Shown here piece after piece: positions 1-50,844 of a stretch of 50,844 bases of DNA; the stretch's first letter is position 1, and each line of letters opens with the position of its first letter. A model generated the notes under the pieces. The model saw nothing but the letters and a program-made list of their open reading frames with translations, had not been told where the DNA came from and did not search any database. The position numbers were made by a program, and so were the translations under genes. This DNA is from Candidatus Acidiferrales bacterium (GTDB taxonomy: Bacteria > Acidobacteriota > Terriglobia > Acidiferrales > UBA7541): positions 1 through 50,844 of the forward strand of contig JASHRU010000403.1 in assembly GCA_030037225.1 (NCBI GenBank), in the 5' to 3' direction.

Positions 1-213
1 CATTACCACCGCAAAGTGGCTGGAACGCGCTGGGAGAAATACTGGTATGCAGTCGGCACCACCGCCTTTCTCCGGGGCTTCCATCTGCTGAACCGCCTAG
101 ACCCCGACGAAAAGCTGGTGCTCAACCTGTTTGTGACCGCGCGGAAGGCGCCGATGGCCGTCCCCCAGTGTGCGGCTCAAGAACAACACGTTCAGGAGGC
201 GGTGCGTTCGTGA
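1..213 (+). CDS. 3' end of a gene cut by the window edge; product not identifiable
   Basis: Frame +1 is open from base 1 to TGA at 211-213 (HYHRKVAGTRWEKYWYAVGTTAFLRGFHLL...FVTARKAP...). The ATG at 16 in the ORF track is probably internal. I cannot name a motif. Confidence 0.35.
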   Translation, partial: HYHRKVAGTRWEKYWYAVGTTAFLRGFHLLNRLDPDEKLVLNLFVTARKAPMAVPQCAAQEQHVQEAVRS

Positions 214-280
214 GTGCGGAGGCTCGACCGAGCCCCGGAGCTATGAGCCCGCCAGCGGCAGGTGGATCTCGTTTCCTCCA

Positions 281-484
281 CAGCCTCTTACGCCAGGCCG
301 CCAGCCCCGATATCCCCAGAGGATGGGCCGCGGCGATATCCGTGAACTCGGAGATCGGCACCAGCACGCGGTCCCAGATGCGCCTCTGGGAAAGAGTGGG
401 CGCGCGCGAGTGCCGGGAATCGAACTTGTAATGCAGAAGGCGGTTGGACGCGCCGGCTGATTCGGCATGGCTAGCCCATAGAAA
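281..484 (-). pseudogene. Remnant of the 3' end of a class I SAM-methyltransferase gene (paralog of 1983..2687)
   Basis: The minus-frame translation ...SNRLL...RIWDRVLVPISEFTDIAAAHPLGISGLAAWRKR aligns with the C-terminus of the 1983..2687 product (...GNRLL...RFWDRFLVPISRFTDIVLAHSLGRSVLAVWRKRR*). About 22 of the last 32 residues are identical by eye. There is no SAM-binding N-terminal part, because the frame runs into the divergent start at 485. The stop position is not conserved. Confidence 0.55.
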
Positions 485-1951
485 ATGCCGCGACTTTCGA
501 GCGAGCATCGTTTGGCGCTCCGGGTAGCTGCCGGGCTCTTTCTCATTTATCTGGCATTCCTGGCTCCCGGCATCTACTCGAGTGACGGCGCTTCCGCGCT
601 CGCGGTCTCCGAATCATTGGTCACGCAGCACAACTTCACCGTGCCCGAAAAGGTGGGAACGCTGGGGGCAGGCGGACAGTTCTATTCCAATTGGTATCCG
701 CTTCTCTCCATCCTGGCCGTTCCGTTCGTGTTCGCGGCGCTTCTGATCAGCCATGCGACCGGTCTGCCCCTTCATTATCTTGCCGGTGTGTGCGTGCTTC
801 CCATGATGGGCGCGCTCACGGCAGCCACCGCAGGCGCGGCTGTGGTGCTCGCCCGGCGATTGGGAGCAGACGAGAAAGGTGCCTGGCTGGCTGGTGTGAG
901 TTTCGGCCTGGGCACGGTGGCCCTTGCCTACGCTCGCGTGTTCTATGCTGACTCGCTCCTCGCGTTTCTGACTATTTCGGCTCTTTGCCTGACGATTGGC
1001 GGATCGCCACGGGAAGTCGCCGCCGCATCCTGTTTGGCTGGTCTGGCGGTTTTGGCCAAGCCCACGGGTGTGATGCTGGCGCCGATCTTGGCCGCCTATT
1101 TGCTCCTCAAGCGCGCCCCTCTCCGGATCTGTCTGTTGCCCCTCTTCGGTGCGGGCGTAGCCGGAGTCTTCTACATGGGCTACAACGTGATGCGGTTTGG
1201 CCATCCGCTCAATTTCGGCCGCGCCCTGGGCTTCGATCCGTCCGTCTTTCTATCGGGGTTTTCCGGTCTGCTCGTCAGTCCAGGCTGTGGACTCTTTTGG
1301 TATTGTCCGCCGGTTGTTCTGGCCCTGTTCGCTTTTCCAACGGCAGTAAGGCGAAAGAAGTGGGAAGCCCTCGCTATCGTTACTGTGTTCGCGGCCTTTC
1401 ACGTATTCCATGCTTTCTATTTGGATTGGCGGGGTGGCTGGTCCTGGGGGCCGCGGTATCTGCTTCCGGGCATCCCTGGTTTGTGCGCACTGGCGGGGCT
1501 GATGCAGGGCCGCGGCCGTAAGGCTCTCGTGTCACTGACTCTTCTCGGTTTCTTCGTGAGCGCCCCAACGTTATTTTCGTTCTATGAGCGTTACTTCGCC
1601 GAGTTGTCGCAACAAGGGATCCACGTGGGCACGGACACGGCCTGGTCCCTTCGTCATGCCCCGCTCCTTCACGTCTGGCCGGGTGCCTTTCGAGAGATTC
1701 AGGATGCGCGGGGCATGAACGCTTCCGAGCTTCTCGGGCAGAGGGAAGTTCCGCGATACTCCGTGGAAGAGTCCAGGGCCCTGCGCATCGTCGCCGTCTG
1801 GTGGTGGGTGCTTCCTGTAGTGCACGTGCAGCGATGGATTGGTTTTCTTGCCGCCCTGCTCCTGGTCATGCTCGGCTCGGTGATTCTCGCGAGGAGCCCG
1901 ATCCCGCCCTGGCGGCCGCTGCCACAGGAGCGCCCCGTTTTCGTCCCATGA
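485..1951 (+). CDS. Polytopic membrane glycosyltransferase, GT-C fold (ArnT/PMT_2-like, GT39/GT83-type)
   Basis: 488 aa with more than 10 hydrophobic segments. The first loop after TM1 carries acidic and Ser residues (GIYSSDGASALAVSESL). The overall architecture resembles lipid-carrier-dependent glycosyltransferases. ATG start. Confidence 0.65.
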   Translation: MPRLSSEHRLALRVAAGLFLIYLAFLAPGIYSSDGASALAVSESLVTQHNFTVPEKVGTLGAGGQFYSNWYPLLSILAVPFVFAALLISHATGLPLHYLAGVCVLPMMGALTAATAGAAVVLARRLGADEKGAWLAGVSFGLGTVALAYARVFYADSLLAFLTISALCLTIGGSPREVAAASCLAGLAVLAKPTGVMLAPILAAYLLLKRAPLRICLLPLFGAGVAGVFYMGYNVMRFGHPLNFGRALGFDPSVFLSGFSGLLVSPGCGLFWYCPPVVLALFAFPTAVRRKKWEALAIVTVFAAFHVFHAFYLDWRGGWSWGPRYLLPGIPGLCALAGLMQGRGRKALVSLTLLGFFVSAPTLFSFYERYFAELSQQGIHVGTDTAWSLRHAPLLHVWPGAFREIQDARGMNASELLGQREVPRYSVEESRALRIVAVWWWVLPVVHVQRWIGFLAALLLVMLGSVILARSPIPPWRPLPQERPVFVP

Positions 1952-1982
1952 CCTTCATGCCCATCCGAACCGGAAAGGATGC

Positions 1983-2687
1983 TTACCGCCTCTTGCGCCA
2001 AACGGCCAAGACCGATCGGCCAAGCGAATGGGCCAGGACAATGTCGGTGAACCGGGAGATGGGGACCAGAAATCGGTCCCAGAAGCGAATCTGGCCAAGA
2101 CGAGGAGCAGGCGACCTTAGCAAAAGCCGGTTTCCGGCTGAGCTCAGCATCCCTAGCGAATCCAAATACATGCATTTTTCTTCCTGCAAGCTTGAAGGAG
2201 CAATCCTTCTCAGTGACTCCCTTGTGTAGCGTCGATGGTGGCCGATGGCTGCGTCAAACGGTGAATAAAGCCATGGCATCGCGGGCGCCACAACCACCAA
2301 ATGGCCAGCCGAGTTCAGATGCTGCGTAGCACGAGCCAGTTCGCCCGCGTCGTCCTCAATGTGCTCCAGGACGTCCATGTAAAGGATGGCGTCGAACCGG
2401 CTTTGCGAGCCGATCGCGTTGAACGTTCCAATCACTATTTCACAATTTCGCAAGGTGGGGGAGACGATTGCCTCAATTCTTGCGGCCAGAGTGGGGTCCG
2501 GTTCGAGGCACACCCATCGCCGTGGACTGCCGTCGTTCAAGGCGAGCGTCGCGGCGCCAATCCCCGCACCAACCTCCAAAACGTCGCCGCTCAGATACGG
2601 GCGCACCTGGGAGCGCACATAGGACTTCCAGTTTGTAGCGTGGGCAAAGATCTCCAGTTCCGTGCCGACGTAGCGGGTCTCAGTCAT
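1983..2687 (-). CDS. Class I SAM-dependent methyltransferase
   Basis: Motif I is VLEVGAGIGAATLAL, the post-I acidic residue is in CLEPD, and the motif II-like stretch is FDAILYMDVLEHIED. The start overlaps the upstream GT2 stop by 8 nt (ATGACTGA). Confidence 0.85.
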   Translation of the reverse strand: MTETRYVGTELEIFAHATNWKSYVRSQVRPYLSGDVLEVGAGIGAATLALNDGSPRRWVCLEPDPTLAARIEAIVSPTLRNCEIVIGTFNAIGSQSRFDAILYMDVLEHIEDDAGELARATQHLNSAGHLVVVAPAMPWLYSPFDAAIGHHRRYTRESLRRIAPSSLQEEKCMYLDSLGMLSSAGNRLLLRSPAPRLGQIRFWDRFLVPISRFTDIVLAHSLGRSVLAVWRKRR

Positions 2688-3711
2688 GCTTCGTAAGCAC
2701 GATCCGCTCCCGGCGGATGAAGAGCGGGCAATCCCGGATCGGGACGAAGCTCGATTGCCCGCGGCTGTAGAGAACCACGAAGGTGAATATCAAAGAAAGC
2801 AAGAGACATTGGCAAAGCAACACCAGCAACAAGCCGCTCGCGGTGGTCGCCCAGCCCGGAATGGCCATATGCGTGGTGAATTTGATGAGCACCGTGGCAA
2901 TCATCAGCGCGATGGTGGCCATCGCGAATATGCCCGTCGCAGTCAGCAGGCGCACCCCCACTGTGTCGCCGAACACGGACATGGCGCTGAACCCGTGGAT
3001 CACCAGGCCCACGAAGTTCATTTTCGACTCTCCCGCCAGCCGTTTCGCGCGGTTGATGGGAATCGAGGTGAAGGGCAATTTGGTCTTGATGACGGAAGCC
3101 GCGTAGTGGTTCCACAGGTCAGAGGTCACCACGAGCGATTGCAGGAAAGCGGCGGGCACGGCGCTGAAATTGCCGATCCGGATATCGAATCCCACCAGCA
3201 GCCGGTGAATCGTTCGGTAAATCTGGTAGAAGAACTTGAAGAAAATCCCCTCGGCTCGCCGGGCTCGCGCAGCGAATACGACTTTCCGCTGTCCTTGCCT
3301 GCCAAACTCTTCCAGCAGGCGCGGAATCTCGGAGGGCTCGTCTTCCCCGTCTCCATCCATGAGCACGACCACGCCTTCAACGCCTTTCAAATGGAGATGC
3401 ACAAGGCCCACGGCCAGGGCGCGCTGGTGCCCCAGATTTTTCTTGAGCTCCAGGATGCGGACTTCATGCAACGTCTGCGGCGAAGTCTTCGGAAACTCTT
3501 GGGGAGGCGGCTCCGTGGAGCCGTCGTCCACCAACACCACTTGTCCCGTGAGACCGTGCTGGCGAAAGGTGGCATCCAGTTTGGAAACGAGAGCGTCGGC
3601 CACAGCCCAGTCATTGAAAACGGGAATCAGAACTGTCAAAGGAAGTGGATCGGAAGGGCTCGCACCAGTTTTGGCGTCGTCGGTCGGATGCACGAATGCA
3701 CCGTGGCCCAA
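2680..3711 (-). CDS. GT2 polyprenyl-phosphate glycosyltransferase (GtrB/ArnC/DPM1-like)
   Basis: N-terminal GT-A domain (LTVLIPVFND, VVLVDDGSTE, DxD-like LMDGDGED) plus two C-terminal TM helices (VRLLTATGIFAMATIALMIATVLI and LLLVLLCQCLLLSLIFTFVVLY). This is the GtrB/ArnC architecture. Confidence 0.85.
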   Translation of the reverse strand: MGHGAFVHPTDDAKTGASPSDPLPLTVLIPVFNDWAVADALVSKLDATFRQHGLTGQVVLVDDGSTEPPPQEFPKTSPQTLHEVRILELKKNLGHQRALAVGLVHLHLKGVEGVVVLMDGDGEDEPSEIPRLLEEFGRQGQRKVVFAARARRAEGIFFKFFYQIYRTIHRLLVGFDIRIGNFSAVPAAFLQSLVVTSDLWNHYAASVIKTKLPFTSIPINRAKRLAGESKMNFVGLVIHGFSAMSVFGDTVGVRLLTATGIFAMATIALMIATVLIKFTTHMAIPGWATTASGLLLVLLCQCLLLSLIFTFVVLYSRGQSSFVPIRDCPLFIRRERIVLTKHD

Positions 3712-3803
3712 AATCCAACGGCAACGGTGGCTATCTTAGCATGGGAGATGCACCGCCAGTTCGGGGCACCCCAGCGTACCAGAACAGCGGTTACTGAACT
3801 CTG

Positions 3804-5510
3804 ATGAGTGCCCGCGAACTAGCCGGACCCGCCTTTCAGCCAGCAGTGGAACGGGACCGCGTATCGGCTCGGCACTGGACGGCGCTGGGAGCCCTGATTG
3901 CCTCTGGCGTGGCGGCCGTGGCCTTGCTGATCTGGGCGTATCGAGGGTTCATTGCTACGCCGTGGTTGCCGCTCTACGACGAGTCGGGCTACTTCAGAGG
4001 CGCCGTGCAGATTTGGCACGCCCTGCGCACAGGCGGTCTGCATGCCCTCGCGCGGGAAACTTGGAATTACCACTTGATTCTCGGCGGGCCGTTCCTCTCG
4101 CCTTATTGTCTCGCCTTGGGATTTATCTTTGGGAGCACCACTCTGGAGGCCGCGCGCTGCGCCAGCTTGCTTGCTGGTTTCTTTTCCTGGGTGGGCATCG
4201 TGTGGTTGGCCGCCGAACTGGTGGACGAAGGAAAGGCATATGCGGCGGCGATCGCGGGGGTCCTCTGGGGAACTTCGCCCATGTTCCTCTTTTACGCCTC
4301 GAGGAGTCTTTACGACAGCTTTGCCCTGGTGACGACCGCCTTTTGTCTCATCGCCGCAGCCCGATTCGCCCGCAGCGGCGGACGCTGGGCAGCGGTGGCC
4401 ACTGGGTTTCTGGTTTGTTTGTCGTACGAAATCAAGTGCAACGTCGGCATGCTCCTGTTAGCGGCCTTGTTTCTCGGTATGGCCTATCCGGAGATCCGCG
4501 CGCGCCTTGCAAAAGACACACGTGGATTTCTGGCGCCCCTTACGCGACCGTGGTTCCTGCTGGCGGCCAGCACACTGCTGCCCTTAATTGCCTTCTTGTC
4601 GGTGGACGGTGTGCGGGCACTCCTGCGCTACCTTCACGGCTATCCCTTCGACCCATTGGGCCCGGGGGACTACCTTCTGTATTATCCGCGCTCGCTATTC
4701 CAGGAATACGTCTCCACTCCGTGTCTCGCAGTGGTTCTCCTTTTTGGCGTTCTGTACTGGGCTTGGAAAGGATGGGGCAAGCCCGTGGCGCGCGTCGCGT
4801 TGCTCTATGTCGTCCTTCAATCCATCAGTGCCACACTGCACCCTCAAAAAGATGGCCGTTTCATTTGGGGTGCTGTAGCTGTAGCAGCCTCTCTCGCTGG
4901 CGCGTGTCTCGCTCAGGAACTCTCCCGGCTCGCGTTGCGTCCGCGCTTCGCGGCCTCGGCCGTTCTCGTTGCCGCGCTCGCCTATTCCATTTGGGCCGCC
5001 CCGGCATCAGCGGAGCAGTTCTTCTTGCAGGTTCAGGTGGCCCCAACCCCCGCGCAACAGGCGACCCTTCTTCAGGGATTGAATTTCGTCCGCGACAATA
5101 CCGCCCGCCAGGAGACCCTTCTGGTGGCTGGCTTTGCCGATGAGGGAATCAACTTGCCGATGCTCCAGCAATTCCTCATGAATCCCGTTTCCGGCCAACT
5201 GCAAGAGATGCCGGCGCTCCCCTATGCGGAGCTCCCCGCGAACTGGGGGATCTCGGCACAGCCCTCGCCGTTCTACGCCGAGCAATTGGAAAAAGCCTTC
5301 TTACAAAATCCGGACGCAAGCCTGGTGATCTTCGATCACGAGGCCGGCTCGCCGTTTCGCGGACGTCTGTATCCCTGGGTTTTTGCCTGGCAGGAGAACT
5401 ACGGCACTGCTGCGCGAAATATGAAGAGCTTGGCAGTCACCGCCCAGCTGGATTCACCTACGGGCTTGCGCGTCACAATTTACCGCCGCAGGACGATCAG
5501 CGCCCGATGA
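3804..5510 (+). CDS. Polytopic membrane glycosyltransferase, GT-C fold (ArnT/PMT_2-like) with C-terminal soluble domain
   Basis: 568 aa. TM1 is followed by a loop with a DE motif (WLPLYDESGYFRGA). There are about 11 further TM segments and then a ~170 aa hydrophilic C-terminal domain. This is the first gene of the long plus-strand operon. Confidence 0.7.
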   Translation: MSARELAGPAFQPAVERDRVSARHWTALGALIASGVAAVALLIWAYRGFIATPWLPLYDESGYFRGAVQIWHALRTGGLHALARETWNYHLILGGPFLSPYCLALGFIFGSTTLEAARCASLLAGFFSWVGIVWLAAELVDEGKAYAAAIAGVLWGTSPMFLFYASRSLYDSFALVTTAFCLIAAARFARSGGRWAAVATGFLVCLSYEIKCNVGMLLLAALFLGMAYPEIRARLAKDTRGFLAPLTRPWFLLAASTLLPLIAFLSVDGVRALLRYLHGYPFDPLGPGDYLLYYPRSLFQEYVSTPCLAVVLLFGVLYWAWKGWGKPVARVALLYVVLQSISATLHPQKDGRFIWGAVAVAASLAGACLAQELSRLALRPRFAASAVLVAALAYSIWAAPASAEQFFLQVQVAPTPAQQATLLQGLNFVRDNTARQETLLVAGFADEGINLPMLQQFLMNPVSGQLQEMPALPYAELPANWGISAQPSPFYAEQLEKAFLQNPDASLVIFDHEAGSPFRGRLYPWVFAWQENYGTAARNMKSLAVTAQLDSPTGLRVTIYRRRTISAR

Positions 5511-6451
5511 GTCTGGTTGAACTTCCGTCCCCTCCCCAAACTCCTATGGAAACGGAGAAGCAGGATCTACGTCGCTACTGGGACGCTCATCCCATTTCCA
5601 CCGACAGCGTGCCGTACGAAGTCGGCTCGCGGGAATCCTTCGAAGCCATCTACGAAAAGTGGAAGCAAACCATCGATCAGATGCGCCTCGACTTCCTCGA
5701 ATCCTGCCGCGGACGCAAAGTGCTCGAAGTCGGCTGCGGCATCGGCAAGGACGCGCGCTATCTCGCGGAAAATGGGATCGACTACACCGGCCTCGATTAC
5801 AGTTTCCGCGCGCTGGGTCTCGCGCAGAAGCATTTCGGCTTCGCGGGCCTGCGCAAGCGCTTCGTGAACGCAGACGCAGTCGCGCTTCCCTTTGCCGACG
5901 ATACCTTCGGCCTCGCTATGTCCATTGGGGTCATCCATCACATCGTGGGCACGCCTAAAGCCTGCCGCGAGTTGGTGCGCGTAACTGCCCCCGGCGGAAC
6001 CGTGCGGGTGATGTTCTACAACCGCGAGTCGTACCACTACCTGCTGGTGAATTGGATCGTTCGCCCGCTCATCTGGATGATGTTGCATGTGCGCCCGCTC
6101 GAAATCTTTCTCCGCTGGGCGCCGGAAAAGTATCGCCACCTTTTTGCCATTTCCAAACAGCACGGACTCTCCCGTGAGCAGCTGCTGGCTACCAGCGCGG
6201 ACACGAGCTTCGCCGGGCAGGACAACTTCATCCCGCGCTCGGGTTTCTGGACCGAGCGGGAAATGCGGGAGTTGTTCTCCGGAATGGAGGATTTTTGTTT
6301 CGTTCGCCGCGACCTGAAATACTTCCCGTTCCCGTTTCTGAGCGGCTGGGTGGAACCTCGCTGGGGATTTTTCCTGACCATGACGGCAAGGAAGCCCGTC
6401 CCGGCGTTGGCAAGAACCAGGGCGGCCGCAGCAGCCACAGCTTCTGACTGA
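5507..6451 (+). CDS. Class I SAM-dependent methyltransferase (Methyltransf_11-like)
   Basis: Motifs VLEVGCGIGKDARYL, GLDYS and ADAVALPFADDTFGLAMSIGVIHH. ATGA overlap with the upstream stop (5507-5510). Confidence 0.85.
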   Translation: MSLVELPSPPQTPMETEKQDLRRYWDAHPISTDSVPYEVGSRESFEAIYEKWKQTIDQMRLDFLESCRGRKVLEVGCGIGKDARYLAENGIDYTGLDYSFRALGLAQKHFGFAGLRKRFVNADAVALPFADDTFGLAMSIGVIHHIVGTPKACRELVRVTAPGGTVRVMFYNRESYHYLLVNWIVRPLIWMMLHVRPLEIFLRWAPEKYRHLFAISKQHGLSREQLLATSADTSFAGQDNFIPRSGFWTEREMRELFSGMEDFCFVRRDLKYFPFPFLSGWVEPRWGFFLTMTARKPVPALARTRAAAAATASD

Positions 6452-6455
6452 GCGT

Positions 6456-8186
6456 ATGCGCTGGACACTCAGGAATCCTCTTCCGCCTGAAAAGCCCGAT
6501 GCGCATGGTGTGGCTGCGTTGTCTGCCGCCACCGTGACGACAGCCCTGGAAAGGGTCGATACGCATGCGCCCGCAGCAGGAGGGAGCCTTCTGACGACGG
6601 TCCTCTCCGACTGGATTCCGTCTGCGCTCCGATGGGCAGTCGTCGGCGCGGCCATTCTATACATCAGCGTCTATCTCTTTGTGGCTTACCGGCGCATGGT
6701 TTATCCCTTCGACCTTGAACGGCTGGAAGGGAGTGCGGTGGAGCAAGTGGACCGCGTGCTGCGCGGAGAGCCCCTATTCGTTGCGCCCAGCCTCAATTAT
6801 GTGCCCATGGTTTACACGCCGGTCTATTTCTACGTGTCCGCTCTGCCAGCAAAACTGATGGGCCTCGGCTTCGCGCCCCTCCGGCTTGTGTCCATTCTGG
6901 CTTCACTGGGCTGCTTTGCGCTCCTATATATGTTCGTCCACAGGGAAACCTCCAGCCATTATTGTTCGCTGGTCAGCGTGGGCTTGTTCGCGGCCACATT
7001 CCGAGAAACGGGCGATTGGCTCGAATTAGCGCGAACGGATTCGCTTTATCTGTTCCTGCTTGTGCTGGGCGCGTATCTGCTGCGCTGGAAGCGCGGATCA
7101 AAGTGGCTGGTGCTCGCGGGCGGATGCGCTGCCCTTGCCTTCCTCACCAAGCAGACCGCTTTGCTCGTCATCCTTCCGCTGGTGATTTACGCTGCATCTC
7201 TTGGATTTCGTCTCTTCGTCGCATTCGCTGGCGCGGCGGGCGTACTGGGCGCCGGTGGAATCGCGCTGTTGCACCTCCGCAGCGGGGGTTGGTCCACATT
7301 CTATTTGTTTTCATTGACCTCCTCGTTTCTCACCTTGAAGGGCCACATCGTGCTCTTCTGGATCAACGACATCTTTCGTGTCCTTCCTATCGCCGTCGCG
7401 TTCTGTGTGCTCTTTTTCCTGGACGCCGCGGACGAGAAAGATCGTCGCGCTGTGTGGTTTTACACTTGTTTCGGGGCGGGTATGCTGGCTGCCTCCTGGC
7501 TTTACTCTCTCAACTGGGGCGCATATCTGAACGGGCGCCTTCCCGTTTATTTTTTCCTCTGCCTGGCTACGGGTCTAGGCACCCACCGGGTTCTGGACCT
7601 TCTCGCAACGCGCGCTGGCGATCGGGCCCGCATCGGCCAAAGCGTGCTGTTCGCCGCGCTATTGATTCAGTCTTGTGCGTTGGTTTACGACCCCCGGCTG
7701 GTCATTCCCGGGAGCAGGGATGTCGAACTTGGCAGGCAGGTCTTGGCCAGAATTACTCAGATCCCGGGTCCGGTGTACGTGCCCAACCACACCTACCTTT
7801 CAGCCCTGGCCGGAAAGCAAAGCTTCGCGCACATACTGAACCTCTGCACTTTGCTCGTTTCGGGAAACCCTCACACGGTCGCGCCTTTAGGTGAACAACT
7901 CCGCGATGCGTTCCGCAACAAGCGCTTCAGCGCCGTGGTTCAGGATGCCGTTTGGACCGGAGACGTAGTGGCCGAAGTGTATCGGTCGGACTTTCTCGAG
8001 AATTATCAGCCCGACCAGGAAATCGTGTACCCCGAAAGCGATTCCCGTCGCCTGGCCACAGGTCTCCCAGCGCCCCAGCGAGTCGCCTTCATCATTTACG
8101 TGCCCAAGGCCACTAATAACGCCTCACAAATCGCCCTGCCTCCCGATCGAAGTCAGAGTTCCGGCCAGCTCAAGGCGCCCCAATAG
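6456..8186 (+). CDS. Polytopic membrane glycosyltransferase, GT-C fold (ArnT/PMT_2-like)
   Basis: 576 aa. The acidic first loop is YPFDLERLEGSAVEQVD, followed by more than 10 TM segments and a hydrophilic C-terminal ~150 aa. The start lies 4 nt after the previous stop. Confidence 0.65.
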   Translation: MRWTLRNPLPPEKPDAHGVAALSAATVTTALERVDTHAPAAGGSLLTTVLSDWIPSALRWAVVGAAILYISVYLFVAYRRMVYPFDLERLEGSAVEQVDRVLRGEPLFVAPSLNYVPMVYTPVYFYVSALPAKLMGLGFAPLRLVSILASLGCFALLYMFVHRETSSHYCSLVSVGLFAATFRETGDWLELARTDSLYLFLLVLGAYLLRWKRGSKWLVLAGGCAALAFLTKQTALLVILPLVIYAASLGFRLFVAFAGAAGVLGAGGIALLHLRSGGWSTFYLFSLTSSFLTLKGHIVLFWINDIFRVLPIAVAFCVLFFLDAADEKDRRAVWFYTCFGAGMLAASWLYSLNWGAYLNGRLPVYFFLCLATGLGTHRVLDLLATRAGDRARIGQSVLFAALLIQSCALVYDPRLVIPGSRDVELGRQVLARITQIPGPVYVPNHTYLSALAGKQSFAHILNLCTLLVSGNPHTVAPLGEQLRDAFRNKRFSAVVQDAVWTGDVVAEVYRSDFLENYQPDQEIVYPESDSRRLATGLPAPQRVAFIIYVPKATNNASQIALPPDRSQSSGQLKAPQ

Positions 8187-8189
8187 CCG

Positions 8190-9431
8190 ATGCGCGTGTT
8201 GCTCATCACAAAGAGCTTTCCGCCGGTCTCCTGCGGGGTGGGGGATTATGCCAGCCGCCTCGCTGAGGAGCTGACCGCAGCCGGCAACGGCGTGACCGTG
8301 CTCACCGCACCCGCCGATGCGCCGCGCCATTTTTCATCCAGCCTCCGCGAGCAACCTCTTCGCGGCTGGCGTGACCTGCGGCCGGCGATCGAGGCCATTG
8401 TCGCATCTGCACCCGACCACGTGCAGCTCGAATACTCGGGATACGCCTGGGGACGCTGGGGCTTCGCTTGGTGGCTCAATGCCCTCTTGTTCTGTCTCAG
8501 GCTCCGGAGAATTTCCGTGCATGTGGGCCTGCACGAACTGGCCATTAGCATGCGCCAACATCCGCTTCAAACGCCCGTGGCGCTCGCCCAATGGTTTCAC
8601 ATCGCGCTTACTCTCGGCGCTGTGAATTCGGCGGCCGTAAACATGCGCTCGCGTGTCTCGTCTCTGGAGCGCTTCTTCCCCTGGTGGCGCGAAAAGATCC
8701 GCTACCGGCCGAATTCGAGCAATATCCCCGTAATTCGATACTCCGAAGCCGAACGCGCAGACTACCGGCGCGAGCGCGGTGTTTCTACCGGCGAACTCGT
8801 CGTGGCCACGTTCGGCCTGTTTCATCCCGCCAAGAACTATGAAGCGCTGATAGAGGCGGTCTCGCTCGTTCGCGGCTCGCGGACCGTGCGCTTGTGGATG
8901 CTGGGAAATTTCGCTGTGGCTTCGCCGGAATACATCGCGCGCCTGAAAAACACGGAGCATGCGGCGGGCATTCAAGATGCCGTATGGTGGTCGGGCAGGC
9001 TTGAAGCAGCAGACATTTCCCGCGCGCTTCAGTCTGCCGACGTGTTCGTGCTCCCACAGCCCGACGGCCACCTCACGCGCAGTGGAGCCTTCATGGCCGC
9101 CGCGGCACATGGGCTGCCCGTTGTGGCCGTCCGCCAGCCCGGAGGCCGCGACCAGGCCGAATTCACCCACGCGGAGCATTTGTGGCTCGCGAAGCAGAGC
9201 ACAGGGGAAGAATTCGCGGCCGCCATTCGCCAGTTGGCCGGCGATCCCGCCGGGGCGGAGCGCATGGGCCGCAACCTTCAGGAACTCTACGCTGCGCGGT
9301 TTGATTGGCCGATTGCGGCCGCGGCTTTCCGCAGGGCCGATGCCGTTCCGCCGGAATCCGCCTCGGACGAATCATCCGTTGAACGCGGGCCCGTGGCGGC
9401 CGTAACGCACCCCGGAGGAACCAGGACGTGA
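8190..9431 (+). CDS. Glycosyltransferase family 4 (GT-B)
   Basis: N-terminus MRVLLITKSFPPVSCGVGDYASRLAEEL and a C-terminal nucleotide-sugar binding region (...VFVLPQPDGHLTRSGAFMAAAAHGLPVVAV). The start lies 3 nt after the previous stop. Confidence 0.85.
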   Translation: MRVLLITKSFPPVSCGVGDYASRLAEELTAAGNGVTVLTAPADAPRHFSSSLREQPLRGWRDLRPAIEAIVASAPDHVQLEYSGYAWGRWGFAWWLNALLFCLRLRRISVHVGLHELAISMRQHPLQTPVALAQWFHIALTLGAVNSAAVNMRSRVSSLERFFPWWREKIRYRPNSSNIPVIRYSEAERADYRRERGVSTGELVVATFGLFHPAKNYEALIEAVSLVRGSRTVRLWMLGNFAVASPEYIARLKNTEHAAGIQDAVWWSGRLEAADISRALQSADVFVLPQPDGHLTRSGAFMAAAAHGLPVVAVRQPGGRDQAEFTHAEHLWLAKQSTGEEFAAAIRQLAGDPAGAERMGRNLQELYAARFDWPIAAAAFRRADAVPPESASDESSVERGPVAAVTHPGGTRT

Positions 9432-10921
9432 ACTTCGATATTACTTCCAACCGCCGGGTTGGTCCCGACCTCCTGCTCACCCTTCCGGTGCTGCTGTTGG
9501 TTGTTTTTGCCCTGCCCTGGATCGCGTTCCGTGTGGCCTACCAGCAGTATATGCCTTTGATTGCGGGCGTGTTTATCGTCGCCGACATTTGTTTCACGTT
9601 CGCCTGGTGGCGGGCTTCCGTCTATCTCTTCGCCTTCTATGTTCTGGTCGAAGGCTTTTTGATTAACGCTTACGGCTCTACGGCGCTCAATCTGTTGAAG
9701 GACGCGCAGCTCCTTCTCATCTTCTTCCGCCTGGCCGTTGCCCTGATCGCGCGGCGCATGTTCCCCGTCCCGCACACTGGTTGGGTGGTTCCCTTCTTTG
9801 GCTTCGCCGTGTATTACACCGCGGAAATCTTCAATCCGCTCCTACCCACAATCCTGGTTGGCTTGATCGGGGCACGAGTCACCCTCCTGTTCTTCCTCTG
9901 TTTCATCGTGGGCTACTGGTTTTTCGACGACCGGGAGCAGGTGATCCGCTTCCTGCGCTTCCAGAACTGGATAAGCATTCCCATAGCCATCTTTGGAGTG
10001 GTCCAATACTTCACTGGTCCTGAATTGTTGTTGCGCATCTCTCCGGGTTTTCAGCGTGCTATTTTTTACGCGAACGACCCGAAGCATCCCGAAATGGGAT
10101 TTTACTTCCGCACCATCTCCACGTTTGCATCTACGGCCGGACTTTCGCAATTCCTCTGGGTGGCTGCGATGCTTTCCATTGCGCTGATGATGATTTCGCC
10201 CCGGCCGATGGACAAGATAATGACGCGCGTGGCGCTGTTGGCGCAGGCCTGCGGAACGCTCAGCACGGGCGGCCGCGGCCCGTTCATCCTGCTTTTCGTC
10301 TCCTTGTTCCTGGCCTTCGGCCTGATGGGCCGCGTGCGGCAAGCGATCATGCCCTCGCTGTTCATCGTTGCTTGCTTGTTCGCTTCTCTGCTTTTCTTGG
10401 GGCCGACCGTGCAAGCGCGATTCGCCAGTATCTTCGACATGGAAATGGTACGCGACCGGAACATGGCGCTCGCCGTAGGCGAATTTGAAGCCGCCGGGGA
10501 CTCGCCCATTGTGGGACTCGGTGCGGGAATAGGATGCGCGGCCTCCAACCGTCTCGAATCCACGAGCGTGGCCGTCGTCGGCTCGGAGAACCAGTTTGCG
10601 CGTATCCGGAACGAATGCGGACTGGCCGGACTCGCGCTGTTCAGTGTCTTTACGGCCGGACTCTTGCTGGAGACCTACCGGCAGGCCCGCGCCCTCCGGG
10701 ACCACGATCTGAAAGTCATCGGATGCGTCGTGGCCAGTTTCTGCATAACCAACATTCTGACCTTTCCCATCGGCCAGCCGCTCGATATACCGCCGATGAA
10801 TTTCTATTTCTGGTTCTTTCTGGGCCTGCTAGCCGCCTTGCTGCGGATCCAGGCCACAGAGAACGCCGCTGGAATTCAGCCGGCTCCCGCCGCACGTTCA
10901 TTCTGGAGCTTCGAGCGCTGA
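9428..10921 (+). CDS. O-antigen ligase/polymerase family membrane protein (Wzy_C-like)
   Basis: 497 aa with about 11-12 TM segments. It has a Wzy_C-like stretch (LSTGGRGPFILLFVSLFLAFGL) and a larger periplasmic loop. The GTG start overlaps the upstream stop (GTGA). Confidence 0.7.
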   Translation: MNFDITSNRRVGPDLLLTLPVLLLVVFALPWIAFRVAYQQYMPLIAGVFIVADICFTFAWWRASVYLFAFYVLVEGFLINAYGSTALNLLKDAQLLLIFFRLAVALIARRMFPVPHTGWVVPFFGFAVYYTAEIFNPLLPTILVGLIGARVTLLFFLCFIVGYWFFDDREQVIRFLRFQNWISIPIAIFGVVQYFTGPELLLRISPGFQRAIFYANDPKHPEMGFYFRTISTFASTAGLSQFLWVAAMLSIALMMISPRPMDKIMTRVALLAQACGTLSTGGRGPFILLFVSLFLAFGLMGRVRQAIMPSLFIVACLFASLLFLGPTVQARFASIFDMEMVRDRNMALAVGEFEAAGDSPIVGLGAGIGCAASNRLESTSVAVVGSENQFARIRNECGLAGLALFSVFTAGLLLETYRQARALRDHDLKVIGCVVASFCITNILTFPIGQPLDIPPMNFYFWFFLGLLAALLRIQATENAAGIQPAPAARSFWSFER

Positions 10922-10927
10922 GCCTCC

Positions 10928-12496
10928 ATGGACGCTGCACAGAATAAAGCCCTCGACACTCTGGTCATTGTCATGGTTCTGCTCGGCCTGGGAATGGCGA
11001 TGATGATTTCGAATCGCTGGTTTACTTTCATTGACGATGAAATTGCCATGCTTCTGGACGCCACGATTCCAGCTCAGCAGACCATCCACTCTTTCACCGA
11101 CGGCACCGGCTTGCACCGCCATCCCCCCCTGTACGACCTGCTGCTTGCCGGATGGCTGCGTTTGAGCGGAGGCCGCGTCAGCCTGCTGCGCGTGCCGGCC
11201 ATCATCTTCTACCTGCTCGGACTGTGGTTTACGGTTCAGGCCGCGAGGTGGATCGCGGGTGTGGCAGCCGCGCGTGCCGCCCTGTGGATCGGCGTGGTGT
11301 TTCCCTACGGATTTCACTTCGGAAGGATCGCCGGGTGGTATTCGTTTTCCTTCCTTACCCTCGCGCTGCTCACCTTTGCCTATCTCTGGATGGAAGCGAA
11401 GCCGGCATGGGGGCGCTGGGTGTTGCTTGTTGTTGCCTGCGAGTTGGCTGTTTATACGAACTATTTCCTGGCCGTTCTAATCGGACTCCTGGCCCTCGAT
11501 TACTGGATCCGCCACAGTGGTGATGCGAAGCCTGTGGCCGCGGCAGGCGCGACTGTAATTGTCATTCTGCTCGGGTTCCTGCCCTTGCTTCGTGCGTTGT
11601 TGTTCCGCCTCTTCGCGGATCAGGGCATTCTGCGGCCTGTTTATTCGGGGCTGGCCACGATGTTCTTCTGCGGTTACAACGTGTATACGCTCTTCGTCAG
11701 CGAATCGGTTGCCCCCTGGTTCTGGTATTTCAGCATTCCGGCGCTCGCGGCCATCGCCTACTGCTCCGTTCTCCTTTTGCGCCACGGCCCGCCGGCAGCA
11801 CGGCGCCTGTTCCTCGGTTTTCTGCTCTGCACCTTGGCGATGACGCTGCTGAATCTGATTAACACCAAGCGACTGTTGTTCCTTTCGCCGTGGCTTTTGA
11901 TTTCTCTGGCCGCGATGCTCGGCAGCCTTCCCCGACCTGTTCTTCGGAAAGGCGCAATCCTGGCGCTCGGCCTAGTCGGCGCTATTGGGTGGTTTGGAAT
12001 TCTTTCGCGCCGCTATTACGCGGCGCCCCGGCTCATCGAGCCGTGGGAACCGGTTGCCGAACGGGCTGCCGGAGAGGTAAGGAAGGGCGCAGTGTTGATT
12101 GGCAACAATCCATCGTTCTTTTTCTACCTGACGAATGCGATCCGCTCTCCGGGCGAATCAGGATCGGGTGAGTTTGTTGGCTCTTACCCTGTATGGCTGA
12201 GCCATCCCCAATTGTTTGATCCCATCCAGTGGCTCCAAGCGGGACAGGTGTACGGCCCGACTACCCTCTTAGTCAAGGGCGCTACCGACGAGGCGTACTG
12301 GGGATCCACGGCTGCTACAGAGGCAGCGCTCGACGAGAACTGCCATCTCGACGCAGTTGAACGGAAAATGGCAGACACCGGCTTCGCATGGAAGCAGCGC
12401 TGGTTTGCAGATGCGCGTCAACCTGCCTGGCGGATCGAGGTACGTACTTACCAGTGCCCCAGCGCAAGCAGAACCGCTGCGAAACTGAACAATTGA
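10928..12496 (+). CDS. Polytopic membrane glycosyltransferase, GT-C fold (PMT_2/ArnT-like, GT39-type)
   Basis: 522 aa. The first loop has FTFIDDEIAMLLDA followed by HRHPPLYDLLL, a DE plus HPPL pattern typical of PMT_2 proteins. Multiple TM segments and a soluble C-terminal domain follow. Confidence 0.75.
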   Translation: MDAAQNKALDTLVIVMVLLGLGMAMMISNRWFTFIDDEIAMLLDATIPAQQTIHSFTDGTGLHRHPPLYDLLLAGWLRLSGGRVSLLRVPAIIFYLLGLWFTVQAARWIAGVAAARAALWIGVVFPYGFHFGRIAGWYSFSFLTLALLTFAYLWMEAKPAWGRWVLLVVACELAVYTNYFLAVLIGLLALDYWIRHSGDAKPVAAAGATVIVILLGFLPLLRALLFRLFADQGILRPVYSGLATMFFCGYNVYTLFVSESVAPWFWYFSIPALAAIAYCSVLLLRHGPPAARRLFLGFLLCTLAMTLLNLINTKRLLFLSPWLLISLAAMLGSLPRPVLRKGAILALGLVGAIGWFGILSRRYYAAPRLIEPWEPVAERAAGEVRKGAVLIGNNPSFFFYLTNAIRSPGESGSGEFVGSYPVWLSHPQLFDPIQWLQAGQVYGPTTLLVKGATDEAYWGSTAATEAALDENCHLDAVERKMADTGFAWKQRWFADARQPAWRIEVRTYQCPSASRTAAKLNN

Positions 12497-12515
12497 TTTC
12501 AATGAGCCTTGCGAA

Positions 12516-13733
12516 ATGCCAAAACTGACTCCGGCGATTCCGCAGCGTGCGCTCCGGGTGCTGTTCGTCCAGAGCACTACAGAGGTCGGCGGCGCGGAGG
12601 TGGCGTTGTTGACCATGCTTCAAAACATGGAGCGATCCGCCGTCGAACCCCTTGTTGCCTCTCTCGGTTTTGGAGAAGGCCTCCTGCCCGAACGAATCGA
12701 GCGCATGGGCATACCCATTTTCCATCTTCCTCGAGGACGATTTCGCAATGTGGCGAGCACAGCGGCCAAGATTCGTGCGCTGCACAAGCTAATCCGCAAG
12801 CAGGGGGTAGACGTTGTGGTGAGCAATGGCGGCCACGCAAACCTGTTTGCTCGTCCGGCGGCGAGTCTGGCGCGGCGTCCCTGCGCTTGGTGGGTTCACG
12901 GTTACACGCAGGCTTCCCTTCCGGAAGGCAGGATCCCCATCGCTCGTGCCGAGCGCCTGCTTGCAGCGGACGCGCTCTATGCAAACTCTACGTTTACAGC
13001 AGGCTTGCTGGCCCGTGATTTCCCCGGCCATCCATGCATCCGCCTGGTGCGTTACGGAGTGGATCTCAAGAGATTTCGTCCGAATCCTTCAGCCGGCGCC
13101 AGGGTTCGCAACGAAGAAAGGATTCCGGCTGACCAACTGCTTATCGGCATCTTCGGGCGTTTGCAGCATTGGAAGGGCCAGCACATTTTCCTTCGCGCCG
13201 CGGGTTTGATGGCCGGCCGCGGCACGCGGTTCATGGCTGTGGTGGTGGGCGGCTCTTTGTTCGGGCTCGAGCCGCAATATGCCGATGAGCTCCGACGCAT
13301 GGCAGATGAGCCACTGCTGGCCGGCCGGGTACGATTTCTGGGGAACCGCTCAAATCCTGAGGATTGGATGAACGCCTGCGATGTGGTGGTGCACGCGTCC
13401 GTCGAGCCGGAACCATGGGGGTTGGTGGTTGCGGAGGGGATGGCCTGCGGCCGGACCGTCTTGGCCTCAGCTGCTGGTGGCCCGCTGGAGATGATTGACC
13501 ACAAACGAACCGGTTGGCTCTCCGCCCCGGGAGACGAAGTGGCAATGGCCGCTTGGTTGGAAATCCTGCTCGCAAACTCCGCACTGCGGGAGGGGCTCGG
13601 CGCGGCCGCCCGGCGGCACGCCGAAGAAGAATTTGAACCCCGTCGCGCAGCGGCTGTGTTCTCCACCGAGCTGTGGCGGTTGTGGGCAACAAGGATTGAA
13701 AGTATGCAAATGTTGACGGAGCCGGTGCCGTGA
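12516..13733 (+). CDS. Glycosyltransferase family 4 (GT-B)
   Basis: N-terminus LRVLFVQSTTEVGGAEVALLTML and an EX7E-type region HASVEPEPWGLVVAEGMACGRTVLAS. Confidence 0.85.
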   Translation: MPKLTPAIPQRALRVLFVQSTTEVGGAEVALLTMLQNMERSAVEPLVASLGFGEGLLPERIERMGIPIFHLPRGRFRNVASTAAKIRALHKLIRKQGVDVVVSNGGHANLFARPAASLARRPCAWWVHGYTQASLPEGRIPIARAERLLAADALYANSTFTAGLLARDFPGHPCIRLVRYGVDLKRFRPNPSAGARVRNEERIPADQLLIGIFGRLQHWKGQHIFLRAAGLMAGRGTRFMAVVVGGSLFGLEPQYADELRRMADEPLLAGRVRFLGNRSNPEDWMNACDVVVHASVEPEPWGLVVAEGMACGRTVLASAAGGPLEMIDHKRTGWLSAPGDEVAMAAWLEILLANSALREGLGAAARRHAEEEFEPRRAAAVFSTELWRLWATRIESMQMLTEPVP

Positions 13734-14488
13734 AGCCGCAAAGCCTCACACTGGATGACGAACGCCCGCGTCCTGACGGGCCGGACCGCGTCTCCTACCA
13801 CCACCACTTGGCTCGTTATCGCTTCGCGTTCAAAAACATGAAGGGTGGCGAACGCGTGCTCGACGCCGGTTGCGGCACGGGTTACGGTTCACGGCTGCTG
13901 CGCGAGAAGGCAGACTCAGTTGTGGGAATCGACAACTCACCTCTGGCTGTCGGGTATGCGCATGAGCAATTCGCCGGTCCAGGTGTGCGGTTTGCGCGCA
14001 TGGATTGTCAACGCCTGGCCTTTCCTTCGTCCCGCTTCGATTTGATCGTTTGTTTCGAAGTCTTCGAACACCTGGAAAACCACGATGACTTCTTGAACGA
14101 ATGCCTCCGCGTCCTCGGTCCCCGGGGAACGCTGATTCTCTCCACTCCAAACGTGGTAACCGCAGACTTGCACATGAAGTCAATCGGCCAGTCGAATCCC
14201 TTTCACATCAATATGCTGGATCTTTCCACTTTTCGCCGGGTCTTGAATCGGCACTTCCGCGATGTCCAGATGTTTGGCCAGCGCCGGCGGGGCAACCGGC
14301 TCTATTCCGCGCTGCGTGCGTTGGATGTGTTCAATTTCCGGCTACGCCTGCTGGGCAATGGGCAGCGCGAGCGCCTCCAGCAGGCGTTTGAAGTGCCAGT
14401 GGGCGAGGCCGCCGTGCCTGATCACTGGGTGATCGAACGCTCTCAACTTCGCCAGGCTAATCAGTTCGTTGCCATCTGCATGAGGTAG
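13730..14488 (+). CDS. Class I SAM-dependent methyltransferase
   Basis: Motifs VLDAGCGTGYGSRLL, GIDNS and FDLIVCFEVFEHLEN. The GTG start overlaps the upstream stop (GTGA). Confidence 0.85.
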   Translation: MKPQSLTLDDERPRPDGPDRVSYHHHLARYRFAFKNMKGGERVLDAGCGTGYGSRLLREKADSVVGIDNSPLAVGYAHEQFAGPGVRFARMDCQRLAFPSSRFDLIVCFEVFEHLENHDDFLNECLRVLGPRGTLILSTPNVVTADLHMKSIGQSNPFHINMLDLSTFRRVLNRHFRDVQMFGQRRRGNRLYSALRALDVFNFRLRLLGNGQRERLQQAFEVPVGEAAVPDHWVIERSQLRQANQFVAICMR

Positions 14489-14491
14489 CTC

Positions 14492-15742
14492 GTGGCCGCC
14501 GCAACCGCCTCTGGTCTCCAAACTGCTGAGCTTCAGCTGGGCAGTGGCCTCCGCATCGCCGTTGTGACACCCGAGTTCTATCCCACGGGTGGCACAGAGC
14601 GCGTCACCCGTGCGCTCCTTCAAGCGCTCGCGCGTGACCACGAGGTGTGTCTGTACTCTCACTTGTCGAGCGGCAAGGCGGATACCCAGATCTGCCATCA
14701 TCCTGTGCCGGTCCTGCCGGGACCGGGACTTGCCCGCCAGCTCAGCTTCTTCGCGGCAGCCTCGCTGGCTGTCTGGAAAGGCGAGCGGCGCCATGGCGCG
14801 TACGATTGCGTGTATTCGCCCGGCCCGAACTGCGCGCAAGTCCACGTCTCAACGGCCCATTTCTGCCAGGCGCGCCAGCGCGACCTGCTCCGCAGCGGGC
14901 GTTTCCAGCCTGCAGCAGCCACTTTAGATGACCGTCTGCGTCGCTGGCATCGCGCGCTCTACGCGAACTGGTATTCTCAGCTCGAAAATTGGTTCTACGC
15001 CTCGCGCCGGCTCGAAAAAGTCATTTGTCCCGCCGAGGTCGTCCGCCGCGACCTGATCGATTGCTACCGCGCCTCGCCCGACCGCCTCGTAGTTGCTCAC
15101 TCGGGTGTGGATACGTCCAGTTTCAATCAGGAGCGCCGCGGCCGGCTGCGCAATTCCGTCCGCAATGAACTGGGACTCGCACACGGCGATTTTTGCTTTC
15201 TCTTTGTGGGCACGGACTGGGTCAGAAAATGCCTGGTCACCGTTCTGGACGCCCTCGCTGGGGTTCCCGAGGCGTTGCTCTACGCCGTCGGCCCTTATGA
15301 TCCGGAGCCCTACCGGCGTTACGCGGCACGCGCAGGTGTGGCTGGACGCGTACGCTTTCCGCCTCGCCGCGCCGACATTATTTCCTACTACGCCGCGGCG
15401 GATGCCGTCGTGGCCCCGTCGTTCTACGAACCGTTCGGCCTGGTTCCGCTGGAAGCCGCGGCTTGTGGCGTTCCGTCCATCATCACACGGCAGATGGGAG
15501 TAGCTGAAGTCTTGGACGGCGAGAGCGCTATCGTGCTGAACGACCCGGCCGATTCCGCAGCACTGGCTCGGGCCATGCGCCGACTGATGGACGACGCGGA
15601 TCTGCGTCAGCGGCTCGTATCCCATGGCGAACTACGCGCACGGATGAGCCCTTGGGACGGCATCAATCGCTCTACTCTGGAAGCCATTCGGGACTCTGCC
15701 TCGCGACGGAAGGCTGCCGCGCGACAGGCCGCGCCGGCATGA
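14492..15742 (+). CDS. Glycosyltransferase family 4 (GT-B)
   Basis: N-terminal LRIAVVTPEFYPTGGTERV and C-terminal VAPSFYEPFGLVPLEAAACGVPSII. GTG start 3 nt after the previous stop. Confidence 0.85.
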   Translation: MAAATASGLQTAELQLGSGLRIAVVTPEFYPTGGTERVTRALLQALARDHEVCLYSHLSSGKADTQICHHPVPVLPGPGLARQLSFFAAASLAVWKGERRHGAYDCVYSPGPNCAQVHVSTAHFCQARQRDLLRSGRFQPAAATLDDRLRRWHRALYANWYSQLENWFYASRRLEKVICPAEVVRRDLIDCYRASPDRLVVAHSGVDTSSFNQERRGRLRNSVRNELGLAHGDFCFLFVGTDWVRKCLVTVLDALAGVPEALLYAVGPYDPEPYRRYAARAGVAGRVRFPPRRADIISYYAAADAVVAPSFYEPFGLVPLEAAACGVPSIITRQMGVAEVLDGESAIVLNDPADSAALARAMRRLMDDADLRQRLVSHGELRARMSPWDGINRSTLEAIRDSASRRKAAARQAAPA

Positions 15743-16953
15743 GCCGCGAACATCAGCGCCGTCTGCGGGTATTTCTCGTAGGTACCGAATTTTTCCGTGG
15801 CTACGGCGGAATTCAATACGTCAATCGTCTGCTCGTCGATGCCCTCTCTGAATTTGCCGTCCGGACTCCGCTCCGACTCGACACTTTCAGCTACATGGAC
15901 GGCCCCGAGCATTTTCCTGCCAGGATGGCCGGCGACGCTTGCGTGCGCTGGCACGGAGGAGAACGCAGCCGCCGCCGGCTGGCCTGGCGTTTAGCCAAGA
16001 AGCTCGCTTCGGAACAACCCCATTTTGTGCTCTTCACCCATGTATCGCTCCTGCCTCTCGTGGGAGCAGTGCGCGCTCTCTGCCCGGCGGCTCGTGTGGC
16101 ATTGCTCGCGCACGGTACGGAGGTCTGGCAACCGCTGGCGGGGCGCATCGCAAGGTGTCTCGCGCACGTAGACTCCCTAGTGGCTCCCAGCGCCTTCACC
16201 GCGCAGAAGCTCGCAGACGTTCAGGGCATTTCTCCCGAACGCATCACGGTCATCCCGCATGGGCTTGACCCCGATTGGGTGCGCGAATCGACTGGCATCT
16301 CCGTGGCCTGCGCTCCCGAATCAGGCTCTTCCGGCCCTCTGCTGCTTAGCGTTACGCGGCTCAGCCGCGCGGATCGCGAGGGAAAAGGCATCGACTTGGT
16401 GTTGCAAGCTCTACCTGCCGTCGTCGCCCAATTTCCGAACCTCCACTACCGAGTCGTCGGTGGTGGTGGCGATCTCCAGCGCTTGGCCGAACTCGTCCGC
16501 AGTCTCGGATTCGAAGGGCGAACCGAACTCCCCGGCGCCCGCCGCAGCGATGTCCTCCAGCAATCCTACGCGCACGCCGATGTCTTCGTACTGCCCACCC
16601 AGGTCGAGGGTTTCGGCATCGTTTTCCTCGAGGCCATGTACCACCGTCTGCCAATCGTAGCCGTGCATGCCGCAGCGGCTCCCGAAGTGGTCGAAGATGG
16701 CGTCACTGGCATTCTCGTCAGTCCTGGCCGCGCCGACCAACTTGCCGCGGCTCTCATCGCTTTGCTCTCCAACGAGGATCGCCGCCACGCCATGGGTGAG
16801 GCGGGTCGCCGCCGCGTCGAGCAGATGTACTGCTTCGAACATTTCGCCGCGCGCTGGGAGCGCTGGCTGGTCGCCCAGGTGCCCGAGGCGCTCTATGTGG
16901 CTCGGCAGTTGAGTGCTTTCACGGCGGCGCGTGCCGCGGCGGGAGCGGCCTGA
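15739..16953 (+). CDS. Glycosyltransferase family 4 (GT-B)
   Basis: The ORF-track start at 15652 lies inside the upstream gene. The in-frame ATG at 15739 makes an ATGA overlap with the upstream stop and gives MSREHQRRLRVFLVGTEFFRGYGGI. The EX7E region is VLPTQVEGFGIVFLEAMYHRLPIVAV. Confidence 0.85.
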   Translation: MSREHQRRLRVFLVGTEFFRGYGGIQYVNRLLVDALSEFAVRTPLRLDTFSYMDGPEHFPARMAGDACVRWHGGERSRRRLAWRLAKKLASEQPHFVLFTHVSLLPLVGAVRALCPAARVALLAHGTEVWQPLAGRIARCLAHVDSLVAPSAFTAQKLADVQGISPERITVIPHGLDPDWVRESTGISVACAPESGSSGPLLLSVTRLSRADREGKGIDLVLQALPAVVAQFPNLHYRVVGGGGDLQRLAELVRSLGFEGRTELPGARRSDVLQQSYAHADVFVLPTQVEGFGIVFLEAMYHRLPIVAVHAAAAPEVVEDGVTGILVSPGRADQLAAALIALLSNEDRRHAMGEAGRRRVEQMYCFEHFAARWERWLVAQVPEALYVARQLSAFTAARAAAGAA

Positions 16954-16955
16954 GT

Positions 16956-18848
16956 ATGTGCGGCATCTGTGGATGGTGGGAGGAGCGCGACGCGGGGCGG
17001 CAGGAGCCACTGAACGCGATGCTGCGCCAGATGATCCCGCGCGGCCCCGACGATGAAGGCTCCGCAGAGTTCCGACCGCATGCCGGAGGGCGCCTTCGGA
17101 TTGGCGCGCGGCGCTTGGCCATCCAAGACCTTTCACCGGCTGGCCATCAGCCCATGATCGATCCGGTTACCGGCTCCTCGCTAGTCTTCAACGGCGAAAT
17201 CTTCAATTTCGCAGAGCTTCGAGGCGAGCTCGTCGCCCGCGGGCATCAGTTCCGGTCGGAAGGCGACACGGAAGTAATCCTGGTCGGCTACCGCGAGTGG
17301 GGCGAAGGCGTGATCGCGCGGCTGCGCGGCATGTTCGCTTTCGCACTCTGGGATCCCGCGCGGCAAACGCTTTTGATCGTCCGCGACCGGCTGGGAATAA
17401 AACCGCTTTACTATGCCGCCCTCCCGGGACGTTTTGCCTTTGCTTCGGAGCTGCGCGCGCTCCTGTCGAGCGGACTGGTCGCCCGCGAATTGGACGTCAC
17501 CGGCCTCGACACTTTCTTGAAATTCGGCGCGGTGCAGGAGCCCTCCACCATGGTGCGTGGCGTGCGCCTCCTGCCGGCCGGCTGTCTGGTGCGCTGGAAG
17601 GACAGTGCGTTCGACATCGAGCGCTATTGGGAGCTCCCTCTCGCTACGCTGCCCCTCAACGGCGACGCGCGCGTGCGCTCTGGGCGCGTGGAAGAGCTTC
17701 GTGCCGAGCTTGATGCGGCCGTGCGCATGCGGCTAATCAGCGATGTGCCTCTTGGTGTCTTTCTGAGCGGCGGCCTCGACTCCACCGTGGTCGCTGCCAT
17801 CGCTGCGCGTCACTGCACTCGGCTCAAGACGTTTACGGTGACCTTTGCCGAAGAGCAATTCGCTGAGGGCGTCAAGGCCCGGCAGGTGGCGCGCCTGATC
17901 GGTACCGAGCACCACGAGATCACCGTCTCTCAGGGCGACCTGATCGCCAACCTTCCTGCTGCCGTCGCAGCCATGGACCAGCCCACTGTGGACGGTATCA
18001 ACACCTACATGGTATCTCGCGTCACCAAGCAGGCTGGCGTCACCGTCGCGCTCTCCGGTCTCGGCGGTGACGAGCAATTTGCCGGCTATCGTAGCTTCCG
18101 CTTGGTTCCCCGCATGGAATGGACAGAGCGCGCCGTGCCGGGATGGATTCGCCGGGCCGCTGGCGGATCCATCAGCCAGTTCCTCGGTGGCAGCAGCCGT
18201 GGCCAGAAGATGACCCTCTGGCTCCGCAGTCGCGACGCCTTTCCCCACCCCTTCTACGTTTCTCGTCTCATCTTTTCTCCCGATCAGATTGCCCGCCTGC
18301 TGCGGCCAGAACGCCTGCTTGAAATCGAATTCCAGGTGTTCGGCGAGGAATTCGCCCGGCAGCAGCGGCTCATCGCACGCCACGACCCGGTCAACCGCGT
18401 CTCATGCCTCGAACTTCTCGTCTATCTTCGCAACACATTGCTGCGCGACACGGATTCGATGAGCATGGCGAATTCGCTCGAGGTGCGCGTTCCGCTTCTC
18501 GATCATCGCGTCACGGAGAAGGCCCTCGAGCTCCCGGGCCGCTGGAAGCTCGAAGGCCGCCAGCGGAAATCCCTCCTCGTGGCCGCCGCGGGGCGTGAGC
18601 TCCCGCCGAAGATCCTCCACCAACCCAAACGCGGCTTCGAATTCCCCTGGGACCAATGGCTTCGGGGCGAACTGCGTTCCTCTGTGCAGTCAGCCTTGGC
18701 CGAGCCTGGTCCCGTCCTCGAATACGCCATCAACTGGCAGGAAGTGCGCGGTATCTGGTCGGCGTTTCTCGCTGGGCGCTGTCACTGGTCGCGCGTTTGG
18801 ATGTTCTACGTTTTGCAGCACTGGGCAGCGCAAAATCTGTCTGCATGA
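16956..18848 (+). CDS. asnB: Asparagine synthase (glutamine-hydrolysing) family amidotransferase, copy 1
   Basis: N-terminal MCGI with the Cys2 nucleophile, FNGEIFNF, and the PP-loop LSGGLDSTVV. 630 aa. Confidence 0.9.
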   Translation: MCGICGWWEERDAGRQEPLNAMLRQMIPRGPDDEGSAEFRPHAGGRLRIGARRLAIQDLSPAGHQPMIDPVTGSSLVFNGEIFNFAELRGELVARGHQFRSEGDTEVILVGYREWGEGVIARLRGMFAFALWDPARQTLLIVRDRLGIKPLYYAALPGRFAFASELRALLSSGLVARELDVTGLDTFLKFGAVQEPSTMVRGVRLLPAGCLVRWKDSAFDIERYWELPLATLPLNGDARVRSGRVEELRAELDAAVRMRLISDVPLGVFLSGGLDSTVVAAIAARHCTRLKTFTVTFAEEQFAEGVKARQVARLIGTEHHEITVSQGDLIANLPAAVAAMDQPTVDGINTYMVSRVTKQAGVTVALSGLGGDEQFAGYRSFRLVPRMEWTERAVPGWIRRAAGGSISQFLGGSSRGQKMTLWLRSRDAFPHPFYVSRLIFSPDQIARLLRPERLLEIEFQVFGEEFARQQRLIARHDPVNRVSCLELLVYLRNTLLRDTDSMSMANSLEVRVPLLDHRVTEKALELPGRWKLEGRQRKSLLVAAAGRELPPKILHQPKRGFEFPWDQWLRGELRSSVQSALAEPGPVLEYAINWQEVRGIWSAFLAGRCHWSRVWMFYVLQHWAAQNLSA

Positions 18849-20050
18849 AGGTCTTGATCAACGCGGTCTCCGCGAAACTGGGTGGCGCCGCCACCTACCT
18901 CCGCAACCTCGTCCGTTCGCTCGATTCGCTCGCCGCGCCCGAGGATCACTTTGTAGTCGTCGTTCCCCCGGAGCGCGCTCGCGACATTGCTGCCGAGGGA
19001 GAACATGTGCGTATCCTCGAAAGCCGCGCGGCTTCCGGCTCCTACGCGCGCCGCTGGTGGTGGGATCAGATCAGCCTGCGCAGGCTCGTCGCGCAAGAGC
19101 GCCCCGATGTGCTGTTCAGCTCCGCAAACTTCGGCATGATTGCCTGTCCTTGCCCGCAAGCCCTGCTGGTTCGTATCCCCATCTACTTCTCACGGGAATA
19201 TTGCGAACATGTGCTGCCAGGCAAAACCGCCGCGTTTCGCGCGGAGACGGCACTCCGCCGCTGGTTCGTGTGCCGCTCCGCCCGTCACGCCGACTGCGTG
19301 GTCACGCCATCGGAAGCCATGCTCGCTGACCTGCAACGCTATGCCCGCATCCCCGAGACTAAGACCCGCGTGATTCCCTACGGTGTGCCGCGGGCAAGGC
19401 TCTCAGCTGGCGCGCTTTCGCAGCCGCCGTCCGCGCAGCCGGACCGCCCCGTTCGCGTTCTCTGGGTTTCGCACTATGCCGATCACAAAGATCTCGCCAC
19501 CCTTCTCCGCGCCGCCTCTTCGCTTCGCCAACGTGGGCGAGCGCGCGTTGATCTGTTCCTGACGCTCGAGCCTCTCCGCGACGGCGCGCAGCGAGGCCAG
19601 CACACCGAGATGCCATGGGCCGAGCAGCAGCTTCTCGCGGGCCTCGGCGACTCGGTGCGCTACTTGGGCGTTCTGCCTTACGAGCAGATCTGGGAGACCT
19701 ATCGCTACGCCGATGTGTTCGTCTTCCCGTCCCTCTGCGAGTCGTTCGGCCATCCGCTCGTGGAAGCGATGGCGGCCCGCCTGCCGGTTATCGCTTCGGA
19801 TATCCCTATTCACCGCGAGATTTGCGACGACGCGGCGCAGTATTTTCCTCCTCGCGATGCGGCGGCTCTCGCTGCCGCCTTAGAGCGCTTCGCGGGGGAC
19901 GCGATCCTGCGCGCCGAGATGGCACGGCGTGGAGCCGCCAGGGTGCGTAATTTTGTCTGGGAAGATCATGTGCTGCGGCTGCTAGCGCTCCTTCGTGAGC
20001 TCTCCGCGCAGCGCGCGGCTCGCGTGGCGGTTGCGGCGCACGTGGCCTGA
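18845..20050 (+). CDS. Glycosyltransferase family 4 (GT-B)
   Basis: The in-frame ATG at 18845 gives an ATGA overlap with the asnB-1 stop and yields MKVLINAVSAKLGGAATYLRNL. C-terminal VFPSLCESFGHPLVEAMAARLPVIAS. The ORF-track start at 18656 is an upstream extension inside asnB-1. Confidence 0.85.
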   Translation: MKVLINAVSAKLGGAATYLRNLVRSLDSLAAPEDHFVVVVPPERARDIAAEGEHVRILESRAASGSYARRWWWDQISLRRLVAQERPDVLFSSANFGMIACPCPQALLVRIPIYFSREYCEHVLPGKTAAFRAETALRRWFVCRSARHADCVVTPSEAMLADLQRYARIPETKTRVIPYGVPRARLSAGALSQPPSAQPDRPVRVLWVSHYADHKDLATLLRAASSLRQRGRARVDLFLTLEPLRDGAQRGQHTEMPWAEQQLLAGLGDSVRYLGVLPYEQIWETYRYADVFVFPSLCESFGHPLVEAMAARLPVIASDIPIHREICDDAAQYFPPRDAAALAAALERFAGDAILRAEMARRGAARVRNFVWEDHVLRLLALLRELSAQRAARVAVAAHVA

Positions 20051-20094
20051 TTCCTGATTAGCGTTCGATTGCGCAAGATCCACTCCACACAACA

Positions 20095-22020
20095 ATGTGC
20101 GGCATAACAGGCGGAGTACCTGGAATCGATCCCCGGGTGCTCGAACGCATGACAGCGGCACTGGCTCACCGTGGCCCCGATGGCGAAGGTTACTTCCACG
20201 CCGCCGGGCCTGTGGGTGCCAGCCTCGGTCATCGCCGTCTCGCCATTATCGATCTTGCTGGAGGCCGTCAGCCGATGACCAGCGCGGATGGCCGCTGGAC
20301 GATCGTTTTCAACGGCGAAATTTACAATTTCCAGGAGCTGCGCCGCGAGCTCGAATCCCTCGGAACAGTCTTCCGCACCGAGTCCGATACGGAGGTATTG
20401 CTCGAGGTCTGGGCTCGCTGGGGCGTGGACGCACTTGTACACCTGCGCGGAATGTTCGCCTTTGCCATTTGGGACGCACGCGAGCACGCTCTATGGCTTG
20501 TACGTGACCGCCTCGGCGTCAAACCCCTCTATTACTCTACTGTCGGCAGCCGCCTCCTGTTCGGTTCCGAGATCAAGGCCCTCCTCGCGCACCCGGCCAT
20601 CTCGCGGCGCCTTCGGCCCTCCGCGCTCGATGACTATCTCGCCTATCTCTACGTCCCCGCCCCGCAAACCATTTTCGAAGATGTGGAGGAACTCCCGCCT
20701 GCGCACTGGCTCCGCTATTCGAACGGCACCGCGCAGCTCTGTCGCTACTGGCAGCCCCGCCCGCTCCCTGCCGGAGAGACCACCGGGGCGAGCGCCGAAA
20801 GTCTGCTCGCGCTGCTCGACGAATCCGTGCGGCTACGCTTGGTGAGCGATGTTCCGCTCGGTGCTTTTTTGAGCGGGGGCCTTGATTCCAGCAGCATCGT
20901 TGCCCTCGCCGCGCGTGCCCAGCCTGAACCCATGCGCACGTTTAGCCTCGGATTTGGAGTGGGCGAGGAGCATTACACCGAGCTCGAATTTGCGCGGCTC
21001 GTTTCTGATCGCTACGCCACTCAGCATCGTGAACTGACCATTCGCCCGGATTGTGCAGAGCTTCTGCCACGCATGGTTTCCCTCTTCGACGAGCCCTTCG
21101 GCAACCCCACCGCGCTCCTCGTCCACGCGCTCTCGGAAGTTACGCGGCGCCACGTGACCGTCGCGCTCGCTGGCGACGCCGGCGACGAGCTCTTTCTCGG
21201 TTATCCCCGTTATCTCGGCTCGCGCCTCCGCCGCGCATGGGGTGTGGTCCCTTCGCCACTGCGTCGTGCTGCCGCCGCGCTCGCCGAGCGCATTCCGGAA
21301 GATACCAACGGCCGCCACGCCCGCCGCCGCTCCCGCGAATTTTTCGCCGGTGGCGTCGGCTCCTGGCAAAGCGCCTATATCACCTGGGTCTGCTATTTCA
21401 GCCCTGCAATGCGTGCCGACCTCTATTCGTCGGAGTTTCGCGGGGCGATTGGCGGCCACTCCGCCGAACAATTTCTCGAACGCCGATTCGCGGAGGTCGC
21501 TGGCTGCGATCCTCTGCATCAGGCCTGTTACGTCGATTTGCACTCATTTCTTCCCCACAACATTTTGAAGTATGGAGACCGCATGAGCATGGCTCATGCT
21601 CTCGAGCTCCGCCTGCCCTTCACGGATCATCGCCTGGTGGAATTCGCGCTCCGCCTGCCCGCCCGCCAGAAGCTGCGCGGCAGGCAGACCAAACGCCTGC
21701 TCCGCTCCGCGATGCAGCCTCTGCTCCCCGAAGAAACACTCCGCCGCTCCAAGCTGGGCCTCAACCCCCCGCTCGGACGCTGGCTGCGCAACGAGCTCAG
21801 ACCGCTCGTTGATCTCTATCTTTCTCCCGCGACGATTCGTCAACGGGGTTGGTTCCGTCCGGAGGCGGTCGCGAAACTGCGCGAGGAATTTACGACTGGT
21901 CGCAGGGATTACGCCCTGCACCTCTGGGGCCTGCTGGTGCTGGAGGAATGGGCCCGGCAGTATTTGGACGCCGCGCGTCCTGCGGATCGGGTCCCGCAGC
22001 GTGCGGAGGCGGTCGCATGA
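20095..22020 (+). CDS. asnB: Asparagine synthase (glutamine-hydrolysing) family amidotransferase, copy 2
   Basis: N-terminal MCGI, FNGEIYNF, and the PP-loop LSGGLDSSSIV. 641 aa. Confidence 0.9.
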   Translation: MCGITGGVPGIDPRVLERMTAALAHRGPDGEGYFHAAGPVGASLGHRRLAIIDLAGGRQPMTSADGRWTIVFNGEIYNFQELRRELESLGTVFRTESDTEVLLEVWARWGVDALVHLRGMFAFAIWDAREHALWLVRDRLGVKPLYYSTVGSRLLFGSEIKALLAHPAISRRLRPSALDDYLAYLYVPAPQTIFEDVEELPPAHWLRYSNGTAQLCRYWQPRPLPAGETTGASAESLLALLDESVRLRLVSDVPLGAFLSGGLDSSSIVALAARAQPEPMRTFSLGFGVGEEHYTELEFARLVSDRYATQHRELTIRPDCAELLPRMVSLFDEPFGNPTALLVHALSEVTRRHVTVALAGDAGDELFLGYPRYLGSRLRRAWGVVPSPLRRAAAALAERIPEDTNGRHARRRSREFFAGGVGSWQSAYITWVCYFSPAMRADLYSSEFRGAIGGHSAEQFLERRFAEVAGCDPLHQACYVDLHSFLPHNILKYGDRMSMAHALELRLPFTDHRLVEFALRLPARQKLRGRQTKRLLRSAMQPLLPEETLRRSKLGLNPPLGRWLRNELRPLVDLYLSPATIRQRGWFRPEAVAKLREEFTTGRRDYALHLWGLLVLEEWARQYLDAARPADRVPQRAEAVA

Positions 22021-23315
22021 GAATCCTGTACGTCTCCCACTATTTCCCGCCGGAGATGGGAGCTCCCGCAGGCCGCGTCGCCGGTCTGGGACGCCTTTGG
22101 GCCGCCGCCGGTCATGAGGTTCACGTCCTCACTGGCTTCCCCCATCATCCCACCGGCCGCATCCACCCCGATTACCGCCGCGCTTTCCGCCGCGGCTTCC
22201 TGCGCGAACATTTGGACGGGGTCCATGTCCATCGCACCTGGATTTTCCCAGCCGCCAATCGCGGAAAAATTCGCCGTTCGCTCAACTATTCGTCTTTTAT
22301 GGCCTCCGCCCTTCTCACCGGCGCACTTCGCCTGCCTCGGCCCGACGTCATCGTTGCTACCTCGCCACAACTGCTCTGCGCCGCCGCAGGTCAACTGCTC
22401 GCACGATGGCACCGCGTACCGCTCGTCCTGGAGGTGCGCGACCTCTGGCCCGAGTCACTAATTGCAGTGGGCGCTTCCGGCAAACGGTCTCTGCTCGTGG
22501 GCGCCCTGGAACGGATTGCAAGAGGTTTGTATGCGCGCGCTGCGCATATTGTCACCGTTACGGAATCGCAGCGGGACGTAATCGTGCGCATGGGCGTTCC
22601 GGCGGAGCGCGTTACCGTGGTGCCGAACGGCGTGGACCGCGCCTTCCTCGATGCAGGCGTGCCCGTACCGGATTCCGCGCGCGCAGGTGGCGGCCAGCCC
22701 TTCGAGGTCACGTACATCGGCACCATCGGTATGGCCCATCACCTGGAAACCCTTTTGGAAGCAGCCGCCCTCCTCCGCGATGATCCCCGGTTCCATTTCC
22801 GCTTGGTGGGCGAAGGCGCCTGCCGCAAGGCGCTTGAATCCCAGGCCCGTGCACAGGGCCTCGTCAACGTGGAATTTAGCGGCGAACGGCCCCGCGACGA
22901 GGTGCCCCGCTGGATCGCCGAATCTTCCGCCTGTGCCGTTCTACTGCGCCGCAACGACACCTTCCGCACCGTGGTTCCCTCGAAACTCCTCGAGATCATG
23001 GCCGTCGGTCGTCCTGTGATCCTCGGGGTCGAAGGTGAAGCGTGTGCCCTATTAGAGCGTGCCTCCGCCGGCATCCCCATCGAGCCGGAAAGTGCCTCTC
23101 AGCTCGCCGCTGCGATTCGCCTGCTTGCCTCCGACGCCGCCCTCTGCCGTCGGTTTGCAGGCAGCGGTCGCCAATTCGTCGAGCGTGAATTTCTGCGCGA
23201 AAACCTCGCGAAGCGTTATTCCGAACTGCTCGCTCGCGTTGCGCCTGCTTCTCCCGCATCGGTTTCAACCCGGCAGCATTCCAGTCCACTTCCGTCTGTC
23301 GAGGAGCCCGGATGA
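22017..23315 (+). CDS. Glycosyltransferase family 4, WbuB/WcaI-like
   Basis: The in-frame ATG at 22017 gives an ATGA overlap with the asnB-2 stop and yields MRILYVSHYFPPEMGAPAGRVAGL. It also has PLVLEVRDLWPESL and VVPSKLLEIMAVGRPVI. Confidence 0.85.
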   Translation: MRILYVSHYFPPEMGAPAGRVAGLGRLWAAAGHEVHVLTGFPHHPTGRIHPDYRRAFRRGFLREHLDGVHVHRTWIFPAANRGKIRRSLNYSSFMASALLTGALRLPRPDVIVATSPQLLCAAAGQLLARWHRVPLVLEVRDLWPESLIAVGASGKRSLLVGALERIARGLYARAAHIVTVTESQRDVIVRMGVPAERVTVVPNGVDRAFLDAGVPVPDSARAGGGQPFEVTYIGTIGMAHHLETLLEAAALLRDDPRFHFRLVGEGACRKALESQARAQGLVNVEFSGERPRDEVPRWIAESSACAVLLRRNDTFRTVVPSKLLEIMAVGRPVILGVEGEACALLERASAGIPIEPESASQLAAAIRLLASDAALCRRFAGSGRQFVEREFLRENLAKRYSELLARVAPASPASVSTRQHSSPLPSVEEPG

Positions 23316-24874
23316 GAACGTACATATTCATTCTTCTCACTGCCAGCGCCCTGTCCTACCTGATTACATTTTGGGTAGCGCGCTCGGCCGCCGCGCATGG
23401 CTGGGCCAAGCGCGAAGGCGACAGCGCCTCCGGTCAGGGAATCCCCCGGCTCGGCGGCCTCGCCGTCTTCGCCGCGATTATGCTTTCGCTCGCTGCCACA
23501 GTTTTGCTTCGCAATATGGTTACCGATTTCCTTCTAGCCGTCGGCACGCCAGGCATCGCGCTCGCTTTCGCCTGTTTCTCCGTCTTTCTCATCGGCTTGT
23601 ATGACGACCTGAAAGGCGCGCGCCCCTGGCAGAAACTAGCCGTCCAGATCGTTGCGGCACTCGCTCTCTACGCCTTCGGTTTCCGCATCGACCTGCTGTC
23701 GAACCCCTTCACCCACACTCCCCTTGCTCTTGGCTGGTTCGGGTTGCCGCTCACCGTTCTTTGGCTCGCGGCAATCTCGAACGCTTTTAATCTGATCGAT
23801 GGACTCGATGGCCTGGCCGCCGGTGTCGGAATGTTCGCCGCCGTTTCCCTGTTCCTGCTGGCTGCTCTCGGCGTCAACGTCTTCGTCGCTGCGGTGGCTG
23901 CGGCCGTCGCTGGTGCCCTGCTCGGCTTTCTTCCCCACAACTTTCATCCTGCGAAGATCTATCTGGGTGACTCCGGTAGCCTCACTGTCGGCCTGGCGCT
24001 TGGCGCGCTTTCCATCGTCAGCGAGCAAAAAGGGCCCGTTATGGTGACCATGGCCATCCCGGTCTTGATTTTTGGTCTGCCCCTCCTCGAAGTCGCCGTC
24101 ACTACTATGCGGCGTTTGCTCAGCGGACGTCCTCTGTTCGGCCGCGACGAAGACCACTTGCATCATCGCCTCCTGAAGGTCGGCGTCGCCAAGCGGCTGG
24201 CGGTTTTTGTCCTTTACGGTCTCGCTGCCCTGTTCGCTTTGAGTTCCATTCTGCTCGTCAATTACTCCGGCTCGGTGGCTCCCCTCATCGCCGTTGTTTG
24301 CGGTGCGCTCGCTTGGATCGTCGTTGCGCAAATGCATTATCCGGAATTCACCGAGCTCGACGCCCACATCCGCCTTTCCCTCTCCAGCCAGCCCGCTGTG
24401 CTGCGCAACCAGATCGCAATTCGCAAGGCGGTTGTAGAAATGCAGAATGCCGCTTCGGCACAAGAAGTTTGGGCCTGCCTCTCGGGCCTGCTCGAGCTCC
24501 TCGGTTTTGCACAGGCGCGCTGCGAAGTCCGCGTCGCGAACGGAGAACTCATGTGCGAATTTGAATGGAGGCGCGAGGATTATCCGCCTGCCGTTGGCAG
24601 CGGCCCTCGCAACGCCGGATCTGGGAGGGATTCCATGTGGGCCCTCGAAATTCCGCTCGCCGGCTCTTTCGGCTCCGCCGGCCTTGTGCGCGTCGGTCAC
24701 GCCTTTGACCGCCGCGCGCCGCTGTTCCGCATGCAGTCTCTGGTCGAGCTGATTTCCGCAACCTTTGGGCCGGCGCTGATGGCGCAGTTGAACGAACCTC
24801 GCTCTGTCGTTCCGGTCGTCGCTCCCGTGCCGCTCGCCGCGTCGCTGAAGGCCGCCGCGGGCGCTCGCCGCTGA
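23312..24874 (+). CDS. Polyprenyl-phosphate N-acetylhexosamine-1-phosphate transferase (WecA/MraY family) with ~180 aa C-terminal cytoplasmic extension
   Basis: Motifs NAFNLIDGLDGLAAG and YLGDSGSL, with about 10-11 TM segments up to residue ~340. A non-membrane tail follows (HYPEFTELDAHIRLS...). ATGA overlap with the upstream stop. Confidence 0.85.
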   Translation: MRTYIFILLTASALSYLITFWVARSAAAHGWAKREGDSASGQGIPRLGGLAVFAAIMLSLAATVLLRNMVTDFLLAVGTPGIALAFACFSVFLIGLYDDLKGARPWQKLAVQIVAALALYAFGFRIDLLSNPFTHTPLALGWFGLPLTVLWLAAISNAFNLIDGLDGLAAGVGMFAAVSLFLLAALGVNVFVAAVAAAVAGALLGFLPHNFHPAKIYLGDSGSLTVGLALGALSIVSEQKGPVMVTMAIPVLIFGLPLLEVAVTTMRRLLSGRPLFGRDEDHLHHRLLKVGVAKRLAVFVLYGLAALFALSSILLVNYSGSVAPLIAVVCGALAWIVVAQMHYPEFTELDAHIRLSLSSQPAVLRNQIAIRKAVVEMQNAASAQEVWACLSGLLELLGFAQARCEVRVANGELMCEFEWRREDYPPAVGSGPRNAGSGRDSMWALEIPLAGSFGSAGLVRVGHAFDRRAPLFRMQSLVELISATFGPALMAQLNEPRSVVPVVAPVPLAASLKAAAGARR

Positions 24875-24920
24875 CCATTCACTTTTTTCTCAGTCCTGCA
24901 CATATGGTCGCTGGGATCAG

Positions 24921-27017
24921 ATGAGCCAGCTCCTTGCCTACCTCGCTGCTCAGGCGCGCAGCCAGCCTGGGCCCACTCTCCGTTTTGTAGCTGGCGAATT
25001 GTGGCGCCGTGGACGGGCGCGTATGCGCCTCGCGCTAGAGGATGGCCTTGCCCTCCTCGACACCGGGCAATTTCGCTCCTCCGCCTCTCTGTTCGTTCCC
25101 GCCGCAGCCCTCGATTCCGCCTCCCTTTCGGGCGTGCTATGGGCGACGGATACCATCGCGCGCGCCGAGCGTATCTCCCGCGGTGAATTCCAAGTCTTCG
25201 GCGAATGGGACGCTCTAGGTTCCCAGCCACACTGGCACCGCGATTGGCTTTCGGGCTATTGCTGGCCGCTCGAGCCGGCCGGCCGTTTGCGCGTGTTGGA
25301 TGCTCCCCCGGGTTCCGAAGTCAAACGTCCGTGGGAACTGGCGCGCTTCCACCACGGTCTGACCCTTGCCGCTGCCGCCGCGTGTACCGGCGATCCTCGA
25401 TTCACGCAATCCTTCGCGGCACTGGTGCGGCATTGGATCGCCCGGAACCCCTGGCCTCGCGGTATCCACTGGGCCATGCCCATGGAGATCGCGCTCCGCG
25501 CCATCAATTGGATCCAGGCTGTCGCTATTGCCGCCGCCGCTGGCCAATTGGACGAGTCTTTCGCCCGCGACCTCTCGCGCAGCCTCTTTCTTCACGGCCG
25601 TCATCTGTGGGTCTATCGCGAGTGGAACCCCGTCGCCCGCGCCAACCACTACCTCGCCTGTGTCGTGGGTCTGCTTTGGCTCGGCGCGCTCTTTGAATGT
25701 ACGCCCGAAGGCCGTGAGTGGTTCGAGTTCGCTCGCGGCGAGCTCCTCCGCGAGATCAGTTCTCAGACCGGATCTGACGGCGTTGTGCGCGAAGGCTCCT
25801 CGGCCTATCACGCCTTTGTCACCGAGCTGTTCCTTACTTCCGCACTCGTCTTGGTGCGCCATGCTGCCCGTGCCCAGGGCCAGATCCCGCCTACCAACGG
25901 AAATTTGGCCGCCGCCATTGCTCGCGCCACTTCCCCCGCCTTTGCTGCTCGTCTCCCCCTCATTTTCGAGTTTCTATCTGCGCTCTGCGCCGGCCGCGCG
26001 GCGCAAAGCGATCCTCCCATCTGGGGCGACACGGATGACGGTCGTGTGCTTCCGTTCGGAGGCTTCTCCATTCCGCCCGTTCGCATACTCGCCTCCGTCG
26101 GCGATGCATACGCCGGCCGGCTCTTATCGTCGGGATCCGCCGCGCTCGACGCGGAGATCTTCTGGCGATTCGGCCCTCCCTCCGAGCCGGTTGCGCTCCC
26201 CTGCCTCGCGCCCGCTCACCGTTCCCAGGCCTTCAAAGATTCTGGTTTCTACTTCTTCTCCTCATCCCATGTCCGGGGCAGCCTCCGCTGCGGACCGCTC
26301 GGCGTCGGCGGTTGGGCCAACCATGCCCACAACGACCAGCTCAGCCTTGAATTTTCTCTTGATGGAATACCTGTCGTCGTCGACCCGGGCCTGCCCTGTT
26401 ACTCCGGCGATCCTCCGACCCGGAATCTGTTCCGCTCCACCCGGTATCACAACACGGTCGAGATCGCCGGCGCAGAGCAGAACCGCTTCTGGCCCGCGCT
26501 CTTATTCCGCATCGTGGACGACACCCGCAGCCGCACCCACCAGTGGCGCGCGGATTCCTCTGGCACATTGTTCGTCGGCTCACACTCCGGCTACATGCGC
26601 TTGCCCGAACGCGCCATCGTTCGCCGCGAACTCCGCCTTGCTCCGGACGATACTCTCGTGGTGCACGACGTTGTCGAGCTCGCTGCACCTGCTCCGATCG
26701 CGTGGTACTTTCATCTCGCGCCCGGCATCGTGCCGGAAACCATGCAGTCCACACCCGCCGCACCGCCCGCACCTGGCCTAGCGCCTCATTCCCGTTGGCG
26801 CCTGGGACCTGTCTTCCTTACCGTCTGGACGGCATTTGCTCCTCGCGAGCTCGAATCATCCTCCGCGAGCGGATGGGTCGGCCCGCGCTTCGGCCGCAAA
26901 TTGCCGGCGCCCATTCTCGAGTTTCGTGCGTGTCTTGTCGGCCGCCCGGAGATTGAATTCATTTTTACTCCGGCGGAGCCGCAGGCCGGCGAAACAGCTG
27001 CGGGGGGCCATGCCTAG
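24921..27017 (+). CDS. Heparinase II/III-like (alginate-lyase superfamily) protein
   Basis: 698 aa. WHRDWLSGYCWP and RPWELARFHH resemble the N-terminal toroid region. WANHAHNDQLSLEFSLDG resembles the heparinase II/III C-terminal signature. No obvious signal peptide. Confidence 0.75.
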   Translation: MSQLLAYLAAQARSQPGPTLRFVAGELWRRGRARMRLALEDGLALLDTGQFRSSASLFVPAAALDSASLSGVLWATDTIARAERISRGEFQVFGEWDALGSQPHWHRDWLSGYCWPLEPAGRLRVLDAPPGSEVKRPWELARFHHGLTLAAAAACTGDPRFTQSFAALVRHWIARNPWPRGIHWAMPMEIALRAINWIQAVAIAAAAGQLDESFARDLSRSLFLHGRHLWVYREWNPVARANHYLACVVGLLWLGALFECTPEGREWFEFARGELLREISSQTGSDGVVREGSSAYHAFVTELFLTSALVLVRHAARAQGQIPPTNGNLAAAIARATSPAFAARLPLIFEFLSALCAGRAAQSDPPIWGDTDDGRVLPFGGFSIPPVRILASVGDAYAGRLLSSGSAALDAEIFWRFGPPSEPVALPCLAPAHRSQAFKDSGFYFFSSSHVRGSLRCGPLGVGGWANHAHNDQLSLEFSLDGIPVVVDPGLPCYSGDPPTRNLFRSTRYHNTVEIAGAEQNRFWPALLFRIVDDTRSRTHQWRADSSGTLFVGSHSGYMRLPERAIVRRELRLAPDDTLVVHDVVELAAPAPIAWYFHLAPGIVPETMQSTPAAPPAPGLAPHSRWRLGPVFLTVWTAFAPRELESSSASGWVGPRFGRKLPAPILEFRACLVGRPEIEFIFTPAEPQAGETAAGGHA

Positions 27018-29135
27018 ATGAGACAGGTCGCCCAAAATCTGCGCAGCGGCGAAATTGCCATCGCTGAGGTTCCCGCTCCGGCCCTTCGCGGTCCGGGCGT
27101 TCTTGTTGCCACTTCCTACTCGGTGCTCAGCCCCGGAACCGAGCGCGCCGCCGTCGAGCTTGGCAAGGCCACGCTGCTCGGCAAAGCGCTTCGCCGTCCC
27201 GATCAGGTCCGAAAAGTTCTCGACACTTTCCGTCGCGAAGGCCTCGCCTCCACGCTCCGCAAAGTGCGCGACCGTTTGGACGTGGACCGTCCACTCGGAT
27301 ACAGCTCTGCTGGCGTTGTTCTCGAATCCCGCGACGCACCCTTTGCCCCCGGCGATCGCGTCGCGTGCGCCGGTACCGACTCGGCTACCCACGCAGAAAT
27401 CAATTTTATTCCGCGTAATCTCTGTGCAGGCGTTCCCGACGGAGTTGCGCTGGACCAGGCCGCATTCGCTGCTCTCGGCGCCATTGCACTGCACGCCCTT
27501 CGCCTTGGGGAGCCTGCTCTCGGCGAAGACGTTGCCGTAATTGGCCTCGGTATGGTTGGACTCATTCTCGCGCAGGCCTTGCGCGCCGCCGGCTGCCGTG
27601 TCACCGGCTTCGATCTGCGTGCGGATCGTCTCGCTGCGGCCTCCCGTGTCGGCGTGGACCACATTTCCGTCGCCTCGCCCGAAGCCCTCGGTGAGTCGTC
27701 CATTCGCGGCGGCCTGTTCGACCGCGTGTTCCTGTGCGCCGCCTCGCGCAGCTCCGAGCCCGTTGAATTCGCGGTTTCCGCCGCTCGCGACCGCGCGCGG
27801 ATCGTCATCGTCGGCGATGTCCGCACCGATTTCCCGCGCAACGCCTGTTACGAAAAAGAGCTGAGCATCGTCTATGCGCGTTCCTATGGGCCGGGTCGCT
27901 ACGATCCCGCCTACGAGGAGCAGGGCCACGATTATCCCCGGGCCTATGTCCCATGGACGGCGCAGCGCAATATCGAAGCGTTTCTCAATCTAATTGCTCG
28001 CCGCCAGATGGAGCTCGCACCGCTCATCACCCACCGCCTGCCCATCATGGAAGCCGCTCGCGCCTACGAGATTGTCTCCAGCAGCGAGCCCTCACTCGGC
28101 GTGGTTATCGAATATCCCGCCGCCCAGCCCGCGAACCAGAAAACGATCGAGCTGCGCTCTCGCCCTCCGCGTCAGCCGGGCACACTCGGTCTTAGTTGGA
28201 TCGGTGCCGGCAGTTACGCGGTCATCTCCTTGCTTCCCCATCTTGTCGCGGATCATCGTCTCCGCTTGCTCCAAGTTGCAAACACTCGCGGCCTTTCCGC
28301 AAAGCGCGTCGCCGACCAATTCGCCTTCGCCGCCTGTTCCTCTGATCCCTCCGTCATTTTCGCCGACCCGGATTGCGACGCTGTTTTCATTACCACTCGC
28401 CACAGTCTTCATGCCCGCCTCGTGGAAGCTGCACTGGATGCCGGTAAATCCGTTTACGTCGAAAAGCCTTTGTGCGTGACTCTCGAAGAACTCGACGCCC
28501 TCGAGTCCGCTTGGAAACGTCATCCCCTCCCTGTTGTTGTTGGTTTTAATCGCCGCTGGGCTCCTGCCACTCTGGCCGTCCGCAAGTTCCTCGCTGGGGA
28601 CGCGCGCGACCCGCTTCGCATTCGCTACACAGTCCGCGCTGGCGTTCTTCCCGCTGATCACTGGCTCTCCGACCCGGTCGAAGGCGGTCGCATCGTCGGC
28701 GAAGCTTGTCACTTTGTCGATTGGTGCATGGCTCTGGTCGCCGCCCCTCTCGACCGCCTGTTCGCCAGTCTGCGTGGTGCCGCGCCGAACCACTCGCTGC
28801 AAGCTACGCTGGACTTTTCTGGCGGCAGCCAGGCTTCCATCGCGTACGATTCCTCGCCCGCTCACAGCCTGCCGAAGGAGCACATTGAAGTTTCTTCTGG
28901 CAACCGAATCGCCATCATCGAAGATTTTCGTTCGGTCACATTTCATTCCGCTAAGGGCCGCAAACGCTGCTATTTCCATGGCAAAGGGCAGCAGGAAATG
29001 CTCGCCTCGGCGATCGGAGGATTTCTTGCCGGTCGCGCGCCACAGCCTTTTGCAGATGCCGTCGCCTCCACCCGCGCCACTCTCAAACTCCTGGAATCCG
29101 CCTCCTCCGGTCTTACCGTCTTTTTCGACGCCTGA
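27018..29135 (+). CDS. Bi-domain oxidoreductase (MDR/Zn-ADH-like N-domain fused to Gfo/Idh/MocA C-domain)
   Basis: N-terminal half: VLVATSYSVLSPGTE and the Rossmann motif VAVIGLGMVGLILAQ. C-terminal half: LSWIGAGSYA, the EKPLCVT motif and GFNRRWAP, typical of Gfo/Idh/MocA. The ATG directly abuts the upstream TAG. Confidence 0.85.
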   Translation: MRQVAQNLRSGEIAIAEVPAPALRGPGVLVATSYSVLSPGTERAAVELGKATLLGKALRRPDQVRKVLDTFRREGLASTLRKVRDRLDVDRPLGYSSAGVVLESRDAPFAPGDRVACAGTDSATHAEINFIPRNLCAGVPDGVALDQAAFAALGAIALHALRLGEPALGEDVAVIGLGMVGLILAQALRAAGCRVTGFDLRADRLAAASRVGVDHISVASPEALGESSIRGGLFDRVFLCAASRSSEPVEFAVSAARDRARIVIVGDVRTDFPRNACYEKELSIVYARSYGPGRYDPAYEEQGHDYPRAYVPWTAQRNIEAFLNLIARRQMELAPLITHRLPIMEAARAYEIVSSSEPSLGVVIEYPAAQPANQKTIELRSRPPRQPGTLGLSWIGAGSYAVISLLPHLVADHRLRLLQVANTRGLSAKRVADQFAFAACSSDPSVIFADPDCDAVFITTRHSLHARLVEAALDAGKSVYVEKPLCVTLEELDALESAWKRHPLPVVVGFNRRWAPATLAVRKFLAGDARDPLRIRYTVRAGVLPADHWLSDPVEGGRIVGEACHFVDWCMALVAAPLDRLFASLRGAAPNHSLQATLDFSGGSQASIAYDSSPAHSLPKEHIEVSSGNRIAIIEDFRSVTFHSAKGRKRCYFHGKGQQEMLASAIGGFLAGRAPQPFADAVASTRATLKLLESASSGLTVFFDA

Positions 29136-29387
29136 ATCCGCTCCAGCGCTTGGCTCCTGTCCGCGTTCTCTCCTTTCTCTCTGCTGGCTCTTGATGGGCC
29201 GGTTTTTGTACTGGCGCCCCTTTTTCCTTGCCGTTCATTCCCTTGACATTGCACGCGCGAATAGGCATTTCCACGATCGCGAAAAATATCCTTCGCGGAG
29301 AAATGCTGGGCGCCAACCCTTGAATGAAGAATTGAGAAGCAGATTGCCGAAAGACGATAAGGTTGGATGTCGGGGCTGCGCGAAGAA

Positions 29388-30374
29388 TTAGCCCGCAATT
29401 TCTTGATGGCCGCTGCCTGTCTGCACCTGACCTCTTCTTTCCTTCTCAACTTGTGCCTTGAAATACCCCAGCGTGCGCCGGAGCCCTTCTTCGAGAGTTA
29501 CTTTTGGTTCCCAGCCCAGCAGCCTCTTCGCCTTCGTGATGTCGGGACAACGCTGCTTCGGATCGTCCTGGGGAAGCGGCTTGAAAGCGATCTCCGACGC
29601 CGAGCCGATTAGCGCCTTCACCTGCTGCGCAAATTCCAGAATTGTGATTTCCCGCGGGTTCCCGATGTTCATGGGCAGGTGCTCGTCCGACTGCATCAGC
29701 CGGTAGATACCTTCCACCAGATCGCTCACGTAACAGAAACTCCTCGTCTGCGATCCGTCGCCATACACGGTGATCGGTGCGCCCGTCAGCGCTTGGTAGA
29801 TGAAGTTGGGAAGTGCGCGCCCGTCGTTCAGCCGCATCCGGGGGCCGTAGGTGTTGAAAATGCGTGCGATTCGCGTGTCCACTCCGTGCCAGCGGTGATA
29901 GGCCATGGTCATCGCTTCCGCATATCGCTTTGCCTCGTCGTAGACCCCGCGCGGACCGATCGGGTTCACGTTTCCCCAGTACGTTTCCGGCTGTGGCGAC
30001 ACCAGTGGATCGCCGTAGCATTCTGACGTGGACGCCAGCAGGAATTTCGCCTTCTTCGCCATCGCTAGTCCCAGCGAGTTGTGGGTTCCCAGCGCGCCCA
30101 CCTTCAGCGTCTGGATAGGCAGCCGCGCGTAGTCCACAGGGCTGGCCGGCGAGGCGAAGTGGAGCACGTAATCCACCGGCCCTGAGACGTCGATGTACAG
30201 GCTCGCATCGTGCCTCTGCACGCGGAAGTGTTGGTTTCCCACCAGATGCGCGATGTTCTGCTCCGCGCCCGTCACCAGGTTGTCCACGCACAGCACGTCC
30301 CAAGAGTCGTCCAATAGCTTTTCGCAGAGGTGCGACCCGAGAAATCCCGCCCCACCGGTTATGACGGCGCGCAT
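29388..30374 (-). CDS. UDP-glucuronate decarboxylase (UDP-xylose synthase, SDR family)
   Basis: [17 protein letters not shown], the catalytic YDEAKR and overall UXS-like sequence. I prefer the ATG at 30374 over the GTG at 30377. Confidence 0.88.
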
Positions 30375-30480
30375 CACTTCCGTTCAATTTGGTCTTGCTG
30401 GATCATTCGATCTTGTCGCTTGCCCATCTGGCTGCGAAACGCGGAGATCATACAGGAACGCCCGGCTACTCTTGAGGAGA

Positions 30481-30497
30481 AAACGCGCCTCGCGTTT
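30481..30497 (-). terminator. Possible intrinsic terminator after the GT2 gene
   Basis: On the minus strand AAACGCG-AGG-CGCGTTT is followed by TCTCCTC. The stem is 7 bp and the U-tract is only partial. Confidence 0.3.
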
Positions 30498-30575
30498 CGT
30501 CTACGGGATTGTGCAACCCTTTCCAGGGACGCGGCCCCTGAGGTCGCTTCTCCACTCTCATCTGCCTACTGCCCC

Positions 30576-32207
30576 TCAAAAACTCGGCGCACCCGTCGCC
30601 GCTGGCCGAGTCTCTCCAGACGCGAGTCCAAACCGCATCCGTTCGAGATAACCCTGTCCCAGCGACATTGCGCCGGTATATGCGTAGCCTCCCACGAACA
30701 GCAGCAGGAACGGCACAGTCGCGTAGTTTTCGTTCTGCAACGAATAGGCAACCGCGAAAGCAAAATAAAGCCCTAGTGCCACCTCGAGCCACGGCATCCA
30801 GCCCGAACGCCGGCGATACGCCTTTGCAATCCAGTTCTCTCGCTGGGCACCCTCGATCCGGTATTTTGGCGTGCGCACGAACTCCGATTGAATTCCCAGC
30901 ATCGCTTCTATTACGGCAATTGAGTTGCGCACGCCGATTCCGATTCCCAGCGCCATCACGAACGGCAGATAGAGAATGCTTCGCTTCCATGTCTTCGGGT
31001 AGATCTCACGCTGCGACATGAGGTAGAAGCTCGATATCGAGCACGTCGAGGCCAGGAACAGGGGCAGATCGATAGCCAGCACCTGCAGCCATCCCTGGTA
31101 AAACCTCACGATCATCGCGGGAAGCAGCAGCGTCGAAAGCAGCATCATCAGCGGATAACTGATGTTCGCCGTGAGGTGGAAAAACGCCTCGGCTTTGATG
31201 TGGAAGGGTATTTGCGCCCGCAGAATCCGCGGCAAGCTCTTCCGAGCCACCTGCGTCAAGCCCTTCGCCCATCGTGCCTGTTGCGATTTAAAGGAATTCA
31301 TGTCCACCGGCAATTCCGAAGGGCATTCCAGGTCCATCAGGTAGAGGAATTTCCAGCCCCGAAGCTGCGCGCGGTATGATAAGTCGGTGTCTTCAGTCAG
31401 TGTGTCGTGTTCCCAACCTCCCGCGTCCTCGATGGCCGCCCGCCGCCACACGCCTGCTGTGCCGTTGAAGTTGAAGAAGCTGCCCTCCCGGTATCTCCCG
31501 CCGTGCTCCATCACAAAGTGGCCGTCCAGGAGGATTGCTTCCACTTCGCTTAGCGACGAGTAGTGCCGGTTCATGTACGTCCATCGCGCCTGGACCATCC
31601 CGATTTTTTCCTCTTGAAAATAGGGAATCGTCCGGCGCAGGAAATCCGGGTTCGGTTGGAAGTCTGCGTCAAAAATGGCGATGAACTCCCCTGTGGCCGT
31701 CTTCATCCCTTCCTTGAGAGCGCCGGCCTTGAACCCATCCCGGTTCTCGCGGTGCATGTACTGGATGTTCAGGCCCAGCGCTTGGAATCGTTCCACGCAG
31801 GCACGCGCCACATCAACAGTCTCGTCCGTCGAATCGTCCAGCACCTGGATCTCGACCTGTTCGCGCGGATAATCCATCCGCGACATGGCCTCCAACAGAC
31901 GCTCCACTACGTATCTTTCGTTGAAGATGGGAAGCTGTATGGTAACCTTTGGCCACTCCGATTGTGCAGGCGGAGGCCCCGGTTCCACGTGTCGGTGTTT
32001 GAAATAATTATAGACCAGCCAGTAGCGATGGCTTCCGTACGCGGCCAGTACCACGAGCACAGCAAAGTACGGCAGCATGATGGCCAGGTCGAATCCGTTC
32101 GGCTGGTAGAGGCCGCGAAACGTTTTGTCCGTCAACCGCTGCCACACCGTGGAGAGCGGACCCTGTGCCCCGGCCAGCCAAATTCCCAGGCTGAAGAGTG
32201 AATTCAC
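30576..32207 (-). CDS. Processive-type GT2 membrane glycosyltransferase (CesA/CslA/NodC-like)
   Basis: Motifs QVLDDSTDET, IAIFDADF, TEDTDLS and QQARWAKG (QxxRW), with TM segments at both the N- and C-terminus. 543 aa. Confidence 0.85.
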   Translation of the reverse strand: MNSLFSLGIWLAGAQGPLSTVWQRLTDKTFRGLYQPNGFDLAIMLPYFAVLVVLAAYGSHRYWLVYNYFKHRHVEPGPPPAQSEWPKVTIQLPIFNERYVVERLLEAMSRMDYPREQVEIQVLDDSTDETVDVARACVERFQALGLNIQYMHRENRDGFKAGALKEGMKTATGEFIAIFDADFQPNPDFLRRTIPYFQEEKIGMVQARWTYMNRHYSSLSEVEAILLDGHFVMEHGGRYREGSFFNFNGTAGVWRRAAIEDAGGWEHDTLTEDTDLSYRAQLRGWKFLYLMDLECPSELPVDMNSFKSQQARWAKGLTQVARKSLPRILRAQIPFHIKAEAFFHLTANISYPLMMLLSTLLLPAMIVRFYQGWLQVLAIDLPLFLASTCSISSFYLMSQREIYPKTWKRSILYLPFVMALGIGIGVRNSIAVIEAMLGIQSEFVRTPKYRIEGAQRENWIAKAYRRRSGWMPWLEVALGLYFAFAVAYSLQNENYATVPFLLLFVGGYAYTGAMSLGQGYLERMRFGLASGETRPAATGAPSF

Positions 32208-32299
32208 CTTCCGTGGTCTCCCGCCAAAATTCTTCCCACTCTCATTCGCCCTTCCCGCCTGCCTTTGCCGGCGCCGCGGCGCTCGAAGCCGCGTTCCTC

Positions 32300-33538
32300 A
32301 TGCTTCGGCGCCTCAACGATCTAAAGATGCAGGTCATCGAAACGATCCTCGTCGGACTCGCCGCTGGCATCGTCTATTTCGTCGCGCTCTATTTTCTCGA
32401 GCGCGCCGCGGATCGTCGCGGGCTTCTTTGGACCATCCTCGCCGCCGCGTTCCTTTTTCGTTTCACGCTCGTCTCGCTCGAGCCCAGCCTCTCCGATGAT
32501 CTCTACCGTTACCGCTGGGACGGCCTCATCCAGCGCGCCGGCTGGAACCCCTATGCGATTGCGCCAGACGACTCTCGCCTGGTTGGCTACCGCGATGGTT
32601 ACTGGCCCCGCGTCTCGAACCAGGAGATGCCGAACATCTATCCGCCGGTCACGGAGCTGGTGTTGCGTGGCACCGCAGCGGTTTCCTCCAGGCTGCTGGC
32701 CTTCAAAACTCCTATGCTCGTCGCAGAATCCCTTCTGATTGCCCTCCTGGCGTTTTGGGTCCGCCGCTCGCGCCGAAGGGAGTATACGCTCGCCGTTTAT
32801 GCGTGGAATCCGTTGGTGGTCGTCGAATTCGCAGCAAGCGGGCATAACGACGCGCTGGCCATGCTGTTTTCCGCTGCCGCGCTCTTTTTGATTATAGAGA
32901 GGCGCATAGTGCTGTCAACGCTGGCTCTCGGCGCGGCGGTCCTGGCGAAGTTTTTTCCCATCCTGCTCGCCCCGCTCTGGCTGCGCCGCATGGGTTGGCC
33001 GCGCAATTCGCGCTCGTGGACGGCCTTGGGACTCACTTTGGGCCTCGCCGCTGCCACCTGGTGGCCCTACCGGGCCGCTTGGCCCGGCGTCCTTGGTCTC
33101 TTTCAACCGTACCGCAGGCATTGGGTGAACAACGCGAGTCTCTTCTCGGTTCTCAAGTGGTTCAGCGGTTCCGACGACTGGGCCTGGGGCATCGGCGTGG
33201 GCATCGTCGCCGGCATCGCGCTCTGGGCCGCGTTCCGCAACGCGGAGCCGCTCCGCGCTGCCTATCTGCTGTTCGGCGCCGTACCGCTCCTCTCCCAGAA
33301 CGCCTTCTCCTGGTATTTCCTTTGGGTCGTTCCTCTCCTCGTCTTCTTTCCAAATCCCGCGTGGCTCCTGCTCACCGTCCTCCAGTTTCTCTCCTATCAT
33401 GTGCTGATTGGATATGGCATCAACGGCGACTGGAAATTCGATCCGTTTTTTCTCTGGCTGGAGTACGGGCCGTTCTTTGCGCTATTACTCTGGCAGGCGT
33501 TCTGTTCGGGCAGGCCTTCACGCGGCTCGGCAGCGTGA
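32300..33538 (+). CDS. GT-C fold membrane glycosyltransferase, GT87/DUF2029 (PIG-M-like mannosyltransferase) type
   Basis: SLSDDLYRYRWDG, NIYPPVTELV and WNPLVVVEFAASGHNDALAM, with about 9-10 TM segments. The ORF-track start at 32198 would overlap the divergent gene. ATG at 32300 (or 32327) is more plausible. Confidence 0.7.
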   Translation: MLRRLNDLKMQVIETILVGLAAGIVYFVALYFLERAADRRGLLWTILAAAFLFRFTLVSLEPSLSDDLYRYRWDGLIQRAGWNPYAIAPDDSRLVGYRDGYWPRVSNQEMPNIYPPVTELVLRGTAAVSSRLLAFKTPMLVAESLLIALLAFWVRRSRRREYTLAVYAWNPLVVVEFAASGHNDALAMLFSAAALFLIIERRIVLSTLALGAAVLAKFFPILLAPLWLRRMGWPRNSRSWTALGLTLGLAAATWWPYRAAWPGVLGLFQPYRRHWVNNASLFSVLKWFSGSDDWAWGIGVGIVAGIALWAAFRNAEPLRAAYLLFGAVPLLSQNAFSWYFLWVVPLLVFFPNPAWLLLTVLQFLSYHVLIGYGINGDWKFDPFFLWLEYGPFFALLLWQAFCSGRPSRGSAA

Positions 33539-33552
33539 GGGAATGTGCATTC

Positions 33553-34287
33553 TCATCGTCTCGGCATGCTGAACATTCTGTCGTCAATCGGCGGGTTGAT
33601 TTCGATCCTCTGGATCGTCATCGTGCTCCGTTCCGGCCGGCCGCGCATCACGCTCACGATCGTGTGGGCGAACATCACGCCGCCTTCGCTGCGGTAATCG
33701 CCGAGCGTCTGCTCGATGGCCGATGGCTTCCCGTCCATCGTCCCCAATATGTCTTGTCGAACTTCGAGATACGTTCGCGTATCGATGTATTGGTACTGCG
33801 TGTGGCCGGTGTGCAGTGTCACTTTCAGTTTGTAGCACGGCCTGTCTTCCACCGTTTGCGTTCCGGCGAGCTCCACGCGGCTGCCCTTCGTGGCGTAATC
33901 GGCCAGCACCCCGTCTATCGCGTTCTCCGCGTCGTCGCGCAATTCGTCTAGGTCCCCGCCGGTCAATGACCGCGCCGACGCCCCGCGGGGCCCTGGGTTC
34001 TGTATCCATCCGGATCGTCCGTCGTATGCCTTGATGGATCGGCCTTGTCCCATGGACAATTCCTCCCGGAGCTGGCTGGGACGCAAAAGGTAAACCCGTA
34101 GCGGCGTGCCCCTCCCGTCTGGCGTGCTCACGCTGTCCGTCATCACCATCGACCGGATCGTGCGCAGCTTTTCGATTCCTCCGCGTGCCGCAAGATTCTT
34201 CGCGATGATTTCGTCTGCCGTCTGCGCCGAGGCGCTCACGCAAATCCCTGCGCTGATCGCCAGCGCCAAAAGGCACGCTTTCGTCAT
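33553..34287 (-). CDS. Secreted outer-membrane lipoprotein-sorting (LolA-like fold) protein
   Basis: Signal peptide MTKACLLALAISAGICVSASAQ, then ADEIIAKNLAARGGIEKLRTIRSMVMT, typical of this family. GAGG RBS 7 nt upstream of the start. Confidence 0.7.
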   Translation of the reverse strand: MTKACLLALAISAGICVSASAQTADEIIAKNLAARGGIEKLRTIRSMVMTDSVSTPDGRGTPLRVYLLRPSQLREELSMGQGRSIKAYDGRSGWIQNPGPRGASARSLTGGDLDELRDDAENAIDGVLADYATKGSRVELAGTQTVEDRPCYKLKVTLHTGHTQYQYIDTRTYLEVRQDILGTMDGKPSAIEQTLGDYRSEGGVMFAHTIVSVMRGRPERSTMTIQRIEINPPIDDRMFSMPRR

Positions 34288-34296
34288 GGGTAACCT

Positions 34297-35448
34297 CTAG
34301 GTAGTGAGAGTGACCAGAGTGGCGCTGGGATGCTTTCCGACCGGAGGCAGTTTCGTGCGGTCCACGGGACGGTACAGCGTGTCTCGTTCCACGGGCTGGA
34401 AACCAGCTTCGCGGATCAACCGTTCCAGCTCGCCGCGCGTCAGTTCCTGCGGCGTGGTCGCGCCGGCGTCGTGGTAGATTTTTTCCTCGATTACCGTCCC
34501 GTCCATGTCGTTCGCCCCGAATTTCAGCGCGATCTGAGCGATTCGCGGCGTCAGCATGATCCAATACGCTTTGATGTGTTCGAAATTGTCCAGCAGCAGC
34601 CGCGACACGGCGATGCATTTCAGATCGTCGTACCCCGTCGGTTTCGGCAGGTGCGCCAGCGCCGTGTTCTCCGGGTGGAATTCCAGCGGGATAAACGCAA
34701 CAAACCCGTGCGTTTCGTCCTGGAGTTGTCGCAACAGCAGCAGGTGCTCCACCCGTTCCTCCAGCGTTTCGATGTGGCCGAACAGCATCGTTGCGTTCGA
34801 CCTCAGCCCCAGTGCGTGCGCCGTTCGTGCGATGTCCAGCCACTGTCGCCCGCTGGTTTTGTGGTCGCAGATCACTTTCCGCACCCGCGGATTGAAGATC
34901 TCTGCTCCGCCGCCCGGCATGGAATCCACTCCTGCCTCCTTCAGTTTCACCAGCACGTCGCGGACGGAAAGCTTCGTCATGCGCGAGAGGTAGCCGATCT
35001 CCACCATCGTGAACACTTTCAGATGTACGTGCGGAAATCGCTGCTTCAGGCCCCGTATCAGATCGAGGTAATACTCGAACGGCAGGTCAGGATGCAGCCC
35101 TCCGACGATGTGAAACTCCGTTGCCCCTTCGGCCACGCCTTCGGCCGCCCGCTGCCACACCTCATCAAGCGCATAGGTATAAGCCCCGGGCACGTCTGGC
35201 GACCGTCCGAACGCGCACAGCCGGCAGTGCGCCGTACACACGTTCGTTGGATTGATGTGCCGGTTGATGTTGAAGTACGTCGTTTTCCCGTGCCGCTTCT
35301 CGCGCTCGTGGTTTGCCAGCCACCCCACCGCCAGCAGGTCCGCTGAGCGGTAGAGCGCGAGCCCGTCGGCCGCGTCCAGCCGTTCTCCCGCGAAAACTTT
35401 TTTCGCGACCGGCTCCAGCCCCACGTCGGCGATGTGAAGTTCAGACAT
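34297..35448 (-). CDS. Radical SAM menaquinone-biosynthesis enzyme, MqnE/MqnC family (aminofutalosine synthase MqnE favoured)
   Basis: The CxxxCxxC cluster sits in NRHINPTNVCTAHCRLCAF. The context with a UbiA-like prenyltransferase and UbiX fits this family. The MqnE versus MqnC assignment is from memory of the NRHIN versus DRNIN patterns only. Confidence 0.8.
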   Translation of the reverse strand: MSELHIADVGLEPVAKKVFAGERLDAADGLALYRSADLLAVGWLANHEREKRHGKTTYFNINRHINPTNVCTAHCRLCAFGRSPDVPGAYTYALDEVWQRAAEGVAEGATEFHIVGGLHPDLPFEYYLDLIRGLKQRFPHVHLKVFTMVEIGYLSRMTKLSVRDVLVKLKEAGVDSMPGGGAEIFNPRVRKVICDHKTSGRQWLDIARTAHALGLRSNATMLFGHIETLEERVEHLLLLRQLQDETHGFVAFIPLEFHPENTALAHLPKPTGYDDLKCIAVSRLLLDNFEHIKAYWIMLTPRIAQIALKFGANDMDGTVIEEKIYHDAGATTPQELTRGELERLIREAGFQPVERDTLYRPVDRTKLPPVGKHPSATLVTLTT

Positions 35449-35457
35449 CCTCGTTCG

Positions 35458-36336
35458 CTATCGTCCCACCCACAGCGCGGTGCCCCACGACACAAAGAAC
35501 AGAATACTAATAAAGCCGTTCGTTGTAAAAAATGCTGCGTCCAAGCGGGAGAGGTCGTTCGGCCCCACCAGCGAATGCTCATACACCAGCAGTCCTGCCA
35601 CTGCCGCAACTCCCGCCCATGCTGGCCAGGCCAGTTGGAAACTCCACGCCAGCCACCCCAGCAGCGCCACAACGCAAATGTGCATCACTCGTGCCATCCA
35701 CAGTGCCTGCCCCACTCCGAATCGTTCGGGAATAGAATGCAGTCCTGCACCGCGGTCGAATTCCAAATCCTGCAGCGCGTAAAGCACATCGAACCCCGCC
35801 ACCCAAAGCGTCACGGCACCGCAGAGCACAACCATGCGCCAGTCGAGTGACCCCGTCACCGCTATCCATGCTGCCGCCGGGGCAATTCCCAGGCAGAACC
35901 CAAGCACCAGATGCGAGTACGCGGTAAACCGCTTCGTGTACGAATAGAGAAAAAGCGCCGCTAGGGCCACCGGCGAAAGCGTCAATGCCAGCCGGTTCAG
36001 CTTCCACGCAGCGAACACGAGCACTGCTGAACTCACCAGTGCGAAGACCCAGGCGAAACGCAGCGTGAGCGCTCCGGTTACCAGCGCCCGGCCGGCCGTG
36101 CGCGGGTTCCGCCGGTCGTATTCCACGTCCACGATGCGATTTGTCGTCATCGCCGCGGAGCGCGCTCCCACCATGGCCGCCACGATCCAACCGATTTGCC
36201 GCCACTCCGGCCACCCCGGCCCTGCGTAGCGCGCCGCCAGCAGCGCCCCGGTCAGCGCAAAGGGCAGCGCGAACACCGAGTGTTCGAATTTAATCATCAC
36301 CAGTGTGGTGCGGATTTTATCGAGCAGCGTAGCCAT
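35458..36336 (-). CDS. UbiA-family aromatic prenyltransferase (MqnP/4-hydroxybenzoate polyprenyltransferase-like)
   Basis: The start moves to the ATG at 36336, giving MATLLDKIRTTLVMIKFEHSVFALPFALTGALLA. Asp-rich motifs NRIVDVEYDRRNPRT and DLEFDRGAGLHS, with about 8 TM segments. The longer ORF-track N-terminus overlaps ubiX. Confidence 0.85.
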   Translation of the reverse strand: MATLLDKIRTTLVMIKFEHSVFALPFALTGALLAARYAGPGWPEWRQIGWIVAAMVGARSAAMTTNRIVDVEYDRRNPRTAGRALVTGALTLRFAWVFALVSSAVLVFAAWKLNRLALTLSPVALAALFLYSYTKRFTAYSHLVLGFCLGIAPAAAWIAVTGSLDWRMVVLCGAVTLWVAGFDVLYALQDLEFDRGAGLHSIPERFGVGQALWMARVMHICVVALLGWLAWSFQLAWPAWAGVAAVAGLLVYEHSLVGPNDLSRLDAAFFTTNGFISILFFVSWGTALWVGR

Positions 36337-36368
36337 GACCGGAAGTGTTCCGCGCGGCGGAGCGGACG

Positions 36369-37049
36369 CTACTTTGTTCTTCGGCGGCCCGGATCGGGAC
36401 GTGGTGCCACTGCAAGCCGGCGCGCCGCGGAAATCTCCCTCTGGCCCTGCCACCGGAACTGCGCCTCCTGCGGCAAATCCAGGTGCGCCAGCACTCGGCA
36501 CACATACTGCGCCACCAGGTCACCGATCGTCTTTGCGCCCGCGTAAAACGCGGGAACAATCGGCATGATCGTCGCGCCCGCCGCCTGCGCCCGCAGCATG
36601 TTCTCCAGGTGAATCCGGCTCAGCGGCGTTTCGCGCACGCACAATACCAGCCGCCGGCCCTCTTTCAGGCATACGTCCGCCGCGCGCCCCACCAGGTCGT
36701 CGGCCAGCCCGCTCGCGATTTTCCCCAGCGTATTCACCGAGCACGGCAGCACCACCATTCCGTCCACCGCATGGCTCCCGGAAGCGATGGACGCGCCGAT
36801 GTCCGCATTGAGCAGTCCCTCGAATTTTGCCGCCGGCGTTCCGGCCAGCCTCGCTGCCAGTTGCCGCGGCTCGCTGGCGCGGATGCCCAATTCGTCCGCC
36901 AACACCCGCATCCCGCTCGATGTGACCACAAAGTGCACGCGCGCCACGCGTTCATCGGCGTCCAGCATGCGCACCATCGTCTGCGCGCACACGGCTCCGC
37001 TCGCGCCGGTCAGCGCAACCGTAATCTCTTTTCGTGCGTCTTTCGTCAT
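36369..37049 (-). CDS. ubiX: Flavin prenyltransferase UbiX (MqnL-type partner)
   Basis: ITVALTGASGAVCA, MVVLPCSVNTLGKIASGLADDLV and LVLCVRETPLS. GGAG RBS upstream. Confidence 0.88.
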   Translation of the reverse strand: MTKDARKEITVALTGASGAVCAQTMVRMLDADERVARVHFVVTSSGMRVLADELGIRASEPRQLAARLAGTPAAKFEGLLNADIGASIASGSHAVDGMVVLPCSVNTLGKIASGLADDLVGRAADVCLKEGRRLVLCVRETPLSRIHLENMLRAQAAGATIMPIVPAFYAGAKTIGDLVAQYVCRVLAHLDLPQEAQFRWQGQREISAARRLAVAPRPDPGRRRTK

Positions 37050-37119
37050 TCAACTCCGCCGTTGAGCGATGCTATGCAGCCTTCTCCACCAATGTCAAGA
37101 AAACCCTCTCGGCGCGCAC

Positions 37120-37539
37120 CTAAAACCACGTGTGCCGCGCGTATTCCCGGTACTGCTCGCCAAACCTATCCTCCAGCACCCGCGCCTCGCGCCGGCTCCG
37201 GATGAGCTGCAAGGGGAGAATCACCACGAACAGCAGCAGCCACAGCGGCTTCTCGAAAGTCAGGGCGGCTCCCGCTATCGCAATCGCGCTGAACACGTAA
37301 ATCGGATTCCGGATACGCGAGTAAATTCCGTGCGTCACCAGTTGCCGTGCTTCCGGCCTCACGCTAAAAGAATCCCCCAGTTGCACATGCGCGATTCCCC
37401 AGAATACGAATCCCAGCATCATCATCGTCATGCCGGCGATCCGCATGGATGTCCACGGCAGATCCTGAGTCAGCGCATACACGGTCAAAACCACCGCCAG
37501 CGGTAAGGCTACGAATCGAAAATGGCTTTTCCGTTCCAT
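37120..37539 (-). CDS. Membrane methyltransferase, isoprenylcysteine carboxyl methyltransferase (ICMT/PEMT) family
   Basis: LVTHGIYSRIRNPIYV signature with 4 TM segments. The ATG at 37539 has a GGAG RBS, whereas the ORF-track start at 37575 is a TTG. Confidence 0.75.
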   Translation of the reverse strand: MERKSHFRFVALPLAVVLTVYALTQDLPWTSMRIAGMTMMMLGFVFWGIAHVQLGDSFSVRPEARQLVTHGIYSRIRNPIYVFSAIAIAGAALTFEKPLWLLLFVVILPLQLIRSRREARVLEDRFGEQYREYARHTWF

Positions 37540-37675
37540 CGACTCCAGTCTATCCAGCCCGTACGCCTGGCGCAAAAAATTCGGCCGTTCTCCGCCTCCG
37601 GTTCGTCGTTTTCTTGCAGCCTATCCGGCGCAGCCGAACGATTCGAACCATCCGCGATGATAGAATCGGGCCGCG

Positions 37676-38432
37676 ATGGACGAAAAGACACTGCACCAAT
37701 TGCTTCGCGACGTCCGCGCCCGCCGCCTCACTGAGTCCGCGGCCATCGAGCGCCTCCGCAATCTGCCCTTCGAAGACCTCGGCTTCGCGAAAGTGGACCA
37801 CCATCGCTCGCTCCGCCGGGGCTTTGCCGAAGTCGTCTTCGGACGCGGGAAAACGCCCGATCAGGTCGCCGGCATCGTTCGCTCCATGCTCGCCCGGCGC
37901 AACGGCCGGCACAACATCCTGGTAACCCGCGCCGACAAGCGCATCCACGCGGCCGTAAGGCGGCTGGCCCCCTCTGCCAGGTTCCATCCGCTCTCGGGAG
38001 CGATTCTTGTCCAACGCGACCGCGTCGTTCGCGGAAAGGGAACTATATTGGTGGTTTCGGTGGGCACCGGCGACATCCCTGTCGCTGAGGAAGCGCTTGT
38101 TGCCGCGCGCTCTCTCGGTAATCGCGCCGAAGCCATCTACGATGTCGGCGTCGCCGGCCTTCATCGTCTCCTCCGCCACCGCGTGCAGCTCTCCTCGGCG
38201 CGCGTCATTATCTGTGTGGCGGGCATGGAAGGCGCGCTGCCCATGCGTCGTCGCCGGGCTCGTTTCCGCTCCTGTCATCGCTGTGCCCACCAGCGTCGGC
38301 TATGGCGCGAGTTTCGGCGGTGTCGCCGCTCTGCTCGCCATGCTCAATAGTCGCGCCTCTACTGTAAGCGTCGTAAATATCGACAGCGGGTTCGGCGCCG
38401 CGTGCGTGGCTTCCTGCATCAATCGTATGTAG
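37676..38432 (+). pseudogene. larB: larB (nickel-pincer cofactor biosynthesis, PurE-like carboxylase/hydrolase) interrupted by a +1 frameshift
   Basis: Frame A (37676 onward) gives a LarB-like N-terminus up to ...VAGMEGALP (ends 38242) and then nonsense. Frame B from 38244 gives [53 protein letters not shown]...*, the conserved LarB C-terminus, ending at 38432. One extra nucleotide around 38243-38244 separates the frames. Confidence 0.8.
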
Positions 38433-38452
38433 CCCGCTGGCCTCCCAGACGG

Positions 38453-39478
38453 TCAGGCCCGCGGATCGAGCAATACCTTCAGCACGCCGGGGCGCTGTGA
38501 TTCGCGGATCGCCGCGTCAGCCTCGCGAAGCGGAAAGACGCGGGAAATAAGCGGGCGCGGGTCCACTCGTCCCGTCCGCAGCAGCTCGAGCGCCCGCTCG
38601 AATGGCCCGCACCGCGAGCCCACCACCGTCAATTCGTCCACCACGATGGGCCACGTCGCCACACGCGCCGCGCCGTGAAACGTGCTTTTCAGGATCAGCG
38701 TGCCGCGCGGTTCCGTCATCGCGATTGCCGTCGACAGGCCCTCCGCCGAGCCCGTCGCCTCCACGACAAAGGCAAATCGTCGTCGGTTTGCCCCGCCGTG
38801 CGCCGGCCGGGCATTCGGAAGGAAAACCGTCGCTATACCGCGTCCCCCTGCAAGCTCCAATTTCTTCCTGTGGCGGCCGTAGAGCGTCACTTGCGCTCCC
38901 GCTGCCGCGAGCACTCGAACGATCAACTGGCCGAGTTTGCCGTCTCCCAGAACCGCCACCGCGGCGCCCCGTCCGGCAGTCGGCACCTGCGCCACAATCT
39001 GGCAAGCTGCCGCGAGCGGCTCCGTAAACGCCGCGCATTCATCCGGCACGCCCGGCGGCACAGCGTGCAGGTTCGCGAGCGGCAGCGTCAAATACTCCGC
39101 AAACGCTCCATCGTGTTCCATGATCCCAAGCACTCGCCGGCGTGCGCAGTGCGCCGGAATGCCCCGCCGGCAGAATTTGCAGGGCGCTCTCAGGGCCATC
39201 CCGAGGCAGGTGACGTTGATTTCGCCCGCCACACGCCGCCCCGCCCAGCGTTTCTCTGCGCGCCGCCGCGTCTCGCCGCTGCCGCCGCACGCCTCTACCT
39301 CGCCCACAAATTCATGTCCGGGCGTGCCGCGAAATTGATGGTAGCCCCGCAGGATTTCCAAGTCGGTGTTGCAGATTCCCGCCAGCCTCACGCGCACCAG
39401 CGCCCACTCTGCCCGGACTTTGGGCACAGCCTTGGTTACGAGTTCGAGTCGTTTTCCTTTGATTTGGCAGGCAAGCAT
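38453..39478 (-). CDS. Zinc-dependent alcohol dehydrogenase family (MDR) oxidoreductase
   Basis: GICNTDLEILRG, GHEFVGEV and the Rossmann motif VAVLGDGKLGQLIV. I prefer the ATG at 39478 over the GTG at 39499. Confidence 0.85.
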   Translation of the reverse strand: MLACQIKGKRLELVTKAVPKVRAEWALVRVRLAGICNTDLEILRGYHQFRGTPGHEFVGEVEACGGSGETRRRAEKRWAGRRVAGEINVTCLGMALRAPCKFCRRGIPAHCARRRVLGIMEHDGAFAEYLTLPLANLHAVPPGVPDECAAFTEPLAAACQIVAQVPTAGRGAAVAVLGDGKLGQLIVRVLAAAGAQVTLYGRHRKKLELAGGRGIATVFLPNARPAHGGANRRRFAFVVEATGSAEGLSTAIAMTEPRGTLILKSTFHGAARVATWPIVVDELTVVGSRCGPFERALELLRTGRVDPRPLISRVFPLREADAAIRESQRPGVLKVLLDPRA

Positions 39479-39536
39479 TTCTGCCCGTCGCCTGTTCACG
39501 GTTCGAGGAGCTTCGGGTGCGCCGGGGCGTGACCGT

Positions 39537-39827
39537 TCAAGGCGCGCCTCGGAACTTCTTGTAGAAAAGCCCGATCGCCTGCACGCACCCGCCTAAAAAT
39601 AGAATCACGCCGGCGAAGAACAGCGATGCGTAGGTCACCCTTGCTGTGCTTTCCACCACGCCGGGCTGTTCGACACTGAAAAACGCCACATAGGAACAAA
39701 ACGCCAGCGAGATGCCCCCGAGCATGATGAGAAGAACGCGTCGAACGCCGCGCTTCGGGGCTTCGTCGAGCTCGGGAGAATCGCTCGGCGGTTCTGCCAT
39801 CGCGCCGCTTTCCAAGGGGTCATTCAT
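39537..39827 (-). CDS. Small hypothetical membrane protein (2 TM)
   Basis: Acidic N-terminus followed by two hydrophobic helices (VLLIMLGGISLAFCSYVAFF and ASLFFAGVILFLGGCVQAIGLF). The ATG lies 7 nt after the selA stop. No homology recognised. Confidence 0.45.
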   Translation of the reverse strand: MNDPLESGAMAEPPSDSPELDEAPKRGVRRVLLIMLGGISLAFCSYVAFFSVEQPGVVESTARVTYASLFFAGVILFLGGCVQAIGLFYKKFRGAP

Positions 39828-39834
39828 CGCGCGT

Positions 39835-41253
39835 TCAACCAAGCGCCGAAAGCAGAGCGTCCGCCAGTGCCGGTTCTTCCCCTGAATCCACTGTCCGGAG
39901 ATCGAGCACCAGCCGGCCGTCTTCGATTCGCGCGATCACGGGCGGCGGGCCTGCGGGGGATTGCCGCAGCCGCGCCTCGATTTCTGCGGCAGAAAAATGC
40001 AGCGTGGAGATGCGCACAAGAAAGGTCGGCAAGTACTGCTCGGGAGTTGACCCGCCGCCGACCACTGATTGCCCCGGCGACACCTCGATCTCCACTTCGC
40101 TTGTCGCCAGCCGCGCGGCCAGAGCGGCGGCAAACGCACGGGCCCGCCGCTCAACCTCCGCGGCCGGGATCCGGATCATGCGCAGCGTGGGAATCTCGTC
40201 CAGCGCGCCGCGCACAACTGCCGAGAGCGTCGCCTCCATCGCCGCGATGGTCAGTTTGTCCACTCGGAGCGCCCGGTAAAGCGGATTTCGCCGGATACGT
40301 TCCAGGAGCGCCCTTCGCCCCGCGATAATTCCCGCTTGCGGCCCCCCAAGCAATTTGTCCCCGCTGAAGGTGATTAGGTCTACTCCCGCAGCGATGCTGC
40401 CCTGCGCCGTGGGTTCCTCTAGGCCGTAGGGCGCAAGGTCCACTAGGCAGCCCGAGCCGAGGTCTTCATACACCGGCACTCCGGCGCGGCGGCCCAGCGC
40501 CACCAGTTCGTCAAGAGAAGGCCGTCCGGCAAAGCCCACGATGCGGAAATTGGAAGGGTGCACGGACATCAACAGTCGCGTCTCGGCACCAATCGCGCTT
40601 TCGTAATCCGCAAGGTGTGTGCGGTTCGTCGTACCCACTTCGCGCAGCAGTGCCCCGCTCGCCGCCATGATCTCCGGAATCCGGAATCCATCGCCGATCT
40701 CGATCAGCTCGCCGCGGGAAACAATCGCTTCGCCGCCGCGCGCCAGTGCGTGGAGCACGAGGAACACGGCTGCCGCATTGTTGTTCACCACCAGCGCGGC
40801 CTCCGCTCCCAGCACCCGCGCCAGTAGCCGTGCCGTGTGCACGTCGCGTTTTCCGCGCTGTCCGGCCGCCAGGTCGTACTCGAGGTTGGAATAGCCCCCG
40901 GCGCACTCCGCCAGATGCTCGAGCGCGGCCCGACCGATGGGCGCGCGCCCCAGGTTCGTGTGCAGCACTACCCCGCTTGCATTGATTACCGCGCGCAGGG
41001 AAGGTGAAGTGTCCCGGGCCACCTCGTCCCGCACTGCCCCTTCCAGCACGCCGATTTCGAAACTGCTTTCCGTCAACTCCGCCCCCAGCGAGATTTCTGC
41101 CCGCAGCCGGTCCAGCACCGCCCGCGCCGCGGCCAGCACTACCGCGCGGCCTGACCCCTCCGCCAATTCTTCCAGCGCGGGACGACGCAGCAGCTCGTCC
41201 ACCGAGGGCAGCCGGCGCAGCAGGGGGCCCGGATCGCGTTCGCGAGGCGTCAT
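39835..41253 (-). CDS. selA: L-seryl-tRNA(Sec) selenium transferase
   Basis: LPSVDELLRRP, VINASGVVLHTNLGRAP and FSGDKLLGGPQAGII (PLP-lysine region). 472 aa. Confidence 0.9.
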   Translation of the reverse strand: MTPRERDPGPLLRRLPSVDELLRRPALEELAEGSGRAVVLAAARAVLDRLRAEISLGAELTESSFEIGVLEGAVRDEVARDTSPSLRAVINASGVVLHTNLGRAPIGRAALEHLAECAGGYSNLEYDLAAGQRGKRDVHTARLLARVLGAEAALVVNNNAAAVFLVLHALARGGEAIVSRGELIEIGDGFRIPEIMAASGALLREVGTTNRTHLADYESAIGAETRLLMSVHPSNFRIVGFAGRPSLDELVALGRRAGVPVYEDLGSGCLVDLAPYGLEEPTAQGSIAAGVDLITFSGDKLLGGPQAGIIAGRRALLERIRRNPLYRALRVDKLTIAAMEATLSAVVRGALDEIPTLRMIRIPAAEVERRARAFAAALAARLATSEVEIEVSPGQSVVGGGSTPEQYLPTFLVRISTLHFSAAEIEARLRQSPAGPPPVIARIEDGRLVLDLRTVDSGEEPALADALLSALG

Positions 41254-41355
41254 GCGAACTCCATTCCAGCACGAGGCTTCACCCCGCGCAACCCGTCCCT
41301 TTCCTCAGTTACTGCAAAGGCACGCCGGTTGACCCCGTTCCCCCCAGGTTCTACG

Positions 41356-42072
41356 ATGGAGGTTGCCTGCCCTTATCGCCCTATGGATAAGATCGACGAG
41401 GAATTGGGCCAGCTCGAACGGGACATACGGGCGCTCAAAATCGAGTACGAACAGTACTTCGGTGGCGGCCGCTCTCGTCCCCCGAACGATACGATCTGGC
41501 GCATCGAACAGCTCATCAAGCGCTATTCCGAGCGCGGCGCCGACATGTCCTATGGCCAGCGCTTCCGCTACAACAATCTCGCCCAGACCTTCGCGAAGTA
41601 TCAGGACATCTTTCGCAAGCGCATGAAGGCCAAGGAGGAAGGTACCGTCCAGCGGCACTACGGCGCGGCCGCTCGAGCCATCGAGGAAGAGCGGATGCGC
41701 GCGGCCCCTCCTCCTCCCCCGCCGCCTCCGCCGAAAGCTCCTGCCGAGGTGCCCGTCGCAGTTGCCGCCGCTCCTCCCCGGACGCCGCGCCGGAGTGCCA
41801 CGGAGTTGGTGGGCGAGCCGGGCGGCTACGTGGTGGCTTGTTCAGACCCCGATCGCGAGCGCGACAAGGTGCGCGATCTCTATTCCGTGCTGCTGGAAGC
41901 CAAAAAGAGCGCGGGAGAGAAAACCGACGCGCTCACCCTCGAGAATTTCACCTCCTTCGTCCGCCAGAAGACCGCGCAGCTCAAGCAACAGGCCAAATGC
42001 GACGCCGTCGAATACGCCGTCCAGATCGAGAATGGCCAGATAAAACTGAAGGCCCGCGTCAAGGGACAGTAG
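41356..42072 (+). CDS. Hypothetical protein with coiled-coil N-domain, 9-proline linker and conserved C-domain (MXAN_5187-like, from memory)
   Basis: Coding-like composition, with DKIDEELGQLERDIRALKIEYEQYFGG and the run PPPPPPPPP. The start is uncertain: TTG 41329, ATG 41356 or ATG 41383, none with a clear RBS. Confidence 0.6.
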   Translation: MEVACPYRPMDKIDEELGQLERDIRALKIEYEQYFGGGRSRPPNDTIWRIEQLIKRYSERGADMSYGQRFRYNNLAQTFAKYQDIFRKRMKAKEEGTVQRHYGAAARAIEEERMRAAPPPPPPPPPKAPAEVPVAVAAAPPRTPRRSATELVGEPGGYVVACSDPDRERDKVRDLYSVLLEAKKSAGEKTDALTLENFTSFVRQKTAQLKQQAKCDAVEYAVQIENGQIKLKARVKGQ

Positions 42073-42224
42073 TTCTCACCGTTTGCTCTGCGCATTCGCT
42101 CCCCCGGGATCTCCTGCTGCGGGGCGCTGCGCTCCGTAGTCGCAATCCTGTGTGGCCTCATTCGCGCGTAGAATGTGTGGTTTCTCTGGGGGCGGCCCGC
42201 TCCCGCGGGCCTGCGGAGGATGGC

Positions 42225-43796
42225 ATGGCCATTGAGCGCGCATTGGTGAGCGTATACGACAAGACGGGAATCGTGGAGTTCGCCCGCCAGCTCACCGGCC
42301 TCGGCGTTCATCTGTTCTCGACGGGAGGAACGGCTAAGCTTCTTCGCGACTCCGGGCTTCGCCTCCAGGATGTTTCCGAGCTCACCGGCTGGCCCGAGAT
42401 GCTGGGTGGGCGCGTCAAGACGCTGCATCCCAAGGTGCATGGCGGCATCCTCTTCCGCCGCGGCGTCGCCGGCGACAGGGACGAAGCAGCCCGCCAGGGC
42501 ATCGCCTCCATTGATCTCGTGGTTGTGAATCTCTATCCCTTCGAAGCCACTGCTTCCAAGCCGGAGCTCACTCCGGAAGAGCTCGTTGAAAACATCGATA
42601 TCGGCGGGCCGACCATGCTGCGCAGTGCGGCCAAGAATTTCGAGAGCGTTGCCGCGGTTTGCGACCCGGCCGATTACGAGGCCGTTGCCGAGGAGTTGGC
42701 CGCGAGTCCAGGACAAGAGCTGACTCTCGCCACTCGTCTCCGCCTCGCTCGCAAGGTGTTTGCCGCCACCTCGCGCTACGACGGTCTGATTACCATGGAG
42801 CTCGAGCGGCTCGCCGCCGAAGGCGGCCGCTTGGCTCTCGGCGCGCGTCCGGTCCTTCCCGAGCGTGTTCACGCCGCCTTCGTGCGCGAACAGCAGATGC
42901 GCTACGGCGAAAATCCTCATCAGCAGGCCGCCCTCTACGTCCCCGCAGGCCGCCCTTCCGTGGGTCTTGCAGGCGCCCGCCAACTTCAGGGCAAGGAACT
43001 TTCCTACAACAACCTGGTGGACCTCGACGCTGCCTGGAAGCTCGTGCGGGAATTCGACCGTCCCGCCGCCGCAATCATCAAGCACAACAATCCCTGCGGA
43101 GTGGCCGAGCAGGCTGAGCTGCGCGATGCCTACGTCCGGGCCTTTGAGTGCGATCCTGTTTCAGCCTTCGGTGGTGTTGTGGCCTTCAACCGGCCCCTCA
43201 ATGGCGCGGCCGCTCAGGAACTGGCCAAGCTCTTCGTCGAATGTGTTGCCGCGCCTGGATACGATTCCGCCGCCCGCGACGCCATGGCCGCCAAGAAGAA
43301 CGTGCGCCTGATGGAGATGCCCGCGGAAGACGACAATCCTCCCTATGAATGGAAACAGATTTCCGGCGGAATGCTCGTCCAGCAGCCGGACGCGCACCGC
43401 CTTCGCCCGGACGACCTCAAGACCGCCACGAAACGCGCACCCACCGACGCAGAAGTCCGCGCTATGCTTTTCGCCTGGAAAGTCTCCAAGCACGTCAAGT
43501 CCAACGCCATCGTGTTCGCCGCCGAAGGGCACACGCTCGGCATCGGCGCGGGGCAAATGAGCCGCGTGGATTCCGTCAAGCTCGCCGTGATGAAAGCGCA
43601 AAAGTCGTTGGCGGGCAGCGTCGTTGCTTCCGACGCGTTTTTTCCGTTTCCCGATGGTGTAGAAGAGGCGGCCAAAGCGGGCGCCACGGCCGTAATCCAG
43701 CCCGGCGGCTCCGTGCGCGATAGCGATGTCATTGCCGCGGCCGACAAAGCGGAAATGGCCATGGTGTTCACCGGCGTCCGTCACTTCCGCCATTAA
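42225..43796 (+). CDS. purH: Bifunctional AICAR formyltransferase / IMP cyclohydrolase
   Basis: With the ATG at 42225 the product starts MAIERALVSVYDKTGIVEFARQL...GGRVKTLHPKVHGGIL and ends ...FTGVRHFRH. GGAGGA RBS. The ORF-track start at 41838 is an artefactual extension. Confidence 0.93.
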   Translation: MAIERALVSVYDKTGIVEFARQLTGLGVHLFSTGGTAKLLRDSGLRLQDVSELTGWPEMLGGRVKTLHPKVHGGILFRRGVAGDRDEAARQGIASIDLVVVNLYPFEATASKPELTPEELVENIDIGGPTMLRSAAKNFESVAAVCDPADYEAVAEELAASPGQELTLATRLRLARKVFAATSRYDGLITMELERLAAEGGRLALGARPVLPERVHAAFVREQQMRYGENPHQQAALYVPAGRPSVGLAGARQLQGKELSYNNLVDLDAAWKLVREFDRPAAAIIKHNNPCGVAEQAELRDAYVRAFECDPVSAFGGVVAFNRPLNGAAAQELAKLFVECVAAPGYDSAARDAMAAKKNVRLMEMPAEDDNPPYEWKQISGGMLVQQPDAHRLRPDDLKTATKRAPTDAEVRAMLFAWKVSKHVKSNAIVFAAEGHTLGIGAGQMSRVDSVKLAVMKAQKSLAGSVVASDAFFPFPDGVEEAAKAGATAVIQPGGSVRDSDVIAAADKAEMAMVFTGVRHFRH

Positions 43797-43884
43797 CCAG
43801 GCGGAACCCTCTCGGCCAGCGCCCCTCGTAACTCACCGCATCCAATGTTTCGGTCGCGCCTTGGATATAGGATACTTATTGTTT

Positions 43885-45984
43885 ATGCGAGAGAGACCAC
43901 AGTTGCATGTGACGCTGCGTCTGGCCCTGTTGCCCGCCTTGGTTCTGGTTCTCCCGGTTGCCTTCGCGGCACAGGCCCCTTCGACTGGGGCGCCACAAAA
44001 CCCTCCCGCCGGAACCACTGCACCTCCCGCGCCGCAGTCCGAGTTGGACCGTAAGAGCGAAGCCTACTATCAGTTCACCATGGGGCGCATGTACGAGGAT
44101 CGCTACGAAGTTTCCGGGCTCGCCGAGTATGCCGGGCGCGCCATCGCCGCCTACAAACGCGCCTACGAGCTCGATTCACACTCCTCCGTCATCGGCGAAC
44201 GCCTCGCCGAATCCTATGCGCGTGCCGGTCGCATTCCCGAAGCGATCGCCGAAGCCGAAGGTGTGCTCAAGCAAGACCCTGCAAATCTTCCCGCCCGCCG
44301 CATCCTCGCGCGCATTTACGTTCGCTCCCTCGGCGACATGGAATCCAGCTCGGGGCAAAAGGAAATGGTGGACCTCGCCATTCGGCAGTACCGCGAAATC
44401 GTCCGTCTGGATCCCTCGGATTCCGAATCCCAGCTCTGGCTCGCTCGTCTTTACCGCCTCGAACAGCACGATAGCGACGCCGAAGCCGTTCTGCGCGCCG
44501 GGCTCGTAGGCGCGCCCGACGATGAAGGTTTGCTTCGCCAAATGGCCTTGCTTCTTCTCGATCAGGGACGCGGCCAGGAAGCCGTAGCCCTGCTCGAGCC
44601 GGTGATTAACAGGACCCCCACCGCCGATTGGTTGGGGCTGCTCGGCGAGGCCTACGCCAAACAACAGAACTATCCCGGTGCCGAGGACGCCTGCCGCAAG
44701 GCTGTCGATCTTCAGCCCGAGAACGCCTCCGCGCGGAAATGTCTGGGCGAGGCCCTGCTCCTTCAGGAGAAATACCAGGGCGCGCTCGAACAATATCTCC
44801 GGCTCGCAGAGCTGGAGCCCAACGATCCCCAGCATTTCCTGCGCCTCGCGCTCATCTACCGCCGACTGGGCCAGCTCGACAAAGCCGAAGAAAGCATGAT
44901 GCGCGCCAAGGAGAACGCGCCCGGCAATCTGGAAGTCATCTACAACGAAGCGCTCACCTACCGTGCCCAGGGCCGCTTTAACGATGCTATCCGCGTCCTC
45001 AGCGATGCTGTGGCAGCCGCCAAGGGCGCCGAGCGCCCCTCCACCATGGCCATCCTCTACGAACAGCTCGGCGCGCTTTTCCGCGAAGTTGAAAACTATT
45101 CCGCCGCGATCGAAACCTTCGACGCCCTGCGCCAGCTCGGCCCCGACCAGGATAAGCGCGCTCGCGAGCTGATTATCGATACCTACCGCATGGACCGCCA
45201 ACTCGGAAAGGCTCTCGTGGAATCCGAGCAGGCCATCGCCGCGTATCCCGGCGATCGGTCGTTCGTCATCACGCGCGCCGTGCTTCTGGCCGAAAAAGGC
45301 GACCCCGCCGAGGGCGCTTCGCTCATCCACGGCCTCATGAAGGATTCACCCAACGATTTCGAGCTTTACCTCACCCTCGCCCAGGTGTACGAGCGTGGCC
45401 GCAAGTTCCGCGAGGCGGAAGAAGCCGCGCTGGAAGCGGAAAAACTTGCCGGACGCAAGCCCGACCGCATCATGGTCTGGTTCCTCAGGGGCGCCATTGC
45501 CGAGCGGCAAAAGAAATTCGACGACGCGGAAGAACAGTTCAAGCGCGTCCTCGCCGCTGACCCGGCCGAAAGCTCTACGCTCAATTACTACGGCTACATG
45601 CTCGCCGACCGCGGCATTCGCCTCGACGAGGCGGTCGGGCTCATCCAGCGCGCGCTGGCCGCTGAGCCGTACAACGGCGCCTTCCTCGACAGCCTCGGCT
45701 GGGCCTACTTCAAGCAAGGGAAGCTCGACGCGGCGCGCACAGAGCTGGAGAGGGCTGTCGCTCGCACCGCCCACGACCCGACCGTCCGCGAGCATCTCGG
45801 CGAGGTGTACTACAAGATGGGCCGGCCCACGCAGGCCCTTGCCGAGTGGACAAAAGCCCAGGCCTTCTGGCGCGAGGTCGTTCCCGCCGACTACGAGTCC
45901 GACCGGGCCGCCGAGCTCGACAGGAAAATCAGCCAGTTGAAGCGCGAAATGGCCCAAACCGCCGCACCCTCCTCCAAGCCGTGA
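43885..45984 (+). CDS. Secreted tetratricopeptide-repeat (TPR) protein
   Basis: With the ATG at 43885 the product starts MRERPQLHVTLRLALLPALVLVLPVAFAAQAP (signal peptide). Many 34-aa A/Y/L-patterned repeats follow. Confidence 0.8.
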   Translation: MRERPQLHVTLRLALLPALVLVLPVAFAAQAPSTGAPQNPPAGTTAPPAPQSELDRKSEAYYQFTMGRMYEDRYEVSGLAEYAGRAIAAYKRAYELDSHSSVIGERLAESYARAGRIPEAIAEAEGVLKQDPANLPARRILARIYVRSLGDMESSSGQKEMVDLAIRQYREIVRLDPSDSESQLWLARLYRLEQHDSDAEAVLRAGLVGAPDDEGLLRQMALLLLDQGRGQEAVALLEPVINRTPTADWLGLLGEAYAKQQNYPGAEDACRKAVDLQPENASARKCLGEALLLQEKYQGALEQYLRLAELEPNDPQHFLRLALIYRRLGQLDKAEESMMRAKENAPGNLEVIYNEALTYRAQGRFNDAIRVLSDAVAAAKGAERPSTMAILYEQLGALFREVENYSAAIETFDALRQLGPDQDKRARELIIDTYRMDRQLGKALVESEQAIAAYPGDRSFVITRAVLLAEKGDPAEGASLIHGLMKDSPNDFELYLTLAQVYERGRKFREAEEAALEAEKLAGRKPDRIMVWFLRGAIAERQKKFDDAEEQFKRVLAADPAESSTLNYYGYMLADRGIRLDEAVGLIQRALAAEPYNGAFLDSLGWAYFKQGKLDAARTELERAVARTAHDPTVREHLGEVYYKMGRPTQALAEWTKAQAFWREVVPADYESDRAAELDRKISQLKREMAQTAAPSSKP

Positions 45985-46006
45985 CGCCTTTCGGCGCACT
46001 CCTCCG

Positions 46007-46888
46007 ATGAAGTCCATCCGTCTTCCCGCCTTCGCAAAAATCAATGAATCCCTCTGCGTTCTCGGCCGCCGTCCCGATGGCTACCACGAGCTGCGCACCA
46101 TCTTTCAATCCATCGGATTGCACGACACGCTGGAGATTTCGCTCGTCCGCGGCGCCGCCATCCGTCTCGAGTGCGACGATCCCGCTCTGCCCACAGGCCG
46201 CGAAAATCTCGTCTGGCGCGCCGTGGCTGCGGCCCGCCGTGCCCTCGGCCTTCGCTCCGGAATCCGCGTGCGCCTCGAAAAGCGCATCCCCGTGGGCCGC
46301 GGGCTCGGCGGAGGTTCGAGCGACGCCGCCGTTGCCCTCATCGCAGTCGAGTACCTCGCCAATCGCAAGCTCGCTCCCGAACGCCGCGCTCGTATTGCCG
46401 CCCAACTAGGCTCCGACGTGCCCTTTTTTCTCTACGGCGGTCGCGCGCTCGGATTGGGCCGCGGCCAGGAACTCTACCCTTTGGCCGACCGCGCCAAGCG
46501 GTTCATCGTTGTCGTTTCTCCCGCCTCCATCGCCGTTAGCACCCGCGCGGCCTACAGTTGGCTCCGCGCGCCGCGGTTGACTTCCCGCCTCGCTGCCCCT
46601 AAACTGAATGCATTCTGCGCTCTCTGTTGGAGCGGCCAGGGGTCTTCCCTCGTGAATGATTTCGAGGGGCCGGTGTTTCGGCGTTACCCCCGGCTGGCGC
46701 GCATCAAGCGCGTCTTGCTCGAACATGGAGCTGCGGGAGCAGCGCTGGCGGGCAGCGGTTCGGCGGTGTTCGGTGAATTCCAGTCCCCAGCGCACGCGCG
46801 CCGTGCCGCGAATCTGTTTCCGGACGACCAGGTTTTCATCTCGGAGACGGTTACCAGGGAAGAGTATCTCCGCGCTTTAGAGGGCTAG
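46007..46888 (+). CDS. ispE: 4-(cytidine 5'-diphospho)-2-C-methyl-D-erythritol kinase
   Basis: PAFAKINESLCVLGRRPDGYHEL and the GHMP kinase motif IPVGRGLGGGSSDAA. Confidence 0.9.
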   Translation: MKSIRLPAFAKINESLCVLGRRPDGYHELRTIFQSIGLHDTLEISLVRGAAIRLECDDPALPTGRENLVWRAVAAARRALGLRSGIRVRLEKRIPVGRGLGGGSSDAAVALIAVEYLANRKLAPERRARIAAQLGSDVPFFLYGGRALGLGRGQELYPLADRAKRFIVVVSPASIAVSTRAAYSWLRAPRLTSRLAAPKLNAFCALCWSGQGSSLVNDFEGPVFRRYPRLARIKRVLLEHGAAGAALAGSGSAVFGEFQSPAHARRAANLFPDDQVFISETVTREEYLRALEG

Positions 46889-46944
46889 CTGGCCCTGCGC
46901 GCGTGGGAAGGCCTTTCGGTCCCGCTGCGCTGGACCGGTGGCAG

Positions 46945-46968
46945 CGGCGGAATCTCCGCCGTTTTCTC
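46945..46968 (+). terminator. Candidate intrinsic terminator downstream of ispE
   Basis: CGGCGG-AATCT-CCGCCG followed by TTTTCTC. The stem is short (6 bp). Confidence 0.35.
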
Positions 46969-47008
46969 AAATTCCAGGCCGCGCGCGCCGCGGCTTTCGG
47001 GGAATCTT

Positions 47009-47953
47009 TTGGTTGACGAGCGATTCAAGCTGTTCTCGGGCTCGGCCAATCGTCCGCTCGCTGAGGAGATCGGACGCGCGCTGCACGTCCCGCTGGGCCA
47101 ATGCGCCCTCGGCCGCTTCAGCGACGGCGAGATCTATTTCCAGATTCTCGAAAACGTGCGCGGCGCCGACGTCTTCGTCGTCCAGCCCTGCTGCCATCCC
47201 GTGGACCAGCACCTCGTCGAGCTGCTGATGATGATCGACGCCTTCAAGCGCGCCTCGGCCTGGCGCATCACTGCCGTCGTGCCCTACTACTGCTATGCCC
47301 GCCAGGACCGCAAAGACAAGCCGCGCGTTCCCATATCCGCCAAGCTCGTCGCCGACCTGCTCGAAACCGCCGGCTCCAGCCGCGCCCTCACCATGGACCT
47401 CCACGCCCCGCAGATTCAGGGCTACTTCAACATTCCCGTGGACCATCTCTACGCCACTCCGGTGATGGTCGACTACTTCGCCAAGCTCGCCAAGGCCCAG
47501 TACACCGTCGTTTCGCCCGACGCCGGCGGCGTCGAGCGAGCGCGCTTCTTCGGAAAAAAGATCAATGCGCCCCTCGCCATCATGGACAAGCGCCGCATCG
47601 AAATGAACGTGGCCGAAGTCATGAACGTCATCGGCGACGTTCGCGGTCGTCCCGCGCTCATCATCGACGACATGATCGACACTGCCGGAACCCTCGTAAA
47701 GACCACCGAGGCCCTCCTCGACCACGGCGCCACCGCTGTTTCTGCCTGCTGTACCCATGCCGTGCTCTCCGGCCCGGCCGTCGAGCGCATTTCCAAGTCG
47801 GCGCTCACCGAAGTCGTCGTTACCGACACGATTCCGCTCTCGCCCGCGGCAAAGGCCTGCGGAAAAATCAAGGCTCTCAGCGTGGCCAGCCTCTTCGCCC
47901 GTGGCATTCAGTCGATTCATGAGGAAAGTTCGATTAGCGAGTTGTTTATCTAA
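47009..47953 (+). CDS. prs: Ribose-phosphate pyrophosphokinase
   Basis: FKLFSGSANRPLAEEI, VPYYCYARQDRK and the PRPP loop LIIDDMIDTAGT. TTG start with a GGGGA RBS. Confidence 0.92.
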   Translation: MVDERFKLFSGSANRPLAEEIGRALHVPLGQCALGRFSDGEIYFQILENVRGADVFVVQPCCHPVDQHLVELLMMIDAFKRASAWRITAVVPYYCYARQDRKDKPRVPISAKLVADLLETAGSSRALTMDLHAPQIQGYFNIPVDHLYATPVMVDYFAKLAKAQYTVVSPDAGGVERARFFGKKINAPLAIMDKRRIEMNVAEVMNVIGDVRGRPALIIDDMIDTAGTLVKTTEALLDHGATAVSACCTHAVLSGPAVERISKSALTEVVVTDTIPLSPAAKACGKIKALSVASLFARGIQSIHEESSISELFI

Positions 47954-48012
47954 AACGAAGCGAGTTCAGCAGCCGCGCCGCCCGGTCCGGCGCGCGCGGC
48001 GGGGAAGGACGT

Positions 48013-48759
48013 ATGCAGCAGATCGTCATTCAGGGTAAGAAGCGGGAAGACCGCGGCAAGAACGCCATGCGCCGCCTGCGCAGTGCTGGCAGGGTGCCCG
48101 GCGTCCTCTACGGCGGAACCGGTAAGCCCGTTCCCGTCGCGCTCGAGGCCCAGCAATTGGCCCCCTTGTTCCGCACCGAATCGGGCCACAACGCCCTTCT
48201 CAACGTGAAAATCGAAGGGCTCAGCGAGGAGCTCGCCGTCCTCAAGGATTGGCAGTGCGATCCGCTCCACGGCAGCCTGCTCCACGTGGACCTGCTCCGC
48301 GTGGCCAAGGACGTCCGCATGCGCGTCCGCGTTCCCGTCCACACCACCGGCGATCCCCAGGGCGTCAAGATCCAGGGTGGCGTCTTCGAAGTCATTTCGC
48401 GCGAGGTCGAAATCGAGTGTTTGCCCGTGGACATCCCGGAGGAGTTCCGCGTCGACGTTTCCGGCCTCATGATCGGCAAGCAGCTTCGCTTCTCCGATCT
48501 GCCTCTCGACCCTGCCAAGATGAAGCTCGTCAGCGAGGCCAGAACCGTGATCGCCCACGTCGTGGCTCCGAAGAAGGAGGAGGAAGTCGCGCCCGAGGCT
48601 GCGGCTGCGGCTGCGGCCACGCCCGCCGAGCCCGAACTCATCAAGAAGGGCAAGAAGGAAGAGGAAGGCGAAGGAGAAGAGGGGGCGGCTCCCGCGCCGA
48701 AGGCGGCCGAGAAACCGGCCAAGGCAGAAAAGCCCGAGAAGTCGGAGAAGAAAAGGTAG
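48013..48759 (+). CDS. rplY: 50S ribosomal protein L25 / general stress protein Ctc, with acidic/lysine-rich C-terminal tail
   Basis: RRLRSAGRVPGVLYGG and the two-domain Ctc form. The tail is ...KKEEEVAPEAAAAAAATPAEPELIKKGKKEEEGEGEEG...KPEKSEKKR. Confidence 0.9.
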   Translation: MQQIVIQGKKREDRGKNAMRRLRSAGRVPGVLYGGTGKPVPVALEAQQLAPLFRTESGHNALLNVKIEGLSEELAVLKDWQCDPLHGSLLHVDLLRVAKDVRMRVRVPVHTTGDPQGVKIQGGVFEVISREVEIECLPVDIPEEFRVDVSGLMIGKQLRFSDLPLDPAKMKLVSEARTVIAHVVAPKKEEEVAPEAAAAAAATPAEPELIKKGKKEEEGEGEEGAAPAPKAAEKPAKAEKPEKSEKKR

Positions 48760-48840
48760 CGGCCTCCGGGAGCCGCGCGGCGCTCGCTCCTGCGCCGCGG
48801 CAATCCGGCAGCGAGCCGCGGGAATTCGTCGGAAGCGCCC

Positions 48841-49434
48841 ATGTGGCTCATCGTCGGATTGGGAAATCCCGGTTACGAGTACGCCTGGACGCCGCATAAC
48901 CTCGGCTTCCTGGTGATCGACCTTCTCGCCGAGCGCGCGGCCATTCGCGTCGAGCGGCCGGAGGCCAAGTCGTATGTGGGCAAGGGACGCATCGCTCGTG
49001 AGGATGTCGCGCTCGTCAAGCCGCAAACGTACGTGAACTTGAGCGGTATGGCGGTCGCCGAGCTCGCGGAGCGTTGCGAAGTTCCGCCCGCCCGGATTTT
49101 GATCGTGGTGGACGATGTCGCTCTCCCCTGGGGCAGCCTGCGCATCCGCGAACGCGGCAGCGCCGGCGGCCATAACGGGTTGAAGTCCGTCATCGCCGCG
49201 CTGGGGACGGATGAATTCATCCGCCTGCGCATCGGGATTCAGCCGGACTATCCCGTCGGCGATCTCGCGGCCTACGTCCTGCACCGCATGGGCAAGGCCG
49301 AGCGCAATGCCGCCGTCGAGCTGGTCACGCTCGCGGCGGATGCCGTGGAATGCGCCGTCCATGAGGGCGTGCGCCGTGCCATGAACCGCTTCAACCGCAA
49401 GGCGCAGCCGCCGGCGGATGGAGAAGCTTCGTAG
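48841..49434 (+). CDS. pth: Peptidyl-tRNA hydrolase
   Basis: MWLIVGLGNPGYEYAWTPHNLGF and GSAGGHNGLKS. Confidence 0.92.
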   Translation: MWLIVGLGNPGYEYAWTPHNLGFLVIDLLAERAAIRVERPEAKSYVGKGRIAREDVALVKPQTYVNLSGMAVAELAERCEVPPARILIVVDDVALPWGSLRIRERGSAGGHNGLKSVIAALGTDEFIRLRIGIQPDYPVGDLAAYVLHRMGKAERNAAVELVTLAADAVECAVHEGVRRAMNRFNRKAQPPADGEAS

Positions 49435-49477
49435 GGGCAAGTCCCGAAGCTTCGGGACCGTGCCCCATTTGAGGCGA
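49429..49477. repeat. REP-like composite palindrome (module P1 nested inside module P2)
   Basis: TCGTAGGGGCA-A-GTCCCGAAGCTTCGGGAC-C-GTGCCCCATTTGAGGCG. The inner element is a perfect 18-nt palindrome at 49441-49458. The outer arms are GGGGCA (49434-49439) and TGCCCC (49461-49466). It overlaps the pth stop codon. Confidence 0.7.
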
Positions 49478-49565
49478 AGTATTGAGTTCGGGTCCGGTTC
49501 CTCAGTCGCGGGTCCGGCCTGAGGCTCTTCTCGTCGGTCGCAAAAGGGAGAACGGAGAAAAAAGT

Positions 49566-49991
49566 ATGGAAGAACGACTCTACGACCTGATTTTCATCTG
49601 CCGGCCCGCCACGCCGGAAGAGGAAATCGACAAGATCATTTCCACCCTGGAGAACGCCGTCACCGAACGCGGCGGCAAAGTGGACAAGAAGGAAAAGTGG
49701 GGCGCCCGCAAGATGGCCTACCGCGTCATGCGCCACCGCGAGGGCTATTACGTTCTCCTCGTCGTGCGCTCCTCACAGAGCGACACTGTCCACGAGCTCG
49801 AGCGCCGCCTGAAAGTCAACGACGCCGTCATCAAGTACATGACCGTGCGCCTCGACGAAGACATGAAGCGCCAAAAGCGGCTCCAACAGCGGCGCGAACG
49901 CAAGGCTGCTCGCCGGCCTCGCCCCTCGCGCCCCGCCCATTCTCATCCGGGTGCCGAACAGCCTGCGGCCGCCGCACCGCAGCAGCCATAA
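49566..49991 (+). CDS. rpsF: 30S ribosomal protein S6 with basic/Pro-rich C-terminal tail
   Basis: With the ATG at 49566 the product starts MEERLYDLIFICRPATPEEEIDKII...KWGARKMAYRV. A purine-rich RBS lies upstream. The ORF-track start at 49482 is an extension. Confidence 0.9.
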   Translation: MEERLYDLIFICRPATPEEEIDKIISTLENAVTERGGKVDKKEKWGARKMAYRVMRHREGYYVLLVVRSSQSDTVHELERRLKVNDAVIKYMTVRLDEDMKRQKRLQQRRERKAARRPRPSRPAHSHPGAEQPAAAAPQQP

Positions 49992-50006
49992 CACCAGGAG
50001 GATACC

Positions 50007-50465
50007 GTGCCCGACGAGACCAAAAACGAATCGCAACCCAATCCGCCCCAGGAACAACCGAAGGCCGCGGAAGCCCCGCGTGCCGAGGCTCCGCATGCGG
50101 AAAGCAAGCCCGCCGAGCCGCGCCCCCATTCGCCGCGCCCCTCGGAAGGCCGCCCCCGCTCCGAGGGCCGCGGCGGCGATGGCCGTGGGGGCGAATCGCG
50201 CGGCCCGCGCGACGCCGGCCGCGAAGGTGGCAAGCGCGGTCGCCGCGGCTTCTTCCGCAAGAAGAAGGTCTGCCGCTTCTGCGTGGATCGCGTGGACTAC
50301 ATCGATTACAAGAAGCCCGAGCAGTTGATGACCTTCATTCAGGAACGCGGAAAGATTGTGCCCCGGCGCATCACCGGCACCTGTTCGCGCCATCAACGCT
50401 GGCTCGCCGAAGCCATCAAGCGTGCGCGCAATATCGCGCTCATGCCCTTCGGCGGCGTGCGTTAG
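50007..50465 (+). CDS. rpsR: 30S ribosomal protein S18 with ~80 aa low-complexity N-terminal extension
   Basis: The conserved core is [66 protein letters not shown]. The GTG start at 50007 lies 4 nt after AGGAGGA. No in-frame ATG occurs before the core. Confidence 0.88.
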
Positions 50466-50479
50466 GTTTCTGTTCTCAT

Positions 50480-50506
50480 CCCGGTCCCGAAGCTTCGGGA
50501 CCCGGG
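50480..50506. repeat. REP-like palindrome, module P1
   Basis: CCCGGTCCCGAAGCTTCGGGACCCGGG. The perfect 20-nt palindrome is at 50483-50502. The core is identical to 49441-49458. Confidence 0.7.
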
Positions 50507-50532
50507 AGGGATCTGCTGTCCGTCCTTCGCAT

Positions 50533-50570
50533 TCGTAGGGGCACGACATTGTCGTGCCCCAGTTGAGGCG
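50533..50570. repeat. REP-like palindrome, module P2
   Basis: TCGTAGGGGCACGAC-ATT-GTCGTGCCCCAGTTGAGGCG. The stem is 10 bp (50538-50560). It shares the flanks TCGTAGGGGCA and GTGCCCCA(T/G)TTGAGGCG with the 49429-49477 copy. Confidence 0.7.
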
Positions 50571-50614
50571 GCTGCTATCTCGGTTCGAGCGGAAGGTCAG
50601 AGAGAGGAACGATC

Positions 50615-50844
50615 ATGCAAATCATCCTTCAGGAAGACGTCGAAAAACTCGGCCATCGCGGCCAGGTCGTCGAGGTGGCGGAAGGCTACGCTCGCAATTA
50701 TCTTCTTCCCCGAAAACTCGCCCTGCCCGTGAGCCCTGGCAATCTCAAGCAGCTCGAACAGATCAAGCGTTCCCTCGCCAAGCGCGAAGCCACCGAACGC
50801 GAAGGCGCCCAGAAGCAAGCCGAGTTGCTCGGCACTCTCATCGT
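50615..50844 (+). CDS. rplI: 50S ribosomal protein L9 (5' part, cut by the window end)
   Basis: The ATG at 50615 follows a GAGAGAGGAA purine tract. The translation is MQIILQEDVEKLGHRGQVVEVAEGYARNYLLPRKLALPVSPGNLKQLEQIK... It is absent from the ORF track because no stop is reached. The listed minus ORF 50597..50818 is its shadow. Confidence 0.9.
   Translation, partial: MQIILQEDVEKLGHRGQVVEVAEGYARNYLLPRKLALPVSPGNLKQLEQIKRSLAKREATEREGAQKQAELLGTLI

Follow-up and report, generated by a model that had tools for sequence, protein, structure and literature searches.

Exchangeable GT-C glycosyltransferase genes as the probable decoration part of an acidobacterial O-antigen/EPS-type locus

The window analysed here, a 50,844-nt stretch of DNA from a 'Candidatus Acidiferrales' bacterium (a soil acidobacterium), is the right-hand section, cut off at the window edge, of a very large O-antigen/EPS-type locus. 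The ORF list with profile and structure searches places four GT-C proteins, one GtrB/ArnC-like GT2 and three class I methyltransferases at positions 485-14488. We consider it reasonably probable that this is a surface-polysaccharide locus of O-antigen or EPS type, in which 485-14488 forms the variable 'decoration' part with exchangeable GT-C modules that act after export. The set is best read as several swappable periplasmic glycosylation modules and not as one concerted pathway fed by one synthase; it is an enlarged form of a known decoration system and not a new pathway. The first-pass annotation that drew attention to these genes is confirmed in its observation and partly supported in its interpretation.

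Gene content and locus context

All ORFs named in the first-pass annotation are present in the window ORF list at the positions given there. The features are listed below with their predicted families.

1-213, plus strand: 3' end of an upstream gene truncated at the window boundary (frame 1 open from base 1, stop at about 211-213)
485-1951, plus strand: A, GT-C protein, 488 aa, about 12 TM helices, without a large periplasmic domain (AlphaFold model, Foldseek)
1983-2687, minus strand: MT1, cytoplasmic class I SAM methyltransferase, 234 aa (Pfam Methyltransf_23, 1.6e-8)
2680-3711, minus strand: GT2, GtrB/ArnC-type polyprenyl-phosphate glycosyltransferase, 343 aa, C-terminal TM hairpin (phmmer against PDB)
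3804-5510, plus strand: B, PMT_2-like GT-C protein, 568 aa, soluble C-terminal domain of about 150 aa (PMT_2, motif, synteny)
5507-6451, plus strand: MT2, class I methyltransferase, 314 aa (Methyltransf_11, 3e-20)
6456-8186, plus strand: C, GT-C protein (PMT_2), 576 aa, soluble C-terminal domain (PMT_2, 6.4e-10)
8190-9431, plus strand: GT4a, cytoplasmic GT4, core (Glyco_trans_1_4, 1.9e-16)
9428-10921, plus strand: Wzy/HpsL-like polytopic protein, 497 aa, O-antigen polymerase/ligase superfamily, core (NCBIfam, below cut-off)
10928-12496, plus strand: D, GT-C protein (PMT_2/'GT39-family'), 522 aa, soluble C-terminal domain (PMT_2, motifs)
12516-13733, plus strand: GT4b, cytoplasmic GT4 (Glycos_transf_1, 5e-29)
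13730-14488, plus strand: MT3, class I methyltransferase, 252 aa (Methyltransf_11, 2.2e-23)
14492-23315, plus strand: operon continuation with GT4c, GT4d, AsnB-like 1, GT4e, AsnB-like 2 and GT4f (Pfam)
23312-24874, plus strand: WecA/MraY-family polyprenyl-phosphate sugar-1-phosphate transferase, the initiating enzyme (PF00953, 1.9e-39)
24921-29135, plus strand: heparinase II/III-like protein and fused ADH/Gfo-Idh-MocA oxidoreductase, end of the operon (profile searches)
30576-32207, minus strand: cellulose-synthase/PgaC-like GT2 (CelA-like, 8e-40)
32198-33538, plus strand: GT87-like GT-C protein (Pfam GT87, 1e-6)

B is the first gene of a long, tightly packed plus-strand operon that also contains C and D; from B to position 29135, neighbouring genes overlap or are at most 46 nt apart. 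The operon encodes seven GT4s, of which two lie within 485-14488 together with the Wzy-like protein, as well as the WecA-like initiator (TIGR02380 wecA, 2.8e-29, below cut-off) and two AsnB-like amidotransferases (NCBIfam XrtA/PEP-CTERM-type amidotransferase, 9e-179, below cut-off). The Wzy-like protein resembles HpsL (NCBIfam, 3.6e-16) and the repeat-unit polymerase TIGR04370 (6e-6), both below cut-off, and its orthologue in the related locus L091 has a weak Wzy_C match. The presence of a Wzy-like gene in the operon is at odds with a pure ABC-transporter pathway.

What precedes the window was read from relatives. In L007, an 89%-identical relative, the counterpart of the gene at 1-213 encodes a 639-aa protein in which a GT4 is fused to a methyltransferase, and genes for GT2s, methyltransferases and Wzt come before it. 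Genes for a Wzy_C (O-antigen-ligase-like) protein, a NusG paralogue, Wzm and Wzt (Wzt_C) lie just upstream in close relatives; the Wzm/Wzt transporter is known from these loci and not from the window itself. Profile searches of the window proteins gave no GtrA-like, Wzx or other flippase candidate, in line with the first-pass remark that a small GtrA-like flippase is missing, and the three-component set is incomplete here for that reason.

Fold and family of the membrane glycosyltransferases

That four divergent ArnT/PMT_2-like GT-C proteins lie in this region was borne out, by a different route for each. C scores above the Pfam gathering score for PMT_2 (39.9 bits; PMT 5.8e-4) and belongs to a large family (1368 representatives at E<1e-30). 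B (1.2e-4) and D (4.4e-5) fall just below that score, and PMT_2 is matched by 9 of 11 B-family and 26 of 28 D-family members. A has no Pfam match, although 7 of its 24 relatives match PMT_2, and it is assigned through its fold. Its AlphaFold model (AF2; pLDDT 85.5, pTM 0.89) has ArnT, PglB, STT3, DPY19, AftB, ALG9, Pmt4 and Emb as top Foldseek matches, with ArnT 5f15 as the best (1e-5). A also resembles the NCBIfam LA_3751/LA_3752 putative glycosyltransferase (1e-13, below cut-off), and its family aligns with that of C (hhalign, 85% probability, E 7e-6). The model of B, of low confidence (pLDDT 59), first matches ALG12, AglB, ArnT, ALG9, AftD and AftA. Taken together, sequence evidence, joined for A and B by the models, identifies A, B, C and D as predicted GT-C-type enzymes; none of the four families has a sequence-level match to a solved GT-C, profiles included for A and C.

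The acidic first-loop motifs pointed out earlier follow immediately on the first TM helix and are conserved in each family: IYS-x-DG in A (D34 and E43 invariant), WLP-xx-DES in B (D59 and E60 invariant), ELE-x-x-EG in C (E91 conserved in at least 90%) and DDE...H-x-HPPL in D (D37, E38, H65, P66 and P67 invariant). C472 and C510 are invariant in the soluble C-terminal domain of D. The proposed fifth, GT87-like protein also passes its Pfam cut-off (29.1 vs 25 bits); its gene lies 18 kb from the 485-14488 set in a divergent pair with the cellulose-synthase-like GT2, and no link between this pair and the set came to light.

The protein at 2680-3711 is, judged from its alignments, a GtrB/ArnC-type polyprenyl-phosphate sugar synthase, as originally suggested. 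It matches ArnC 8vxh (phmmer against PDB, 5e-16) over residues 24-299 of 343, which reaches partway into the hydrophobic C-terminal hairpin (hydrophobic segment 251-318), GtrB sll0501 5ekp (2e-10, residues 23-309) and DPMS 5mlz (2e-4), and it resembles NCBIfam ArnC and PgfS (1e-15, both below cut-off).

The ArnT-like fold of A, the PMT_2/PMT families matched and ArnC as the best solved relative of GT2 would all suit enzymes that act on lipid A/core, as in ArnT-like charge modification, or on envelope proteins, as in PMT-like O-glycosylation, with some or all of the GT-C genes in the locus only for co-regulation. We regard this as very improbable: profile searches found no ArnA/B/D/E/F-like genes in the window and reported neither MIR nor PMT_4TMC domains, B, C and D sit inside a polysaccharide operon with 3-6-nt junctions, and their presence or absence varies like that of serotype-variable decoration genes.

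Variation among related loci

Another MAG keeps the same gene order at 81-92% protein identity, and sub-modules of the set turn up again in several other loci; the genes are not clustered by chance. These combinations were found.

Window and L007: A, GT2-MT1, B, C, D
L003: A and D only
L087 and L091: GT2-MT1, B, D
L088: GT2-MT1, B
L089: C only (L089 and L090 carry a homologue 56-58% identical to C)

The common core under all these combinations consists of MT2, GT4a, the Wzy-like gene and GT4b, with GT4a and the Wzy-like gene kept together in relatives. MT2 is 79-91% identical across loci and is kept in L003, L007, L087, L088 and L089 regardless of GT-C content. Contrary to the earlier grouping with the GT-C genes, MT2 and MT3 are part of the conserved set of cytoplasmic genes that forms the core of the locus. 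The count of three class I methyltransferases holds, but all three and not only two overlap the upstream gene (GT2/MT1 by 8 nt at the stop of GT2, B/MT2 and GT4b/MT3 by 4 nt each).

Such variation bears on the first-pass proposal of a concerted battery, in which four or five GT-C enzymes act sequentially on one acceptor and all draw the same lipid-linked (methylated) sugar from a single GT2. The genes all lie within 12 kb, the full set is kept in a second MAG and the GT2-MT1 pair sits between A and B; known synthases can also supply several GT-C enzymes, such as SccN of the Streptococcus mutans SCC system, whose product is used by SccM and a further unidentified transferase (PMC11754754). However, each GT-C gene is gained or lost on its own, giving combinations of one to four, the GT2-MT1 pair tracks with B, and A, C and D are found in relatives' loci that have no GtrB-like GT2 within 10 kb. 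With MT2 and MT3 independent of GT-C content and the GT87-like gene in its separate divergent pair, we consider a concerted pathway improbable.

A second alternative is two-glycan grafting as in lactococcal Rha-CWPS, with D as a WpsJ-like 'ligase' and not a single-sugar side-chain transferase. The block of GT4a, Wzy-like gene, D and GT4b, with the GtrB-like GT2, would assemble an oligosaccharide attached to a lipid carrier; once this is flipped, the Wzy-like protein would polymerise it and D would graft the chain onto the backbone that the ABC transporter exports. The gene for D comes immediately after the Wzy-like gene in the window, L007, L003, L087 and L091, relatives' loci combine an ABC transporter with a Wzy-like protein, and the lactococcal system that serves as precedent comprises a GacI-type GT2, cytoplasmic glycosyltransferases, a polymerase and the GT-C WpsJ (PMC10821137). 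On the other hand, the window has no Wzx-type flippase by profile searches, the Wzy-like gene is kept without D in L088 and L089, L003 has D and the Wzy-like gene with no GtrB-like GT2 within 10 kb, and a WecA-type (Und-PP) initiator fits an ordinary Wzy route. Grafting is hence unlikely in our view, if less so than a concerted pathway.

Proposed mechanism and the GT2-MT1 cassette

Exchangeable post-export modules in the periplasm, the reading we prefer, resemble Shigella Gtr, S. mutans SCC and lactococcal cell-wall polysaccharide. The pathway type, multi-component transmembrane glycosylation, has already been described, contrary to the earlier statement that no described pathway matches, and the premise that one lipid-sugar synthase feeds one GT-C enzyme is too narrow. 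Mycobacterial Ppm1 and eukaryotic Dpm1 each supply many GT-C enzymes. The S. mutans SCC locus holds two synthase/GT-C pairs (PMC11754754), clusters for lactococcal cell-wall polysaccharide contain several GT-C genes (PMC10821137) and three-component glycosylation systems provide a precedent (PMC11127046).

The analysis shows gene content, fold and family assignments, synteny and patterns of co-occurrence; which way the enzymes face, which donor and acceptor they use, and when and on what methylation takes place are inferred as follows. The WecA-type enzyme would start the glycan on undecaprenyl phosphate, many cytoplasmic GT4/GT2 enzymes, methyltransferases and amidotransferases would assemble it, and export would be through a Wzm/Wzt ABC transporter whose genes, to judge from close relatives, lie immediately to the left of the window. 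The role of A-D is most likely elaboration of the polysaccharide at the periplasmic face, one of the options given in the first-pass annotation, and they probably add side-branch sugars outside the cell. With the conserved acidic first loop predicted to face the periplasm, each most likely attaches to the exported glycan a sugar taken from a polyprenyl-phosphate-linked donor, D possibly transferring a short chain instead of a single sugar, and exchange of the modules would diversify the surface structure. On the cytoplasmic side, GT2 would produce the Und-P-sugar donor used by its neighbour B and possibly also by A; genes for the flippase and for the donors that C and D use would lie elsewhere.

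MT1 most likely methylates the Und-P-linked sugar prior to flipping, because SAM is not available in the periplasm, and the cassette may thus yield a methylated lipid-linked donor; alternatively, MT1 could act on a nucleotide sugar or on the growing cytoplasmic chain. The cassette is the least described element of the set. GT2 and MT1 lie on the minus strand, divergent from B, and adjoin it in this orientation in all five loci concerned (window, L007, L087, L088 and L091). The association with A, whose family is about 50% identical across Acidobacteriota, cyanobacteria and delta-proteobacteria, is looser: of 30 A-family loci from different phyla, 13 have a GtrB-like GT2 no more than 10 kb away and the other 17 have no GT2 nearby, with the GT2 directly after the A-family gene in cyanobacteria and the order MT1-GT2-A in a delta-proteobacterium. 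Across metagenomes, an MT1 homologue abuts a GtrB-like GT2 on the same strand in 33 of 54 loci, and 24 of the 30 such loci with enough flank have a large protein with at least 8 TM helices near the pair, some of these being PMT_2, Alg9-like, or A- or C-like. In L104, a single ORF fuses GT2, TM hairpin included, and MT1 at full length, and two to three further metagenomic fusions join a soluble GT2 domain to MT1.

Gene layout of the locus

The plus strand from 3804 to 29135 is a near gap-free gene run, with junctions of -4 to +46 nt where the starts are unambiguous. Below, A, B, C and D denote the four GT-C-type (ArnT/PMT_2-like) membrane proteins, GT2 the GtrB/ArnC-like synthase, MT1 to MT3 the class I SAM methyltransferases, and GT4a and GT4b cytoplasmic GT4 glycosyltransferases. 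All ORFs named in the first-pass annotation exist. The plus-strand ORF at 2686-3804, an overlapping alternative to GT2, has no family match, and a promoter and terminator scan of the window gave counts not above those in shuffled sequence.

Genes at the left edge of the window and in the plus-strand run
1-213: 3' end of a gene truncated by the window edge
485-1951, plus: A
1983-2687, minus: MT1, forming a two-gene unit with GT2 (8-nt overlap)
2680-3711, minus: GT2; the unit is divergent from B
3804-5510, plus: B, first gene of the run
5507-6451, plus: MT2
6456-8186, plus: C
8190-9431, plus: GT4a
9428-10921, plus: Wzy/HpsL-like polytopic protein (Wzy-like)
10928-12496, plus: D
12516-13733, plus: GT4b
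13730-14488, plus: MT3
Between MT3 and the WecA/MraY-family gene, plus: four further GT4 genes, with two AsnB-like amidotransferases interspersed
23312-24874, plus: WecA/MraY-family initiator
24921-29135, plus: heparinase II/III-like protein, then a fused oxidoreductase, the last genes of the run

The relatives of the window are a Candidatus Acidiferrales MAG that is 89% identical (locus L007) and otherwise uncultured Acidobacteriaceae and Acidobacteriota. In L007 and two more distant loci (L003 and L089), the region 5' of the A position holds an O-antigen-ligase-like Wzy_C protein, a NusG paralogue, Wzm, Wzt with a Wzt_C carbohydrate-binding domain, several methyltransferases and GT2s, and a GT4-methyltransferase fusion. 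Wzm and Wzt(Wzt_C) thus lie upstream, accompanied by many methyltransferases, and the window begins downstream of that point. By this gene order, the set at 485-14488 is the predicted right-hand portion of a very large ABC-transporter O-antigen-type locus, clipped by the window edge. GC content is 0.59-0.62 over the GT-C-rich part (window 1-16000), against 0.63-0.66 in the remaining operon (16000-28000) and the housekeeping genes; the lower value fits a variable, horizontally exchanged segment.

Further along the run are two paralogous AsnB-like amidotransferases (16956-22020), one of which reaches 596 bits with the XrtA/PEP-CTERM amidotransferase model, whose cut-off is 817, and, at 24921-29135, the heparinase II/III-like protein and an oxidoreductase of 705 aa in which ADH_zinc_N and Gfo/Idh/MocA domains are fused. 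AsnB-like amidotransferases, a heparinase II/III-like protein and such an oxidoreductase are features of PEP-CTERM-type EPS loci; no exosortase lies within the window.

GT-C families A to D and the GT2 synthase

Hydropathy gives 8-12 TM-like segments for each of A to D, where about 7-13 are expected of a GT-C enzyme. C exceeds the Pfam PMT_2 gathering threshold; B and D fall just under it, with PMT_2 matched by 9 of 11 B relatives and 26 of 28 D relatives; and A has no Pfam match, PMT_2 being touched by 7 of its 24 relatives. Searched against all PDB chains, the four sequences gave no match, and the A- and C-family profiles found nothing relevant in the PDB, so that fold comparison was needed. 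The AlphaFold model of A is an all-helical bundle (pLDDT 85.5, pTM 0.89) for which Foldseek returned ArnT as best match (E 1e-5) and GT-C proteins throughout the top 31, with PglB, AglB, STT3, DPY19, AftB, ALG9, Pmt4 and Emb below ArnT. For the low-confidence model of B (pLDDT 59), ALG12, AglB, ArnT, ALG9, AftD and AftA come up first. Acidic residues after the first TM helix are the signature of the GT-C catalytic loop, and they stand straight after TM1 in A (D34 and E43), B (D59 and E60) and D (D37 and E38), where all are invariant, and in C (E91, at least 90% conserved); we infer that this loop is extracytoplasmic in all four. The soluble C-terminal domain of D has two invariant cysteines, which fits a periplasmic location of that domain.

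The PMT_2 matches of C and of the relatives of B and D, together with Foldseek on the A and B models, bear out the GT-C type that the first-pass annotation had proposed for the four membrane proteins. We place A to D in the GT-C superfamily (GT-C_A fold, ArnT/PMT_2-like) and predict that they use a lipid-phosphate sugar donor. Family A, which is conserved, multi-phylum and without a Pfam model, now has a structure-backed GT-C assignment. Among the four family profiles, hhalign linked only A and C (85%), the A-D, C-D and B-D comparisons not being significant. Given that no solved structure matches by sequence and that only the A and C profiles recognise each other, the four represent distinct GT-C families and not recent duplicates.

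Assignment to ArnT (GT83) finds no backing, as the window has no ArnA, B, D, E or F and A to D have no phmmer or profile match to ArnT chains. The same holds for the GT39 protein O-mannosyltransferases: only PMT_2 or weak PMT matches were found, with no MIR and no PMT_4TMC domain, and the "GT39 family" labels on D relatives are automatic annotation. A literature search for LA_3751/LA_3752 gave nothing. One D-family PMT_2 protein (41% identical; L092:10001-11554) stands among transposase, Fic, HTH and PD-(D/E)XK genes with polysaccharide genes far off, so the D family is not confined to polysaccharide loci.

GT2 (343 aa) aligns with ArnC structures over residues 24-299 (5e-16) and with the GtrB prototype sll0501 over residues 23-309 (2e-10). 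In each case the aligned stretch extends out of the catalytic domain into the hydrophobic C-terminal hairpin (hydrophobic segment 251-318). These are the alignments we rely on, and the earlier assignment as a polyprenyl-phosphate synthase stands on them. Scores against NCBIfam ArnC and PgfS are far below the equivalog cut-offs; hence GT2 is a predicted polyprenyl-phosphate sugar synthase whose sugar we leave unspecified.

As had been remarked from the sequence, no GtrA-like flippase is visible: a search for GtrA/SMR, MATE or Wzx-type flippases gave no Pfam or NCBIfam match and no small 4-TM ORF in the window. The minus-strand ORF at 122-508, considered as a possible GtrA, has no family match. 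The 151-aa minus-strand ORF at 37120-37575 is not a GtrA-type flippase either; its three TM helices and its RNPIY motif recall isoprenylcysteine carboxyl methyltransferase-like membrane methyltransferases. Elsewhere, in a Coleofasciculaceae MAG (L016:1504-6712), the genes after an A-family GT-C encode a GtrB-like GT2, a 530-aa protein without Pfam match and a 315-aa PF03706 protein, which is MprF flippase-domain-like (Pfam run on L016), and ORF clustering finds a like gene order in L018, L022, L023, L025 and L033. The Coleofasciculaceae loci look as if they carried a whole set of synthase, flippase and GT-C, the flippase being of an unusual type.

Distribution of the GT-C genes and the GT2-MT1 cassette

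In the Terriglobia loci listed below, MT2 (79-91% identical), the two genes GT4a and GT4b and the Wzy-like gene form a common core.

GT-C and GT2-MT1 genes found beside the common core
Window, L007: A, GT2-MT1, B, C, D
L003: A, D
L087, L091: GT2-MT1, B, D
L088: GT2-MT1, B
L089/L090: C and a 590-aa protein

With the core conserved and the GT-C set varying, A to D appear to be accessory genes, exchangeable one by one. The first-pass annotation had pictured a battery of GT-C enzymes, fed by one lipid-sugar synthase, that elaborates a glycan at the periplasmic face; periplasmic elaboration remains a reasonable interpretation. The single-synthase battery is not supported, since the GT-C genes vary locus by locus. 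GT2-MT1 is present, divergent from B, in all five loci with B and absent from both loci without it. The 590-aa protein (L089:11647-13419) directly follows the C homologue, has no Pfam match and is matched by no window protein at E<=1e-5.

Members of the A family, about 40-56% identical, occur in Acidobacteriota, cyanobacteria, delta-proteobacteria and Sumerlaeota, and a GtrB-like GT2 (two C-terminal TM helices) lies at most 10 kb from the A-family gene in 13 of 30 loci. In cyanobacteria it is directly downstream of A, and in a delta-proteobacterium the order is MT1-GT2-A. The strict co-occurrence table (tblastn, E<=1e-10, at least 50% coverage) had implied that A never travels with GT2, which clustering of the locus ORFs showed to be a sensitivity artefact. 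For comparison with the four GT-C genes in 12 kb of the window, we took 43 genome loci around A homologues, each 18 kb or longer; the sample is biased in that every locus was picked for its A homologue. Per ~21 kb these loci have a median of two large polytopic ORFs, and 8 of them have at least four. Two Chloroflexota loci, L069 (Thermoflexus MAG) and L085 (Chloroflexia MAG), each carry eight successive large polytopic ORFs per ~21 kb (466-977 aa, at least 8 TM helices), several of them recognised by the A, C or D profiles; in size, these arrays of GT-C-like genes far exceed that of the window. Despite its bias, the sample shows that such arrays recur in environmental bacteria.

Metagenome contigs scanned with an MT1 profile yielded 54 loci with a full-length homologue. 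A GtrB-like GT2 abuts MT1 on the same strand in 33 of these, and in 14 of the 23 that have at least 900 bp of flank on both sides. At L104:4835-6628 a single 598-aa ORF has a GT2 with TM hairpin running into MT1, and two to three further fusions join a soluble GT2 domain to MT1 (for example L151:1774-3864 and L154:2936-4804, with no predicted TM segment). The fusions could be assembly artefacts; however, they recur on independent contigs. Of the 30 MT1 loci whose flank reaches 2.5 kb or more, 24 have a large membrane protein nearby (at least 380 aa, at least 8 TM helices), and GT2-MT1-membrane protein is a frequent order. Among the membrane proteins tested, one proved to be an acyltransferase, some were PMT_2, Alg9-like, or A- or C-like, and for many Pfam has no model. 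Against the PDB, the MT1 profile matched generic class I methyltransferases only, and the literature, searched for a methyltransferase coupled with a synthase of GtrB type, yielded nothing relevant and no characterised example.

The C-terminus of GtrB is cytoplasmic, so a fused MT1 would be likewise, and SAM is cytoplasmic too; on these grounds the simplest reading is that the sugar would be methylated before the lipid-linked donor flips. We put forward, as a tentative proposal and in its full extent a rather doubtful one, that GT2 with an overlapping or fused MT1 is a widespread unit making a methylated polyprenyl-phosphate sugar, that flanking GT-Cs, working outside the cytoplasm, where there is no SAM, decorate surface glycans with O-methyl sugars, and that the four GT-C families of the window are interchangeable acceptor-specific readers of such donors. 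If true, this would amount to a class of donor, and a way of making methylated side branches, for which the literature search found no description. The cassette, recurrent and sometimes fused, offers a testable answer to how methylated sugars could be attached at the outer face of the membrane.

Relation to known systems and neighbouring genes

By analogy, the logic of the locus would match multi-component transmembrane glycosylation. The first-pass annotation took the pathway type to be undescribed, which was wrong, as it is known from O-antigen glycosylation (PMC11127046), S. mutans SCC and lactococcal Rha-CWPS. With the GtrA/GtrB/GtrC systems of Shigella and Salmonella the locus shares a GT2 synthase with C-terminal TM helices adjoining a GT-C, in or beside an O-antigen locus with a cytoplasm-made backbone. 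Modification after polymerisation and exchangeable modules that diversify the serotype would be shared as well, judging here from operon context and mosaic distribution. Unlike Gtr, the window locus has no GtrA/SMR/MATE flippase gene and four GT-C families to one synthase, its methyltransferase overlaps the synthase gene, and its genes are chromosomal, within an operon, and not phage-borne. Pentofuranoses and GT136 were brought into three-component O-antigen glycosylation by Kelly et al. in 2024 (PMC11127046).

In S. mutans SCC (SccN/SccM, SccP/SccQ), an ABC-exported backbone is combined with two synthases and two GT-C enzymes, a third transferase shares the product of SccN, and the flippase is not known (PMC11754754). 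SCC and the S. pyogenes GAC (GacI/J/K/L) resemble the window locus in having several GT-Cs and Und-P-sugar synthesis in one locus, and in lacking an identified flippase; an ABC-exported backbone, which the relatives predict for the window locus, and use of one synthase's product by more than one transferase would be further likenesses. They differ in being Gram-positive cell-wall polysaccharides with two synthases for two GT-Cs, a known donor (Glc-P-Und) and a synthase without coupled methyltransferase.

In lactococcal Rha-CWPS, a GacI-type GT2, cytoplasmic GTs, a polymerase and GT-Cs graft a second glycan on an ABC-exported rhamnan (PMC10821137). Its cluster (WpsA/B, WpsG, WpsH/I, WpsJ), like the window locus, brings together GT-Cs, cytoplasmic GTs, a GT2 of GacI/GtrB type and a membrane protein of polymerase type, and the window locus would, going by its relatives, also share the ABC export of the backbone. 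For the Wzy-like/D pair such grafting of a second glycan onto an ABC-exported one is a credible alternative. The likeness is one of description and not of direct protein-family comparison, and the window locus differs in also having a WecA-type Und-PP initiator.

For methylation ahead of flipping, as proposed for the GT2-MT1 cassette, ArnD is a precedent, being an enzyme that modifies a lipid-linked sugar before it is flipped. The ArnC/ArnT pathway of lipid A aminoarabinose is also close in that ArnC is the closest solved relative of GT2 and ArnT the best structural match of A; unlike arn, the window is without ArnA, B, D, E and F, A to D have no sequence-level ArnT match, and the setting is a polysaccharide operon. 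Mycobacterial arabinan and mannan GT-Cs (Emb, Aft, Mpt, PimE; DPA/PPM-fed) offer another parallel, in that many of them work on one glycan outside the membrane with few polyprenyl-phosphate donors, and the synthase MtxS pairs with a GT-C transferase (MtxS/MtxT). Methylthioxylose capping has a dedicated synthase of GT2 type, MtxS (Rv0539; PMC12088412), through which an unusual modified sugar is delivered. The window locus differs from the mycobacterial systems in phylum and protein families and has no UbiA-type phosphoribosyltransferase: its UbiA-family gene (35458-36501), considered as a polyprenyl-phosphoribose synthase feeding a GT-C in GT136 style, is MqnP, adjoins MqnE and serves menaquinone.

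Four GT-C families per synthase, no flippase gene, a synthase-coupled methyltransferase and a Gram-negative acidobacterial host set the window locus apart from Gtr, SCC and Rha-CWPS. Acidobacteriota are a dominant phylum in soil, and to our knowledge their surface polysaccharides are almost uncharacterised. Our comparison suggests that the diversity of these polysaccharides arises from different GT-C decoration modules plugged into a conserved backbone pathway, which we liken to the serotype conversion of enterobacteria and streptococci. Of note here are the uncharacterised GT2-MT1 cassette, a GT-C family (A) beyond Pfam and a first modular view of acidobacterial surface-glycan diversification.

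Housekeeping genes beside the locus include MqnE and MqnP (34297-36501; futalosine route to menaquinone) and SelA (39835-41253; selenocysteine synthase); the window has no tRNA genes, tRNA-Sec included, and the ORF at 33584-34843 appears spurious. At 30576-33538, a cellulose-synthase/PgaC-like processive GT2 (minus) is divergent from a GT87-like GT-C (plus), whose start is either 32198 (GTG) or ~32300, and the two starts nominally overlap; this pair may be a separate synthase-plus-GT-C system.
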